A stretch of DNA of 64,000 nucleotides from an uncultured Candidatus Rokubacteria bacterium. Its GTDB lineage: Bacteria; Methylomirabilota; Methylomirabilia; Rokubacteriales; CSP1-6. The notes beneath the pieces were generated by a model that was given only the letters and a program-made list of their open reading frames with translations, had not been told where the DNA came from and did no database searches. Below are positions 1 through 64,000 of the stretch, piece by piece; position 1 is the first letter of the stretch; each line of letters begins with the position of its first letter. A program made the translations under genes and the position numbers. Location: NCBI GenBank assembly GCA_963789955.1, contig CAWBMV010000035.1, positions 8,512-72,511 of the forward strand, written 5' to 3'.

Positions 1-623
1 CGCGCCAGCTTCACGTACTCGGAGTCGAGCACCTCGAGCATGCCCGAGCGCAGCAGGCGCATCATCCCGGCCACGACGAACCAGCCGAGCGTGAAGCCGG
101 GCAGGACGTAGCTTGCGAGCCCGCCGATGCCACCGGCCGGGAGCCACTGCAGACGCCCGGCCACGACCTCGATCAGCACGATCGCCACCCAGAACGTCGG
201 CAGCGATTGGCCAAGCACCGCGATCACCTGCGCGGCGCGATCGATCCCGGTCCCCTTCCACACCGCCGCCAGCACGCCCAGCGGAAACGCCAGCAGGAGG
301 CTCACCGTCATCGCGAACGCCGCGAGGCGCAGCGAGTTGGGCAGCCGCTGGGCGATCAGCTCGCCGACGGGGCGCCGCGCGCGCAAGGAAGTCCCGAAAT
401 CCCCGGTGAGCGCGCGGCCGACGAACGAGAGGTACTGCGCGACGTACGGCCGGTCGAGGCCAAGATACTTCCGGGCGTTCGCGTAGTCCTCTTCACTGGC
501 CGACATCGGCAGGATCAGGTGGAGCGGATCACCGGTGGCCCTGGCCAGCACGAACACGACCACCGAGAGGATGGCCAGGGCCGCCAGCGATTGGAGGAGG
601 CGCGTGAGGACGAACCGCGCCAC
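1..623 (-). CDS. ABC peptide/nickel transporter permease (DppB/OppB-like), 3' end runs off window
   Basis: Manual translation from GTG at 623: MARFVLTRLLQSLAALAILSVVVFVLARATGDP...LGLDRPYVAQY...GDFGTSL...SLPTFWV...MLEVLDSEYVKLA; lies directly downstream of the SBP gene. Confidence 0.92.
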   Translation of the reverse strand, partial: MARFVLTRLLQSLAALAILSVVVFVLARATGDPLHLILPMSASEEDYANARKYLGLDRPYVAQYLSFVGRALTGDFGTSLRARRPVGELIAQRLPNSLRLAAFAMTVSLLLAFPLGVLAAVWKGTGIDRAAQVIAVLGQSLPTFWVAIVLIEVVAGRLQWLPAGGIGGLASYVLPGFTLGWFVVAGMMRLLRSGMLEVLDSEYVKLA

Positions 624-629
624 GCCCGC

Positions 630-2198
630 TCAGCGCTTCGACGAGGCGAGCTCGTCGATGAAGAAGTCGTACATCACGGTGCCCGGATTCCACTTGCCGA
701 GCGTCTTCGACGCCGCGTACGGCGAATGCAGATAGACCACCGGCAGGCCGTAGTGCTCGCTCCGGAGCCGCGTGTAGACGTTGCGCATCAACGTCCCGAT
801 CTTCTCCTTGTCGGTTTGCCGCATGACCTGCTCGATCATGCCGTCGATCTCCGGATCGTTCACGGTGTCGCCCGCCTTCGACTTGGTGTACGCCTGCTTC
901 TCGAGGAAGGCGTAGGCGCCGATCCAGTCTCGGTTGGCCACGTTGTAGTAGCCGAACGCTCCGGGGGTGGCGCGATCGAACCAGTTCTTGCGGAACGCCG
1001 GATAGTCGACGGGGACCAGCTTCGGCTGGACGCCGACCTTCTGCCAGTACCCGGCCACGGCCTCGGCGAACGCCTTCCCCTCGGGCAGCCCGGGGAGCTG
1101 AAAGGCGTACATCATGAGCGGGAACCCGTTCGCGAACCCGGCTTCGGCGAGCAGCTTCTTGGCGCGAGCCGGATCGTACGGGTACTGCATCTCGGGCGTC
1201 GCCTTGAAGCCGATGTCGCGATACGCCCACGAGAGCCCCAGCGGCACGTACGCTGGATCGGCGTAGCCGGCGAAGATCGATTGGGCGATCTCGTTGCGGT
1301 CGATGGCGAGGTTCAGCGCCTCGCGCACGCGCTTGTCCTTGGTCGGCTGGCCGTCGCGCGGCAGGATCCACCAGGCCGTCAGGATGGCCTCTTCTCTCCG
1401 GAAGTGAATCGGGAACGATTCGCGCTCGAGCTCCTTGACCCGGTCGCGGCTCACGTCGGCGATGTCGACCTCGCCGCGACGCAGGAGCGCGATTCGCGTC
1501 GTCTCTTCCGGCACCAGCTTGAAAGTGACCGTCTTGAAGCGGGGAACGCCGATGCGCCAGTGGTTGTCGACGGCCGTGAGCTTGATGTGCGAGCCCGTCA
1601 CCTGCTCCACGAACTTGTATGGCCCGCTGCCTACCGGCTTCTGCGCAAACGCGTCGTCGCCGATCGCCTCGAGATATTTCTTCGGCAGGATCATTCCCTC
1701 GGTCGAGAGCGAGCGGGACAGGTACGTCGGGATGATCAAGGTCGGATCCTTGGTGACGATGACCACCCGGTCGGGTGCCGGCGTTTCGATGTCCACGATG
1801 AGCGTGCGCAGCGGCCCGGCGTAGCCGGTGGTCGAGCGCTTGCCGATCGCGCGCTGCAGGCTGAACTTGACGTCCTCGGACGTCGCCTCCTCGCCGGTGT
1901 GGAACTTGACGCCCTTGCGGAGATAGAACGTCCAGCGCTTGTGGTCCGCGGAGTTTTCCCAGCGCGTCGCGAGCCCTGAATCCTTCGAGAGCTGGCCGTC
2001 GGGTGTCACGCCGACGAGGTAATCGAACATCAGCGACATGTAGTACTTCACCACGTGGCCGCCCAGGACCGGATCGAGCACCTCCGTCGAGAAGCTGGAG
2101 AGCGCGACGGTGAGATCTGTCTTGCCCTGCGCGACGGCCGGGCCGGCCAGGACGGCGACCAGCAACAACGTCGCCAGCAGTGCGATGGAGAGCCTCAT
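630..2198 (-). CDS. ABC transporter substrate-binding protein, family 5 (peptide/nickel)
   Basis: Signal peptide; LATRWE, WTFYLRKGVKFH, PVGSGPYKF, VREALNLAIDR and YPYDPARAKKLLAEAG motifs. Confidence 0.93.
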   Translation of the reverse strand: MRLSIALLATLLLVAVLAGPAVAQGKTDLTVALSSFSTEVLDPVLGGHVVKYYMSLMFDYLVGVTPDGQLSKDSGLATRWENSADHKRWTFYLRKGVKFHTGEEATSEDVKFSLQRAIGKRSTTGYAGPLRTLIVDIETPAPDRVVIVTKDPTLIIPTYLSRSLSTEGMILPKKYLEAIGDDAFAQKPVGSGPYKFVEQVTGSHIKLTAVDNHWRIGVPRFKTVTFKLVPEETTRIALLRRGEVDIADVSRDRVKELERESFPIHFRREEAILTAWWILPRDGQPTKDKRVREALNLAIDRNEIAQSIFAGYADPAYVPLGLSWAYRDIGFKATPEMQYPYDPARAKKLLAEAGFANGFPLMMYAFQLPGLPEGKAFAEAVAGYWQKVGVQPKLVPVDYPAFRKNWFDRATPGAFGYYNVANRDWIGAYAFLEKQAYTKSKAGDTVNDPEIDGMIEQVMRQTDKEKIGTLMRNVYTRLRSEHYGLPVVYLHSPYAASKTLGKWNPGTVMYDFFIDELASSKR

Positions 2199-2278
2199 GC
2201 TGAGCTCCTTTTTTGTTCGCGGTATCGGAAACTGCGTCGACGACTCAGAAACGCCGCGATGGTAGCATGACGCCCGAC

Positions 2279-2719
2279 ATGGCCGATCTCACCCTGCGCC
2301 AAGCCACCACGATCGTCGAGGCGTCGCTCAAGAAGGGGCGCGAGACCAGCTGCGCGCCGCTGGCCGTCGCGGTCCTCGACGCGGGCGGACACTTGAAGGC
2401 GTTCGGGCGCGAAGACGGCGCCGGGATCGTTCGACCGCAGATCGCGATCGGCAAGGCCTGGGGCGCGCTCGGGATGGGCGTCGGCTCGCGGGCGCTGGCG
2501 CGGCGCGTGGCCGAGCAGCCGCAGCAGCAGGCGTTCTTTGCCGCGCTCAACGCGATGTCCGAGGGCCGCGTCGTGCCGGCGCCGGGCGGCGTGCTCATCC
2601 GCGACGCGGGCGGCGCGGTGATCGGCGCGGTCGGGATCTCCGGCGACGTGTCGGACAAGGACGAAGCGTGCGCGCTGGCCGGGATCGCGGCCGCCGGCCT
2701 CAGCGCCGACACCGGCTAG
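2279..2719 (+). CDS. GlcG/HbpS family heme-binding protein
   Basis: AVAVLDAGGHL, IAIGKAWGA and GGVLIRD...IGAVGISGD..DKDEACA motifs. Confidence 0.88.
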   Translation: MADLTLRQATTIVEASLKKGRETSCAPLAVAVLDAGGHLKAFGREDGAGIVRPQIAIGKAWGALGMGVGSRALARRVAEQPQQQAFFAALNAMSEGRVVPAPGGVLIRDAGGAVIGAVGISGDVSDKDEACALAGIAAAGLSADTG

Positions 2720-2838
2720 CAGACCTCTCCTAACGTCCTGATCTCGGCTTCAAATTTCCCGGTGAACAGCTGGGGATACTGTGGACAACTTCGCGGTTGA
2801 CAGCCGCGGCGTTTCCAGACTACCAAGCGCAAGCGCCG

Positions 2839-3027
2839 ATGCATGACACTGACGCCCGAGCCCACCAGATCCGTGTTCTGTCCGGGGTCGCCGGGTACCT
2901 CTGCTCGGCGCTCGAGGCGCTGGCGCGCAGCGACTGCGACTGGTACACGACCGATCTGCTGGAGCTGCTCTCCGCGATCGATGGGCAGATCGCGGCGCTG
3001 CGGGAGCTCGACGCCGGGCTCGTCTGA
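2839..3027 (+). CDS. small hypothetical helical protein (62 aa)
   Basis: Fills the gap between genes, genome-typical codon use, TTGACA at 2797 upstream. Confidence 0.5.
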   Translation: MHDTDARAHQIRVLSGVAGYLCSALEALARSDCDWYTTDLLELLSAIDGQIAALRELDAGLV

Positions 3028-3028
3028 T

Positions 3029-4178
3029 CTACCAGAACTCCCGCGTGGCGCGCCGGGCGCCTTCGGCCATGCTCGCGAGCTTCGCCCACGCGATGTCCGG
3101 ATCGACCGCGGCCTGCCCCACCCACGTGCCGAATCCACAGTCCGTTCCGGCGATGACGTTCTCGCGCCCGACCAGCCGCGCGTAGCGGCCGATGCGCTCG
3201 GCCACGAGGTCCGGGTGCTCGATGAAATTGGTCGTCGAGTCCAGGACGCCGGGGATGAGCACCTTGCCGGCCGGCAGCTTCACGCGCTCGAACACCCGCC
3301 ATTCGTGCGCGTGGCGCGGATTGGCGGCCTCGAACGACACCGCCGCCGGCTTCGCGTCGAAGACGATGTCGATGATGTCGGCCAGCGCGACGTCGTAGTG
3401 ATGCGGGCCCTCGTAGTTGCCCCAGCACACGTGGAGCCTCGCGCGGTCCGCCGGCACGTTCGCGAGTGCCCGGTTCATCGCCTCGATGTGAAGCCGAGCC
3501 ATCTTGCGGAACTCGTCGAGGCTCAGGTCGGCGAACTGGATGTGCCGCCCCATCCCGAGATCCGGGCAATCGAGCTGCACGACGAAGCCCGCCTTCACCA
3601 CCGCCTCGTACTCGGGCCGCATCGCGTCGGCGATCGCGAACAGATAGGCCTCGTGGCTCGGGTAGTGATCGTTGCGGAAGAACAGCGAGATCACGCCCGG
3701 CGAGGCGGCCGACATGAAGCCGCGCTCGGCCTTCGCCGCGTCGCACGCCGCGCGGAGATTCTCGGCGTCGGTCTCGGCCGCGCGCGGCTCGCGCACGCTG
3801 ATCGGCCCGTCGCAGGCCGGCGTCCGTCGCCGCGACCGGCCGGGATCGCCGAAGACGCGCTTGGCCATCTCGGGAAAGTCCACGAGGTCGCGATACGTCA
3901 GCGGGATGGCTCGCGCCGCCGAAGCCGTTCAGGCGGTCCTTGACGTAGGTCGCGTAGCTCGGCTTGCTCATCTCACCGTCGTTCACGATGGCGATGCCGG
4001 CCTTCACCTGCTTCTGCACGGCTTCGGCCACCGCGGCGCGGATGCGGGCCCCGAGGGCCGCCGCGTCGACGGGCACACCTTCTTCCTTCGCGTACATCAT
4101 GCGGATCAAGTCCGCCGGACGCGGGAGACTGCCGGTGTGCGTGGTGAGGAATGCGTCGGTGCTGCGCGGCGTCGTCAT
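3029..4178 (-). CDS. cobalamin-independent methionine synthase II family protein (MetE C-terminal-like), frameshift near 3900
   Basis: TTHTGSLPRP, DGEMSK, Zn ligands HVCWGN and TDCGFG; two ORF halves join across one indel. Confidence 0.88.
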
Positions 4179-4250
4179 GGCGGCGCGATGCTACCACACG
4201 CCCCGTCGCCCGCCAGCCGTGTCAACATACTCTGCGGCGCTCGTGTTGGC

Positions 4251-4415
4251 GGTGGAGCGGGGGCGAGGGGCCAGCGGGAGGGGTCGCGCGACCACGCGGC
4301 ACGCGTGCGCTGCTCCGGGGCGGCTGGGCTCCATCCGGGCGCGCCGCATCCGATGTCCCTTGGAGGGAACGGGGCTCGTCGACCCCTCCCGCTGGCCCCT
4401 CGCCCCAGCTCCACC
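4251..4415. repeat. MITE/REPIN-like element with 36-bp terminal inverted repeats
   Basis: GGTGGAGCGGGGGCGAGGGGCCAGCGGGAGGGGTCG (4251-4286) and CGACCCCTCCCGCTGGCCCCTCGCCCCAGCTCCACC (4380-4415) match 35/36; intergenic between divergent genes. Confidence 0.8.
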
Positions 4416-4453
4416 GGTCACGCGCAACGTGGCGCACTCGACAGGAGGGATCG

Positions 4454-5396
4454 TTGGAGCGTGGCGTGAGGCGGAGAGAGATCGAGGAGATTCGGGAGGT
4501 TATTCGGCCGTATGTGCGGGTGACGCCGGTGGTGGAGGTCGGCGGAAAGGAGTTTGGGCTGGCGGATTTTCCGATCGTGCTGAAGCTCGAGCTCTTGCAG
4601 CATTCCGGCTCGTTCAAGGCGCGGGGGGCCTTCGCGAATCTGCTGACCCGCAAGATTCCGCGCGGTGGGCGTCGTCGCTGCGTCCGGCGGAAATCACGGG
4701 GCCGCGGTGGCGTACGCCGCCATGCGGCTCGGCGTGCCGGCCAAGATCTTCGTGCCGACCGTGTCGTCGCCGGCGAAGGTGGCGCGCATCCGCGCGTACG
4801 GAGCCGATCTCGCCATCGTCGGTGATCGGTATGCCGACGCGCTCGCGGCCAGCGAGGCATGGGTCGCGCAGACGGCCGCGCTACCGGTGCACGCATTCGA
4901 CCAGACCGAGACCTTGCTCGGCCAGGGAACGCTCGGCATGGAGCTCGCGGAGCAGGCGACGGTCGACACGGTGCTGGTGTCGGTCGGTGGCGGAGGCCTG
5001 ATCGGCGGGGTGGCGGCGTGGTTCGCCGGATCGGTCAAGGTCGTCGGCGTCGAGCCCGAGTTGGCGCCGACTCTGACGGAGGCCCTGAAGGCCGGACGAC
5101 CCGTCGATGCGCCGGCGGGCGGCATCGCCGCCGATTCGCTGGCGCCCCGCCGCGTCGGCGAGCTGATGTTTCCGATCGCGCGCGCTCACGTCGCCCGCGT
5201 GGTGCTCGTGAGCGACGAGGCGATCCGCCGGGCGCAAGAGGCGCTGTGGAGCGCGGTCCGAATCGTGGCCGAGCCGGGCGGCGCGGCCGCGTTCGCGGCG
5301 CTGCTGAGCGGGGCTTACGCGCCGACGGCGGGCGAGCGGGTCGGCGTCGTCGTCAGCGGCGGCAACTCCACCGCGGTCGATTTCGGTCGCGCCTGA
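4454..5396 (+). CDS. PLP-dependent threonine/serine dehydratase family protein, frameshift near 4660
   Basis: AGGAGG RBS then TTG; LKLELLQHSGSFKARGA (PLP Lys), ASGGNHG, VSVGGGGLIGG, VVSGGN. Confidence 0.88.
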
Positions 5397-5415
5397 CGGC
5401 GCCCGCGCGCTCCGC

Positions 5416-6015
5416 CTAGATGATCGCGAAATGCGCTTCGGTCGTCCGGCCGCTGCGGCCGTTGATCGGCAGAATGTCTTGCGGACAGGCGGAGAGCGCG
5501 ATGACCAGATCCATCTCGGCGCGGAACACCACGTAGCTGCCCGGCTGCGAGACCGGGTCGCCCCACGCGAGCTGGCCGTCGGCCGTCCACGGAATGTTCA
5601 TGAACAGGTTCAGCGACGGCGGCGTGGCGCGGATCACCACGCCGAGGTTCGCGAGCGCCGAGTGCAGGTTGTCCCGGCAGTTGTCGTGATAGCCCTCGAC
5701 GCCGAGCAGGCCGTAGCGCCACCGGTCGCACGGCGCCATCAAGGTGTCGTGGGCGCACCGCGACGTGTCCTCGACGAGGGTGAGGATCGGCTTTCGCTGG
5801 TTGGTGACGAACGTGTCGCCGACCGCCGCCGCGAGCTTCATGAACGAGGCGCGGCTGGCCTCCATCGACATCCACTCCGTCAGATCGCGTGCGTTGAAGG
5901 CCCACGCATCGACGACCTGCGTGCCGTGGGTGTTGACGACCTTGATGTGCTGGCCGGCGCCCGCCTGCGCCGCCTTGCCCCCACGGGCCGGAATCGTGAC
6001 GAGCTCAGCGCTCAC
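5416..6015 (-). CDS. DUF1989 / urea carboxylase-associated family protein
   Basis: GTQVVDAWAF, HDTLMAPCD, HDNCRDNL, LNLFMNIP, ALSACPQD. Confidence 0.85.
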   Translation of the reverse strand: MSAELVTIPARGGKAAQAGAGQHIKVVNTHGTQVVDAWAFNARDLTEWMSMEASRASFMKLAAAVGDTFVTNQRKPILTLVEDTSRCAHDTLMAPCDRWRYGLLGVEGYHDNCRDNLHSALANLGVVIRATPPSLNLFMNIPWTADGQLAWGDPVSQPGSYVVFRAEMDLVIALSACPQDILPINGRSGRTTEAHFAII

Positions 6016-6542
6016 TTGGGAGTCCCCCTTTCGGGCTTCTCACGGTAGTACGAGTTGATGCCGGTGTCCGGAGGCGAGCCGCTCGTCATCGTGAGCATCG
6101 TGGCGAGCTCACTCCGGTGGTGGGCCGCGTGGGTCGGGACGTGGAGCAGCAGCATGCCGAGCGGCCGGCTGTACGTCCGGCCCTCGGGGGTCTTGCCGTC
6201 GAGCGACCGCCACAAGTCGGCCTCGGCGAGGCCGGCCAGAAACGTCCGCTGCTCGCCCTCGAGCTCGTCCCACTTTCGGCGGAGCTCGCCGAGATCGCGA
6301 ATGACCAGGCCGTAGGTCGGATCGCCGCGGACGACCGCGGGCGGGCTGCCCCGCCACGTCGCGAGCCAGAACCAGTCGGCGCCGTACATGTGCACGAGCA
6401 TCGCACGCAGCGACGACTCGCTGAACTGCTTGCCGATCTCGCGCCCGGCGGCCTCGTCACCGAGCGCCGCCACCACGTCGAAGAGCCGGCGATTGGCCCA
6501 GTGATGGTAGGCCCAGTACTCTCGGATCAGCTCGACGCTCAT
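6012..6542 (-). CDS. DinB/YfiT family protein
   Basis: YHHWANRRL, SLRAMLVHMYGAD, LLHVPTHAAHHRSEL His triad; 4-bp overlaps with both neighbours. Confidence 0.88.
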   Translation of the reverse strand: MSVELIREYWAYHHWANRRLFDVVAALGDEAAGREIGKQFSESSLRAMLVHMYGADWFWLATWRGSPPAVVRGDPTYGLVIRDLGELRRKWDELEGEQRTFLAGLAEADLWRSLDGKTPEGRTYSRPLGMLLLHVPTHAAHHRSELATMLTMTSGSPPDTGINSYYREKPERGTPK

Positions 6543-7366
6543 GATCCGCTCCGGAGACCGTGGCCTCCGCGATAGTCGGACGCCGCCGGCGGCGTCCAGC
6601 CCGCGAGCAGATCGGGCGCCGGCTGCCAGATCTCGACCCCGAGCGGCCGGCACGTGGCGAGCGCATCGCCGGCGCCGGGCCCCCACACCGCCACCGAGAG
6701 ATCGCCGTGCGGACACACCGAGATCGCGGCCAGCACGTCGATCTCGGCGAAGAACTCGACGAAATCACCGGTGCGCGCCGGACTCGGCTTGACGAAGTAG
6801 CGTCCCTCGGGGGTGAGCCCGGTGACCTGGAAGACGTTGAGCACGTCGTGCACGTCGAGCTCGGTCAGGTGAAAGGGCGCGACCGCGCGCACGAGATTGC
6901 TGTGACAGCAGAGGTCGAACTCCTCGCCGTTGAGCAGCTTGTGGACGTACGGGTCGCACCGCGTCCCGAGCAAGTCGTGACAGCCGCCGCCGTCCTCGTC
7001 GCGCCCGTAGCGGACGCTGTCGCCGGTCATCGTCAACATCGGCCTGAGGTACGGCAGGCACGACCACAGCCGGTCGAAGGGCGTGAGGTGCGCCTGGTGG
7101 AGCTGGCGCGTGCGCGACGCCCAGAAACGCTCGCGCGGGTTCGCCAGGCTCCACACGTTCAGATCCGCCACCTGCGGCCCCTCGACGGCGACGATCCGGA
7201 AGATCTGCCCGGCACGCACCGGCCACGCCCGGCCCGTCCGCCGGGGCACGACGAACCGGTCGACCAGGGTGCGCTTGCCGGTCTCACGCGCCAGTCGACC
7301 GTAGAGCTCGCGGTCGACCTCGAGTGGTGAGCCGGGCTTTGCGTCGTAGATCACGCGCGGTCGCAT
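6539..7366 (-). CDS. DUF1989 / urea carboxylase-associated family protein
   Basis: EGPQVADLNVW, HDLLGTRCDPY, CCHSNL, VHDVLNVFQVTG, AISVCPHGD. Confidence 0.87.
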   Translation of the reverse strand: MRPRVIYDAKPGSPLEVDRELYGRLARETGKRTLVDRFVVPRRTGRAWPVRAGQIFRIVAVEGPQVADLNVWSLANPRERFWASRTRQLHQAHLTPFDRLWSCLPYLRPMLTMTGDSVRYGRDEDGGGCHDLLGTRCDPYVHKLLNGEEFDLCCHSNLVRAVAPFHLTELDVHDVLNVFQVTGLTPEGRYFVKPSPARTGDFVEFFAEIDVLAAISVCPHGDLSVAVWGPGAGDALATCRPLGVEIWQPAPDLLAGWTPPAASDYRGGHGLRSGS

Positions 7367-7450
7367 GTGCTGGGAGAAGGCGGCTCCTCTCCTATCTCAA
7401 CGCGGCGCCTGGGCCCACGGTTGCACGCGCAGCGGGCAGTCGCGCCGACG

Positions 7451-7499
7451 TTGACAATCCCTGATCAGGCATAGTCTGATACCGGCCAGCCGGATCAGA
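7451..7499 (+). promoter_or_regulatory. putative -35 box with palindromic operator-like sites upstream of the liv operon
   Basis: TTGACA at 7451, palindrome CCTGATCAGG at 7460-7469, TCTGAT...ATCAGA inverted repeat at 7475-7499. Confidence 0.4.
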
Positions 7500-7535
7500 A
7501 TGCCGCATGATAGCGCCGATCAGGGAGGTCCAGCC

Positions 7536-8801
7536 ATGAGAGTGTTGCGCGTGACCACGGCAATCGCACTGTTCCTCGGGCTCGTCGGCTTCGTCGCCGG
7601 CACCGACGCCCAGCAGTGCCCCAAGGGTAAGCTCCGCCTCTACACGTCGTGGCCGATGCAGGGCGCGATGCTGCCCGAGGGCACCGGCATGAAGAACGGC
7701 GTCGACCTCGCGGTGGCCGAGGTCAACGGCGTCGTCGCGGGCTACTGCCTCGAGATCGTGAACCTGGACGACGCCTCGCCGCAAACCGGCAAGTGGGACG
7801 GCGCGGTCGAGGCCGAGAACGCGAACAAGGCGGTCGGCGATCCGCTGGCGATCGTGTACATCGGGACCTACAACTCCGGCGCCGCCAAGGTGTCGATCCC
7901 GATCACGAACCGCGCGCACATGGCGCAGGTCACGCCGGCCAACACCTATCCCGGGCTGACGAAGAAGCGCGGCGCTGCGCCGGGTGAGCCGGAGATCTAC
8001 CGGCCCGGCGGGTTCGTGAACTACTTCCGGCCGATCCCGGCCGACGACATCCAGGGCGCGGTCGGCGCCAAGTGGGCCAAGCGTCTCGGCGTCAAGAAGG
8101 TGTTCATCCTCAACGACCAGGAGCTCTACGGCAAGGGCATCGCCGACGTCTTCGAGGCCACCGCGAAGAAGATCGGGCTGCCCGTCGTCGCCAACGAGGG
8201 CATCGACTGGAAGCAGCCCGACCAGAAGCCGGTGCTGACGAAGGTCCGGGCCTCCGGCGCGGACCTCGTCTACCTGGGCGGCGTCATCGAGACCGGCGCG
8301 CAGGTGATCATCCGGCAGATGAAGGAAGTCGGGCTCGTCGCGCCGCGGACGCGCTTCATGGGACCGGACGGGCTGCTGGAAGAAGAGCTCCTGAAGGGCG
8401 CCACGTGCGAGGCCGCCCTGGCGACCGACATGCGCGTCACGTTCGCCGGTCTGCCGTTCGAGAAGATGCGCGGCGTCGGCGCCAAGACGTACGAGACCTA
8501 CAAGACGAAGTACGGGAAGGAGCCGACCTCGTACGCGCTGTACGCCGCCGAGGGCGGCCGCGTGATCGTCGACGCCATCAAGCGGGCCGCGCCGCAGATC
8601 GAGAAGGCGAAGGACGTCACCGAGAAGCGCGAGGCCGTGCGCAAGGCGATCGCCTCCACCAAGAACTTCGAGGGCATCAACGGCAAGTGGAGCTTCGACG
8701 AGAACGGCGACGTCGACTACGACACCATGTCCGGCTTCAAGGTGATGAAGGCCGAGGGGCCGATCGGCTGCAAGTTCCAGTTCGAGTCCATCCTCGAGTA
8801 G
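7536..8801 (+). CDS. branched-chain amino acid ABC transporter substrate-binding protein (LivK/LivJ-like)
   Basis: GGAGG RBS, signal peptide, YIGTYNSGAAK, LYGKGIADVF, FEGINGKWSFDENGD. Confidence 0.92.
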   Translation: MRVLRVTTAIALFLGLVGFVAGTDAQQCPKGKLRLYTSWPMQGAMLPEGTGMKNGVDLAVAEVNGVVAGYCLEIVNLDDASPQTGKWDGAVEAENANKAVGDPLAIVYIGTYNSGAAKVSIPITNRAHMAQVTPANTYPGLTKKRGAAPGEPEIYRPGGFVNYFRPIPADDIQGAVGAKWAKRLGVKKVFILNDQELYGKGIADVFEATAKKIGLPVVANEGIDWKQPDQKPVLTKVRASGADLVYLGGVIETGAQVIIRQMKEVGLVAPRTRFMGPDGLLEEELLKGATCEAALATDMRVTFAGLPFEKMRGVGAKTYETYKTKYGKEPTSYALYAAEGGRVIVDAIKRAAPQIEKAKDVTEKREAVRKAIASTKNFEGINGKWSFDENGDVDYDTMSGFKVMKAEGPIGCKFQFESILE

Positions 8802-8955
8802 CGGCCTCGAACGGAGCGCCGGCTCGGCGCCCGACTTCGCGACGCAGGCCGCGATCCGCGGCCCTCGAGACCGCGAGCGCCCCGAGGGAGCGACGGCTGC
8901 GCGTCTCCGAGCGAGCTGGGGGCCCTGAGCCCACATCTCCTAACGCCCCCCACCA

Positions 8956-9894
8956 ATGAACTGGTGGGAGGTACTCGTCCAGCAGACCATCAACGGCCTG
9001 ACGCGCGGGGCCGTCTTCGCGCTGATCGCGCTCGGCTACACGATGGTCTACGGGATCATCGAGCTCATCAACTTCGCGCACGGCGACGTCTTCATGCTGG
9101 GCCTCTTCATCTCGCTCGCCTGGTTCGCGCTGCTCGGCGTCACGAAGACCTTGACCGGCTGGGAGCTCGTGACGATCCTGCCGCTCGTCTTCGTCCTGAC
9201 CATGCTCACCACGGCGGCGCTCAACGTGACGATCGACCGCGTCGCCTACCGCCCGCTGCGCCGCTCGACGCGGCTGGCGCCGCTGATCACCGCCATCGGC
9301 GTGTCGTTCATGCTGGAGAATCTGGCGCTCCTCTGGAAGGGCCCGGCGCCCATCGCGTATCCCGACGTGTTTCCGTCGGTCGACATCCTGCGCGAGTGGT
9401 TCGGCGTCGATTCGGCGATCTTCATCACCACCAAGGACGTGCTCGTGGTGGGCGCGACGATTCCGCTGATGATCGCGCTCAACTACTTCGTGACCCGGAC
9501 GCGCTGGGGCAAGGCCATGCGGGCGACGGCGCAGGATCGCGAGACCGCGCAGGCGATGGGCATCAACGTCGAGCGCGTCATCCTGGTGACGTTCTTCGTC
9601 GGCGGCGCGCTGGCGGGCGCGGCCGGGTTGATCCAGGGCATCTACTACAACATCGGCATGTGGTGGATGGGCTACCAGGCGGGCCTGCGCGCCTTCACGG
9701 CGGCGGTGCTCGGCGGCATCGGCAACATGCCCGGCGCCGCGCTCGGCGGGCTCTTCATCGGATTTCTCTCGGCGTGGAGCGACCAGTACATCTCCGCGCG
9801 CTGGACCAACGCGATCGTCTTCGCGATCCTCATCCTGGTGCTCGTCTTCCGTCCCCAGGGACTCCTCGGCGCCCGATCGCCGGACAAGGTATGA
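8956..9894 (+). CDS. livH: branched-chain amino acid ABC transporter permease LivH
   Basis: ALIALGYTMVYGIIELINFAHG, GKAMRATAQD, AFTAAVLGGIG. Confidence 0.93.
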   Translation: MNWWEVLVQQTINGLTRGAVFALIALGYTMVYGIIELINFAHGDVFMLGLFISLAWFALLGVTKTLTGWELVTILPLVFVLTMLTTAALNVTIDRVAYRPLRRSTRLAPLITAIGVSFMLENLALLWKGPAPIAYPDVFPSVDILREWFGVDSAIFITTKDVLVVGATIPLMIALNYFVTRTRWGKAMRATAQDRETAQAMGINVERVILVTFFVGGALAGAAGLIQGIYYNIGMWWMGYQAGLRAFTAAVLGGIGNMPGAALGGLFIGFLSAWSDQYISARWTNAIVFAILILVLVFRPQGLLGARSPDKV

Positions 9895-11837
9895 CGCCGG
9901 CGCTCCGCTGGACGGCGCTGGTCGTGGCGCTGCTCGCCTATCCGTTCGTCGACCGCGCGCTCGGGATCCAGACGGTGCACGCGGTCTCCGACGGCATGAT
10001 CTACGTGCTGCTCGCGCTCGGCCTCAACATCGTCGTCGGCTACGCGGGCCTGCTCGACCTGGGGTACGCGGCGTTCTTCGCGATCGGCGCCTACGCGATG
10101 GGCCTCTTGAACTCGCCGGTCGCTCGGCTCGCCGCTCTACGGACACGGCTGGAGCTTCTGGCTCTGCATCTGGATCGCCGCGGCGGTGTCGGCGCTGCTC
10201 GGCACCGTGATCGGCGCGCCGACCTTGCGGGTGCGCGGCGACTATCTCGCGATCATCACGCTCGGGTTCGGCGAGATCATCCCGGTCGCGATCCGCAATC
10301 TCGGCGACATCACGGTCGACATCGGGGGCTGGCGCCCGGTCGAGCGGCTCAACCTGACCGGCGGCGAGAACGGCGTCAACCCGATCGGCCGCCCGCACCT
10401 GCCCGGGCGTGCCGTTCGAGACCGATCCCGTGCCGTGGTACTTCCTGATCCTCGTCATCGGCGTCCTGTCGATCTGGGCGATGACCCGGCTCCACGATTC
10501 GCGCCTGGGCCGCGCGTGGATGGCGATCCGCGAGGACGAGACCGCCGCCGATTGCACCGGCGTCAACCCGATCTCGACCAAGCTCCTGGCGTTCGCGCTC
10601 GGCGCCTCGTTCTCGGGCTTCGCCGGCTCGGTCTACGCCGCGAAGCTCCAGGCCATCACGCCGGGCGCGTTCGAGTTCCAGGTGTCGATCATGCTCCTGT
10701 GCATGGTCGTGCTCGGCGGCGCCGGCAGCATCAAGGGCGTGATCCTCGGCGGCATGCTCATCACGATCTTCGACCGCGTCGTGCTCTCGCAGACGACGTT
10801 CTTCGTGCGCTGGATCGGACGCACGCACCGGCGTGCACGCACTGACGGTGGCCGACGTCACGCTGTGGCGCTGGTTCTTCTTCGGACTCGGGCTCGTGCT
10901 CGTGATGCTGCTGAAGCCCGAAGGCCTGGCCGGCCGCCGGGTCCGTCCGATCGCGCCGACCGACGACGAGCTCGACGCGCCTCGCGATCGAGGAAGCGCC
11001 GCGCCGCACGGCCGCCCTGCCGGCGTGGCTCCTCGAGAGTGCCCGGCGTTCGGCCGCGCCCGATCCGATTCTCGACGTGCGCGGGGTCGCCAAGCGCTTC
11101 GGCGGCGTCGTGGCCCTCGGCGAGGTCGACCTGGTCGTCCCGCGCGGCGCCATCATCGGGCTGATCGGCCCCAACGGCGCCGGCAAGACCACGTTCTTCA
11201 ACATCGTGACCGGCCTCATCTCGCCCGACGAGGGCCGCATCGTGTTCGCGGGCACCAGCATCGTGGGACTCCGGCCGAACGCGATCGTCGGGCGCGGGAT
11301 CGCGCGCACCTTCCAGTCGATCCGGCTCTTCCCGCAGATGACCGTGCTGGAGAACGTGCTGGTGGGCGAGCACTGCCGCCTGCGCGCGAGCGTACCCGGC
11401 GCCGTGCTGCGTCCGGCATCGGTCGTGGCCGAAGAGGCCCGCGCTCGCGAGCGGGCGCGCGAGCTGCTCGCGTTCATCGGCCTCGACGGCAAAGGAGACG
11501 ATCTCGCGCGCAACCTGCCGTACGGCGACCAGCGCCGGCTCGAGATCGCCCGCGCGCTCGCGACCGAGCCGCGGCTCCTCCTGCTCGACGAGCCGACCGC
11601 GGGCATGAACCCGCGCGAGACCGAGAACCTGACCGACCTTGATCGGGTCGCTGCGCCGCGAGCTCGACCTGGCCATTCTCCTGATCGAGCACGACATGGA
11701 AGTGGTGATGGGCATTTCCGACCGCATCACCGTGCTCGACTACGGCGTGCGCATCGCCGAGGGCACGCCGGCGGAGATCCAGCGGCATCCCAAGGTGATC
11801 GAAGCCTATCTGGGCACGGGCTACGAGCGCGAGCCGC

Positions 11838-11845
<8 letters not shown>
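9891..11845 (+). CDS. livM: LivM permease, probably fused to the LivG ATPase (several frameshifts)
   Basis: [50 protein letters not shown]; linker [33 protein letters not shown] is in frame with GPNGAGKTT...[15 protein letters not shown]. Confidence 0.82.
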
Positions 11846-12545
<700 letters not shown>

Positions 12546-12551
12546 CGCGGG

Positions 12552-13804
12552 TCAGCGGCGCGGCGTCAGGCCCTCGAGATCGAGCGCGGGCATGCGGCCC
12601 GCTCATCAGGTCGGCGACGATCCGGGCGGTGCCGCACGCCATCGTCCATCCCATGTGGCCGTGCCCGCTGTTGAAGAAGAGGTTGCGATGGCGGCCGAGC
12701 CCGAGAATCGGCGGCCCGTCTGGCGTCATCGGGCGCAGGCACGCGCGATACTCGCCCCGGTCGTAGTCGGCGGCGTCCGGGAAGAGATCGCGCGCGAGCT
12801 TCAAGATGTTGTTGAAGTCGCGCGGCGTCCAGCCCCAGTCGTAGCCGGCGAACTCCGCGGTCGACGTCAGCCGCAGCCGATCGCCCAGGCGTGACCAGCC
12901 GACCAGCCATTTCTCGTCGACGCCCGGCACCATCGGCGCGCGGCCGCCGGGCTTCAGCGGGAACGTCGACGAATAGCCCTTCGCCGGATAGACCGGAAGG
13001 CTCACGCCGGCCGTGCGCGCGACGATCGGCGCGCCGACGCCGAGCGCCAGCACGTAGTTGTCCGCCGTGAGCACGCCCGCGTTCGTGAGCGCCGCGTCGA
13101 TCCGGTCGCCGCCGGCCTGCAGCGCCGTCACGCGGGTGCCGAGCTTCACGACGACGCCGAGCTTCTCGCGACAGACGCGCGCGAGATTCTCGACGAAGAC
13201 GCGCGAATCACCGCTCGAGTCCCCGACGTCGCGGATCGCGCCGGCGATCTTGGCCTGGACGGGCTCGAAGACCGGATCGAGCTGGGCCACGCCGCGCGCG
13301 TCGAGGATCTCCTGCTTCTGCCCGTGCTCGGCGAGGAGCGCCATCTTCTTCACGCCGGCCTCGAGCTCGGCGCCATCGCGGTAGAGATAGAGCGCGCCTC
13401 TTCGTGATCGCGTGGTACTCGATCTGCTCGGCCCGCACCAGGTCGTTCATCACCGACTGGCTGTACTGGCAGAGCCGCAGCTTGATCAGGGTGTTCCGGC
13501 GCGCCCGGTCCGCGGTGCACTCGCGCAGGAAGCGCAGGCCCCACGTGTACAGGCGAAGGTCGGTCGTCGGCCGGATGCGGATCGCCGTCTCGCCGCCACG
13601 CAGCGAGTCCCACAGCATGCGCGGCGCGCGCGGCGACGCCCACGCGAACGAGTGGCCCGGCGCGATGATCCCGGCGTTGCCGGAGCTCGCCTCGAGGCCG
13701 AGCCCGTCCTTCTCCTCGAGGATCGTGACCTCGTGGCCCGCCTTGGCCAGGAAGTAGGCCGTCGTCACGCCGACCACGCCGCCGCCGAGCACGAGCGTCT
13801 TCAT
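12552..13804 (-). CDS. dadA: D-amino acid dehydrogenase (DadA-like FAD oxidoreductase), frameshifts near 13395 and 12598
   Basis: VLGGGVVGVTTAY, EASSGNAG, VYPAKGYS, ACLRPMTPDGPPILG, NSGHGHMGWTMACG. Confidence 0.85.
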
Positions 13805-13808
13805 GGGA

Positions 13809-14816
13809 TCACGCCTCGAGGAGGAATCCGGCTCGAACCGGATCGTCGGGATCGAAGAGGAACTGGCTGAATCCAGTCAGGTACGAGGTGCCGGTGATCT
13901 CCGGCAGGATCGCGCGCCGGCCCTCGACCGTGGTCTCGCCGGCGATGCGGCCCGTGAAGTCGAGACCCAGGAGCCCGCGGCTCGTGATGCTCTCGCCCAC
14001 GCGCAGGAGCCCGCGGTGATGGAAGAGCGCCATGCGCGCACAGGTCCCGGATCCGCAGGGCGCCGCGTCGACCTGACCCGGCCCCCACACGAGCGCGTTC
14101 GGCGAGACGCCCGCGCCGTCCGGCAGCTCGTGCACGAGCACGTTGTCGACGCTGGCCTTGCCGAGGCCCGGCACGTTCACCTCGAGCTGAGCATTGACGG
14201 CCTCGCGAACGGCCATGCCTCGCTGCGCGATGCGCTTGGCCAGCTCGCGCCGCACGCCGACGCCGAGCTTCTGCGCCTCGACGATGGCGAAGACGTTGCC
14301 GACGCCGACCGCGATGTCGACCGGCACCTCGCCCACCGATTCGACCTCGACGCTCTGTCCGGCGAGCACGACGAACGAGGGCGTCCAGCGCAAGGTGACC
14401 TCGCGAACGCGGTCGCGGTCCGAGCGCGCGACGGTCTCGACGACGCCGGCCTCCGTGTCGATGATCACGGGTGTCTCGGCGCCGACCCGCGGCACCATCC
14501 CGGTCTCGATCGCCACCGTCGCGGCGCCGATCGTGCCTTCGCCGCACGAGACGTAGTAGCCGCCGGGATAGATGAAGAAGAGCCCGAAGTGAGCGCCCGG
14601 CGTGACCGGCTCGGTCATCACCGCGATCAGGAGACTGCGGTGCCCGCGCGGCTCGAGGCAGAGACCCGTCCTCAGATCGTCGTGGTGCTCCTGGAAGAAG
14701 CGCCGCTTCTCGCCGATCGTGGCGCCCGGGAGCCGCCCGAGGCCGCTGGTGAGCAGACGCATCCCGATTCCGGCGGTGTGAAAATCGATGGTCGAGATGA
14801 CTCGATCGGACCGCAT
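13809..14816 (-). CDS. proline racemase family protein with deviant active-site motifs
   Basis: IDFHTAG, LEPRGH, SCGEGTIG and DAAPCGSGT (two catalytic Cys), ILPEITG. Confidence 0.88.
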   Translation of the reverse strand: MRSDRVISTIDFHTAGIGMRLLTSGLGRLPGATIGEKRRFFQEHHDDLRTGLCLEPRGHRSLLIAVMTEPVTPGAHFGLFFIYPGGYYVSCGEGTIGAATVAIETGMVPRVGAETPVIIDTEAGVVETVARSDRDRVREVTLRWTPSFVVLAGQSVEVESVGEVPVDIAVGVGNVFAIVEAQKLGVGVRRELAKRIAQRGMAVREAVNAQLEVNVPGLGKASVDNVLVHELPDGAGVSPNALVWGPGQVDAAPCGSGTCARMALFHHRGLLRVGESITSRGLLGLDFTGRIAGETTVEGRRAILPEITGTSYLTGFSQFLFDPDDPVRAGFLLEA

Positions 14817-14865
14817 GGGCACCTCACTCTGCGCGACGTCTGCGGCGCGCACCGCCGCGCCGAAA

Positions 14866-16347
14866 TCATACCGCAGACGCGGCCCGCCCGGCCGCTAGCC
14901 GACACGCCTGGAAGTAGGGCGCCGCGGTCTCCGCCAGCACGAGCCCTGGCCCGGCCGCGGCGCGAACCTCGCTCGCGATCGCGGCGACCTCGGCGAGCAC
15001 GGCCGGCTCGTCGAACGCCAGGATGCGGCCGTCGCGCAAGACCCACACGCCGTCGATCATCACCGCCGCCACCGCGGCGGCGCCGCCGTGCTGGACCAGA
15101 TGCGGCACCGTCACGGGCGATCCGGCCAGCGCGGCCGTGCGCGGATCGAGCAGCACGAGATCGGCGCGCTGGCCCGGCTCGATGCGGCCGACCGCCCCGG
15201 CCTGGCCGATCGCGCGGGCCCCGCCGCTCGTCGCCATCTCGAGGATCCGGCGCGGCGCGGGCCACGCGCGCGGGTCCGGCGTGTCGGGCCGCGGCAGCAT
15301 GAGGGCCAGGCGCATGATCTCGAAGAGGTCGTGGCGGCCGCCCGAGTTCGACGAGTCCGTCCCGAGCGCCAGCGGCACGCCGCGCTCCAGCATCATGGGC
15401 AGTGACAGGCGCCCGCTGCCGAGCATCAGGTTGCTGGCCGGATTGTGGACCACCGTCACGCCGTGGCGAGCGAGGAGATCGGCCTCCTCCGGCGCGAGCC
15501 ACACGCCGTGTGCCACCGAGAGGCGCTCGCTCAGAACACCGGCGCGCGCCATCTCCGCGACCGTCCCGCCCGGCCACACCGCCGCGCCCCTGACCGCCTG
15601 GGCCCGTGTCTCCACGAGATGCGTGTGCGCGTGAAGTCCCGGGTCGGCGGCGAGACGCCGCCACACGTCGATCAACCCCGAAGAGCAGCGCTGAAACGCG
15701 TTCGGACCGAGCAGGATCGTGACGCGGCGGTGACCGCGCCACTGACTCGCGAGATCGCGATACATGCCTTCGGCGGCGGCGGGCTCGGAGCGCGGCGCGG
15801 TGTCGAGCGCGGCGCGGATCTCCGGTGGAAGCGCGAGCTGCAGGAATTCGTGGTCGAAGACGTCGTGCATGAACGGCGCGAACGCGACGCGCATGCCGCT
15901 CGCCGCGTGCGCGGCCAGCGCGGCCTCGGCAAATCTCGTGTGCGGGAAATGATCGAGGCAGGCGGTGATCCCGTTACGGATCATCTCGGCGGCGCCGAGC
16001 AGGACGGCCAGCCGGATCGCCTCCGCGCCGAGCGCCCGGCCGTAGGCCACGGTATAGAGCGCCCATGGCTCGAGCGGCAGGCTGTTCTCGGTCCCTTTCA
16101 GCAAGGTGCCGTAGGAGTGATAGTGCGCGTTGACCAGGCCGGGCATCAGGATCATCCCGGCGGCGTCGATCACCTCGCCGGCCCGGGCCCTCGTGTCCCG
16201 CTGCTCACGGTCCGTCAGGGCGACCGCCACGATCGAGTCGCCCTCGACGAGCACGCCGCCCGCGCGCGGCTCGTTGCCCGCGTCGGGACGGACCAGCCGC
16301 GCGTTGGCGATGTAGACGCTCGACCGACCCGCGGCCGTTCCGCTCAA
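14866..16347 (-). CDS. metal-dependent amidohydrolase / deaminase (AtzA/MtaD-like)
   Basis: MPGLVNAHYH, HTHLVE (HxxE), VAHGVW, HNPASN, LGTD, GRIEPGQRADLV; TTG start overlaps the upstream stop. Confidence 0.88.
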   Translation of the reverse strand: MSGTAAGRSSVYIANARLVRPDAGNEPRAGGVLVEGDSIVAVALTDREQRDTRARAGEVIDAAGMILMPGLVNAHYHSYGTLLKGTENSLPLEPWALYTVAYGRALGAEAIRLAVLLGAAEMIRNGITACLDHFPHTRFAEAALAAHAASGMRVAFAPFMHDVFDHEFLQLALPPEIRAALDTAPRSEPAAAEGMYRDLASQWRGHRRVTILLGPNAFQRCSSGLIDVWRRLAADPGLHAHTHLVETRAQAVRGAAVWPGGTVAEMARAGVLSERLSVAHGVWLAPEEADLLARHGVTVVHNPASNLMLGSGRLSLPMMLERGVPLALGTDSSNSGGRHDLFEIMRLALMLPRPDTPDPRAWPAPRRILEMATSGGARAIGQAGAVGRIEPGQRADLVLLDPRTAALAGSPVTVPHLVQHGGAAAVAAVMIDGVWVLRDGRILAFDEPAVLAEVAAIASEVRAAAGPGLVLAETAAPYFQACRLAAGRAASAV

Positions 16348-17183
16348 GCCGTCAGCGACGGAAACCAGTGGCGCTTGCCCGCGCGAGCGAGCCGCGTGTC
16401 CCACTCGGCGAGGATTCGCACGGCCATGTTCGCCGCCTTCACGGAATGCTCGATGCCGCCGTAGACGAAGCGATCGGTGATGCGGTTCGCGACCACCGTG
16501 CAGACGGCGCCCGCGCGGAGACTGTAGAGGCCGGCCATCGTGAAGATCGTGGCCGCCTCCATCTCGAAGTTGAGCACGCCGGCGCGCCGCAGGTCGTCCA
16601 CCTTGTCGCGGAAGAACGCCTGCTCGTATCCGTTGAAGCCCGGCCGGCCCTGGCCGCAGTAGAAGGACGCGGTCGAGCAGCTCACGCCGACGTGGTAGCG
16701 GAGCCCGAGGCGCTCGGCGGCCTCCACGAGCGCCGCGGTCACCGCGTAGTGCGCGACGGCCGGGTACGCCGGATCGACGTAGTACTGGCTCGTCCCGTCG
16801 TGGCGCATCGCCCCCGACGAGATGACGATGTCGCCGCACTCGATCTCCGGCTGGAGCGCTGCCGTCGTGCCCACGCGGATGTAGGTGTCCCCGCCGAGGA
16901 CCGCGAGCTCCTCCAGGGCGCTCGCCGTCGAGCCCCCGCCCGCGCCGGTCGAGCAGCACGTGAGCGCGACACCGCCGACCTTGCCGGAGAACGTGCGGTG
17001 CTCGCGATAGTTGGCGATGCGGCGCGACTCGTCCCAGTCGGCGGCGATCAGGTCCACGCGCTCCGGATCGCCCGGCAGGAGGACGTAGCGTTCCACGTCA
17101 CCGCGCTTGCACCGGATGTGGTACTGCAGGCCCGCGTCCATCTCGGGCCGCGTAGCCGCCGACGTCCAGTTCGATGGCGTCAT
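16344..17183 (-). CDS. udp: uridine phosphorylase family nucleoside phosphorylase
   Basis: QYHI, VLLPGDPERV, NYREHRT, YIRVGTT, SFYCGQGR, NFEMEAATIF, VVANR. Confidence 0.87.
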   Translation of the reverse strand: MTPSNWTSAATRPEMDAGLQYHIRCKRGDVERYVLLPGDPERVDLIAADWDESRRIANYREHRTFSGKVGGVALTCCSTGAGGGSTASALEELAVLGGDTYIRVGTTAALQPEIECGDIVISSGAMRHDGTSQYYVDPAYPAVAHYAVTAALVEAAERLGLRYHVGVSCSTASFYCGQGRPGFNGYEQAFFRDKVDDLRRAGVLNFEMEAATIFTMAGLYSLRAGAVCTVVANRITDRFVYGGIEHSVKAANMAVRILAEWDTRLARAGKRHWFPSLTA

Positions 17184-17954
17184 CCCTTGGTCTCCTTCTT
17201 CACGACGATGGCCGGAATTCCGGTGCTGAAGCTCGCGACCGGCACGAGCTCGGACACGTTTTCTTCGGCGCAGTAGCCCACGTCATCGGGCGAGCCGATG
17301 CGGCGCACGACGGCGGCCGACATCGACTGATCGAAGGCCTCGCGCGTCCCCGCGAACACCGACGCGGCGTTGCGCGCGATCGTGGCCGACTCGCGCAACG
17401 TCACTGTCTCCCCGCCGGCCCGAACGAGCTCCTCGCCGTGACGCAGGAGGGCCGCGGCGCAATAGGAGTCGTCGAGGGCGGGAATCAGGCTCTGCTCACG
17501 TCCCGGCGCACACCAGGCTGATGCTCCGGCCGAGCCGGCGCGCCAGCGCGACGGCCGATCGCATGACGGCGGCGCCGTTGCGCATGCAGCCGATCAGCAC
17601 GTGCTCGACGCCGCAGTCGCGCACGAGCTCGGCCGCGAGTGTGCCGTTGGTCGTGGCGAGGATCACGCGGCGGCCCGCGAGGTCGATCGCGTGGAGCGCC
17701 GCCGGCGAGGGCGTGAGATCCGCGTCGGCGGCTTTCAGCCCCGAGGTGTCCTCGGCGCACACCAGCGCATCGAGCCGGGTGCGCAGCTCGGCGACTCGTG
17801 GACGATCACGCTGGCCGACCAGGATGACCTCAGAGCAGCCGCGGTCCAGCAAGGTCACGATCGTGGTGCTCGCGCGGATCACGTCGATCAGCACCGCGAC
17901 CGGAGACGGCTGCCGCGTCGCCTCGCGCGGCAGGAAGCAGACCTCGAAGTCCAC
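17180..17954 (-). CDS. 2-phosphosulfolactate phosphatase (ComB) family phosphatase, frameshift near 17500
   Basis: [41 protein letters not shown], then [11 protein letters not shown] and DDVGYCA in the shifted frame. Confidence 0.82.
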
Positions 17955-17964
17955 TGAGCCGCGC

Positions 17965-19317
17965 TTACGAGGTGGCCGGCGCCGCGTTGGCGGAGGGGAC
18001 GTCGCCCGGATCGGCGCCCTGCGCGCGCATCGCCCGCTGGATCGCGACGGGATCGACGTCGCGTAGACGCGAGCCGTGATTCAGCGCCAGCGCGGCCGCG
18101 ATGCCGGCGGCCTGGCCCTGCACCATGCACGGCGGGATCTCGCGCGAGATCTTCTGCGCCTGCGGATCGGCCGAGTAGTGCCGCCCGGCCACGATGAGCT
18201 GGTCGAGGTTCTTGGGAAGCAGCGCCCGGTACGGCGTGTAGTAGTCGCGCCCCCGGCAGACCGTGTCGCGGAAGTGGCGCCGCTCGAGCACGTCTGCCTT
18301 GGTGACGACGTACTCGCCCTCGAGCAGCCGGCTCTGGCGCACGCCGAGCTGCGGCGCGACGTCGATCAGATAGCACTGAGCGAAGCCGGGAAGCTCGGCG
18401 CGCGCGAACGCCATCAACGACGCGATGCGGCGCCTGCCCTCCAGCTCGGCGGCGGTCATGTCCTCGACCTTGAGGGCGTCGTAGCCGGTCATGTGCGGGC
18501 AGTTGCACCAGACGATGCCGGGGAGCGGCGTCTTGAGCCACCAGAAGTCCCAGGCGCCACCGAGCAGTCGCTTGGCCTGCCGGTCCAGCGCGCTGAACTC
18601 CTCGGGGTGCTCGTACTCGAACCGGAGCGCTGCGTCGGTGTCCACGTTGCCGAGGCGGAACACGGTCGTCACCATGTACCCGCCGACGACGTGCGGGGCG
18701 CCGGCCCGCGCGGCGACGTCGAGGTCGCCGGTTGCATCGACGACGATCTCGGCGAGCAGCGCCTGGCGGCCCGCCTTGGTCTCGACCACGGCGCCGCGCA
18801 GGCGCCCGTCCTCGACGATCGGCTCGGAGAACCAGCTGTGCAGCCTCAAGTTGACGCCGCTCTCGACGACGAGATCTTCCGAGACTGCGTTTCCAGCCGT
18901 CCGGATCGAACGCGACCGCGTAGACGATCGGCTGGGGCTTTCCGTGGGCGCGGAAGTCGTGGCATCCCCAGCGCGCCCACGTCCGCCACACGTCCCAGCC
19001 CACGCGGCGCTCTTCGATCGGCGGCGACACCGCGAGGCCGAGCTTCTCGAGCCGCTCGATGGCCTCGCCGATCAGCCCCGTCGTGGTGATTTCGGCTCCG
19101 TTCACCATGTCGTCGAGCACGAGCACCATGCCGCCCGACGCGAGCCCGCCGAGATACGGATAGCGCTCGATCAACGTGACCCGCGCGCCGCTCCGCGCCG
19201 CGGCGACCGCGGCACTGACTCCGGCCGGACCTCCGCCCACCACGAGCACGTCGCTCCGGTCGACGATCGGGGTCGAGCGGGTCGCCTCGGCGACCGTGGG
19301 CGGCGGGGCGCAGCCAT
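17965..19317 (-). CDS. FAD-dependent oxidoreductase (uncharacterised FAD_oxidored family), frameshift near 18880
   Basis: [62 protein letters not shown]. Confidence 0.87.
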
Positions 19318-20154
19318 CACGACACCTCGCCCTGTTTCCAGGTGACGATGCGCCGCTCGGCGAAGCTGACCACGGCGAAGAAGACGACGGCCCAGGCCGA
19401 GGAGACGAACACCGTCGCGTAGAGAAGCGGCGAGCGGAAGTTGTGGGTGGCCTCGATGATCAGGGCGCCCAGCCCCAGGTCGGCGCCGATCCACTCGCCG
19501 ACGATCGCCCCGAGCACGGAGGTGGTCGAGGCGATCTTGAGCGCCGAGAACAGGAACGGCAGCGAGCTCGGCACGCGCAGCTTCCAGAACACCTCGGCCT
19601 TGCTCGCCGACAGCACGCGCATCAGCTCGAGCGATTGCGGGTTCACCGACGTGAGGCCCCGCACCATGTTGGCGAGGGTCGGGAAGAAGCAGATGAACGC
19701 GGCGATCACGACCTTGGAGGTCATCCCGAGCCCGAAGATCAGGACCAGGATCGGCGCCTTGGCCAGGATCGGGATCGTGTTCACGAACACCGCGATCGGA
19801 TACAGCGCCGCTTCGAGACGGCGAGAGTGCACGAACAGCACGGCCACCGCGATCGCGATCGAGTTGCCGACGACGAACCCGATGAGGCTCTCGACCGCGG
19901 TCGGCACGAAGTTGCGCATGAGCATGGGGAAATCGCTCACCAGGGCTTTCGTCACCTGGATGGGCGTGGGCGCGATGTAGATCGGGTAGCGAGAACACCT
20001 GCGCCAGGATCTGCCAGGCGGCGACGAGCACCGCCGCGGCGATGAACGGCAAGAGCGCCTGCGATCGGGGGCGCGGCGGCCGCGAGACGGCCGGCGCGGG
20101 AGCGCGGCGCGCGGCGGCGGGCTCGGCGATGACCGCGGTCGGCTTGTCGTCCAT
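19317..20154 (-). CDS. NitT/TauT family ABC transporter permease, frameshift near 19990
   Basis: [54 protein letters not shown]. Confidence 0.9.
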
Positions 20155-20170
20155 CAGCGCCGTCCGTCCA

Positions 20171-20953
20171 TCAGCACGTTTGGAGTAATGCGCGCAGGTG
20201 CGAGGCGATCCGGATGAACTCCGGCGTCTCGCGGACGCTGAGCGGCCGGGGATAGGGCAGCTCGCACGCGACGAGCTCGCGCACGCGCCCCGGGTTGGTG
20301 GCCAGGACCAGGACGCGCTCGGACAGAAAGACCGCCTCCGGAATGCTGTGGGTGACGAAGAGGATGGTGGTGCCGGTCTCCCGCCAGATCCTCAGCAGCT
20401 CCTCGTTCAAGGTGTCGCGCGTGATCTCGTCGAGCGCGCCGAACGGCTCGTCCATCAGGAGGATCCGCGGCTCCGAGACGAGCGCCCGCGCGATCGCGAC
20501 CCGCTGGCGCATGCCGCCCGAGAGCTCGTGCGGCAGCGCGTGCTCACGCCCGGCGAGGCCGACGAGCCGCAAGAGCTCTTCCGGCTTGCGGAGCCCGGCG
20601 CGATCCCGCTTCTTCGGCCCGACCTCGAGGGGGAGCCGCACGTTTTCGAGCGCCGAGCGCCACGGCAGCAAGGTCGCGTCCTGGAACACGAACCCGAGCT
20701 CGCGGTTGAGTCGCGCCCGCTCCGGAGGTCCCCCGAGCACCGAGACCGTGCCGTGAGTCGGCGAGACGAGATCGGCGACGAGACGGAGCAGCGTCGACTT
20801 GCCGCATCCGGAGGGTCCGAGCAGGCTGACGAAGCCGCCCGGCTGCACCGCGAGGCCGACATTCTCGAGCGCGGTGACGGAGCCGCGCTCGCTCGTGAAC
20901 CGGACGGTGGCGTTCTCGAGCTCGACGGCGAGTGTCGCGCCCGGACTGCTCAT
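20171..20953 (-). CDS. NitT/TauT family ABC transporter ATP-binding protein
   Basis: [56 protein letters not shown]. Confidence 0.94.
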
Positions 20954-20975
20954 GGGCTCGCCGGACTCGCCCCGC

Positions 20976-22029
20976 CTACGCGCCGATCTTGGGCCGCGCG
21001 GCCGCCGTCGCCTTCAGAGATCGCATCGGTCATCACGTCGGTGACCTTCGGGGCCGGGCCCTTGAACTGCTGGAGCTCGTCGTAGATGTGCAGCTGCTGC
21101 TCCCACACGCCGGGCTCCATCGTGCCCCAGCCCTTGGCCGCGGTGGTCTTGGTGAAGCTGAAGCCGAGCACGGGCTTGATCGCCGCCATCTCGGCGTCGC
21201 GATCCAGGTTCGGGTACGCCTTCACCAGGAGATCGACGGCCTTGTCCGGATTCTGCTGCGCGTACGCCCAGCCCTTGGCCGCCGCGCGCGTGAACCCGGC
21301 GAGCACGTCGCCGTGCTTCTGGAGCGTGTCGTCGGTCGCGTAGTAGAGGTTCGCGTAGAGCTGGATGCCCGCGTCCCAGAGCCGCATGTCGACCCGGTCG
21401 GAGCCGAGCGGCTTCAAGGCACTCGCGTTCGTGAGCCAGCCGGTGACCGCGTCGACCTGGCCCGTCAAGAGCGGCGCCATGTCGCTGCCCATCACCACGA
21501 CCTGCACGTCGGACTCCTTGATCTTGTGCTTGGCCAGGAGCGCGCGCAGGAGAATCTTCGCGGTGCCCTGCGTGCCGATCTTCTTGCCGATCATGTCCTG
21601 CGGCGTGCGGATCGGCTTCTTCGGAAGCGAGAAGTACGTGAACGGGTGCTCCTGATATCCGACCGCGAAGCACTTGACCGGGATCCCGCCCGCGCGGGCG
21701 AGCATCAGCGACGGGCTCGACGACAGGTTGCCGGCCTGAGCGGATCCGGCGGCCACGACCGCCACGCCGTCGACGTTCGGACCACCCGGCGCGAATTTCA
21801 AGTTGATCCCCTCGGCTTCGAAATAGCCGAGGCTGCGCCCGGCGACCTCGCCGATCTGGCCGTTGCTCATGATCCAGCCGAGCTGGAACGTCACCTCACT
21901 CGTCGCGGCGCGCGCGCCGCGCGCGACGGAGATGACGCCGCCGCCCGCCGCCACTCCGGCGAGCAGTGCGGCCGAGCGGCCGAGCATGTGGCGGCGGGTC
22001 AGATCGTGACTGGCGGGTGTCCGGCTCAT
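20976..22029 (-). CDS. NMT1/THI5-like ABC substrate-binding protein with Tat signal (probable terminal indel near 21015)
   Basis: GGAGG RBS; TRRHML twin-arginine signal; [31 protein letters not shown]. Confidence 0.88.
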
Positions 22030-22055
22030 AAATCCTCCTCGCGGCTCTGCTCGAC

Positions 22056-22138
22056 CGTTCCGCAACCTTAGCCGGTTTCCCCGGAGAATCCAAGCGCGCG
22101 AGGTTCCCTTTGACCTCCGTGCCGGCGTCACCTACGCT
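22056..22138. promoter_or_regulatory. divergent sigma70-type promoter pair; the + strand transcript is probably leaderless
   Basis: Minus strand TTGGAT-N17-TAAGGT; plus strand TTGACC-N17-TACGCT ending 6 nt before the GTG at 22145, with no RBS. Confidence 0.55.
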
Positions 22139-22144
22139 GCGACG

Positions 22145-23098
22145 GTGAACTCGAGCGTCGAATACATCGGGCCGCGGGCCGCCTTCGCGACGCTCGGTGG
22201 AAGCCCGACCTGGGGCCTCGGCGATCGGTTCCACGAGCTCGCGGCGACACGCGGACACACGAGGCTCGGCATCCACCGACCTCGGACGCCCTACGGTCTC
22301 GGTCCCCAGGTGGAGCACTTCCGAGGGCCGAGCGGGCGTGAGTTCCTGCGCATCCCGACGTACGGTCAGGTCGTCGACGAAGATCCCCTGCTGCACGCCA
22401 GCGAGTGGAAGACGTTCTGGATTCTCTGGAAGGCAGGTGTGCGCGTGCTGCTCGTCGGCGGCACCAGCGGCAGCTGCGACTGGCGGCGAACGGCCGTCGA
22501 CGAGGACGCCGTGCGTCCCGGCGACTTCGTGCTGCCGAAGAGCTACCTGACGCGCGACACGATGCCGACCGGCCTGCCCGGCACCGAGCTCGAGTTCTGC
22601 CTGCCGCGCCAGGTCGCGATCATGGACGATCCCTTCTGCCCGCCGCTCGCGGACGCGCTGCGCTCGCGCGCCGGGCGCGCGCTCGATTTCAGATTCCGTC
22701 GCATCCACGGCCCGGAGGCCGGCGTGGTGCTGAACCGCTGGCTCGCCGGAAACGGCTTCGAGTCGCTCGCGACGTGCCGCATGCTCGAAGCGTCGGGCCG
22801 CCAGATCGGAATGCCGATCATCACCGGTGACTGCGTGAGCCCGGTGCTGGCGCGCGTGTGCGGGATGCACCTCGCGTACTACCACGTCGTGGCCAACTGG
22901 GGCACCGGGCTCGAGCCCGACGATCCGACGATCGTCTTGAATCGGCTCTACATGGAGACGCTTCCCGCGGTGGCCGCGGCCCTCGAGCTCTCGTTCCTCG
23001 ACGAGGCGAGCGAGCCGACCGCGTGCCGGTGTCGCGAGCTCCTGCGCGCTCGCCCCCCGGAGTACGCGCGAGCGCTGAGCCCCCGCGCGACGCAGTAA
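22145..23098 (+). CDS. divergent MTAP/purine nucleoside phosphorylase family protein
   Basis: ATLGGS, VGGTSGS, VRPGDFVLP, MDDPFCPPL, GFESLA, LARVCGM, VVANWGTG align with MTAP family blocks. Confidence 0.7.
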   Translation: MNSSVEYIGPRAAFATLGGSPTWGLGDRFHELAATRGHTRLGIHRPRTPYGLGPQVEHFRGPSGREFLRIPTYGQVVDEDPLLHASEWKTFWILWKAGVRVLLVGGTSGSCDWRRTAVDEDAVRPGDFVLPKSYLTRDTMPTGLPGTELEFCLPRQVAIMDDPFCPPLADALRSRAGRALDFRFRRIHGPEAGVVLNRWLAGNGFESLATCRMLEASGRQIGMPIITGDCVSPVLARVCGMHLAYYHVVANWGTGLEPDDPTIVLNRLYMETLPAVAAALELSFLDEASEPTACRCRELLRARPPEYARALSPRATQ

Positions 23099-23121
23099 AC
23101 TCGACGTCCAGGAGGAGAGCC

Positions 23122-24063
23122 TTGAAGACGATCACTCCAGCGCTCAAGCAGATCGCGTCGGGGCTGCGATTCCCCGAGGGCCCGGTGGCGATGAGCGACG
23201 GTTCGGTGGTGCTGGTCGAGATCGAACGGCGCACGCTCTCGCGCGTCACACCCGACGGCAAGATCCACGTGGTCGCCACCCTGGGCGGCGGGCCGAACGG
23301 CGCGGCGATGGGGCCGGGCGGCAAGATCTACGTGACCAACAACGGCGGGCTGAAGTTCATGGATCGCCCGGGCAAGCTGTTTCCGATCGCGCAGGGCGAC
23401 GACTACAAGGGCGGGCTGATCCAGCGAGTCGATCCCGAGACCGGAAAGTTCGAGACGCTCTACGATTCGTGCGACGGGATGAAGCTGCGCGGGCCGAACG
23501 ATCTCGTGTTCGACAACGCCGGCGGCTTCTGGTTCACGGATCTCGGCAAGACGCGCGATCGCGACATGGATCGCGGCTCGGTCTACTACGCGAAGGCCGA
23601 CGGCTCGATGATCAAGGAGGCGATCTTCCCGCTCGAGCGGCCGAACGGGATCGGGCTCTCGCCGGACGAGCGCACGCTCTACGTCGTCGAGACGCCGACC
23701 GCGCGCTGCTGGGCGTTCAAGCTCTCGGCGCCCGGCCAGATCGAATCGGCCAATGGTCCGTATCGCGGCGAGAAGGGCACCGTCATCGCCGGGCTCGGCG
23801 GCTATCAGATGTTCGACTCGCTCGCGGTCGACGGCGAGGGCCACATCTGCGTGGCGACCCTGATCACCGGCGCGGTGAGCGACATCTGGCCGGACGGCAG
23901 CCGCGTCGACCAGTACAAGCTGCCGGACATGATGGTCACCAACGTCTGCTTCGGCGGCCGCGAGCTCAGGACCGCGTTCGCGACCCTGTCGATGGGCGGC
24001 ACGCTCGTGTCGTTCGAGTGGCCGCGGCCGGGCCTCGCGCTCAAATACCTGAACACGCCATGA
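23122..24063 (+). CDS. SMP-30/gluconolactonase/LRE family protein
   Basis: GGAGG RBS, GLRFPEGP, GPNDLVFD, PNGIGLSPD, DSLAVD, TNVCFGG. Confidence 0.92.
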   Translation: MKTITPALKQIASGLRFPEGPVAMSDGSVVLVEIERRTLSRVTPDGKIHVVATLGGGPNGAAMGPGGKIYVTNNGGLKFMDRPGKLFPIAQGDDYKGGLIQRVDPETGKFETLYDSCDGMKLRGPNDLVFDNAGGFWFTDLGKTRDRDMDRGSVYYAKADGSMIKEAIFPLERPNGIGLSPDERTLYVVETPTARCWAFKLSAPGQIESANGPYRGEKGTVIAGLGGYQMFDSLAVDGEGHICVATLITGAVSDIWPDGSRVDQYKLPDMMVTNVCFGGRELRTAFATLSMGGTLVSFEWPRPGLALKYLNTP

Positions 24064-25352
24064 GTCTCTCCGACCGCTATGGCCTGACGCTCTCGACGAC
24101 ATCGGCCGACGCCGCCCGGCACTACCAGGACGGCATGGACCGGCTGCTCTCCTACGGCTTCGGCGCCGATCAGTCGTTCGCCGCGGCGGTCGCGGCCGAC
24201 GAGGGATTCGCCCTCGGCCACGCGGGCGCGGCGCTCTTCTCACTCTTCCAGGGCGACGGCGCCTCGGCGAAGGCGTCGATCGAGCGGGCGCGCGGCCTGA
24301 CGGCCGGGGTGACGCGGCGCGAGCGGCAGCACGTCGAGGCGCTCGCCGCGATCGCCGGCGGCGAATCGGCGCGCGGCCTGGCGCAGATCGAGGAGCACGT
24401 GAAGGAATTTCCGCGCGACGCGCTGCTCGTCAACCAGGCGGGCAGCACCATCGGGCTCGGCGGCCGCGCCGATCGCGAGGCGCTGCGGGTCGGATTCATC
24501 GAAGGCCTGGCCCACGCCTACGGCGACGACTGGTGGTATCAGTCGGCGCTCGGCTTCACCTATCACGAGGTCGGACGCTACGAAGAATCGCGGCGGCTCT
24601 CCGAGCGCTCGCTCGCGCAGTACCAGGGCAACGCGAACGCCAGCCACAACATCGCCCACGTCTGCTACGAGACCGTCGACAACGAGGGCGGGATCGCGAT
24701 GCTCTCGGACTGGCTCGGCGGCTACGACCGGCGCGCGCCGTTCCATTGCCACCTGGCCTGGCACGTGGCGCTCTTCGAGCTTCAGTGCGGCCGGCCCGAG
24801 CGCGCGCTCACGATCTACGAGCGCGACATCGCGCCGTCCTCCAATCCGCGCCTGGCCATGATCGACGGCTCGGCGTTGCTGTGGCGCTTCGGGCTCTACG
24901 ACTATCAGAAGGGGCCCCTGCCGTGGCGTCGGCTGGCCGACCTCGCGACCCGGGTCACACGCCCGGGCTTCATCTTCGGCGACGTCCACGCCGCCCTCGC
25001 CTACGCGTCGGCCGGCGACGACGCGGCGCTATCGGCGCTGATCAGCGGCCTGGAAGCCCTGCACGCGAAGGGGCACCCGATCGCCGGCATGGTGGCCCTG
25101 CCGCTGGTCAGAGGCGTCGCGGCCTACGTGGCCGGCGACTACGCCGGGGCTCTCGGCCTCATGGAGTCGGTCGACGGCGAGATCCACCGGGTGGGCGGTA
25201 GCCACGCCCAGTGGGAGCTGTTCGAAGAGACGATGGTGGTCTGCCTGCTGCGGCTCGGTCGCCTCGACCAGGCCCAGCGACTCATTCGCCGGCGCCTGGG
25301 CGTCCGCTCGTCGCCGCGCGATCTCGCCTGGCTCGATCAGACGACTCACTGA
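24060..25352 (+). CDS. TTC38-like tetratricopeptide repeat protein
   Basis: DRYGLTLST, RERQHVEAL, FPRDALL, ASHNIAHV, HCHLAWHVAL, VGGSHAQ; ATG overlaps the upstream stop. Confidence 0.8.
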   Translation: MSLSDRYGLTLSTTSADAARHYQDGMDRLLSYGFGADQSFAAAVAADEGFALGHAGAALFSLFQGDGASAKASIERARGLTAGVTRRERQHVEALAAIAGGESARGLAQIEEHVKEFPRDALLVNQAGSTIGLGGRADREALRVGFIEGLAHAYGDDWWYQSALGFTYHEVGRYEESRRLSERSLAQYQGNANASHNIAHVCYETVDNEGGIAMLSDWLGGYDRRAPFHCHLAWHVALFELQCGRPERALTIYERDIAPSSNPRLAMIDGSALLWRFGLYDYQKGPLPWRRLADLATRVTRPGFIFGDVHAALAYASAGDDAALSALISGLEALHAKGHPIAGMVALPLVRGVAAYVAGDYAGALGLMESVDGEIHRVGGSHAQWELFEETMVVCLLRLGRLDQAQRLIRRRLGVRSSPRDLAWLDQTTH

Positions 25353-25512
25353 CCGGTACAACCTTGACCATGGTGATGCCGGACTGTCCAGTCAAAATAG
25401 TCAATCACTCGGCGTTCACGAGCGTGTCTCGCGCATAACTCGGCAATACGTCGTCGTTTCCGCAAACGATGACGCGTGGCATCCGATTTGCCACTCTCCC
25501 GGATCGTTCGCG

Positions 25513-26046
25513 ATGAGAGCAGAGAGCGCCCGGGTCCACATCCGCCACACACGAGGTACCGCGCTACCGCTGCATATGCCGCTTCGCCGCCTAGCGTTGT
25601 GCCTCGATTGCGAGGCATGCTTTGAAATCGGAATCTCGTCATGCCCCGCGTGTGGCGGAGATACCTGGGTGCTCCTCTCCAAGTTCCTCGACCAGGGGCC
25701 GCTGAAGGTCCTGCCCCAGTTCCATCCGTTCCCGAAGAGCTGGACGGCCGAGTCGAAGGGCCGTGACGAGGCCTCGGGACAGGCCGCCAAGCAGATCCTG
25801 GTCGTCGCGCGCGATCGCCAGAAGCTCTTCGAGTACGCGAAGCGAGCGTTTACAGGCAATTCCTCGGTCGAGGTCGTCCTCGATCGCCGGCGGGCCGAGC
25901 GGCGCAGCGGCGAACGGGCCAGCTCGCCGGATCGCCGCCGGGGTGATCGCCGACTCATGAACGAGATCGACAACCACCTCCGGGCCCTTGGCTGGGCGGT
26001 GGTTCGCCTCGACGTCTTCCGGACGCTCGGGTTGACGAGACGGTAG
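25513..26046 (+). CDS. hypothetical protein: zinc ribbon plus Arg-rich 'DRR' domain
   Basis: CLDCEACF...CPACGG; C-terminal ILVVARDRQKLFEYAKRAF...VEVVLDRRRAERR...DRRRGDRR...LRALGWAVV; start codon uncertain. Confidence 0.7.
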   Translation: MRAESARVHIRHTRGTALPLHMPLRRLALCLDCEACFEIGISSCPACGGDTWVLLSKFLDQGPLKVLPQFHPFPKSWTAESKGRDEASGQAAKQILVVARDRQKLFEYAKRAFTGNSSVEVVLDRRRAERRSGERASSPDRRRGDRRLMNEIDNHLRALGWAVVRLDVFRTLGLTRR

Positions 26047-26055
26047 GTAATTGAC

Positions 26056-26086
26056 ATGGGGGCCCCGAAATGGCCCCCATACCCCC
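26056..26086. repeat. REP-like GC hairpin
   Basis: ATGGGGGCC-CCGAAAT-GGCCCCCAT perfect 9-bp stem followed by ACCCCC, just after a stop codon. Confidence 0.6.
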
Positions 26087-26241
26087 TCGCTCGGCGTTTT
26101 TCTGACCTTGGTCGGTCTCCGTCGTTTCTGCGATCGCTACCCGACCGCTTGCTTCTGAGCTACCATTCCTGCCGTGGCCAGGCTGGCGGTCTGGCTTGTT
26201 CCTCTGGGTGGATCACGGCGCTTTCGGAAAGGAGCGGCGAG

Positions 26242-27938
26242 ATGACCTACGACCTGCTGATCAAGAATGGACGCGTCATCGACGGATCCGGGCGGCCCGC
26301 GTACCACGGTGACGTCGGTGTGGCGAAGGGCAAGATCGTCGAGCTCGGGCGTCTGAGCGGATCCGCGCGCCAGACGATCGAGGCCGACGGCCGGGTCGTC
26401 TCGCCGGGCTTCGTCGACAATCACTGCCACTACGACGCGCAGGTCGTGTGGGATCCCCTCTGCACCTACTCCTGCCACCACGGCTCCACCACGGTGATCA
26501 TCGGCAACTGCTCGCTCGCGCTGGCGCCCGTCAAGCCCGAGGCGCGCGAGAAGCTGGCGGGCATGCTCTCGTACGTCGAAGCCATCCCGATGGACGTCCT
26601 GCAGGCCGGCGTGCCCTGGAACTGGGAGACGTTCCCTCAGTACATGAGCGCGATCGGCCAGCGGCTCGGCGTCAACGTCGGCACGCTCGTCGGCCATTCG
26701 GCCGTGCGGCTCTACGCCATGGGCGAGGAGTGCTCGGACCGCGACGCCACGCCGGACGAGCTCGAGACGATGCGCCGCCTGGTCCGCGAATCGCTCGAGG
26801 CCGGCGCGCTGGGGCTCTCGATCACGCGGAACATGAATCACTTCGACATCGCGGGCAAACGCATTCCCGCGGCCTGCGCGCCGGAGTCGGAGCTGTTCGC
26901 GCTGGCCGACGTGCTGCGTGAGGTCGGCACGGGGGTGATGCAGTGCGGCGGCGGCACCAATCCCGAGCTGAAGGACAAGCTCCTGTCCCGCATCTCGGAA
27001 GCGTGCGGCCGGCCGATCATGTACAACACCCTGCTCGAGCAGGCCCGGCAGCCCGGGCGCTGGAAGGCGCACCTGGCGCACGTCGAGGAAACCGTGAAGC
27101 AGGGCATCCGCGCGATCCCGCTCTGCAACCCCGGCAGCGTCGTCAACCGGTTCACGATGAAGAACTGCCAGGTGTTCCGCAGCATGCCGACGTGGCTGCC
27201 GATTCTGCAGGGCGCCGACGCCGACAAGCTTTCCGCGTACGCCAATCCGGCGATCCGCGCGAAGCTGCGCGAAGAGGTCGACGCGCCGCTCGGTCCGGAC
27301 TCGACCTTCTCCAAGCGCTGGGACCTCATGTTCGTCGAAGAGCCCAAGCTCGCGAAGAATCGCGGGCTCGCGGGCAAGCACATCGCCGAGATCGCCCAGG
27401 CCAGGGCCAGCATCCGCTCGACGCGTTCCTCGATCTGGCCGTCGAGGAAAACCTGGAAACGGTGTACAGCCTGGGCGAGATCAACATGGACACCGAGGCC
27501 GTCGCGCAGATCCTCGGCAGCCCGTACGCGGTGGTCGGACTCACCGACGGCGGCGCTCACGTGCAGTTCCACTCGAACGTCAGCAACCCGACCCGGCTGC
27601 TCGGCTACTGGGTGCGCGAGAAGCAGATCATGTCGCTCGAGCACGCCGTGCGGCGGCTGACGTACGACTCGGCCTCGGCGTTCGGCATCTACGACCGCGG
27701 CCTGGTGCAGCCGGGCATGGCGGCGGACCTGGTGGTCTTCGACCCGGACACCGTCGCGCCGGTCAAGGAAGACGTCGTGCACGATTTCCCGGCCAACGGC
27801 TGGCGGATGCGCGAGCTGGCCGAGGGCATCCACTACACGGTGGTCAACGGCGAGGTGCTGCTCGAGAAGGGCCAGCACACCGGAAGTCATCCCGGGCGCG
27901 TGATCCGCAACGCTCGCTATCAGATGGCGGGCGCGTAG
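26242..27938 (+). CDS. N-acyl-D-amino-acid deacylase family amidohydrolase, frameshift near 27405
   Basis: YDLLIKNGRVIDGSG, SPGFVDNHCHYDAQ, IGNCSL, TDGGAH, RGLVQPGMAADLVVFDP. Confidence 0.9.
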
Positions 27939-27975
27939 CGCGGCGCTGGAATCGATCGAACACTTCTGATCATCG

Positions 27976-28002
27976 CGAGGGGCGGCGTCGAGCCGCCCCT
28001 CG
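27976..28002. terminator. hairpin between convergent genes
   Basis: CGAGGGGCGGC-GTCGA-GCCGCCCCTCG, 11-bp perfect stem; no U-tract. Confidence 0.5.
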
Positions 28003-28044
28003 GTCTATTCGGGTGGTCGGATCGCGCGGGGCAGAGTCAGCGGG

Positions 28045-29359
28045 TTAGTCCGGCCGGAGCTCCCAGACCGTGCCGCCGGGCGTGTCGCGGAGCTCGATGC
28101 GCGCCGCGATCAATCGATCACGAACGCGGTCGGCCAGCTCGAACGCGCGCGCGGCCCGGAGCTCTCCGCGGAGCGTGATCAGGCTCTCGACCAGCGGAGC
28201 CAGCAGCTCGCGCGGATCGCGCAGTCCGCCCGCCGCGGCCTCGCCGAGTCGTTGCACCAGCGAATGCAGGACGGCCCGCGCGCGGTCCGGATCGTCGGTC
28301 TGAAGCGTGTCGGCCGACCAGTCGCCGATGGCGCGGTCGAGATTCAGGATCGCCTCGGCGGCCTCGGGCGCCCGCCGCGCGGCGATCGCCGTCTCGAACG
28401 CCTGCTCGAGCCGGGTCGACCTCGGAGAGCAGCGGCGATCGCTGCGACGCCGGTGCGTTGGCGCTCGCCGGCGTCGCAGCGCGCCGCCGCGGCCGCGCCC
28501 TCCGTCGCACGCCGCGCCGTGTCCGCTTCGCCGCGAGCGGCGGCGAGCAGCTCATCCAGGCCGAGCTTCGTGCCCGCGGGAAACACGCGCGACCGGCCGC
28601 GACGGCGCACCGTGACGCCGCCGCGCCCCGAGACGGCGACCGTCTTCGCGTCGAGATCGGCCACCAGCACGGTGTGCTCGTCGATGCCGAGCACCCACGC
28701 ATCGTCGGGGCAGCATGCCCTCCATCACCGCGAGCCGCCGCTCGCCGAGATAACAGAAGCGCGTGTCGTGCGTGCCGCCCTCGGCGTTGTCGTAGTGCGG
28801 GATGACCACGCACGAGCCCTCGAAGCCGGCCGCGCGCATGAGATCGAGCCCGTCGAGCCAGTGCACGGGATGACCGACCTTGTAGATCTCGTACACCGGA
28901 ACGCTGAAGCGGCCGAGCGTCAGCGCCGCCGCGCTCGAGAACACGACCGCGCCGCCCTCGGCGAGCTTGGTGGTGAGCGCCTCGGGCACCGGCGAGCTGC
29001 GCCAGACCGAGAGCGCGTACGACGGGCTGCCCGGCCCGGCGAACACGAAGCCGGCCGTGCGCAGCCGCGAGAGCGCGGCCGCCTCGGCGAGCGGGGCGTG
29101 ATGGCCCTGGTCAGCCGCGAGCGGCCCGAGAATACCCGGCGGCTTCGATCGTCAGCTGCACGCGATGCGCGAAGTACTCGACCGCCCGCTCGGTGATCTC
29201 CGATGCGTTCTCCTGGAATCCGTAGGGCGTGTCGAGCAGGACCGCGCGCGGCGTCGGCTCGCCCAGGCGCGCGACGATCTCGCGGTGCGGCGTGACCATC
29301 GTGGGCGCGGTCTCGCCCGAGCCCATGATCGCGAGGATGCGCGGCGCGCGCGCGCTCAC
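28045..29359 (-). CDS. peptidase S51/cyanophycinase-like (class I GATase fold) protein with a C-terminal CysS anticodon-domain-like region; multiple frameshifts
   Basis: ILAIMGSGET, LDTPYGFQEN, FAGPGSPSY, FSSAAA, IPHYDNAEGGTHDTR, LGIDEHT; C-terminus LRGELRAARAFELADRVRDRLIAARIELRDTPGGTVW. Confidence 0.75.
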
Positions 29360-30244
29360 GCGAAGAATCCTTCGCGCAGCGCCTGCAGGAAGAGCTCCGC
29401 CACGCGCTCGGGAGACTCGAGGTGCAGATCGTGGTGGCCGGGCGAGAACCAGACCGAGCGGATCTGGCCGCCGGCCGCGAGCGCCGCCGCCTCGGCGCTG
29501 CGCTTGCGGGAGGTTCTCGAGCCGTCGCCGCTGTCGGCGAGCAGCAGCATCGTCGGCGCCTTCAAGGTCGCCCAGCGGGTCGAGGGGCGATGCTCCCAGA
29601 GCGAGCGCAGGATCGAGAGATGCCGGCGGCGCTGCAGTCGCGGCTCGATCGTCCCGTCGGCGCGCGTGCGGAAGCAGTGCAGGTACGCGGCAACCGCGCG
29701 ATCGGTGAAGTGCGGCACGCTCTTGCGAATCCGCGCCTCGAGCTCCGCCAGGGTGAGATGATCGAGCGCCGGCGGGGTCAGCGCCGCCAGGCACTCCTCC
29801 CACGAGGGATACGCCTGGGACAGCTCGATGACGCCGCCGTCGACGCAGGCGATGCCGCGCACGACATCCGGCCGGCGCCAGCCGAGCTCCAGCACCACGT
29901 TGCCGCCCCAGGACTGGCCGGCGAGGACCGGGCGCTCGAGCTCGAGCGTGCCGATCAGCGTGAGCAGGTCGGCGACCGCGGTGTCCAGGTCATAGCCGAT
30001 GTCCGGCGCGTCGGAGAGGCCGTGGCCACGCTGATCGATCACGACCACCGTGTGGCCGGCGGCGTGGAGATGCTCGGCCACGCCGTCCCAGAGCCGCGCG
30101 TTGGACGCCAGACCGTGGACGAGCACGAAGGGGGCCGTCGCCCGATCGCCGAGCCCGCACCTCGACGTGCAGCTCGACACCCGGCGCGACCACGACGCGC
30201 CGCTCGACCACCTTGGCCACCGACGATCTCGCTGGCTCCGTCAT
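29356..30244 (-). CDS. alpha/beta fold hydrolase, frameshift near 30150
   Basis: LVHGLASN, DQRGHGLSD, GQSWGG nucleophile elbow, GHHDLH. Confidence 0.9.
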
Positions 30245-30363
30245 GGCGCCAATCCTAGCATCGCTGGCGGCAGGCCGGGGCGCACGCCGGCGCGCCGGCG
30301 CGAACCGGCTCGACTCGCGCCAGATAGAATGGCCCTGACGAAGTCGTCCACGGGGAGGCGCGC

Positions 30364-30745
30364 ATGGCAGGCGGGATCGATCGACGGGTCTGGCCGGGGT
30401 GCTCATCTGGACGGAGGCCGATCGCTTCCCGGCGATGGCGCAGCTTCTACCGGGACACGCTCGGGCTCACGCCGCGCTCCTCGAAGTCGGATTTCATCAA
30501 CTTCGACTGGAGCGGCGTTCGGCTGAGCGTGGGCGTGCACGACCGGGTCCGCGGGACGAGCCGCGAGCCGCTGCGGATCATGCTCAACCTGACCGTCGCC
30601 GACATCCGCGCCGTGCACCAGCGTCTGACTCGCGCCGGCGTCGTGCTTCAGTCGCGAGCCCGCGCGCGAGGAGTGGGGCGGGTGGGTCGCCACGTTCACC
30701 GATCCCGACGGCAACATCCTGCAGCTGATGCAGCTTCCGGCGTGA
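30364..30745 (+). CDS. VOC/glyoxalase family protein (frameshifted)
   Basis: Joined frames give GVLIWT...FYRDTLGL...LNLTVADIRAVHQRL...EEWGGWVATFTDPDGNILQL. Confidence 0.8.
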
Positions 30746-30750
30746 TGCGT

Positions 30751-31276
30751 TCAGCGGTCCTCGCGTAACCGTCGCGAAGGCCGGCGGGTCGAGCCGAACA
30801 CGCCCCGTCGAAGTGCGACGCGTACCATTCGTCGTCGAGGCTGCGCGATGCCGACACGCCGACCGGTCTGTCGTGGCGTGAATGAAGCGGCCGTCGCCGA
30901 CGTAGATCCCGTTGTGGCGCCGGTGATCGAAGAAGACCAGGTCGCCCGGCTCGAGATCATCGCGCGCCGACCGGCGCGCCGAGCCGGTACTGCTGGGCGG
31001 CGTTGTGCGGGAGCGCGACGCCCGACCTGCGCGTACACGTAGCGCACCAGACCCGAGCAGTCGAAGCCCGACGGGCTCGATCCGCCCCAGCGATACGGCG
31101 CGCCGACGTACTGCTTCGCGACGGCGACGACCGTCACGGCCGCGCGCGGCTTCGGCGAGCCGTGCGATCGATCGGGACCGGTACCGACACCTTCGCGCAT
31201 CCGGCGGACGACCGCCGAGATCGCCGACGAAAATGACAAAGCCTGCAATGCGTCCAATCATGGCCAATCCAATCAT
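30751..31276 (-). CDS. NlpC/P60 (C40) cell-wall peptidase, probable lipoprotein (frameshifted; ends approximate)
   Basis: [52 protein letters not shown]. Confidence 0.85.
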
Positions 31277-31326
31277 GGGCCGAGCCCGAGTGCTCGGCGC
31301 GGGCCTCGACAGAAGGCCCGAGAGCG

Positions 31327-32608
31327 TCAAATCGCCAGCGCGCAGTTCACGCTGACCGGCGCCGGCGACCGGCCGGCGCAGATCGGGGACCAGCTCCTCA
31401 TAGACATCCACGAGCGCCCGCGCCACGGTCGGCCAGGCAAAGCTCTGCGCCCACCGGGCCGCGTGCCGGCCGAGCGTGCGCCGCCGCGGCCCGTCGGCCA
31501 GCAGCGACCCGATCGCCGAGGCGAGCGCGACGTCGTCGCGCGGTGGGACGAGCACGCCCGTGACGCCGTCCTGAATCGTGGTGGCGAGGCCGCCCACGCG
31601 CGAGGCGACGACCGTGGCGCCGCACGCCATGGCCTCGAGCGCCGCCATGCCGAACGATTCGTGATGCGACGGTACCAGACAGAGATCGGCCGCGCGGTAG
31701 TATTCCGGCAGCGCCGATTGCGGCTCGGGTCCCTTGAAGTCGACCCACCCGCCGACCCCGAGCCCGTCGGCCAGCGCGCGCAGGCGCGCGCGATCCTCGT
31801 TGCCCTCTTCGTTGCGATCGCCGCCCACGATCACCAGCCTCACGTCGGCGTGACCGAGCCCGTCGGCCTTCAAACGCGCGAGCGCCTGCAGCAGGACCTC
31901 GAGTCCCTTGATCGGAGCCGGCCGCCCCACGAACAGCAGCACCCACTCGGCGTGGAGCCCCAGGCGCTCGCGCGCCGCGACCGCGCTGCCCGGGCTGAAG
32001 AGCTCGACGTCGACTCCGCACGGAATCGTCCGCACCCGCTCGACGGCGGCCCCGCAGTACCAGGCGAGCTCGGCGCTCTCGAGCGGCGTCGCGGCGACGA
32101 TGCGATCGGCGAGCGCCGCCACTTTCGCCTCGGCGTCGACGCGCGCCTGCGGCACCTGATCGCCGGGCTGATCGGCCAGCGCGTTCTTCACGACGCCCAG
32201 GGTGTGGAACATCTGGACCACCGGGACGCCGCCGAAGCGTCGCGAGAGATCGACCGCGACCAGGCCGGACAGCCAGTAGTGGCCGTGCAGCAGCGCGTAC
32301 TCGGCGCCGCTCCGGCGCTGGAAGGCCATCACGCCGTCGGTGAACTCGTCCAGATCGGTGACGATCTCGGGCGGCGGCACCGGCCGCTGCGGGCCGGCGT
32401 CGATGTGAACGACGCGCGCGCCCCAGCCGAGCGGCACGATCGTCGGCACGCCCGGCGTCTGCTTTCGCGTGAACACGTCGACCGCGAGCCCCAGCCGCCC
32501 GAGATGGCGCGCGACCTCGCGCACGTAGACGTTCATGCCGCCCGTCTCTTTGCCGCCGAGCGCGGCCAGGGGACAGGTATGAACGGAGATGACGCCGATG
32601 CGCTTCAT
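31327..32608 (-). CDS. mshA: GT4 glycosyltransferase, D-inositol-3-phosphate glycosyltransferase (MshA)-like; 3' end approximate
   Basis: ISVHTCPLAALGGKETGGMNVYV, HGHYWLSG, MFHTLGVVKN, PSHHESFGMAALEAMACG match MshA hallmark motifs. Confidence 0.8.
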
Positions 32609-33588
32609 GCGGCGAGCCCGGCCGCCCCGCGCAGCCGTTCGAGGACCGCGAGCAGGGTGATCGATGCGGCGCACGGTCGGCGCGGCACGTCGCCGCCGCG
32701 GACCACCGCATGAAAATGCTCGATCATCTCCCGATACGGATCGGCGCCGGCGGTCACGATGGTCTCGGCCCGGCCGTCGCGGTGGCGGAGCGTCATCGCG
32801 GTGTCCGCGGGCCCCGGCGTGTACGCGCGATCGAGGACGACCGACGCTTCCGTGCCGACGATCTCGAGAAATTGACGCTCGGGCGCGTCGAACGAGCACT
32901 CGATCGTCGCGGTGAATCCATCGCCGAAGTCGAGCCAGCCGGAGAACGACGCGTCGACACCCGACTTCGCGAGCGTGGCGGACGCTTCGACTCGCGCGGG
33001 CGTGCGGCCCGCCGCCGCCAGGAGCGGCGCCAGACAATAGATGCCGACGTCGAGCAGCGCGCCTCCTCCCATCTCGGGACGCCAGCGATGGTCGTCCGGG
33101 CGGTCGAGCACGCCCGTGAAGGCGGCCCGCGCGAAGCGCAGCGCCCCCAGGCGGCCCGACGCGACGAGCGTGTCGAGCGCGATCGCCCGGGGATGGAACG
33201 GCGTCATGTAGGCCTCGCACAGCGCGACCCCCGCGCCCTCGCACGCCGCCGCCATCGCCTCGGCATCGGCCACCGTCGGCGCCAGCGGCTTCTCGCAGAG
33301 CACGTGCTTGCCGGCGGCCGCGGCGCGGACGACCCACGCGCGATGCAGGCTGTTCGGCAGCGGCACGTAGACCGCCTCGACCTCGGGATCGTCGAGCACG
33401 GCGTCGTAGGCTCGGTGGGCGCGCAGGGGCTCGAACCAGCCGGCGCCGCCGTCGGCGGCGCTCTCGCTCGCGACCGCGACGAGGCGCGCGCCCGGGCTCG
33501 CGACGATCGCGGGCAGCACCGCCTTCTGGGCGACCTGCGACGTGGCGCCGATCACACCCCAGCCGACCGGCAGCGCCGGGGCGGGCAC
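32605..33588 (-). CDS. Gfo/Idh/MocA family oxidoreductase
   Basis: EAVYVPLPNSLH, GKHVLCEKPLA, GGGALLDVGIY. Confidence 0.92.
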   Translation of the reverse strand: MPAPALPVGWGVIGATSQVAQKAVLPAIVASPGARLVAVASESAADGGAGWFEPLRAHRAYDAVLDDPEVEAVYVPLPNSLHRAWVVRAAAAGKHVLCEKPLAPTVADAEAMAAACEGAGVALCEAYMTPFHPRAIALDTLVASGRLGALRFARAAFTGVLDRPDDHRWRPEMGGGALLDVGIYCLAPLLAAAGRTPARVEASATLAKSGVDASFSGWLDFGDGFTATIECSFDAPERQFLEIVGTEASVVLDRAYTPGPADTAMTLRHRDGRAETIVTAGADPYREMIEHFHAVVRGGDVPRRPCAASITLLAVLERLRGAAGLAA

Positions 33589-33589
33589 G

Positions 33590-35263
33590 TCAGCTCCCGT
33601 CGTCCTCGATCACGACGGGCGCGCCGCCCGCGCGTGCTCGACCGCTGCGCGGCTTCGAGGACGCCGATGACGCGCCGGACCGACGCCGGGGTGATCGCGA
33701 GGGGCTCGCCGAGGTGGAGGTGATCGGCGAGGTTACGGTGAAAGGCGAACGGCTGATCGACGGCCGGCGGCAGCCGGGTCTCGCTGATCCCGTAGCCGCT
33801 CTCGTAGCGCGCCAGCACCAGCTCGGCCGGCGCCTCGGCGTGATGCGGCTGCGTGGCCACGTAGCCGCGGCCGGGCTCGATCGCCTCGAGCGTGATCGTG
33901 CGGTACGAGCCGACGAGCGTGCCGGCGGTGCCTTGCACGTAGAACTTGGGCCGGCGCACCGCGGCGATGTCGCTCTGAAGGAACTCGGCCTCGCGACCGT
34001 CGGGCCATATCATGCGGACCCGAATCTGATCGTGATTGGTCACGTCGTGCCAGACGCGCTTGTGACCGTGCGCCTGCACGACGCGCGGCGCGCCCCGAGA
34101 TGAGCTGGAGCACCCAGTCGACGTGGTGCGAGCCCCAGTCGTAGCCGGCGCCGCCGGAGACCGCGGTGTCCGAGTGCCACGTGCGGCAGGGATGGGCGTA
34201 GCCGCCCACGAAGGTCTCGACGTTGAAGATCTCGCCGAGGAGCCCGGCGCCGACGGCGCGGCGCAGCGCGACGAAGTCGGGATCCCACCGCCGGTTCTGG
34301 TGGACCGTCAGCATGCGCCGGCTCGACGCCGCGGTGGCGATGATCTGGTCCGCCTCCGCGACCGTCAGGCAGAGCGGCTTCTCGCAGGCCACGTGCTTGC
34401 CCGCGCGCAGCAAGGTGAGGGTCAGCGCGACGTGGTGCGCCGGCGGCGTCGCGACCAGCGCCACCTCGACGTCGTCGTCGCTGACGAGCTCGCTCACCGA
34501 CGCGTACGTCCGCACGCCCGGGAAGTCCGTCTCGGCGGCCTTGCGCCGCTCGACGTTCGGATCGACCACGGCGACGAGCTCGAGCCCGTCGGTCGCCGTC
34601 ACCCCGAGCCCGTGGTGATAGCCCATGCCGCCGAGCGGGCCGTAGCCGACGATGCCCACGCCGATGTTGCGCCCGCAGCAGTGCAAGTCGGGACGCAGCG
34701 CGCGCCCGAGCAGCTGGGCGAGCTCGGGGTTGCCGCAGCGCCGCGTCGGTGTTCCCGAGCCCGCACGCCACCACGCGGCCGGCGCCGCGAGACGTCTCGA
34801 CCACGGCGGCGAGGTCACGCAGCGCGACGCTCACGTCGACGATGACCTTGCCGTCCGCGATCGGGATCAGCGGCACGAACCCGTCGACGAGCGCGAACTC
34901 GCGCGTGACGCGGGCCGAGATGTGGGAGTGTGCGTCCGTGACCCTCGCGTAGTACTCGCCCGGCGGCGGCTCCGGACCCGCCACCGCGCCGAGCAGCTCA
35001 GCCCAGAAGCCGTCGCGCTCGACCGGCGCGCCGCCGATCGCGACCAGTGCCATGCCGCGCTCGACCGCCGCACGGATCGCGGCGAGGAATTGCAAGGGCT
35101 GGGCGGGCTGCGGCCCGTCCACGACGATCGCGTCGCATTCGGACATGTCCGGCGCCGGATCGCCGGGCGTGACGAATTGGGGCTCGCCGAGCTCTCGCGT
35201 CAGAGCCCGGAACGCGGCGCGACGATTCTCCGTGAGACGCGAGGACAGGACCAGGATGTGCAT
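33590..35263 (-). CDS. ThuA-like domain fused to a Gfo/Idh/MocA oxidoreductase (frameshifts near 34730, 34095, 33630)
   Basis: N-terminal domain ends GAGRVVACGLGN; then VGIVGYG, VATPPAHH, GKHVACEKPL, HQNRRWD, YDWGSHHVD. Confidence 0.78.
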
Positions 35264-35269
35264 GGCGGC

Positions 35270-36728
35270 CTAGAAATGCATCACCTCGGCCGCGTGGTCG
35301 AACACATCCTGGATGCGGCCGTGCGAGATCGCGCTTGCCTGCACGGCCGCCACCAGGTGGCGCCAGCGCAGCGACGGACGGGTCGCGTAGAACTCCTCGT
35401 ACGTCGCCTGATGGTGCTTGAAGGCATGCATCTCGGTGAAGTTGTCGCGACAGGCGATCTTGGCCAGCACGTCGATCAACGCCTCCGGTGCATAGCCGTT
35501 GTCGGCGTACTGCTGCGCGAGCGCGGCCGCGTGCTTGACCTCGTCGGTCGAGCGCCAGCTGGCGAGACCCGCCGTCGGCAGCCGCTCGCCGACCGGGCAG
35601 ACTGCTGATGAGGCTCTCGAGCTCCTCGAGCAGCTGGTCTTGCGTGCGGGCCGACAACGCCGCCACGCGCTCGGGCTCGGGCTGGACGTCCGACGCGAGC
35701 ATGCGCTGCGCCATCCGCACCTCCGGCCCCGTGTTCCAGGTCAGCAGCGCCTGCAGCTTGATTCGCCGCGAGAGCTCCGGCTGCCGCAGCAGATAGCGCC
35801 GGGTGTTGGCGCCGGTGTTGATGTGCACGTCCATCGGGTTGCCGGTCTTCGAGCGCAGGAAGAGCGTGGATCCGCCGACCGACAGGGCTTCGCCGGCGCC
35901 CTCGAGCGACAGGCCGCCGCCGAGCGCCCGCGCCAGCATCTCCGGGATCTCGCCGAACTCGGTGCAGCGCCCGATCTCGTCGGCCAGCGCCGTGATCGCG
36001 GCGGTCTCGTCGTCGCCCGTCTTCGCGCGCAGATCGCGCTCGAGCAGCTCGTGCTTCCGGATCAGCTCGTCGACGTCGAGCATCATCGCGGGATTCGTCG
36101 GACGCGTGATGTAGCGCACCGGCGCCCGGCCGATGTACTTCGCGTAGTCCCAGCCGAAGTATTCGAGGGCCCGCACCGTGAACACCGGGAACAGGAAGTA
36201 GTGGTCGTCGAGCTGGTTCTTCGGCACGCCGACCTCGAGCAGGAGCTCGAGAATCTGCATCGGCGAGAGGCGATCGAGCAGGTACAGGAAGTAGTGATCG
36301 CAGGCGTTGTAGACCCCGCGGCTCACGGCGGTCCGGAACGCCTTCACCGTCGCCTCGACGTCGTCGTTCTCCGAGACGGGCTTCGCGTCGGCGAGCACGT
36401 AGGGGCCCATCGCCGGCGAGTGGATGTGCTTGTTCGCGACCGCGACGTTCTGGATGACCGGCAGCATCGCGTACTCACCGGAGAGCCGGGCCGAGATGTG
36501 GTGGACGGCGTGCAGCCCGCAGAGCGGGTGGACCGGGCCGCCGTGATGGCCGGGCGGCAGATCCGAGGAGCGCACGACCGCCAGCGCCGAGGCGAGGAGC
36601 ATGTCCTTCACCGTCGTGCCGGCGCCGAGCCTGTCGTGGGTCGCGGCCACAATGCGGTCGGGCGTCGTCTCCTCGACGAACTGCACCAGCGGCTCGATGT
36701 GCTCTGGAAAGCGAACACGTTGGGCCAT
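35270..36728 (-). CDS. hypothetical helical His-rich protein (~480 aa), frameshift near 35600
   Basis: Clean coding signal, tightly coupled to neighbours; His motifs GHHGGPVHP, LDDHYF, PMDVHINT, FTEMHAFKHH. Confidence 0.8.
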
Positions 36729-36744
36729 GACACGATCCTCCCGG

Positions 36745-37671
36745 TTACCTGAGCGTTGCGCCGGCGGGCGAAGCTGCCGCGAGGGCCTCTCGCACGAAGG
36801 CGGGTTCGAAGATCCGGTCAGCCATCACCTGACAGCGCTTCATCAGCCGGTGCTCGTCCGGCCGGTAGTCGGCGACCGCGTTGTGAAGCGTACCGATGTG
36901 ATCCCACATCAGCACGTCACCTTCGGTCCAGCGGTGCGTGAACTGATACTTCGGCTGCAGCTGGTGCGCGAACAAGGTCTCGAGCACCCGATCGCTCTCG
37001 GCCTCGTCGAGCTCGTTGATGCGGATCGCGTAGCCGGGGTTGCAGTAGAGCACGCGCCGGCCCGTGATCGGATGCGTGAGAAACAGCGGATGCACGGACG
37101 GCGGACGACGCCGGCGCTGCTCCGCGGTGAGCGGCCCCCGCAGGCTGCCGGGGCGGCGCCGCATGTTCTCCCAGAACTTGTTGAAGTCGTGGGTGGCCGT
37201 CGCGTTCGCGAGCCTGGCTTTCAGCTCGGGCGCCAGATCCTCGTACGCGGCCTGCGTGTTCGCGAACATCGTGGCGCCGAGCACCTGCCCGTCTCGGCGC
37301 GGCACCTTGACCGCGTAGAGCACGTTCAGGAACCCGATCGTCTCGTTGTAGGACATGTCGGTGTGCCAGTCCTGCCCCGCGTCGGTGATGCCGATCGGCT
37401 CGCCGTTCTCGATGATGTTCGAGAGATAGCCGACCTCGGGCATGCCGGGCTCGTGGTGCCGGCCGGTGAGCGTGGCCTGGATCTGGCCGAAGCGCCGGGA
37501 GAAGTCTCGTAGCTGGACGGCCTCGAGCTTTTGGCCGGGAAAGCGCAGCACGCCGTGCCGGCCGAGACCTTCCAGAATCGTCGCGAAGTCCGCGTCGCTC
37601 AAGGGTTTCGCGAGGTCCATCCCCCGGACCGTCGCACCCAGGATCTGCCCGCTCGGCTCGATGGCCGTCAT
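36745..37671 (-). CDS. TauD/TfdA family Fe(II)/2-oxoglutarate dioxygenase
   Basis: WHTDMSY, GATMFAN, HPLFLTHPITGR, WDHIGTLH, R. Confidence 0.93.
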   Translation of the reverse strand: MTAIEPSGQILGATVRGMDLAKPLSDADFATILEGLGRHGVLRFPGQKLEAVQLRDFSRRFGQIQATLTGRHHEPGMPEVGYLSNIIENGEPIGITDAGQDWHTDMSYNETIGFLNVLYAVKVPRRDGQVLGATMFANTQAAYEDLAPELKARLANATATHDFNKFWENMRRRPGSLRGPLTAEQRRRRPPSVHPLFLTHPITGRRVLYCNPGYAIRINELDEAESDRVLETLFAHQLQPKYQFTHRWTEGDVLMWDHIGTLHNAVADYRPDEHRLMKRCQVMADRIFEPAFVREALAAASPAGATLR

Positions 37672-37746
37672 GCCATCCTCCTCACCGCTTGGCGGGATTA
37701 TACTGCGCCGAGTTCGCTAACGTGTCGCGCACCAGGAGGAAGCCCG

Positions 37747-38844
37747 ATGGAGATGCAGGCCGCCGTCTTTCGCAAGGTCCACGAGCCGTTGACGATCGAG
37801 TCCGTCGAGATCGACAAGCCCTGGGGCCGCGAGGTCCTGGTTCGCACCGCCGCCACCGGCGTCTGCCACAGCGATCTGCACGTTGTCGACGGTTTCGGCC
37901 GGTTTCCGCTGGATCGCCCGATCGTGCTCGGCCACGAGGGCTCCGGCGTCGTCGAGGCGGTCGGCGCCGACGTGACGACGGTGCGACCGGGCGACCACGT
38001 GGTGGCCTGCCTCTCGGGCTTCTGCGGCACCTGCGAGCAATGCCTGGGCGGCCACCCGAATCTCTGCGTCGCCGGGTTTGTCACTCGGGCTGACTCGAGC
38101 GCCCCACGTCTTTCGCAGAAAGGCGCTCCGGTGCGGCAGTTCATCGGCATCTCGAGCTACGCCGAGCGGATGCTGCTCCACGAGAACTCGATCGTGAAGA
38201 TCGATCCCGACCTCCCGCTCGACCGCGCGGCGCTCGTCGGGTGCGGCGTGCTCACCGGCGTGGGAGCCGCGCTGCGGTCCGCCGGGCTCGAGGCCGGGCA
38301 AACCGTCGCCGTCTTCGGCTGCGGCGGGGTGGGGCTGTCGATCGTGCAGGGCGCGCGGATCGGCGGCGCCAGCCAGATCATCGGCGTCGACGTCTTCGAC
38401 GGAAAGCTCGAGATGGCCAAGCGCGTGGGCGCCACGCACGTCGTGAACAGCTCGAAGGACGATCCCGTCAAGGCGGTGCGCTCGCTCACGCGCGGCGCGG
38501 GAGTCGATCACGCCTTCGAGGCGGTCGGCAACACCACGCTCGTCCGCCAGGCGATCGAAAGCCTCGCCATCCGGGGCACGGCCACGATCGTGGGTGTCAT
38601 GCCCCCGGACGCGAAGATCGAGTTTCCGTGGATGGCGATTCGGCCGGAGTGCAAGGTGCAGACCTCGCGCATGGGCAGCAACCGGTTCCGCACGGACATT
38701 CCGCGCTACCTGGAGTTCTATCGCCAGGGCCGCCTGATGCTGGACGAGATGGTCAGCCGTCGCGGCCGGCTCAGCGACATCAACGAAGCGTTCCGCGCGA
38801 TGAAGGCGGGCGAGGTCGCGCGGTCCGTTCTCATGTTCAATTAG
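37747..38844 (+). CDS. Zn-dependent alcohol dehydrogenase
   Basis: GVCHSDLH, LGHEGSG, CGTCEQC...C, GCGGVG. Confidence 0.93.
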   Translation: MEMQAAVFRKVHEPLTIESVEIDKPWGREVLVRTAATGVCHSDLHVVDGFGRFPLDRPIVLGHEGSGVVEAVGADVTTVRPGDHVVACLSGFCGTCEQCLGGHPNLCVAGFVTRADSSAPRLSQKGAPVRQFIGISSYAERMLLHENSIVKIDPDLPLDRAALVGCGVLTGVGAALRSAGLEAGQTVAVFGCGGVGLSIVQGARIGGASQIIGVDVFDGKLEMAKRVGATHVVNSSKDDPVKAVRSLTRGAGVDHAFEAVGNTTLVRQAIESLAIRGTATIVGVMPPDAKIEFPWMAIRPECKVQTSRMGSNRFRTDIPRYLEFYRQGRLMLDEMVSRRGRLSDINEAFRAMKAGEVARSVLMFN

Positions 38845-38891
38845 CCGGCGATCCTCGGAGCCAGAGGCCCCGCGGCATCAGGAACGCAGCG

Positions 38892-39929
38892 ATGATCGTC
38901 GACATGCACGCGCACATCATTCCGGAGAATTTCCCGCCGGCGGGGACGCGCCCGAGCGCGTGGTCGTGGCCGTCGATGGATCATTTCGAGGCCGGGCGGG
39001 CGCGCGTGATGATCGGCGGCGAAAACTATCGCACCGTGCACGACGGCAACTGGAGCGTCGAGCGCCGGCTGCGGGACATGAAGGCTCAGAGCGTCGACGT
39101 CGAGGTGATCTCGCCGATGCCCGAGCTGTGCGCCTACTGGTTCACGGCGGCGGACGCGCTCGACTTCTGCCGCTACACCAACGACGTGATCGTCCGCATG
39201 TGCGCGGCGGCGCCCGGCCGCTTCATCGGCCTCGGGATCGTGCCGCTCCAGGATCCGGAGATGGCCGCGAAGGAGCTGGCTCACATCAAGAGTCTCGGCT
39301 TCCCCGGCGTCGAGCTCGGATCGAACGTGAATGGCCAGTCGCTGGGCATGGCGGAGTTTCAAGGATTCTTCCAGGAAGCCGAACGGCTCGGCGTCGCGGT
39401 CTTCGTGCACGCGCTGCGGCCGACGATGATGGACCGCTTTCCCACGAAGGCGCTCTTCAATCCGGTCGGCTACCCGACCGACACGAGCCTGAGCATCGCG
39501 TCGATGATCGACGGCGGCACCGCCGAGAAGTGCCCGAGCTTGAGGATCGCGTTCAGCCACGGCGGCGGCACGTTTCCGTTCCTGCTGCCGCGCTACAACC
39601 ATCACTGGAGCGGCACGTGGAACGAGGAGACGCCCGTTCCGGGCCGCGGCGCGGCGGCGCCGGACGCGCTGCCGCGCTCGCCGGCCGAGTACGCGCGCCG
39701 CTTCTACTACGACACGTTGCTCTTCGACCGGCGGGCGCTGCGCTACCTGATCGACATGGTCGGCGCCGGACAGATTCTCGTCGGCACGGACTACCCCTAC
39801 ATGGCGCCCGAGCTACCGGTGGACAAGACGCTTCGGACCTTGAATCTGCCGCCGGACGTTCACGCGGACATCACCTGGAACAACTGCTTCCGTTTCCTCG
39901 GGATGACGCCGCCGAGCCTCTCCAAGTAG
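38892..39929 (+). CDS. amidohydrolase_2 family protein (ACMSD-like decarboxylase)
   Basis: DMHAHIIP, VPLQDP, FVHAL, SHGGGTFP, FYYDT, VGTDYPY. Confidence 0.88.
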   Translation: MIVDMHAHIIPENFPPAGTRPSAWSWPSMDHFEAGRARVMIGGENYRTVHDGNWSVERRLRDMKAQSVDVEVISPMPELCAYWFTAADALDFCRYTNDVIVRMCAAAPGRFIGLGIVPLQDPEMAAKELAHIKSLGFPGVELGSNVNGQSLGMAEFQGFFQEAERLGVAVFVHALRPTMMDRFPTKALFNPVGYPTDTSLSIASMIDGGTAEKCPSLRIAFSHGGGTFPFLLPRYNHHWSGTWNEETPVPGRGAAAPDALPRSPAEYARRFYYDTLLFDRRALRYLIDMVGAGQILVGTDYPYMAPELPVDKTLRTLNLPPDVHADITWNNCFRFLGMTPPSLSK

Positions 39930-39972
39930 CCATCGCGACGCGTTGCGCGCGCCTCGCCGAGCGGAGGAGTCG

Positions 39973-41145
39973 ATGCTGAAGGTCACCCAGAATCTGATGC
40001 TGCCGACCGCCATCACCGGGTCGTATCCGCGGCCGCTCTGGTTCACCGAGAGCCTGCATGGACGGTCGTTCAAGTCGGCGCTCGGCGACTCGATCTTTCG
40101 CGAGCAGTATCTGGACGCGGTCGCGTGCGTCGTCAACGCTCAGGAAGCCGCCGGGCTCGACATCGTGACCGACGGCGACACGCGGTTCGATCTCGCCGTC
40201 GGCGGCAAGTCGTGGTTCTTCTACCCGATCGAGCGCCTGGGCGGCATCGAAGGCCACCGCGACACCTCGCGCGGCTGGATGGCTCGGCACGGCCTGCGAC
40301 CCGGCCGCATCCTCTGGGAAGTGCAAGAGGCGTATCAGCCCGGGGTGGTCCGGGAAAAGCTGACCCGCGGCCCCCTGGAATACACCGCGCTCTGGAAGAC
40401 GGCGCAGCGGCTGACCGACAAGCCGATGAAGTTCGGCGCGATCTGCGCGCCCGCGCTGGCCAGCATGCTCTGGGACGAGCACTATCGTGACGAGAAGGCG
40501 CTGATCAACGACCTCTGCGACATCATGAACGCCGAGTTCCGCGAGCTCGCGGCCGCCGGCTGTCCCCTCATTCAGGTGGAAGAGCCGCCGCACCACGGTC
40601 GCACGACGCGCCCGGACTGCACCGACGCCGATCTCGAGTTTTTCACGCAGGCCTTCAATCGCCAGCTGAAAGGAGTCGACTCCGAGATCTGGGTCCACAC
40701 CTGCTGGGGCAACCCGAATCAGCAGCGCGTGTACTGGGAGCCGCCGAGCTACGAGCGGGCGCTCCCCCATCTGCTCCAGCTCGACGGCGACGTGATCACG
40801 TTCGAGTGCGCCAGCTCGGACGGCCGCGATCTTCACCTCTTCGGCAAGTATCGAACCGACAAGAAGATCGGGATCGGCGTCGTGAACCACTGCAACACGG
40901 TCGTCGAGCCGCCCGAGCACGTGGCGCGGTTGATCCGGAAGGCGTTGGAGTACATCCCGCCGGAGCGGCTCGTGATCACGACCGACTGCGGCTTCGGACG
41001 CGAGGGGCTCAGCCGCCGGATCGCGTACTACAAGTGCGTGGCGCTGGTCGAGGGCACCAACATCGTCCGGCGCGAGCTCGGTCTGCCCGAGGCGCGCGTG
41101 CGCGCCGCCGACCCACGGCTCTGGTTCGCCAGCGGGCCCGAGTAG
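39973..41145 (+). CDS. cobalamin-independent methionine synthase II family protein
   Basis: TGSYPRP, AGLDIVTDGD, HTCWGN, TDCGFG. Confidence 0.88.
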   Translation: MLKVTQNLMLPTAITGSYPRPLWFTESLHGRSFKSALGDSIFREQYLDAVACVVNAQEAAGLDIVTDGDTRFDLAVGGKSWFFYPIERLGGIEGHRDTSRGWMARHGLRPGRILWEVQEAYQPGVVREKLTRGPLEYTALWKTAQRLTDKPMKFGAICAPALASMLWDEHYRDEKALINDLCDIMNAEFRELAAAGCPLIQVEEPPHHGRTTRPDCTDADLEFFTQAFNRQLKGVDSEIWVHTCWGNPNQQRVYWEPPSYERALPHLLQLDGDVITFECASSDGRDLHLFGKYRTDKKIGIGVVNHCNTVVEPPEHVARLIRKALEYIPPERLVITTDCGFGREGLSRRIAYYKCVALVEGTNIVRRELGLPEARVRAADPRLWFASGPE

Positions 41146-41190
41146 TCCTGCCTTGCATCGGTCTGGGTGGCGCAGCCGGGAAACGCGGCC

Positions 41191-41757
41191 CTACTCGACG
41201 TACAACTGGCCTGCGACCACGCGGGTTCCGTCCGGGGCACGGCGCAGCACGACGAACTCGCCCATACGGATGTTGAGTCCGGTCAGATCCGTCACGACAC
41301 TGCCGTGAGTGACGACAACGAGCGGCGCTCCGCCCTGGTACGCGTCGATGACTTTTCGCGTCTCGGCCAGGCGGCGTTGGCGGAGCTCGGTGTCGTTGAG
41401 CGCGCCCTGAAGCACATCCCACGGCTCGACCCGGCCGAAGGCGAGGCGCGCCGTGTCCAGGCAGCGGCAGCGCGGGCTCGAGAGGACCCTGGCCACGGCG
41501 ATCGCGTGCTGGCGGAACGCCTCGCCGACCCGCCGCGCCTGAGCCCGGCCGTTCTCGTCCAGGTTGCGCTGGGTCGAGCAGTCCTCGAGCTTTGCATCGG
41601 GCGGATCGAAGCCGCCGGGAGCGTAGCTATGCCGCAGCACCACGACGCTGCCCGGCGCGCGCAGCGCATCCCACACCGACTCCGCGTGCGCGATCGACGC
41701 GAGGGCGACGCCGATCGCGACGATCAGCAGCACGACCACCCTCTGTCGTGCCTGCAT
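41191..41757 (-). CDS. secreted histidine phosphatase family protein
   Basis: Signal peptide; VLRHS, QRNL...GRAQA, SSPRCRCLDTA, VVTH. Confidence 0.85.
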   Translation of the reverse strand: MQARQRVVVLLIVAIGVALASIAHAESVWDALRAPGSVVVLRHSYAPGGFDPPDAKLEDCSTQRNLDENGRAQARRVGEAFRQHAIAVARVLSSPRCRCLDTARLAFGRVEPWDVLQGALNDTELRQRRLAETRKVIDAYQGGAPLVVVTHGSVVTDLTGLNIRMGEFVVLRRAPDGTRVVAGQLYVE

Positions 41758-41968
41758 GGCGGCTCCTGTCTGACGTTCTGGCAAGCTGATCTACCCCCGG
41801 TGGCCCTCGCGGCCGCCGGGCGCACCATCCCTGCTGCTAATTGCCGGACATTGCACCATATCTCGCCCGTCGCCGCTTCGGGCATTGGATGTGCAGACTT
41901 GCGTCAGCGCCCGCGGCCCGCGACCGAATCGCGGCCCCATCCAGGGCTCGCGGAAGGGAGGATCTCAA

Positions 41969-42538
41969 GTGAAGCACTTCTCACAGACCGCTCTCGTCCT
42001 GATGCTGGCGGCAGCGCCATTCCTCGCCGGATGCGCGATGACGCCGAACACGATGGCCGACTCCGGGTCGGCGCCTGCACCCGGCGGATCGAAGGGTGGA
42101 TCGATGGATGGAGGTCGCGCGGTCGGGTCTGCGGCCGGCGATCGTTCGGGCTCGAATGCGCAGGGCGCCGCCCGGCCCAACCCGAAGGAGTTCACCGCGA
42201 AGACGGACCTTCGGGACGTTCGCTTCGAGTTCGATTCCTACCAGATCCGTGCTGAAGACACGCAGGTTCTCGACCAGAACGCCGACATGATGAAGGCGAA
42301 CCCTGGTTGGATGGTGCTCATCGAAGGGCACGCCGATCAGCGCGGGACGACCGACTACAATCTCGCGCTCAGCGAGCGCCGGGCTCGCGCGTCGATGAAC
42401 TACCTCGTCTCCCGAGGCGTCCGGGCTAACCGGATCTCGGTCATCAGCTACGGCAAGGAACACCCGATCTGCGCGGAGGCCAGCGAGGATTGCTGGAGCC
42501 TGAATCGCCGAGCGCACTTCGCGGTCAAGGCGAAGTAA
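41969..42538 (+). CDS. pal: OmpA family peptidoglycan-associated lipoprotein
   Basis: Lipobox LAGC; FEFDS, IEGHADQRGTTDYNLALSERRA, ISYGKEHP, NRRAHF. Confidence 0.88.
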   Translation: MKHFSQTALVLMLAAAPFLAGCAMTPNTMADSGSAPAPGGSKGGSMDGGRAVGSAAGDRSGSNAQGAARPNPKEFTAKTDLRDVRFEFDSYQIRAEDTQVLDQNADMMKANPGWMVLIEGHADQRGTTDYNLALSERRARASMNYLVSRGVRANRISVISYGKEHPICAEASEDCWSLNRRAHFAVKAK

Positions 42539-42563
42539 CCCCTAACCCTAACCGTTCACGAAG

Positions 42564-42598
42564 AAGGAGGCGGCACGTGGCCGCCTCCTTTTTTGTTT
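42564..42598 (+). terminator. rho-independent terminator, possibly bidirectional
   Basis: AAGGAGGCGGC-ACGTG-GCCGCCTCCTT followed by TTTTGTTT, between convergent genes. Confidence 0.85.
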
Positions 42599-42613
42599 CA
42601 CCTTCCGTCCGGA

Positions 42614-43315
42614 CTATCGTCCCTGGAGTGAGACCGTCGTGAGCCGGCGGGGTGCGACGTTCGTATACGTCACGCTGCCGTCGCGCGCGACGTACTGCTG
42701 GATGCCGCCGCTGCCCTGCAGCTCCCACGCGAGCGGGGCGCCGTAGTAGCGCAGCACGCGCGCGACGTATTCCCGCGTCTCGGGATACGGCGGGATGCCG
42801 CGGAATGCCGCGACCGGCCTGTCACCGGCGTTGTAGGCGGCGATGGCCATCGGCAGGTCGTAGTGGAAGCGATCCATCATGCCGCGAAGATGCCGGGTGC
42901 CCGCGTGGATGTTTTCGCGCGGATTGAACATGTCGCGAACGCCCAGAATCGCGGCGGTCTCCGGCATCAGCTGCATCAGCCCGCGCGCGCCTTTCGGCGA
43001 CACGGCGCGAGCATCGAATCCCGACTCGACGCGGATGACGGCCCAGATGAGGCGCTCGGGCACCCCGTATCGCGCCGATGCTTCCGCGATCTCGCGGGAG
43101 TACAGGCCGTAGTCACTCGAAGCCGGACGCTGCGATTCCCGCGCGGGCACCGCGTACGCCACGCGTTGCACCGTAGGATTCGGCTGGATGTTCGTGAAAT
43201 AGGTGGTCCCGTCGGAGGCGGTCCGCTTGTAGACCTGTGCGGCCGCCGGCGTCGCCGTGGCCATCGCTGCGGCGACCGCGAGGAGTCCCAGGGACCGCGT
43301 TCCCAACCTGCTCAT
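42614..43315 (-). CDS. lytic transglycosylase (SLT domain) with DUF4124-like N-terminus
   Basis: Signal peptide; YKRTASDGTTYFTN; AVIRVESGF, SPKGARGLMQLMP, AAYNAG, ETREYV. Confidence 0.92.
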   Translation of the reverse strand: MSRLGTRSLGLLAVAAAMATATPAAAQVYKRTASDGTTYFTNIQPNPTVQRVAYAVPARESQRPASSDYGLYSREIAEASARYGVPERLIWAVIRVESGFDARAVSPKGARGLMQLMPETAAILGVRDMFNPRENIHAGTRHLRGMMDRFHYDLPMAIAAYNAGDRPVAAFRGIPPYPETREYVARVLRYYGAPLAWELQGSGGIQQYVARDGSVTYTNVAPRRLTTVSLQGR

Positions 43316-43461
43316 GCCAGGGTAATATGGCATATTCGATGCCGAGCGGAATATCGTTATGTTTCATATGGTTAGAACGAATCGACCGGAAACAGGCCTG
43401 GTGAGTTTCTGGCCGGACGGCTCATTCCCGGACACCCCATTGGGGGCCCGGTCGCTCCGGA

Positions 43462-44460
43462 TCAGTACTCGTCGAACATGCGCTGGATCTCGGACACGTT
43501 GTCGGTCCTGGTGAGGGCCAGCATGGCCAGCACGCGCGCCTTCTGAGGAGTCAGGTTGTCGGCGACGACGATCTCCTGCTGACGCAGGAGCGTACGGGGA
43601 AGGACGCGACCGCTTCCCGCGCGGCTCGAAAGCACGATCAGGACTCCCTGCCGGCGGGCTTCGAGAAGGGCTTCCGTCTCGGCCGGCGTGGTGACGCCCG
43701 GCGGGAGCGAGGCCGATACGATCGCCCGCGCGCCGGCCGCAACGAACGCGCGAATCGCCGCGCCATCCGCCCCTGAATACGACGCCGCGATGTCCACGCG
43801 CGGCAGATCGGTCCGCCCTCGCACATCGAACTCCGTGTCCGGCGCATGACGGCGCGATGGCCGGCGGTAGATGGCGATTCGGCCGTCGGGATCGGCGTAG
43901 CCGAGCATGCCGAGGTCCGGACTGCGAAACGTCTCGAGACGCAAGGTCGACGTCTTCGTCACGTCGCGCGCGGTCTGGATCTCGTCGTTGAGGAGTACGA
44001 GCACGCCGAGACCGCGCGCCTCGGACGATCCGGCGACCCGCACCGCGTTCAGGAGATTGAGCCCGGCGTCCGAGCTGAGGCCGGTGGCCGGCCGCTGCGA
44101 ACCGACCAGCACGACGGTCGCGTCGACCTTGAGGGCGAGATTCAGAAAGTACGCCGTCTCCTCGAGTGTCGCGGTGCCGTGCGTGATCACGATCCCGTCG
44201 AGGGGGGTGTGGCTGACCGTCGCGTCGCTCACCGCCGCGGCGAGGGCGAGCCAGTCGCCGGGTCCGATCGCCGCGCTTCCGACCGAGCGGAAGTGAACCG
44301 GGACGATCTCAGCGGCCTCGGCCGCCTCGGGGAACCGCACGAGGAGCTCGTCGGGCTCCGCCTTGCGGCTCGTATCCATGTACTCCCACAGATCGAGGCT
44401 CCCGCGGCCGATCGACGAGATCGTGCCGCCCGTGCCGATCAGCGCGACCCGTCGCTTCAC
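43462..44460 (-). CDS. L-asparaginase family protein
   Basis: IGTGGTIS, ITHGTATLEETAYFL, GSQRP, NLTPQKARVL. Confidence 0.9.
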   Translation of the reverse strand: MKRRVALIGTGGTISSIGRGSLDLWEYMDTSRKAEPDELLVRFPEAAEAAEIVPVHFRSVGSAAIGPGDWLALAAAVSDATVSHTPLDGIVITHGTATLEETAYFLNLALKVDATVVLVGSQRPATGLSSDAGLNLLNAVRVAGSSEARGLGVLVLLNDEIQTARDVTKTSTLRLETFRSPDLGMLGYADPDGRIAIYRRPSRRHAPDTEFDVRGRTDLPRVDIAASYSGADGAAIRAFVAAGARAIVSASLPPGVTTPAETEALLEARRQGVLIVLSSRAGSGRVLPRTLLRQQEIVVADNLTPQKARVLAMLALTRTDNVSEIQRMFDEY

Positions 44461-45908
44461 CTGGGTCGGGCGAGCACCTCCGCCGCCTGCTTCTCCACCA
44501 CCGTGCCCTTGAAGAAGTCCGGGTTCAGCTGACCCCAGAAGCGCACGGCATTCTCGAACACGAAGTCGCGGAAGTCGTTCTCGTCGAGGAGCCCGTGCTC
44601 GACCAGCTCGTACGCCTCGGGAACCACCTCGGTCATGTCGGGCACGTCGAAGTGGCCGATGTCCGAGCTGAAGAACGCGTTGAGCCGCGCGTGCATCGGG
44701 TTCGCCTTGCGATTGAAGGCCCACGCGTTGATCGGGTCGTCGGCCTCGCAGCCGAAGTAGAAGCGCTTGATGTAGAGGTCGTTGAAATCCTGCTTGCTCG
44801 TGATCTGGCAACGCGAGTAGTCGTCGAGATCCTCGACGCCGCCGGTGCCGTCACCGTTGTCGTCCAGCCCCTCGCCGCGACGCACCGCCTCGATCACGGT
44901 GGGCTTCCCGTACTTCTCGGCGAGCGCGAGCAGCTGGGCCCGGTCGAGTCGCGCCGGGTTGGTGTTCTCGAGCGCGTCGCGCTTGCGCTTCTCCCAGTGC
45001 CCGATGAGATCGGCGAAGAGCGAGCACGCCCAGCCGACGCCGCCCTCGAGGAAGGCGAAGTTGATCTCGGGGAATCGGCGCGTGACGCCGCCGAAGAAGA
45101 TGGCCTTCGCCATGGCCTCGCTCGCGGAGGCGAAGTGTCCGATGTGGTTGTAGCAGAAGTTCGACGGCGAGTTGCGAAGCAGGATCGAGCGCGCCCCGTT
45201 GTGGAAGCTCGGCGAGATGCGCAGCTCGCGGCACTTCGCCCAGACCGGATCGTAGTCGTGAATGCTGTCGATCGCGATCGGGTCGTACCACTCGACGAAC
45301 TTCGCGGCCTCCGGATGCTCCTCGACGAGCGCCTGGATCGGCCGGCGGATCAAGCTTCCCATCATCACGACCCGGTAGCCCAGCTGCCGTGACGCGAACT
45401 CGAGCTCTTCGCACGCCTCTTCGGGCGAGTACATCGGGATGATCGCGGCGGGAATGAGCCGATCGCCGTACGGGCGGAACTGGTCCATCGTGAACACGTT
45501 GTAGGCGCGACACAGGGCGCGCCGCAGCTTGTCCGGCGGCAGCCGGTAGTAGCCGAGCCCGGCGGTCGGATAGATCACGGAGAAATCGAGCCCGAGATCG
45601 TCCAGGCGCTCGTAGAGCAGGCGCGGCATCATCGCGGTCGCGCGATCCAGGGTGTTCTTCGTCGGCAGGAACCAGAACGCCTCCTGCCCGATCCGGCGCC
45701 GGCGCCGCTCGGCCACGGACATGTTGAGCGAGTTGGGGATACGCGCGCTCGCCATCGCCAGCGCCTCGACCGCCGCGTCGCCGCCGATGCGACGAAACTC
45801 CTCGCGCATGTGCGGCGCGAACTCGGCCCAGTGGCCATCCGCGTCGATGATCGGGTGCTTCAGGCCCGCGCGGAGCTTCTTCGCCTCGTGCTGTCCATTG
45901 CTCGACAT
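44457..45908 (-). CDS. amidohydrolase family protein
   Basis: IIDADGH, YDPVWAKC, NHIGHFA, FLEGGVGW, FGCEADD, SSDIGHFD. Confidence 0.85.
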   Translation of the reverse strand: MSSNGQHEAKKLRAGLKHPIIDADGHWAEFAPHMREEFRRIGGDAAVEALAMASARIPNSLNMSVAERRRRRIGQEAFWFLPTKNTLDRATAMMPRLLYERLDDLGLDFSVIYPTAGLGYYRLPPDKLRRALCRAYNVFTMDQFRPYGDRLIPAAIIPMYSPEEACEELEFASRQLGYRVVMMGSLIRRPIQALVEEHPEAAKFVEWYDPIAIDSIHDYDPVWAKCRELRISPSFHNGARSILLRNSPSNFCYNHIGHFASASEAMAKAIFFGGVTRRFPEINFAFLEGGVGWACSLFADLIGHWEKRKRDALENTNPARLDRAQLLALAEKYGKPTVIEAVRRGEGLDDNGDGTGGVEDLDDYSRCQITSKQDFNDLYIKRFYFGCEADDPINAWAFNRKANPMHARLNAFFSSDIGHFDVPDMTEVVPEAYELVEHGLLDENDFRDFVFENAVRFWGQLNPDFFKGTVVEKQAAEVLARPR

Positions 45909-46081
45909 GGCCACCCTCCGGGGCAAGCGTTATCTCGGGATGATACTCCGATGTGCCGGGTCGAGGAATGCCGTCGCGACGGGGGCGAACCAGGCGGCTT
46001 GATCGCCGGCCTCTTTGCTGGCTAAATCGGGGCGGTCGCGGAATCTTTCCAGAATCTACCGTCGCGACAGGAGAGACCGAT

Positions 46082-47008
46082 ATGCTTCCGGCACCGGGCT
46101 TCCATCATCTCCATCTGAACTCCGTCGATCCGGACGCGGCGATCGCGTTCTACGTCGAGCAGTTCCCGACCAGCGCCAAGTCGAGCTGGGGTGGCTTCCC
46201 GGCGCTCGCGGCGCCGAACAACGTCCTGATCTTGTTCACGAGGGTCGCCACGGCGGCGCCGACCTCACCGCAAACCGCGCTCTGGCACTTCGGCTGGCAT
46301 GTCACCGACACGCGCAAGAGCCTCGACACCTACACGGCTCGGAAGAGCCTCACGCTCCTGCCGCTCTACACCACGGACGAGGGCGGCTCGGTCTTCATCA
46401 GCAGCGACAGCTGGCCGGGCACGGGCGGCGTGCCCGGGCGAACGAAGGCGCAGATCGCCGAGGCCAAGGCGCAGGGCATCCAGCCGGCTCGCAGCGGAGG
46501 CTTCGGCTACATGCAGGGCCCCGACGACGCCCTGGTCGAATATGCGGGGAACCATCCGGCCGAGCGCTTCAACCACGTGCATATGTTCCAGGACGATCCG
46601 TTCTGCGCGCAGATCTGGTATCAGCAGCATCTCAACGCGCCGGTGTTCGCGGGTCGCACGAGCCCGGCCGGAATGACGGAGAGCACGTGCCAGGTCCCGC
46701 GCGGACCTGAACGCTCGTGGCCGGCGCTCGAACGCCAGGGAATGTTCCGGTCGCCGTCAGCGGCCGTGATGTTCGGAGACGTGGCGCTGCCGTGGTACAT
46801 GCGGCAGGACGACAAGCCGCTCGCGAGCTCGCGCGGTCACCTCTACGATCACATCGCGCTCACGGTGGCCGACCTCGATGCCTGGGTCGCGAAGCTGCGC
46901 GGCGAAGGCGTGCGGTTCCTCGAAGAGCCTTATCGTCTCGGCGCTACGCGGGCGGCGATGATCGAGGGCCCGAGCCGCGAGGCGATCGAGCTGGTCGAGG
47001 TCAGGTAG
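46082..47008 (+). CDS. two-domain VOC family protein
   Basis: FHHLHLNSVDPDAAIAFY, WHFGW, FNHVHM, DHIALTVADLD, IEGPSREAIELVE. Confidence 0.82.
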   Translation: MLPAPGFHHLHLNSVDPDAAIAFYVEQFPTSAKSSWGGFPALAAPNNVLILFTRVATAAPTSPQTALWHFGWHVTDTRKSLDTYTARKSLTLLPLYTTDEGGSVFISSDSWPGTGGVPGRTKAQIAEAKAQGIQPARSGGFGYMQGPDDALVEYAGNHPAERFNHVHMFQDDPFCAQIWYQQHLNAPVFAGRTSPAGMTESTCQVPRGPERSWPALERQGMFRSPSAAVMFGDVALPWYMRQDDKPLASSRGHLYDHIALTVADLDAWVAKLRGEGVRFLEEPYRLGATRAAMIEGPSREAIELVEVR

Positions 47009-48182
47009 CGGCCTGCCGCCGCGCTCGGATGTCGGAGGACGAGGAGTCGAGGCGGAAGCGGCTCTCCGGGATCGCGACGAACAGGCGGGCAAACCGCTCA
47101 GGAACGGCGACGTCGCTCAGCGCGCGCACCCGGCCGGCGCGATCCACGCGCACCGCCACGAGAAACGAGCACCCGCGGTCGGCGATCTCCTGGAGCGCCG
47201 CGGCCATCCGCTCGGCGCTATCGCCGTAGTACCGCGCCGCCACCAGACGCTCGGCCGTGTCGGCGCCGATGACGAACGCCGCGCCCGGGAACAGCCGTGC
47301 CTTCTCGAGGAACGTCGGCGCCCGGGTGAGCTCGACGCGCGCCCGCCACGCGAACTGCGCGAGCCGGTTTCGTACCTCGCCGGCCGCGAGCGGCGGCTTG
47401 TCGACGTTGAGCACCGCGATCTCGAACGCGACCGGCTGCTGCCGGATGTCCTCGGCGACGCGCGCGAGCAGGAGATGTCCGGCGTGCAACGGATTGAACG
47501 AGCCGGGCAGCACGACACCAGGCGGTGCGGCCGCCGGCACGAGCTGTCCATCGGGCCACACCGTCACGCGAGAGACTCCGCCGGCGAGGAGCTGGTCGAT
47601 CAGATCGCCGGTCTGCACGACGGCCTCCGCGTAGCGCTCGTCGGCCTCCAGCAAGGTGCGCGGCGACGGGACCGGGACTCCGCACGCGCGGGCCAGCCAC
47701 AACACGATGGCACGCGCCACGAGGTCCTCTTCGCCGGGACGATCGCGCCGCCCCTTCGCCAGCACGATCGAGCAGTGGTCGGTCCCGGCTCCGGTGGTGA
47801 CGGCGATGTGGAAGCGGTGCTCGCCCTGCCTGGGCCGATCGGTGACGAGCCCCGCCGTGGCGCCGAGGCCGACCAGCTGAGCGCCGGTCGGCGCGAATTT
47901 CGCCGCGCGCTCGCGCGCACGCTGCGCCATGGCCACCGCCGTCTCGACGCTGCACGCCTGCTCCGGCTCGAAGCCCAGGAACGCTGTCAGCGCCCGCGAA
48001 TCGTAGGGCACCAGCGCCTCGAGCAGCAGCCGCGACCCGCCCGGCACCCGCAGTAGCTCCGAGATCGCGCCGCTCCCGCCCCCGGTGATGGCGAGCACCG
48101 CCTGGCGGCCGGACGCATGCATCTCGGCGATCGTTTGTCGCCACGACGCGTCGGATTGGCGTTCGACTCCGCTGGAATCCAC
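47001..48182 (-). CDS. CinA-like domain fused to a HIGH-motif nucleotidyltransferase (NadD-like)
   Basis: ITGGGS, VPGGSRLLLEALVPY; PGSFNPLHAGH, NVDKPPL, IGADTAERL, SSSDIR. Confidence 0.75.
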   Translation of the reverse strand: MDSSGVERQSDASWRQTIAEMHASGRQAVLAITGGGSGAISELLRVPGGSRLLLEALVPYDSRALTAFLGFEPEQACSVETAVAMAQRARERAAKFAPTGAQLVGLGATAGLVTDRPRQGEHRFHIAVTTGAGTDHCSIVLAKGRRDRPGEEDLVARAIVLWLARACGVPVPSPRTLLEADERYAEAVVQTGDLIDQLLAGGVSRVTVWPDGQLVPAAAPPGVVLPGSFNPLHAGHLLLARVAEDIRQQPVAFEIAVLNVDKPPLAAGEVRNRLAQFAWRARVELTRAPTFLEKARLFPGAAFVIGADTAERLVAARYYGDSAERMAAALQEIADRGCSFLVAVRVDRAGRVRALSDVAVPERFARLFVAIPESRFRLDSSSSDIRARRQAAT

Positions 48183-48195
48183 GGCGGAGGAGATT

Positions 48196-49032
48196 CTACA
48201 TGACGGCTCCGCCGTCGACGTTCCACGCCTGGCCCGTGATGTGGTCGCTCTGCGCCGAGGCGAGGAAGAGCGCGAGTCGCGCGACGTCGTCGGGTCGCGC
48301 GACCCGCCCGGTCGGCGGCAGGCCGAGGACCGCGGCGCCGGGCTCGCGCTCGGCGAGCGCGCGCTCGCGGCGCGAGGTCGATTCGCGGCGGCTCGTGTCG
48401 ACGCTGCCCGGGCAGATCGCGTTCACGGTGATCCCGTGCGGGGCGAGCTCCTGAGCCATGGCCTGCGTGAGGCCGATCACCCCGAACTTCGACGCGGTGT
48501 AGGCGCCGCGGCGGGGCGTGCCACGCTTGCCCGAGATCGACGCCATATTGACGATGCGGCCGCTGCGGCGCGACAGCATGTGCGGAATCACCGCGCGGCT
48601 CATCAAGAACGTGCCCTTGAGATTGACGTCGATGACGAGATCCCACGCCTCTTCCGGGACCTCCCAGAGCAGACGACGGTCGGCTCCGTGGGGCGCGGCC
48701 GCGTTGTTGACGAGCACGTCGATGCGGCCGAACCGCGCAAGCGCTTCCTTCACGAAACGCTCGGCGTCGGCGGCGCGACTCACGTCGCCCTCGAGCGTGA
48801 GGATCCGGCGTCCGAGGCCTTCGATCTCCTTGGCCAGGCTTTCCAGTCCCGTCCAGCCCAGGCGGATCTCCTCGAGCCCTTCCTCGTTCTCGTTGCGCGT
48901 GCCGCCGATCGCGATATCGGTCGCGACGACATCGGCGCCGGCCCGAGCGAACGCGACCGAGAGGGCGCGGCCGATTCCGCGGACGCGCCCGCATCCGGTG
49001 ACCAGCACGCACGTTCCTTCGAATTCGCTCAC
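48196..49032 (-). CDS. SDR family oxidoreductase
   Basis: VTGCGRVRGIG, LVNNAA, YTASK, VNAICPG, ITGQAWNVDGG. Confidence 0.93.
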   Translation of the reverse strand: MSEFEGTCVLVTGCGRVRGIGRALSVAFARAGADVVATDIAIGGTRNENEEGLEEIRLGWTGLESLAKEIEGLGRRILTLEGDVSRAADAERFVKEALARFGRIDVLVNNAAAPHGADRRLLWEVPEEAWDLVIDVNLKGTFLMSRAVIPHMLSRRSGRIVNMASISGKRGTPRRGAYTASKFGVIGLTQAMAQELAPHGITVNAICPGSVDTSRRESTSRRERALAEREPGAAVLGLPPTGRVARPDDVARLALFLASAQSDHITGQAWNVDGGAVM

Positions 49033-49217
49033 GGCCCGTACCTCCCTATCCTCTGGACCCCGAACGCCGAGATGGCTCGGGGCCGGGCCCGACCATACGG
49101 CAGGACCCGGCCCTCGTCCAGCCGGCCCCCAGGTCTCGCCGTTTTCTTTGGCCCTGCCCACCACACGTGGTAGTCATGGGGTTGGACACGGCTCAATTTG
49201 CCGCAAAGGGGGATTGG

Positions 49218-49391
49218 ATGACGAAGCGCACGGCCAGTAAGAAACCCGCATTCGGAGGCTACGCGATCAGCTTTCGGGGTCGCACGGACAGCCTGGAGTC
49301 GCTGTTCGGCGCCACGCCGATCGGACCCGCCGAGATGACCAAGAAGCTCTGGAGCTACGTGAAGCGGAAGGGTCTGGCCAGCAAGAGCTGA
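49218..49391 (+). CDS. small basic SWIB/MDM2-like protein (57 aa)
   Basis: LESLFGATPIGPAEMTKKLWSYVKRKGL resembles the first half of bacterial SWIB domains. Confidence 0.65.
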   Translation: MTKRTASKKPAFGGYAISFRGRTDSLESLFGATPIGPAEMTKKLWSYVKRKGLASKS

Positions 49392-49442
49392 GCTGACGCC
49401 GAGCCGGGCGGCCCCCCACGCCGCCCGGCCCAACCTCGCGGC

Positions 49443-50132
49443 GTGACGATCGCATCACGTCGCCGCCTCCCTGATCGCTCGACTCGAAGCGCGCCGGCGA
49501 GCAGCCCCGCGCTCAGGACGTACCTTGCGAAGGCCCGAGGGGGCACCAGCAAGGATTACCGGAAGAAAACAACCGTCTTCTCGCAGGGTAGTCCCGCGGA
49601 TTCAGTTTTCTACATTGAGAAGGGCAAGGTGAAGCTGACCGTAATCTCCACGCGCGGGAAGGAAGCGGTCGTCGCGATCTTGAGCAGCGGCGATTTCTTT
49701 GGTGAAGGTTGCCTGGCGGGACAGCCGCTTCGCATGGCCACGGCGATCGCGATCACTGAGTGTTCACTCCTTCGACTTCAAAAAGAAACTATGGTCCGAA
49801 TGCTCCACAATGAGCCCGCATTGTCCGAGCTCTTCATGTCGTACCTGCTGTCTCGGAATGTGCGGATCGAAGAGGACCTGGTCGATCAGCTTTTCAATTC
49901 CAGCGAGAAACGGCTCGCGCGCATTCTGTTGCTGCTGACCCGCTTCGGCAAAGACGGGCAACATGAGCCCGTCGTGCCCAAGATCAGTCAGGAAACCCTG
50001 GCCGAAATGGTCGGGACGACGCGATCCAGGGTGAGTTTCTTCATGAACAAGTTTCGGAAGCTCGGCTTCATCGAATATAACGGCGGCTTGAACGTCCATA
50101 GCTCCCTCCTCAATATCGTCCTCCACGACTAG
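49443..50132 (+). CDS. Crp/Fnr family transcriptional regulator
   Basis: FSQGSPADSVFYI, GDFFGEGCL, SSEKRLAR, SQETLAEMVGTTRSRVS HTH. Confidence 0.94.
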   Translation: MTIASRRRLPDRSTRSAPASSPALRTYLAKARGGTSKDYRKKTTVFSQGSPADSVFYIEKGKVKLTVISTRGKEAVVAILSSGDFFGEGCLAGQPLRMATAIAITECSLLRLQKETMVRMLHNEPALSELFMSYLLSRNVRIEEDLVDQLFNSSEKRLARILLLLTRFGKDGQHEPVVPKISQETLAEMVGTTRSRVSFFMNKFRKLGFIEYNGGLNVHSSLLNIVLHD

Positions 50133-50221
50133 AGGGCATTCGTACCGTTAGTCTGTCGTCGCTGTCGACCAAAAACCCGATCCTCCCGCCTCGTTCTGTG
50201 CTTCGCCACGGTGGCCCCCGC

Positions 50222-50283
50222 TTGACACCGTAAGTAACCAGCTAGATACTCACGGCCACGGTTTGGTATCCAGATGGTTACTT
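50222..50283 (+). promoter_or_regulatory. promoter with two inverted TetR-type operator copies
   Basis: TTGACA-N17-GATACT; AAGTAACCAGCTAGATAC (50232-50249) and GTATCCAGATGGTTACTT (50266-50283) are 16/18 inverted copies, the second overlapping the tetR ATG. Confidence 0.7.
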
Positions 50284-50906
50284 CGAGCCGCGACCCGGTC
50301 CGTACTCGCGAGCGCATCCTTCGCGCCGCCCGGCGCGAATTCGTCGCCAAGGGGTTCGCCGGCGCGCGCGTCGACGTGATCGCGCGCGCCGCGGCCGTGA
50401 ACAAGCGGATGCTGTACCACTATTTCGACAACAAGGAAGGCCTCTATCGCGCCACGCTCTACGAGGGCATGGCGACGAACCTCGATCTGGTCGCCTCCGC
50501 GCCGGCCGATCCCGACGACCTCTTGCCGTTCCTGTTCGCGCGCGCCGCGAAGCGCGTGGACGGGATCCGCCTCCTTCAGTGGGAAGCACTGGGCGCCGGC
50601 GCCCGCAAGCCCATTGCCGAGGACGAGCGGCGCAAGGCGTGGGTCGAGGGCACCGAGCGCATCCGTGACGCGCAGCGCGCCGGCCGGCTGCACCCGGACC
50701 TCGACGCCGAGTACCTCGTTCTGGCGCTCATGGCGCTGACGATCTTTCCCCAGGCCTTCCCCCAGCTCGTGCGCATGGTCACCGGCTCACGACTGTCCGA
50801 CGCCGAGTTCCAGCAACGCCAGGCGCGCTTCCTTCGCCGCCTGGGCAGCTATCTGCGGCCGTCCGTGGGGCGCGCGGCGCTCGCGGACAAGGAGAAGCAG
50901 CGATGA
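50274..50906 (+). CDS. TetR/AcrR family transcriptional regulator
   Basis: TRERILRAARREFVAKGFAGARVDVIARAAAVNKRMLYHYFDNKEGLY. Confidence 0.94.
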   Translation: MVTSSRDPVRTRERILRAARREFVAKGFAGARVDVIARAAAVNKRMLYHYFDNKEGLYRATLYEGMATNLDLVASAPADPDDLLPFLFARAAKRVDGIRLLQWEALGAGARKPIAEDERRKAWVEGTERIRDAQRAGRLHPDLDAEYLVLALMALTIFPQAFPQLVRMVTGSRLSDAEFQQRQARFLRRLGSYLRPSVGRAALADKEKQR

Positions 50907-52081
50907 GCTCCGTACCGACCACACTCTTCGGACGCTCGACCGATACGTACACGCGCGTCGATTCCGTCGGTCTCTACCGGGTCGCGCTCTGGGTGCTGCT
51001 GGGCGCCAATCTCCTCGCCGGCTGGGGCGTGCAGTGGGACATCCAGTGGCACGTGCGCATCGGCCGCGACACGTTCTGGATTCCGCCGCACGTCATCACC
51101 TATTCGGGCGTGACGATCCTCGTGCTGGCCAGCTTCGGCGTGCTGGCGCGTGACACGCTTCGCCATCTGCTCGCGGGCCGCGCCCCCGAGGGCACGGAAC
51201 GCGTGCTCGGCCTCACCGGCACGCCGGGGTTTCTCCTGGCGGCGTGCGGCATCGCGCTGACGGTTCTGGCGGCGCCGATCGACGACCTCTGGCACCGCTT
51301 GTTCGGCATCGACGTCACGTTGTGGAGCCCGCCGCACCTTCTCGGTCTGGTCGGCGTCACGATCAACACCTTGGGATGCGCGCTCATCGCCCGCGAAGCG
51401 TACCCGGCGAAGAGCTGGGTGCGGTTCGCCGGCGTGGTCATCGCGCTCACCAGCTTCTACGGCAGCCTCTCGATCGGGCTGCGGCCCGCCAGCCGGCTCG
51501 CGTATCTATACGGCGGGCTCTGGTTTTACGCCTTTCCGATCCTCGGCGCGCTCTTCCTGCCGCTGGCGATGATCACGGCCGTGCGCCTCAGCGGGCGGCG
51601 CTGGACGCCGATCGCACTGGTGATCGTCGGACTCGCCGTCGGCACGATCGGCGTGAACATCGCGCGGATCGGCTTCGACATCATGCGGCCGGTCTCGGTG
51701 ATCGAGGATGAGATCGCCAAGGACCCGACGTCGCCGATCGCGGTGTCCCACGCGATCGCGCGGAAGAACGGCAGTACGCCCGGCGGGGTCCCCGGCGGAA
51801 GCTTCGCGCGGTTTCTCTCGCTGGTGCCCGTGCTGCTGCTGGTCGCCGTCGACCCCCGGCGACGGCCGATGTCGGCGACCTTGGTCTACGCCCTGGGGCT
51901 GTTCGCCCTCTGGGCCTTCACGATCGGCCGGACACCGGCCTTTCAGCCGATGATGCCCGGACCGGCGCCGACCGTGGTCGCGCTGGTGATCACGACCGCG
52001 ATGGCCGTGGTCGGAGGACTGGCCGCCCGCTGGCTCGCCGAGACCCTGGCGACTGCGGACCGGGTTCCGGTGGAGGGTTAG
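50903..52081 (+). CDS. multi-pass membrane protein with duplicated DxxWH...PPH motifs
   Basis: WDIQWHVRIGRDTFWIPPH and IDDLWHRLFGIDVTLWSPPH; about 9-10 hydrophobic segments; 4-bp overlap with tetR. Confidence 0.8.
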   Translation: MSSVPTTLFGRSTDTYTRVDSVGLYRVALWVLLGANLLAGWGVQWDIQWHVRIGRDTFWIPPHVITYSGVTILVLASFGVLARDTLRHLLAGRAPEGTERVLGLTGTPGFLLAACGIALTVLAAPIDDLWHRLFGIDVTLWSPPHLLGLVGVTINTLGCALIAREAYPAKSWVRFAGVVIALTSFYGSLSIGLRPASRLAYLYGGLWFYAFPILGALFLPLAMITAVRLSGRRWTPIALVIVGLAVGTIGVNIARIGFDIMRPVSVIEDEIAKDPTSPIAVSHAIARKNGSTPGGVPGGSFARFLSLVPVLLLVAVDPRRRPMSATLVYALGLFALWAFTIGRTPAFQPMMPGPAPTVVALVITTAMAVVGGLAARWLAETLATADRVPVEG

Positions 52082-52578
52082 GCGCGCGCGTCGGGAGGGT
52101 GGTTTCGGCGAATCTTCGGGCCGCGCAGACGCACGATGGTCCAGCCGATCGCGCGGAGGAGCCCTTCGGTCCTCTCGGGCGAGCGTCGATTCCTCGGGCG
52201 TCGTGCGCCGGGCCGGCGCACCGGATCCAGGGGGCTATCGCCGCGCCGATCCAGGACGATCTGGACCGTCGCGTTGCCCTCGAAAGCCCGTCTGAAGAAG
52301 TTGTAGAGGTGTTCCCGATCCGGTGAGACGACGATGAGCTGTCGGGATCCTCCCGGCCGCTCGTCGAGGGTCCTCACCCGCCGAACCAGCTCATAGAGCG
52401 CGCTCTTACCCCCGTTGTAGCCGAGGGTCTGGGCCCGGCGCATGATTTCGACCGCCGAGATCGTAGGCTCCTCCCGCAGCCACTGCGCCACCTGGGCCGC
52501 GTACTGGGCCACGATGGAAGGGCGCCGTGCATTGCTCGGCTGGGAGCCGCCATCACCCATAGAAGACCTCTTGGGCAA
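52078..52578 (-). CDS. hypothetical protein: IS21 IstA-like N-terminal DNA-binding segment fused to Arg-rich 'DRR' domain
   Basis: RRPSIVAQYAAQVAQWLREEPTISAVEIMRRAQTLGYNGGKSALYELVRRVR, then LIVVSPDREHLYNFFRRAFEGNATVQIVLDRR...LRAIGWTIV. Confidence 0.7.
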   Translation of the reverse strand: MPKRSSMGDGGSQPSNARRPSIVAQYAAQVAQWLREEPTISAVEIMRRAQTLGYNGGKSALYELVRRVRTLDERPGGSRQLIVVSPDREHLYNFFRRAFEGNATVQIVLDRRGDSPLDPVRRPGARRPRNRRSPERTEGLLRAIGWTIVRLRGPKIRRNHPPDARA

Positions 52579-52779
52579 ATTTGATACCGAAACAACATTA
52601 CAAGCGGATCAAGAGTTTCGGTGACACGACCGCTAGCTCCGACTGGCTCGCCTTTGACCGGATAGCTCAGTTTGGAACCAGCACCTGCCTTGACAGCGTC
52701 ACCGGCGGGGGCGCAGTATCGCGCCAACCAACGGGCACTCGCCACCTTCAGAAGGCCAACAAATTTCGCGGACTCAGGA

Positions 52780-53729
52780 GCTATGGGTTCTACGCCATCC
52801 GGACTTTCGAGAAGTACACGGTCCCGGTGACCGCCGCGATCATGATGCTGATGAGCATCCTCGCCTGGAGCCGTCCCGGCGTCGTCAACTGGGGACTCAC
52901 CAGCTCGCTGCCGCCGGCCGCGCACATGGCCATGCTCTCCCTGCTGATGACGGCGATCGGCGTGGGCTGGGGAATCTCGTGGGTCACGTGGGCCTCGGAC
53001 TACTCGCGCTTCGTGCCGCGGTCGGTCTCGTCAGCCGCCGTGTTCTGGTACAGCTACATCGGCATGCTCGTCCCTACGGTGTGGCTCGCCATACTCGGGG
53101 CAACCGTCGCCAGCGTGACCAAGGACACCGATCCGGCGAAAATGGTCAGCGCGGTGTTCGGCGGCGTCACGAGCATCCTGGTGCTGCTGATGGTGCTGCA
53201 CGGCCCGATTGCGACGAACATTCTGAACGTGTACTCGGCCGCCCTTGCCGCGCTCAGCATGGGTCTTCGGCTCTCGCGCACGGTCCTGGCGCTCGTCGCC
53301 GGCGTCGTCGGCTATCTCGTGACGATCTATTTCGTCTTCCAGCCCTCGTTCGCCAAGGCCTTCGACAACTGGATGATCAGCCTGCTGCTGTGGATGAGCC
53401 CGTGGGCCGGCGTCGTCCTGACCGACTTCTTCATCGTGCGACGCGGCCGCATCGACGTCGACGAGCTCTATCGCGAGCCCGAACGGAGCGCCTACGGCGA
53501 CATCAACTGGGGTGCGATCGTCGCCTTTCTGGTCGGACTGGTCGCCGGCTGGTCGGTCGAAGACGGTCTCGTGCCCGCACTGCAGGGGCCCATCTCGACG
53601 AAGCTGCTGAGCGGCGCCGATCTCAGCTGGCTCGTCGGAATCGTCGTGGCCGGCGGCGTCTATCTGGCGGTCGGCCGCCGCGTCGCGCCGGCTCCCGTGT
53701 CGCAGCCGTTAGGCAGCGCCAGGCGGTAA
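52780..53729 (+). pseudogene. 5'-truncated purine-cytosine permease (NCS1 family)
   Basis: Homology-like sequence begins abruptly at YGFYAIRTFEK; SWVTWASDYSRF, NILNVYS, SPWAGVVLTDFF, GADLSWLVG; the upstream in-frame part is hydrophilic with atypical codons. Confidence 0.72.
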
Positions 53730-53835
53730 GCAGGGCCGCTCGCCGTTCCTCCCGGGGCGTCGGGGTTTTCCCTGCGCCCGGTACCGGGTTCCTACCCGAT
53801 TGCCTCTCCGCGCGGCAATTGGCTTAGTGAATTCG

Positions 53836-54747
53836 GTGCCCCTTCGAACGACCCTCAAGCGCCGACTGTATTCGACCGGCGTCTCGAGCGCGCTGGCGCG
53901 TCGTGACGGCGCGAGCTTCATTCTCGCCGCGCACATCGTGCTGGAGGAAGAAGCCGAGCAACTCGCGGCGATCATCCGCCTTCTGCAACAAAGCTTCGCG
54001 TTGGTGTCGATCGACGAGTATCTCGACGCCTTGCATGCCGGGAAGTGCCGGAACCTGGTCACCCTGACCTTCGACGACGGCCTCCGCAATCAACTCACGG
54101 TCGCTCACGAAGTCCTCTCGCGCCTCCGGGTGCCGGCAACCTTCTACGTGTGCCCAGCGCTGGTCGGCACACCCTTCTCGACGTGGACATGGGAGCTCGA
54201 GCCTCGGCTCGCGCGCCTATCGAGCCTCCGCCGGCAAGAGATCTTCGCCCGCGGGTCGGCCGACTCGTTCGCCGCGTTCCTGCACGGGCTGAAGACGATG
54301 CCGCTCCGCCGGCGTGAAGCGCTCTGGGACGAGATCGTGAAGGCCACGCCGGAGTTCGCGTTCACTCCCGACGAAGAACGGCAGTTCGGCCTGATGGACT
54401 GGGCGGAGCTGGCGCGGCTGGACCAATCGCTGATCACCATCGGCTCCCACACGCACACGCACGTGGATCTGCCTCAAGTCGACGCCGAGCGACTGGAAGA
54501 CGAGCTGGCCGCCAGCAAGGCCATGCTCCGAGAGAAGCTCGGGTACGACGCGCGACACTTCGCGTATCCGAACGGAAGCCACGACCAGCGGGCGTCACGG
54601 GCCGTGGCCCGGCACTTCGACTCCGGGGTGACGATGGAGCACCGCGCCGTCGGACGCGCGTCGGCGCCTCACCTGTTGCCACGCGTTCACATCCAGTGGG
54701 ATCCGTCGGAGCTGGCCTGGACCTTGGCGAGGGTCGCGCGTGACTGA
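53836..54747 (+). CDS. polysaccharide deacetylase family protein
   Basis: LTFDDG, PATFYV, IGSHTHTH, FAYPNG, LPRV; start codon uncertain. Confidence 0.88.
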   Translation: MPLRTTLKRRLYSTGVSSALARRDGASFILAAHIVLEEEAEQLAAIIRLLQQSFALVSIDEYLDALHAGKCRNLVTLTFDDGLRNQLTVAHEVLSRLRVPATFYVCPALVGTPFSTWTWELEPRLARLSSLRRQEIFARGSADSFAAFLHGLKTMPLRRREALWDEIVKATPEFAFTPDEERQFGLMDWAELARLDQSLITIGSHTHTHVDLPQVDAERLEDELAASKAMLREKLGYDARHFAYPNGSHDQRASRAVARHFDSGVTMEHRAVGRASAPHLLPRVHIQWDPSELAWTLARVARD

Positions 54748-56563
54748 GCTAACGTCGTCCGATCGCGTGCTCGTACTCGACGGCTCGAGCCGCGCCGCGG
54801 TCGAGGCCGTGCAATCGCTCGGCAAGCGGGGCCTCGAGGTCCACGTAGCCGCGCGCTCGAACTGCCCGGCGTTTCACTCGCGCTGGGCGGCGAGCACGCT
54901 CGTCCAGCCGTCCACGTCGGACACGCAGCGGTTCACCGACTGGCTGCGCGCCTTGCCGGACGAGTACGCGCTCATCATTCCGGCCACGGGCTACAGCCTT
55001 CATCATCTCGCCGGCCTGCCGAACTCGGATCCGCTGCGTGAGCGCGCCGTCTTGCCCCCGCCGGACGCATTGCACATTGCCCTCGACAAGGCGCGAACGA
55101 TCGACACGGCGGTCAGGCTGGGCATCAGTGCTCCCTCGTCCTCGCTCGTGACGAGCCTGGATGAGGCGGGCAAGCACCAGCCGCCGTGCGTGCTCAAGCC
55201 GACCCGCAGCGTGATCGAGAACGACGACGATCTGGGCGAGGTCTTTCCGGAGCTGGTCCACGACGCGGCGCACAGAAGGGAAGCGCTCGGGCGCCTGCTA
55301 CACCGAGGTCCGGTGCTCGAGCAGGAGCTCGTGCCGGGCATCGGGATCGGCGTGGAATGCTTGTACGCGGACGGAACCCTGATCTGGCACTTCGCGCACG
55401 AGCGGCTCCACGAGGGCACCGGCGGCGGGCTCGGCAGCGGGAGCTTCTATCGCAAGTCGATCGTCGCGCCGCCGCCGCTGCTCCAGGCCGCCACGACGTT
55501 GCTCGACGCCTTGCGCTGGCACGGCGTCGCGATGGTCGAATTCAAGTACGACCCCTCTACCGGCCGATTCTGGCTGATGGAAATCAATCCCCGTCTGTGG
55601 GGGTCGGTCGCGCTCGCGATCGACGCGGGTGTGGATTTCCCCTACGGCATGTACTGCCTCGCGACCGATGCCAACCCCGGTCCCCAGCCGAAGTACAAGC
55701 AGCCGTACTACACGCGGCTCGTCCCGCCGGATCTCGACTGGATCGGCCGACAGATCAGACGATCGGGGATCTCGCGGTCGGTCGAGCTCCTATCGTTCCT
55801 GAGAGTGCTGATCGGACGGGAGAGCTGGGATCACTTCGCCTGGACCGATCCCCGGCCCCTGGTGACGAGCGGCCTCGCGTTCCTCCGTGAAAAGCGCGCC
55901 GCGCTGGACCATCGCCGCCGCGCCTGGGCCGACTCGCAGGCCGCCCTGCGACAGCACGTCGCTAACGTGCCGCGGCTCGGCGCGCACGGGGCCTCGACCA
56001 AGGTGCTGTTCGTCTGCACGGGCAATATCTGTCGAAGCCCGCTGGCCGCCACCTTGTGGGAGGCGCAGTATCCGACGATGAAGGTCGCGTCCGCCGGGTT
56101 CGTCTCGCGGGAGGGTCGGCAGTCGCCGGACAACGTGCTGGCCGTCGCCGCGGCGAGGGGGATCAGCCTCGTCGACCATCGCTCGCGCACCCTCGACGAG
56201 GCGATGCTTCGAGAAAGTGACCTGGTCGTGCTCTTCGAGCCCCGACAGTTCGTCGAGCTGCGAGCCGCGTTCCCGCAATACCTCGACAAGGTCGTGATGC
56301 TCGGCGCGCTCCTGAGCGCACGAACGGCGTTCATCGACGATCCGTATCAGCGCTCGATCGCCGAGACCGAACAGATCGCGGCGCAAGTGGAATTGGCCCT
56401 CGGCGAGCTCGCGAAGCTCCTCGGCCTACCGCCTCGAAGTGAGGTCGATGAACCGATGCACCCGCCGGCAGCGTCTTGCCCGACTGTTCGAGCCGCCACT
56501 CGGGCTAGCCTTCTCAGGCCGTCGCTCCCGGACTCAGCGCTTCCGCCCGCCCCAGGGCACTGA
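54740..56563 (+). CDS. ATP-grasp (carboxylate-amine ligase) domain fused to a low-molecular-weight protein tyrosine phosphatase
   Basis: LDKART, VLKP, EQELVPG, MVEFK, LMEINPRLWGS; C-terminal VLFVCTGNICRSP and IDDPY. Confidence 0.87.
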   Translation: MTELTSSDRVLVLDGSSRAAVEAVQSLGKRGLEVHVAARSNCPAFHSRWAASTLVQPSTSDTQRFTDWLRALPDEYALIIPATGYSLHHLAGLPNSDPLRERAVLPPPDALHIALDKARTIDTAVRLGISAPSSSLVTSLDEAGKHQPPCVLKPTRSVIENDDDLGEVFPELVHDAAHRREALGRLLHRGPVLEQELVPGIGIGVECLYADGTLIWHFAHERLHEGTGGGLGSGSFYRKSIVAPPPLLQAATTLLDALRWHGVAMVEFKYDPSTGRFWLMEINPRLWGSVALAIDAGVDFPYGMYCLATDANPGPQPKYKQPYYTRLVPPDLDWIGRQIRRSGISRSVELLSFLRVLIGRESWDHFAWTDPRPLVTSGLAFLREKRAALDHRRRAWADSQAALRQHVANVPRLGAHGASTKVLFVCTGNICRSPLAATLWEAQYPTMKVASAGFVSREGRQSPDNVLAVAAARGISLVDHRSRTLDEAMLRESDLVVLFEPRQFVELRAAFPQYLDKVVMLGALLSARTAFIDDPYQRSIAETEQIAAQVELALGELAKLLGLPPRSEVDEPMHPPAASCPTVRAATRASLLRPSLPDSALPPAPGH

Positions 56564-56614
56564 CGACCGCTATCATTCCGGCACCAGAACCTCGTGACGG
56601 CGACGGAGAATGTG

Positions 56615-57970
56615 ATGGGCAAACAGATCGAAGAGCTGGCCAGCTTCGCCGCGGCGACACCGTGGGATGCAATTCCGGGCGCTGTTCGAGAGCACGCCAA
56701 GCTCGTGCTGCTGGACACCCTCGGCGTGATTCTGGCCGGCTCCGTGCAGCCCGAGGTCGCCGGCGTGCGGGCGCGGCTGACCGCGACCGGCGGTCGGGGC
56801 GCCACGGTCTACGCACCGGGATGGCCGACGACGGATCCGCGTACGGCGGCTCTGCTCAACGGACTGGCAGGGCGCTCGATCGAGCTCTGCGAGGGACATC
56901 GCTACGTCTCCTGTCAGGGCGCCGTGCAGGTCTTGCCGACGGCGCTCTCCTGCGCCGAGTGGCTCGAGCGATCCGGACGCGAGGCGCTCGCCGCGTTGAT
57001 CTTCGGCTACGAAGTCGCCGCGCGGCTCGGGGCCGGACTGACGGCACGGCCCCTCGCGCACCAGAACGGCCAGGCGCCGCTGCTCGGCGCGGTGGCCGCA
57101 GGGGCGCGGTTGCGCGGATTGAGCGGCGAGCAGATGAGCCTCGCGCTTCGGATCGGCGCGATCCTCGCCCTCACGCCCGGCTACACGAACGCCGTCGCGG
57201 GCGCGACCGCCCTCAACGTGGCCGGCGGAATGAGCGGCTTCGCCGGAGCGCTGGCGCCGGAGCTGGCGATGGCCGGGGTCGCCGCGCAGCCGAACGCGAT
57301 CGAAGAATCCTTCGGGCAGCTGGTCGGAGACGGATTCCAGGCTGCCGCCGTGACCGAAGAGCTGGGCAGTCGCTGGGAGATCGCCCGCAACTATTTCAGA
57401 TTGCGCGCCTGCTGCAACCCGATCTACGCGGCGCTGGACGCGCTCGAGGACATCCTCGACGATCTTCGGCCCGAGCCTGCCAGCATCGAGCGCATCGACG
57501 TGGCAACCTATCGCTTCGCCGCGAACATGCGCGAGCCGAACCCGATCAACTATTTCGCGGCGAAGTATTCCCTGCCCCACGCGGCCGCCGCGCTGGTCCT
57601 GCGCGGCAACGCCGGCTATCACGCGTTCACGGAGGACGTCGTTCGCGACCCGGCGATCGCGGCCTTCCGCCGGCGGGTCGCCGTGCGCGAGGACCCCGAG
57701 CTCAGCGCCGCCGTGCCGCGACTCAAGCCGGCGCGAGTGACCGTGACCTTCACCGACGGCCGCCAGGTCACGCGGCTCCGCGAGAGCGCGCGCGGCGACT
57801 ATCAGGATCCATATCGTGACGACGAGATCCGTTCGAAGTTCCGCGAGCTGGCCGGCGTGGTGCTGAGCCCCGCCGGCGTGGCGCAGGTGGAGGAGCTCGT
57901 CGATCGACTCGACCAGCTTCCGCGGCTGGGAACGCTCGTCGAAACGCTACGCGCTGATCGCGCGCTCTAG
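56615..57970 (+). CDS. MmgE/PrpD family protein
   Basis: LLDTLGVILAGS, AALLNG, GYEVAARLG, FRLRACC, AKYSLP, KFRELA. Confidence 0.88.
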   Translation: MGKQIEELASFAAATPWDAIPGAVREHAKLVLLDTLGVILAGSVQPEVAGVRARLTATGGRGATVYAPGWPTTDPRTAALLNGLAGRSIELCEGHRYVSCQGAVQVLPTALSCAEWLERSGREALAALIFGYEVAARLGAGLTARPLAHQNGQAPLLGAVAAGARLRGLSGEQMSLALRIGAILALTPGYTNAVAGATALNVAGGMSGFAGALAPELAMAGVAAQPNAIEESFGQLVGDGFQAAAVTEELGSRWEIARNYFRLRACCNPIYAALDALEDILDDLRPEPASIERIDVATYRFAANMREPNPINYFAAKYSLPHAAAALVLRGNAGYHAFTEDVVRDPAIAAFRRRVAVREDPELSAAVPRLKPARVTVTFTDGRQVTRLRESARGDYQDPYRDDEIRSKFRELAGVVLSPAGVAQVEELVDRLDQLPRLGTLVETLRADRAL

Positions 57971-60293
57971 AGAGGCCCAAAGGCGGGCGGCGGCACGCGG
58001 CGTTTCGAGGCCGCTTCGTACGCCGACGCGATCTTCAGGAGGACGTCTTCGCGGCCGGGCTCGGCCCGGAACACCAGCGAGAAGGGTAAGCCCGGCTCGG
58101 GAATCGCCGTCGGCGTGTCCGAGGGCACGGGCACGTACCGCATGCCGTCCGGGCTGAGCGTGAAGACCGGATCGTAGACGGTCGTGACATAGCCCGCCGG
58201 CACCAGCACCTCCGTCAATCCCGCGTTCGGTCCGTAGAACGTCTCCAGCCGAAGATTGCCCGGCAGGCCCGGTTGATAGGCGCCACCGATTCTTCCCGGC
58301 GGAAACGGCGTGTGCAGACGGACCAGCGCGTCCAGGCGGTTCTCGATCAGGACCATCATGTCCACCCGGCGCAGCAGCTCGCGGAGCATGATTCGCTCGT
58401 CGACACCTTGACGCCGGCCGAGGGGATTGCGCGGGTCCGTCACTTCTTCCCAGTTCTTGAACGCGGCGCGCCCGTCGTCGCCCCAGAACTTGGATCGCGC
58501 GTTGAGCGCGGCAAAGTCGACGAGCGTCTCGGTGAATCCCCGCGCCTGCCAGTCGGCGGCCCGCCGGCTCAGGTACTGCGGGACGTGGAATCTGAACGCC
58601 ATCGCGAGCTCTTGCTCCTGGATCGTCGCGATGTCGAAGTTCCTCGGCGGCTCGATGCGTCCTTCCGCCAGCGCGACGCAATAGTCGATCGGCTGCATCG
58701 TGCCCGTGCCGAAGGTCTTCCCCGGTGCGAACTCGGTCGGCACGATCGCCGCCGCGAATTCCTTGAACAGCGGCCGCCCGTCTCGCCCGAGCCTGAACAG
58801 CAGATCGGGCATGATGATGGGCACGAGCTGAGCGAGCGCGCGCCTGAAATCCGTCGTCATGGCCTCGACGTCGGGATCGCGCGTCCACAGGGGATCGGAC
58901 GACTCGACGAGCGTCGCGCCCAGGCGGCCGCCGAGCATCGCCTTGATCTCCCGGGCGGCAGCGGTGACGATCGGCTCCTCGGTCTTCGACCCGGGCGCAG
59001 TACACCATCGATTCTCGAACGATGCCGATGCGCATCCCCGCGAGCGCGCCCGGCGTGCCGGCCGTCCGCGCATGACTCGCGTACGACGTGCTCAGCACCG
59101 ACGAGCGCGGGACCGTCGTGTAGGGATCCCGCGGGTCGTAGTAGCCGTGGACGGGATCCTTCAGCGCGTCCAGCACCTTCGCGCAATCGGCGAGCGTGCG
59201 GCAGAGGATGCCGCTGCGATCGCAGTAGATGTCGGCGCCGATCGCGCCACCGTTGAACCCGAGCATCGACTTGTGCGGAAGAATCAGCGCCACCGCGTTG
59301 TGATTGGCCGGGCCGCGACACGATGCGCGGGTCTCCTCGCCGAGGCTGGCCATCACGAGATTGGTACTGACCGACACGCCCGACCCCGAGCTCGAGCCCA
59401 GCGAGGCCGCGCGCGTCGTGTCATACGGATTTGCCGGATTGCCGCCCCACGTGCTGCGCTGGTAGCCCAGGGTCGACGGCAGCACGTTGTCGGGCGTGTG
59501 GCGGCCGCCCGGATTGCCGGCGCGCCCGTTGTATTCGGTATTGACCGCCTTGGCGAAGATGATCGCGCCCTTGTTGCGGAGCTGCTCGACCAGCACGTGA
59601 TCGCGCGCCGGGAAATCGATGTCGTAGCGCGCGTCGCCGCCGGCCGTGGTGCGCATGTCCTTCGTGTCGAACGGATCCTTGAACGAGAACACGACGCCGT
59701 ACATCGGCATCGCCTCGAGATCGGGATTGCGTCCATACGCGGCGTCGAGCTCGGCGGCGCGCTCGAGCGCGTCGGGCAGCCGGCGGAACATCTCGCACAC
59801 CGGCGGCGCGCCCGGCGGCAGTGGCCCCGCCGACGGATGCCGGTCGAAATCTCCCCGGCAGGTCACGGATCGCTCACCGCGAATGTTGAGCGTCGCCGAG
59901 CGCATTCACCTGTCCGGCATTCGGCTTGCCGACGACCATTCCGTATTGCTGCGGTACGGACGGGTCGGACGCCGTCGCCTCCATGCGCCCGAATTCGAGT
60001 GCCGGCCCCCGGTACTTGTGGAGATCGGGCAGCACCACCGACGCCTTGACGGTTTCCGTGGGAAAGCGCAACGGCGCCAACGCCCGCACCGCGCCGTTCA
60101 TCGCCGGTATCGGGTTGCCGTCCTCGGTCACGAGCAGGCTGGCGACTCCGTTGTAGGCGCGCACGCGATCGATGTACTGCTGGACGACCGCGAGACACGT
60201 CGTCCGCCCAGACTTGATCGCCGTGTGCAGCTCGTCGATCGTCGCCTCGTCGACACGAAACGGCTTGTCCTGGGCGTCGGGCGCTGGTGTCAC
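57967..60293 (-). CDS. large amidase signature family protein (frameshifts near 59000 and 59900)
   Basis: EATIDELH, LDAAYG...PMYGVVFSFKDPFDT, NPYD...GSSSGSG, LGEETRASCRGPA, LLKIASAYEAASKRRVPP; GGAGG before the GTG at 60293. Confidence 0.85.
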
Positions 60294-60472
60294 GACGTCG
60301 CCTCCCCTGCTCCGCGTTCTTGCTCCGCCTTCTGCGCGCGTTCGCTCAGGGCGGCCCACGGCGAAGAATAGTGTAGCCGCGAGTCTGAAGCCAGCGGGCC
60401 GTCCCGACTTCTCAGCCAATCCTCATGTTCCTCTCACACTCGCCTGCCACGCTCTGTAAAGGAGGGACCGCC

Positions 60473-60835
60473 ATGAAGAAGGTCGTCGCAACACTCGTGA
60501 CGTCGCTGGCGATGGTCGGCGTCGGCTTGCCGACTCCGGGCTGGTCACAGGACTCGGCGGTCGATAGCACCGCCAAGCCTCGGAAAGCGGTGGCGACTCC
60601 GCGTCGCATGGCCGCCGAGGTGCTGGCCGTGAATCGGGGAGCCGACGCCCTGACCGTGAGATCGACCGCCAACGGCAAGGAGACGGACGTCATTTTCTCG
60701 GTCCAGGAGTCGGTGTCGCCCGTGCTCGACACGCTCGAGCCCGGGGATCGAGTGCTGGTCACCTACGTACGCGTCAACGACCAGCTTCAAGCGCAGCGGA
60801 TCGTGAAGGCGCCGGAGGCGGCGCCACGGCAGTAG
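60473..60835 (+). CDS. small secreted hypothetical protein (OB-fold-like)
   Basis: GGAGG RBS, signal peptide, beta-rich AEVLAVN...LTV...LEPGDRVLVTY pattern. Confidence 0.7.
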   Translation: MKKVVATLVTSLAMVGVGLPTPGWSQDSAVDSTAKPRKAVATPRRMAAEVLAVNRGADALTVRSTANGKETDVIFSVQESVSPVLDTLEPGDRVLVTYVRVNDQLQAQRIVKAPEAAPRQ

Positions 60836-60863
60836 GTGCGAAGCAATAGCAGGAGGGTTCGTG

Positions 60864-61353
60864 ATGGAAAGAAGAATCGGAACGGGTCTCGTGGCCGGCC
60901 TGATCGCCGGTATCGTGTTCACGCTTGTCGCCCTATTCCTCAAGACGACCGGGCCGGACGGCGGGCAGACGTCCATGCTGATCGTCGCCGCCGAGGAGCT
61001 CCATTCCCACGGCTGGGTGGCCGGCTGGATCGCCAGCCTCATCTACACCATCGTCATCGGTGGCATCTTCGGCTGGCTGGTCAGTGCCGAGGCGCCGAAC
61101 GAGCCGCGGTTGATGGTGTGGGGCGGATTGTATGGTCTGGTCTGGTGGATCCTCAGCGGGCTCTTCGTCGTGCCGGCGCTGCTCGGCGAAGGTGCCCTTG
61201 TCCTCCGCGGCGCTCGACACGATGAAGCCCGTCGCGCTGGCGTCCCTGATCGAGCACGTGCTGTACGGCGTGATTCTCGGATTCGTCTTCGCGCTGCTCA
61301 CGACGTACGTCGACCGGCGTCATGCGCCCCATGCCGCCCACCATGCCGCTTGA
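60864..61353 (+). CDS. hypothetical membrane protein, frameshift near 61195
   Basis: AGGAGG RBS; GLVAGLIAGIVF, GGLYGLVWW, SLIEHVLYGVILG. Confidence 0.7.
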
Positions 61354-61427
61354 TCCTGGATCGGAATTCGGCAGTCCGGCTGAGGCCGACCGCAGATCCG
61401 TGGTCGGCCTCGCCAAGGAGGACGTAC

Positions 61428-61690
61428 GTGGCTGTTGCTCGAGCAAGCGGCGGCTGAAGATCCCGGCATCACCGCCGGATCGCCGGAACACTGCCGACGC
61501 GAGATTCGAGGTGGTAGCCACCAGCAACGCGACACCAGTGCCAGACGTGATGCTCGACGGCAGGTCGTACGATCTCATCGTGATGGACACGGATCTGCCC
61601 GGAGCTCAGGGGTTCGCGGTGCCCGAGGCAACCGGGTCATCGCCCTCACCGGCCGCGAATCCCGGCTCCTCGAGTACCTGATGCGCAATC
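61428..61690 (+). pseudogene. degenerate OmpR-family response regulator remnant
   Basis: FEVV...YDLIVMDTDLPGAQGFAV (receiver) directly followed in another frame by RGNRVIALTGRESRLLEYLMRN (winged helix start); middle and ends are missing. Confidence 0.6.
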
Positions 61691-61777
61691 TCTCTGTCAT
61701 CGCTCTCCCCTCCTCTCCGTGTACCGGGACCACGTTCAAGAGCGATGGGAGGCGCATGAGCGCCCCGCCGGCCGGGA

Positions 61778-63184
61778 TCAGGCAGTCGTTTCGAGCACTC
61801 GGCGGGCCGCCGTCAGCTCGGGCGCGCCCGGAGCAAGTCCAGCCTCCCCGGCCCTCAGGACGAGCTGGCGGCAGGCCTGGCGGTGCAGCGCGGCGTTGCC
61901 GTTGCGCTCGTAGGCCCAGGCGAGCGCGGCGAGCGACTGCACGTGGTTGGGATTGGCGAGCAGGCGCTGATGCGCCAGCTCGATCACACGCTCGACGTGA
62001 CCGAGACGACGGTGCAGCTCCATGAACGCGTCGCGAAAGATGTCCTTCTGCTCGCGACTGCCTCCGCCCATGGAGTGCAGATCGTCGATCGCCGGCGCCA
62101 TGAGCCGCACCGCGGATTCGAGATCACCCTTGACGATCGCCATCTCGCCTTCGAGGAGCGCGACGCCCCGGGTGGACCAGTGGCCGCTCGCGCGCCCCGC
62201 CGGCATCCGGCGTAGCCGCTCGAGCTGCTGCTCGGCTCTCGTCCAGTCTCCGGCGCGCGCGAATGCAACGCCCAGCCAGTGGTGCATCCATGTGGTCTGC
62301 CAGTCCGCGTACTCGGCGAGCACCCGTTCGCCTTGCTTCGAGAGGTCACGCCAGATCGCGGAGTCTACCGGCGTACCGCGCAGCAGCTCGAGACGCCAGA
62401 GCAGCTCGATCCGCTCGTAGATCGGTAGCGGCGGTGCGGTGGACGCCCAGTAGTCGCGCGTCATCCGATCGTGACCGAGGAGCGCCTGCGCCTCGGCCAG
62501 GTGCCAGAGCAGATGCGGATAGCGCTCGAGCGACGCCGCACGCTCGAACGTCTCGAGCGCGTGCGGATAGTCGCCGCGGGCCTGATAGGCGTGACCGACC
62601 GCGTGGTACGTGTAGAGGCTGGTCGGATCCTGGGCCAGCGAGCGCAGGCTCATCGCGAGCCCCTCGTCGTTGTACCCGGACTGTTCCAGGAAGAAGCCGA
62701 GCATCGTCTGGTACTGCGGCTCCTCGGGGCTCGCCTCGAGACTTCGCCGCGCGATGTCGATGCCGCCGCGATAGTTGCCCTGCGTGATGCAGTTCAGCCC
62801 GATGATGCGCACGGCGATTCGATCGGTCGGATACTGCGCGGCGATCTGTCCCAGGACGTCATAGGTCGCGGCGTGGTCCCCGCGCCCCATCGAATCGACC
62901 GCCCGTACGTGCAGTCGCTCGCGCTCGTGTCGTGCGTCATCGGCCACCGCCGTCGCCTGACGCGCCGCCGCGGTCGCCAGGTCCGCGCGACCCATGCGCC
63001 AGGCGATGTAGGCCTTCGTGCAGTGCGCCAGCGCGAAGCGCGGATCGCTCTGTGCCGCGGCATCCAGCGCTTCCACGGCTCCCCCGCGCCAGCGCAGGAA
63101 CAGGTCGAGCCCGCGCTCGTACGCGGCCAGCGCATCGGACGACGTCGTGGACACGCCGAGTCCCTTGATGTCGGTGGCCGTCAT
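61778..63184 (-). CDS. TTC38-like tetratricopeptide repeat protein
   Basis: DIKGLGVSTTS, RERLHVRAV, YPTDRI, TYHAVGHAY, HLLWHLA, MGGGSREQ; paralogous to 24060-25352. Confidence 0.78.
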   Translation of the reverse strand: MTATDIKGLGVSTTSSDALAAYERGLDLFLRWRGGAVEALDAAAQSDPRFALAHCTKAYIAWRMGRADLATAAARQATAVADDARHERERLHVRAVDSMGRGDHAATYDVLGQIAAQYPTDRIAVRIIGLNCITQGNYRGGIDIARRSLEASPEEPQYQTMLGFFLEQSGYNDEGLAMSLRSLAQDPTSLYTYHAVGHAYQARGDYPHALETFERAASLERYPHLLWHLAEAQALLGHDRMTRDYWASTAPPLPIYERIELLWRLELLRGTPVDSAIWRDLSKQGERVLAEYADWQTTWMHHWLGVAFARAGDWTRAEQQLERLRRMPAGRASGHWSTRGVALLEGEMAIVKGDLESAVRLMAPAIDDLHSMGGGSREQKDIFRDAFMELHRRLGHVERVIELAHQRLLANPNHVQSLAALAWAYERNGNAALHRQACRQLVLRAGEAGLAPGAPELTAARRVLETTA

Positions 63185-63197
63185 GCTTCCCTCCGGG

Positions 63198-64000
63198 TCA
63201 GTCCGTCTCGATCGGCAACGATGGATCCCTCGCCCACTCTCCCATGGAACCATCGTAGAGCGTGAGCGAGTCGTGGCCGAGCTGGTGCAGCAGGAAGAGA
63301 TCGATCGTGGCCGAGATCCCGCCGCCGCAGTAGCAGATCACGCGCTTGTCCTTGCTGACGCCCTGGGCCGCGAACTTGGCTTCGGCGTCGGACAGCGTCG
63401 TGAAGTCTTTCTGCGCGGCGTTCACGAGATTCGCCGCCGGTACGTTGACGCTGCCTGGGACCCGGCCGGGCCGTCCGTACCGGCTGGGCTCCAGTCCCTT
63501 GTGGAATTGCGGGCCGAGCGCGTTGACGATCACGGTGGAGCGCTCCTTGGTTGCCGCCAGCACCGCGCGCTTGTCGACGAAGAAGCCCGGGCGCGGCGCG
63601 GCCTTGAAGGCCGCCGGCGGATAGCCGCGAGCCGGACCGCTCTCGGTCGGTCGGCCTTCGGCTTTCCATTTGTCGAAGCCGCCATCCAGCACGGCCGCAC
63701 GGTCGAAGCCAAGCGACCGGAGCATCCACCAGAAGCGCGTCGCCCACATCATCGTCCCGATGCTGTAGAGCACGACCCGGTTGTCCCCGGCGAGCCCGTG
63801 ACGGCCGAACGCCGCCTCGAGCTGCGCGGTCGCCGGCATCATGAAACGAAGCCGGGTGGTTGCATCGGAGAACTCGCCCTGCAGGTCGAGGAAGTCGGCG
63901 CCGGAGATGTGCGCCTCCTCGAACGTCCGGCGCCCGGCCACCACGACGTAGGGATCGTCGTTGCCGGGCGGCGGTGGCTCGAGATAGGTCGTGCAGTCGT
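63198..64000 (-). CDS. sulfurtransferase (two-domain rhodanese), 5' end off window
   Basis: HISGADFLD, ATRFWWML, LDGGFDKWKAEG, GRVPGSVN, CYCGGGISA, LYDGSMGEW. Confidence 0.92.
   Translation of the reverse strand, partial: DCTTYLEPPPPGNDDPYVVVAGRRTFEEAHISGADFLDLQGEFSDATTRLRFMMPATAQLEAAFGRHGLAGDNRVVLYSIGTMMWATRFWWMLRSLGFDRAAVLDGGFDKWKAEGRPTESGPARGYPPAAFKAAPRPGFFVDKRAVLAATKERSTVIVNALGPQFHKGLEPSRYGRPGRVPGSVNVPAANLVNAAQKDFTTLSDAEAKFAAQGVSKDKRVICYCGGGISATIDLFLLHQLGHDSLTLYDGSMGEWARDPSLPIETD

Follow-up and report, generated by a model that had tools for sequence, protein, structure and literature searches.

We conclude, with moderate confidence, that positions 14823-23122 of the window (the whole 64,000-nucleotide stretch of DNA analysed) hold an eight-gene module for nucleoside uptake and cleavage, placed between an SMP-30/gluconolactonase-like gene (SGL) and a ProR-DadA pair; in the same reading ProR-DadA is independent of the module and the frameshifts in the region are errors. 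Genes were called by Pfam and NCBIfam scans of the window and of an intact orthologous locus (L007). These scans bore out the arrangement proposed in the initial annotation, nine minus-strand genes and one divergent gene, the order of transcription on the minus strand being SBP, ATPase, permease, flavoprotein, ComB-like, Udp, amidohydrolase, ProR and DadA. The features are as follows.

12552..13804, minus strand: DadA-like FAD D-amino-acid dehydrogenase, outside the module (DAO in two frames)
13809..14816, minus strand: ProR, proline-racemase-superfamily enzyme, outside the module (PF05544, 300 bits)
14817..14895, no strand: module boundary gap (collinearity break with genomes G016 and G003)
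14866..16347, minus strand: COG0402 amidohydrolase, nucleoside/base deaminase-type (PF01979, 163 bits)
16344..17183, minus strand: Udp, uridine phosphorylase, hexameric NP-I type, intact (TIGR01718; E. coli Udp, 3e-50)
17180..17954, minus strand: ComB-like protein, 2-phosphosulfolactate phosphatase family (PF04029 in two frames)
17965..19317, minus strand: PF12831 FAD-dependent oxidoreductase, the flavoprotein (PF12831 in two frames)
19317..20154, minus strand: ABC permease, BPD_transp_1 (PF00528, 97.6 bits; tblastn)
20171..20953, minus strand: ABC transporter ATP-binding protein (PF00005, 111.5 bits)
20950..22029, minus strand: NMT1/THI5-like periplasmic binding protein, SBP (PF09084, 165.7 bits)
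22030..22144, no strand: Div/SBP divergent intergenic region with a kept motif (motif comparison)
22145..23098, plus strand: Div, MTAP/PNP-like protein (trimeric nucleoside phosphorylase fold), 317 aa, module member (AF2 model, family profile)
23122..24063, plus strand: SGL, outside the module (PF08450)

Successive genes of the row overlap by 1-4 nt or are separated by at most 16 nt, the TTG start of the amidohydrolase overlapping the Udp stop. The single exception is the amidohydrolase-ProR junction of 50-78 nt, and this widest gap is the module boundary. At the other end, SGL begins 24 nt 3' of Div. The DNA derives from an uncultured member of Candidatus Rokuibacteriota. Rokubacteria abound in soil and have large genomes; they are uncultured, and their physiology has been little tested.

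Gene-neighbourhood comparison confirmed that the genes from SBP to amidohydrolase are co-conserved. These seven (SBP-ATPase-permease-flavoprotein-ComB-Udp-amidohydrolase) are collinear in all ten orthologous loci (L011-L020, of which L016 stops within the amidohydrolase), and the region is near-complete in nine other genomes of the same genus. The core common to the sister modules is an NMT1-type ABC importer with a phosphorylase and an MTAP-like protein. Four of them (G002, G206, G149 and G154) read Udp-SBP-ATPase-permease-COG0402-adenosine deaminase (PF00962)-Div, and the fifth (G243) reads PNP-like-SBP-ATPase-permease-Div. Three architectures in all combine Div with a phosphorylase and an NMT1 transporter. 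ComB is limited to one module variant and is found in none of the five sister modules. Only one sister module has the flavoprotein as well: a PF12831 copy is present in G149, and the copy at sister module L089 is 47% identical. This gene content agrees with the import-and-cleavage logic for nucleosides that had been suggested for the locus. As judged from genome comparison, the eight-gene module is limited to a subset of Candidatus Rokuibacteriota, being found only in some soil Rokubacteria.

Reading of the sequence places the SBP start at the ATG at 22029, with AGGAGGA upstream, and reveals a twin-arginine signal with an RRxxLG motif; this export signal together with the PF09084 score assigns the protein to the NMT1/THI5-like family. 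Its closest PDB entries are 4nmy (2e-19), then ThiY 3ix1 (2e-13), then THI5, and it is nearer to pyrimidine-binding ThiY/THI5 than to sulfonate or nitrate binders, which upholds the earlier description of a pyrimidine-type THI5-like SBP. The ATPase is full length in one frame and 87% identical to its L007 orthologue. Characterised nucleoside ABC importers use BMP-family binding proteins, and we know of no NMT1-family binding protein that binds nucleosides.

By sequence, Udp looks like an orthodox uridine phosphorylase. Its TIGR01718 score is 279.7 bits in the window, against a cut-off of 280.3, and 278.8 for the L007 orthologue; a sister-module Udp scores 285.6, above the cut-off. In a HMMER alignment to 1k3f/1tgv, all 13 E. 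coli Udp active-site positions checked are kept (H8, G26, R30, R48, R91, T94, F162, Q166, R168, E196, M197, E198 and R223), the sole replacement among the binding residues being Y195 to F. We take these positions to have the phosphate-, ribose- and uracil-binding roles that they have in E. coli structures, Gln166 and Arg168 presumably being the residues that read uracil. A modified, possibly amino-acid-bearing nucleoside had been put forward as substrate; with all 13 positions canonical, a modified, N3-substituted or amino-acid-bearing uridine was not borne out, and the ordinary adenosine deaminase of the sister modules weakens the claim further. On the best reading of these sequences, ordinary nucleosides are the most likely substrate class.

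Div had been described as a second phosphorylase. This holds at the level of fold, because both its structural model and its family profile match MTAP/MTIP/PNP, and does not hold for Pfam membership, where Div has no significant match (PF01048, 13.4 bits against 25.1, E=0.05); nor does it match any NCBIfam model. The AlphaFold model has a pLDDT of 82, and every one of the 26 Foldseek matches listed, which extend to rank 49, is an MTAP, MTIP or PNP structure (E about 1e-11, TM 0.52-0.75), P. aeruginosa methylthioinosine phosphorylase 3ozb being among the best. Atlas neighbours likewise point to MTAP/MTIP/PNP. Sequence identity to solved phosphorylases is 16-22%, and the family profile finds human MTAP (E=0.0038) in an alignment that brings the MDEPFCP and GxxFxSxA motifs into register. 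By model and profile, Div is a highly diverged protein of the trimeric PNP/MTAP fold and a putative phosphorylase. Div is diverged at positions that we take to be ribose- and phosphate-binding in PNP, and for this reason it may be no phosphorylase.

The amidohydrolase (PF01979, 163-171 bits in the window and L007 orthologue) has all the metal and catalytic motifs HxH, HxxE, H and D, as NAHYH, HTHLVE, HG and GTDS. Its top NCBIfam models, all sub-cut-off, are N-ethylammeline chlorohydrolase, 5'-deoxyadenosine deaminase and TRZ/ATZ, and its nearest PDB entries are 3lnp, 4dzh, the MTA/SAH deaminase 4f0r and AtzA. By these sequence measures it is nearest to MTA/SAH/5'-deoxyadenosine-type deaminases. 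Equivalog models for MTA/SAH, 5'-deoxyadenosine, guanine, 8-oxoguanine and triazine substrates gave 108-226 bits against cut-offs of 351-779. The ComB-like protein, split over two frames in the window, scores 139.4 bits for PF04029 (cut-off 26.4) in the intact orthologue. All NCBIfam equivalogs fell below cut-off for it (best NF010700, 103.7 against 332), and the ORFs of the locus scanned with Pfam and NCBIfam include no phosphosulfolactate synthase, the ComA partner. ComB-like orthologues at least 63% identical occur only inside this module, and none of 28 distant ComB homologues of other phyla shares the module neighbours. Because the equivalog scores of the amidohydrolase and of ComB are so far below cut-off, the substrates of these two proteins could be unrelated to nucleosides. 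The flavoprotein (PF12831, 306.7 bits in the intact orthologue) gave a model of pLDDT 93, for which structure search returned only generic two-domain flavoproteins. Neither the flavoprotein nor ComB has a role in textbook nucleoside salvage.

In the mechanism that we propose, the twin-arginine-exported NMT1/ThiY-type SBP, with the permease and ATPase, would import nucleosides or possibly free bases. The COG0402 amidohydrolase would, judging from its family, deaminate adenosine or a 5'-substituted adenosine, or a cytidine/cytosine-type nucleoside or base. Udp would phosphorolyse uridine-type nucleosides to uracil and ribose-1-phosphate, a step well supported by active-site conservation, and Div, from its modelled fold, may phosphorolyse a purine nucleoside, 6-oxo or 5'-substituted. 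Accessory roles are probable for the ComB-like phosphatase and the flavoprotein (PF12831), because ComB is missing from all of the sister modules and the flavoprotein from most; more speculatively, they would process a phosphorylated input or the sugar phosphate, as well as a product further along. Classical nucleoside loci (deo/udp/cdd/add with nup or BMP importers) likewise combine an importer with phosphorylases and deaminases, and the sister modules share the PF00962 adenosine deaminase with them. The module differs from these loci in its NMT1/ThiY-type rather than BMP-type SBP, in a predicted purine-side phosphorylase (Div) too diverged for Pfam, and, in the variant of the window, in the added ComB-like phosphatase and flavoprotein. 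Also unlike classical deo-type loci, the phosphopentomutase DeoB was found in none of five module-bearing genomes. A more specific version, which we regard as doubtful, would make the module a novel kind of system for nucleoside use; it combines an NMT1/ThiY SBP recruited as nucleoside or nucleobase receptor, an unrecognised MTAP-fold clade missed by Pfam (Div) cleaving a purine nucleoside, and a new way of disposing of ribose phosphate by ComB and the flavoprotein; lacking DeoB, the cell would dephosphorylate ribose-1-phosphate or a 5-substituted ribose phosphate and then oxidise the product with flavin. If the module works as proposed, it would give some Rokubacteria a way to tap nucleosides freed from soil nucleic acids. 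It would also extend the NMT1/ThiY family of binding proteins to a further class of ligand and supply the first functional context both for a Pfam-invisible MTAP-like family and for bacterial homologues of ComB outside the synthesis of coenzyme M.

A different substrate is suggested by the relatives of the amidohydrolase and of Div. The module could scavenge 5'-substituted adenosines, the SAM by-products methylthioadenosine, 5'-deoxyadenosine and S-adenosylhomocysteine, with the amidohydrolase deaminating them, Div phosphorolysing the inosine analogue, and ComB and the flavoprotein processing the 5-substituted ribose phosphate. The first two steps would parallel the MTA deaminase/methylthioinosine phosphorylase route of Pseudomonas aeruginosa and the COG0402 MTA/SAH/5'-deoxyadenosine deaminases, which likewise pair a COG0402 deaminase-like enzyme with an MTAP fold. 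Consistent with this are the presence of 4f0r and its kin among the nearest solved relatives of the amidohydrolase, of 5'-deoxyadenosine deaminase among its top NCBIfam models and of 3ozb among the structural matches of Div, and an unusual task becomes available for ComB and the flavoprotein. However, Div is only 16-22% identical to the solved phosphorylases, equivalog scores fall hundreds of bits short of their cut-offs, and neither the canonical Udp found in every variant nor the ordinary adenosine deaminase of the sister modules is explained. A strong PNP_UDP_1 gene elsewhere in the genome of the window (at C37) could, in addition, be a housekeeping MTAP. We consider this substrate unlikely, and retain ordinary nucleosides.

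The initial annotation had joined all nine or ten genes into one pathway for an amino-acid-bearing nucleoside or nucleotide, running through import, dephosphorylation, deribosylation, deamination, racemisation and oxidation. The shared strand, the short amidohydrolase-ProR gap and the position of ProR-DadA 3' of the module in eight of nine testable orthologous loci are in its favor, and displacement of N-alkyl groups is within the reach of COG0402 enzymes of the TRZ/ATZ type. The single pathway nevertheless fails at the amidohydrolase/ProR boundary. Two genomes of the same genus (G016 and G003) align to the window at 12545-14822 and again from 23109/23123; where the window has 14823-23122, they have about 100 bp. 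Collinearity breaks at 14822/14823, the block is present or absent as a clean unit between SGL and ProR, and in these two genomes SGL is directly divergent to ProR. ProR-DadA stands without the block in five of five further genomes examined (L049-L053), and three genomes beyond G016 and G003 have ProR-DadA with a convergent liv transporter and no block. Conversely, L019 has the block and no ProR-DadA, and the pair is missing from all five sister modules too. DadA accompanies ProR in every locus compared. Because the block is absent beside ProR-DadA in other genomes, we consider ProR-DadA a separate pair, and the amino-acid branch assigned to racemase and DadA is not sustained. With the canonical uracil pocket of Udp also against it, a single pathway is very unlikely. 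From this collinearity, SGL appears to be the ancestral neighbour of ProR, SGL and ProR-DadA being older than the module. Tight same-strand spacing hinted at one pathway, and comparative genomics splits it into two gene sets lying side by side.

ProR has the Cys/Cys catalytic pair of the racemase/epimerase type, read from the sequence as SCGEG and APCGSG. NCBIfam models for proline racemase, 4-hydroxyproline epimerase and 3-hydroxyproline dehydratase do not separate for it, all being below cut-off, and the intact DadA orthologue scores 374.6 for NF001933 against a cut-off of 383. An eLife 2014 report (PMC4113996) documents that a proline-racemase-superfamily gene paired with one of the DAAO family marks hydroxyproline catabolism, and this too speaks against a single nucleoside pathway. 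As defined in that report, the 4-hydroxyproline 2-epimerase and cis-4-hydroxy-D-proline dehydrogenase clusters have a Cys/Cys enzyme beside a DAAO-family dehydrogenase and an amino-acid ABC transporter, and we found the same adjacency here. ProR-DadA differs from those clusters in that no DHDPS-family Pyr4H2C deaminase or alpha-KGSA (aldehyde) dehydrogenase lies among the ORFs scanned, window 7455-27660. Together with the convergent livKHMGF, ProR-DadA is best described, from its sequence relationships, as a unit of its own for (hydroxy)proline or D-amino acids. The boundary gap contains a GGTATGAT element, also found 5' of ProR in module-less genomes, and a weak hairpin; terminator-like sites were no commoner than in shuffles (4 found, 3.0 expected). 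Given the short same-strand gap and no convincing terminator there, transcription may read through from the module into ProR.

The likeness of the SBP to ThiY raises salvage of a thiamine pyrimidine (HMP/FAMP) or of another vitamin pyrimidine, in which the SBP would import the fragment and the amidohydrolase and phosphatase would process it. The ThiXYZ/ThiY formylaminopyrimidine transporter has the same set of NMT1-fold SBP, permease and ATPase, and FAMP-binding ThiY is the second-best solved relative of the SBP, with THI5 next. In contrast to that system, the module has nucleoside enzymes as neighbours, the block includes no gene of the TenA, ThiD or YlmB type, and an Rfam scan of 12000-25000 gave no match, including none to a TPP riboswitch. 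Thiamine salvage would also leave two phosphorylase-fold proteins and the sister-module adenosine deaminase without a role, and we judge it quite improbable.

Four of the nine genes are frame-broken in this assembly, with at least five breaks. These affect DadA twice (near 13400 and 12600), the ComB-like gene (near 17501), the permease (near 19984, with a 17-bp duplication near 20148, both only in this assembly) and the flavoprotein (near 18886, with 5 bp extra near 19302-19310). Two more 1-bp extras, near 20970 and 21017 at the 3' end of the SBP gene, are assembly errors, and a further one near 14901 probably hides the amidohydrolase stop, TAG at 14895-14897. The number of breaks would suit decay of the cluster by real pseudogenising mutations, but this is extremely improbable: every break is a 1-bp insertion found in the window alone compared with five relatives, the extra bases are missing at seven positions (12602, 13400, 17502, 18887, 19983, 20971 and 21017) from public short-read contigs of other runs, the neighbouring, unrelated livMG has five frame changes too, and an assembly of 38 contigs with only 87% completeness is what error-prone long reads would be expected to give. 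On this evidence from relatives, short-read contigs and livMG, the apparent frameshifts are taken to be assembly indel errors and not pseudogenes. Indel errors of long reads can thus mimic pseudogenes in annotation.

The intergenic region between Div and SBP contains a motif, TAGGTGACGCCG..GAGGTCAAAGG, at 22107-22134, which is single-copy in the genome of the window (G000). It lies at the Div/SBP junction in type-A loci and at the SGL/ProR junction in the module-less L052 and L053. On the plus strand it reads as a promoter-like TTGACC-17-TACGCT just 5' of the Div GTG, and may be a promoter, although a promoter scan of the sequence returned no promoter-like sites. Against the module reading, Div was also found alone in three of three genomes examined of the sister family f4 (G036, G249 and G034); in G034 an SBP-ATPase-permease set lies 6 kb from the lone Div.

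The window has a G+C content of approximately 70% and its raw ORF lists are crowded, and genes were called from third-position G+C and family scans. By these means, nine minus-strand genes were present in the order described by the initial annotation, which had assigned all of them, together with a divergent phosphorylase gene, to one pathway for a modified, possibly amino-acid-bearing, nucleoside or nucleotide.

Genes of the minus-strand row, each identified by family scan, and the divergent gene (window positions)
20950-22029, minus strand, NMT1/THI5-like binding protein (SBP)
20171-20953, minus strand, ABC ATPase
19317-20154, minus strand, permease
17965-19317, minus strand, PF12831 flavoprotein
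17180-17954, minus strand, ComB-like PF04029 protein
16344-17183, minus strand, uridine phosphorylase (Udp)
14866-16347, minus strand, COG0402 amidohydrolase
13809-14816, minus strand, proline-racemase-family enzyme (ProR)
12552-13804, minus strand, DadA-like dehydrogenase (DadA)
22145-23098, plus strand, divergent MTAP/PNP-like gene (Div), frame matched by L007:172-1146 and L018:4904-5869, two of the loci compared with the window

Neighbouring genes of the row either overlap, by 1-4 nt, or lie no more than 16 nt apart; only the amidohydrolase and ProR are further from each other (50-78 nt). The module genes are single-copy in the window's genome (38 contigs, marker completeness 87%), which carries a second strong PNP_UDP_1 gene elsewhere.

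Frame changes interrupt the flavoprotein, ComB, permease and DadA (twice) genes in this assembly. Every frame break is a 1-bp insertion found in the window alone when compared with five relatives, and the window has two further extras, of 5 bp and 17 bp. Public short-read contigs (four runs) have one base fewer at positions 12602, 13400, 17502, 18887, 19983, 20971 and 21017. These data indicate that the frame breaks in the block and DadA are assembly indel errors, and intact orthologues (the orthologous locus L007 and others) were for this reason used for protein work. A good gauge of the indel rate is the flanking livM-livG counterpart (9660-11842), which is unrelated to the module and has five frame changes; in relatives (L018, L012) a single fused livM-livG gene, some 726 aa long, encodes BPD_transp_2, ABC_tran and BCA_ABC_TP_C domains. 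The 17-bp extra is a tandem duplication (GATGGACG...GCTGATGGACG) at 20148-20165, at the ATPase/permease junction, seen in this assembly only; it is missing in 4 of the 5 relatives compared, and L004, the remaining one, has a different alignment at this point.

Nine other genomes of the genus carry the region almost in full, with a DNA identity of 81-96%. Orthologues of the ComB-like gene at least 63% identical were found at 10 loci, and the order SBP-ATPase-permease-flavoprotein-ComB-Udp-amidohydrolase is kept at all ten, one of which (L016) stops inside the amidohydrolase; the ComB-like and Udp genes are thus co-conserved. The survey comprised 251 genomes, the set for the Rokubacterial phylum, and a single ComB-anchored pattern scan. 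A ComB orthologue is present in 11 of the 251 genomes, a count that probably shares species-representative genomes with the locus count and is not independent of it. Around more remote ComB homologues from other phyla, with identities of 39% or less, module neighbours were absent within 10 kb at all 28 loci; at one of them (L044) an unrelated, 29%-identical PF12831 gene lies 8 kb off. Beyond the SMP-30/gluconolactonase-like gene (SGL) that follows Div, genes for a TPR-repeat protein and an Amidohydro_3 protein (26056-27660 and 23469-25352) are shared with L012; in L018 a UDP-glucose dehydrogenase stands beside the block instead. The locus L015, from a MAG labelled Candidatus Binatia, has the whole block, with an insert of about 1.8 kb (L015 positions 11510-13311) separating the amidohydrolase from ProR.

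The proposal that racemase and DadA process an amino acid carried by the modified nucleoside is not supported by gene order. In two genomes of the same genus (G016 and G003), racemase-DadA is directly divergent to SGL; their DNA is collinear with the window over 12545-14822 and from 23109/23123 onward, with approximately 100 bp in the position of 14823-23122, a clean indel spanning the block. Racemase-DadA and the convergent livKHMGF operon are likewise conserved without the block in G021, G024 and G018. Locus L019 lacks racemase-DadA but has the seven-gene block, and at L015 the 1.8-kb insert parts the two. These comparisons indicate that racemase and DadA are an older, independent neighbour of the block. 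The racemase has the Cys/Cys pair typical of racemases and epimerases. According to one study (PMC4113996), a proline-racemase-superfamily gene, a DAAO-family gene and transporters form the documented neighbourhood signature of the 4-hydroxyproline epimerase route; the window shares the racemase and DAAO-family pair and a transporter, but DHDPS and aldehyde dehydrogenase genes are not adjacent. The genome with L019, G243, holds two units on different contigs, L019 having neither Div nor ProR-DadA and L087 reading PNP-like-SBP-ATPase-permease-Div, so Div and the seven-gene block can be unlinked.

The intergenic DNA was also compared. A conserved element at 22107-22134, single-copy in the window's genome, sits between Div and SBP in block-bearing loci and between SGL and ProR in block-less loci. 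The element GGTATGAT lies 5' of ProR with and without the block, and may mean that ProR keeps its own proximal promoter. The promoter scan returned 0 promoter-like sites, and the terminator scan gave 4 terminator-like sites against 3.0 expected, which speaks neither for nor against transcription ending in the amidohydrolase-ProR gap. A permissive Rfam search of 12000-25000 matched nothing, riboswitches included. Read on the plus strand, the conserved element at 22107-22134 gives TTGACC-17 nt-TACGCT (within 22100-22150), with the GTG start of Div about 6 nt further; this placement, where the promoter scan makes no call, would make Div a leaderless gene that has entered the space separating SGL from its promoter.

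Div itself gave no significant family match (PF01048, E=0.05) and weak PNP matches among PDB sequences. A structure model built from an alignment of 26 homologues (pLDDT 82, pTM 0.85) was searched with Foldseek, and 26 of the 26 matches listed were MTAP, methylthioinosine phosphorylase or PNP (E of about 1e-11, TM 0.52-0.75, identity 16-22%). The Div family profile reaches human MTAP (E=0.0038), and in the Atlas Div is placed beside 'phosphorylase family 2' clusters. The description of the divergent gene as a second phosphorylase therefore holds at the level of fold. The family is present in 27 of the 251 genomes of the phylum.

Sister modules were traced from weak DNA matches in G002 and the Div search. 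Four genomes (G002, G206, G149 and G154) have Udp-SBP-ATPase-permease-COG0402 amidohydrolase-adenosine deaminase (PF00962)-Div on one strand; in G149 an additional PF12831 flavoprotein gene (47% identical) separates Udp from SBP. PF00962 was not found in the window's genome. The G243 module reads PNP/MTAP-like-SBP-ATPase-permease-Div, and three other sister-family genomes have Div alone or 6 kb from an SBP-ATPase-permease transporter. Three components recur, namely a PNP_UDP_1 phosphorylase, an NMT1-type importer and Div; the presence of deaminases, flavoprotein and ComB varies. The flanks of three sister modules (L088, L089, L091) are unrelated to one another, with no conserved regulator or ribose genes.

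The Udp protein matches E. coli Udp at 3e-50 and in alignment conserves its residues H8, G26, R30, R48, R91, T94, F162, Q166, R168, E196, M197, E198 and R223, whose roles we take to be those in the E. coli structures. This conservation points to ordinary uridine-type substrates and speaks against uridines substituted at N3, acp3U among them. In the amidohydrolase the HxH, HxxE, H and D motifs are intact; its nearest relatives are deaminases of the MTA/SAH/5'-deoxyadenosine type and triazine hydrolases, but it scores far under every curated cut-off. A twin-arginine signal is present in the SBP, which is nearest to 4nmy, FAMP-binding ThiY and THI5. For the flavoprotein, whose family is very large (13,702 representatives at E below 1e-3), matches among PDB sequences were confined to the Rossmann region. 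Its model (pLDDT 93) gave, by Foldseek and VIA-align, a flat plateau of two-domain flavoproteins (TM at most 0.56, Z 17-22) and no functional lead, the matches including FixC, geranylgeranyl reductase, fumarate and urocanate reductases, halogenases and Thi4. The phosphopentomutase DeoB was not found in any of five module-bearing genomes (87-99% complete); this absence bears on the fate of ribose-1-phosphate and is a weak hint, and the sole one, that a sugar phosphate may be the substrate of ComB.

The initial interpretation thus stands for a co-conserved nucleoside-related import and cleavage module, and is not borne out for an amino-acid-bearing nucleoside acted on by racemase and DadA. From the protein families and gene order we lean, by a little, towards uptake and cleavage of ordinary nucleosides by the block, with putative accessory enzymes. 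The combination is unusual in its NMT1-type receptor, Pfam-invisible MTAP-like family and ComB and PF12831 accessories in a lineage without DeoB. A literature search, thin in its coverage of subscription journals and supplements, found no description of the module, nothing joining 2-phosphosulfolactate phosphatase with uridine phosphorylase and nothing relevant on PF12831; titles and abstracts of the papers listed held nothing relevant on Rokubacteria and nucleosides, and none of the papers listed on NMT1/ThiY proteins dealt with nucleoside binding.

Parts of the region, among them the FAD/ComB, permease/ATPase and Div/SGL junctions, are covered by contigs from three RNA-labelled public libraries. 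Because one contig also spans the divergent promoter (21955-22473), these libraries may contain carried-over DNA; contigs cannot show transcripts, and their coverage is no sign of expression or co-transcription. None of the contigs listed bridges the amidohydrolase-ProR gap, which proves nothing. In each of the four public runs, contig depth rises 10- to 100-fold across the ABC ATPase gene (20280-21067). Such a rise is expected where conserved ATPase motifs of many organisms cross-map, and it does not reflect copy number.
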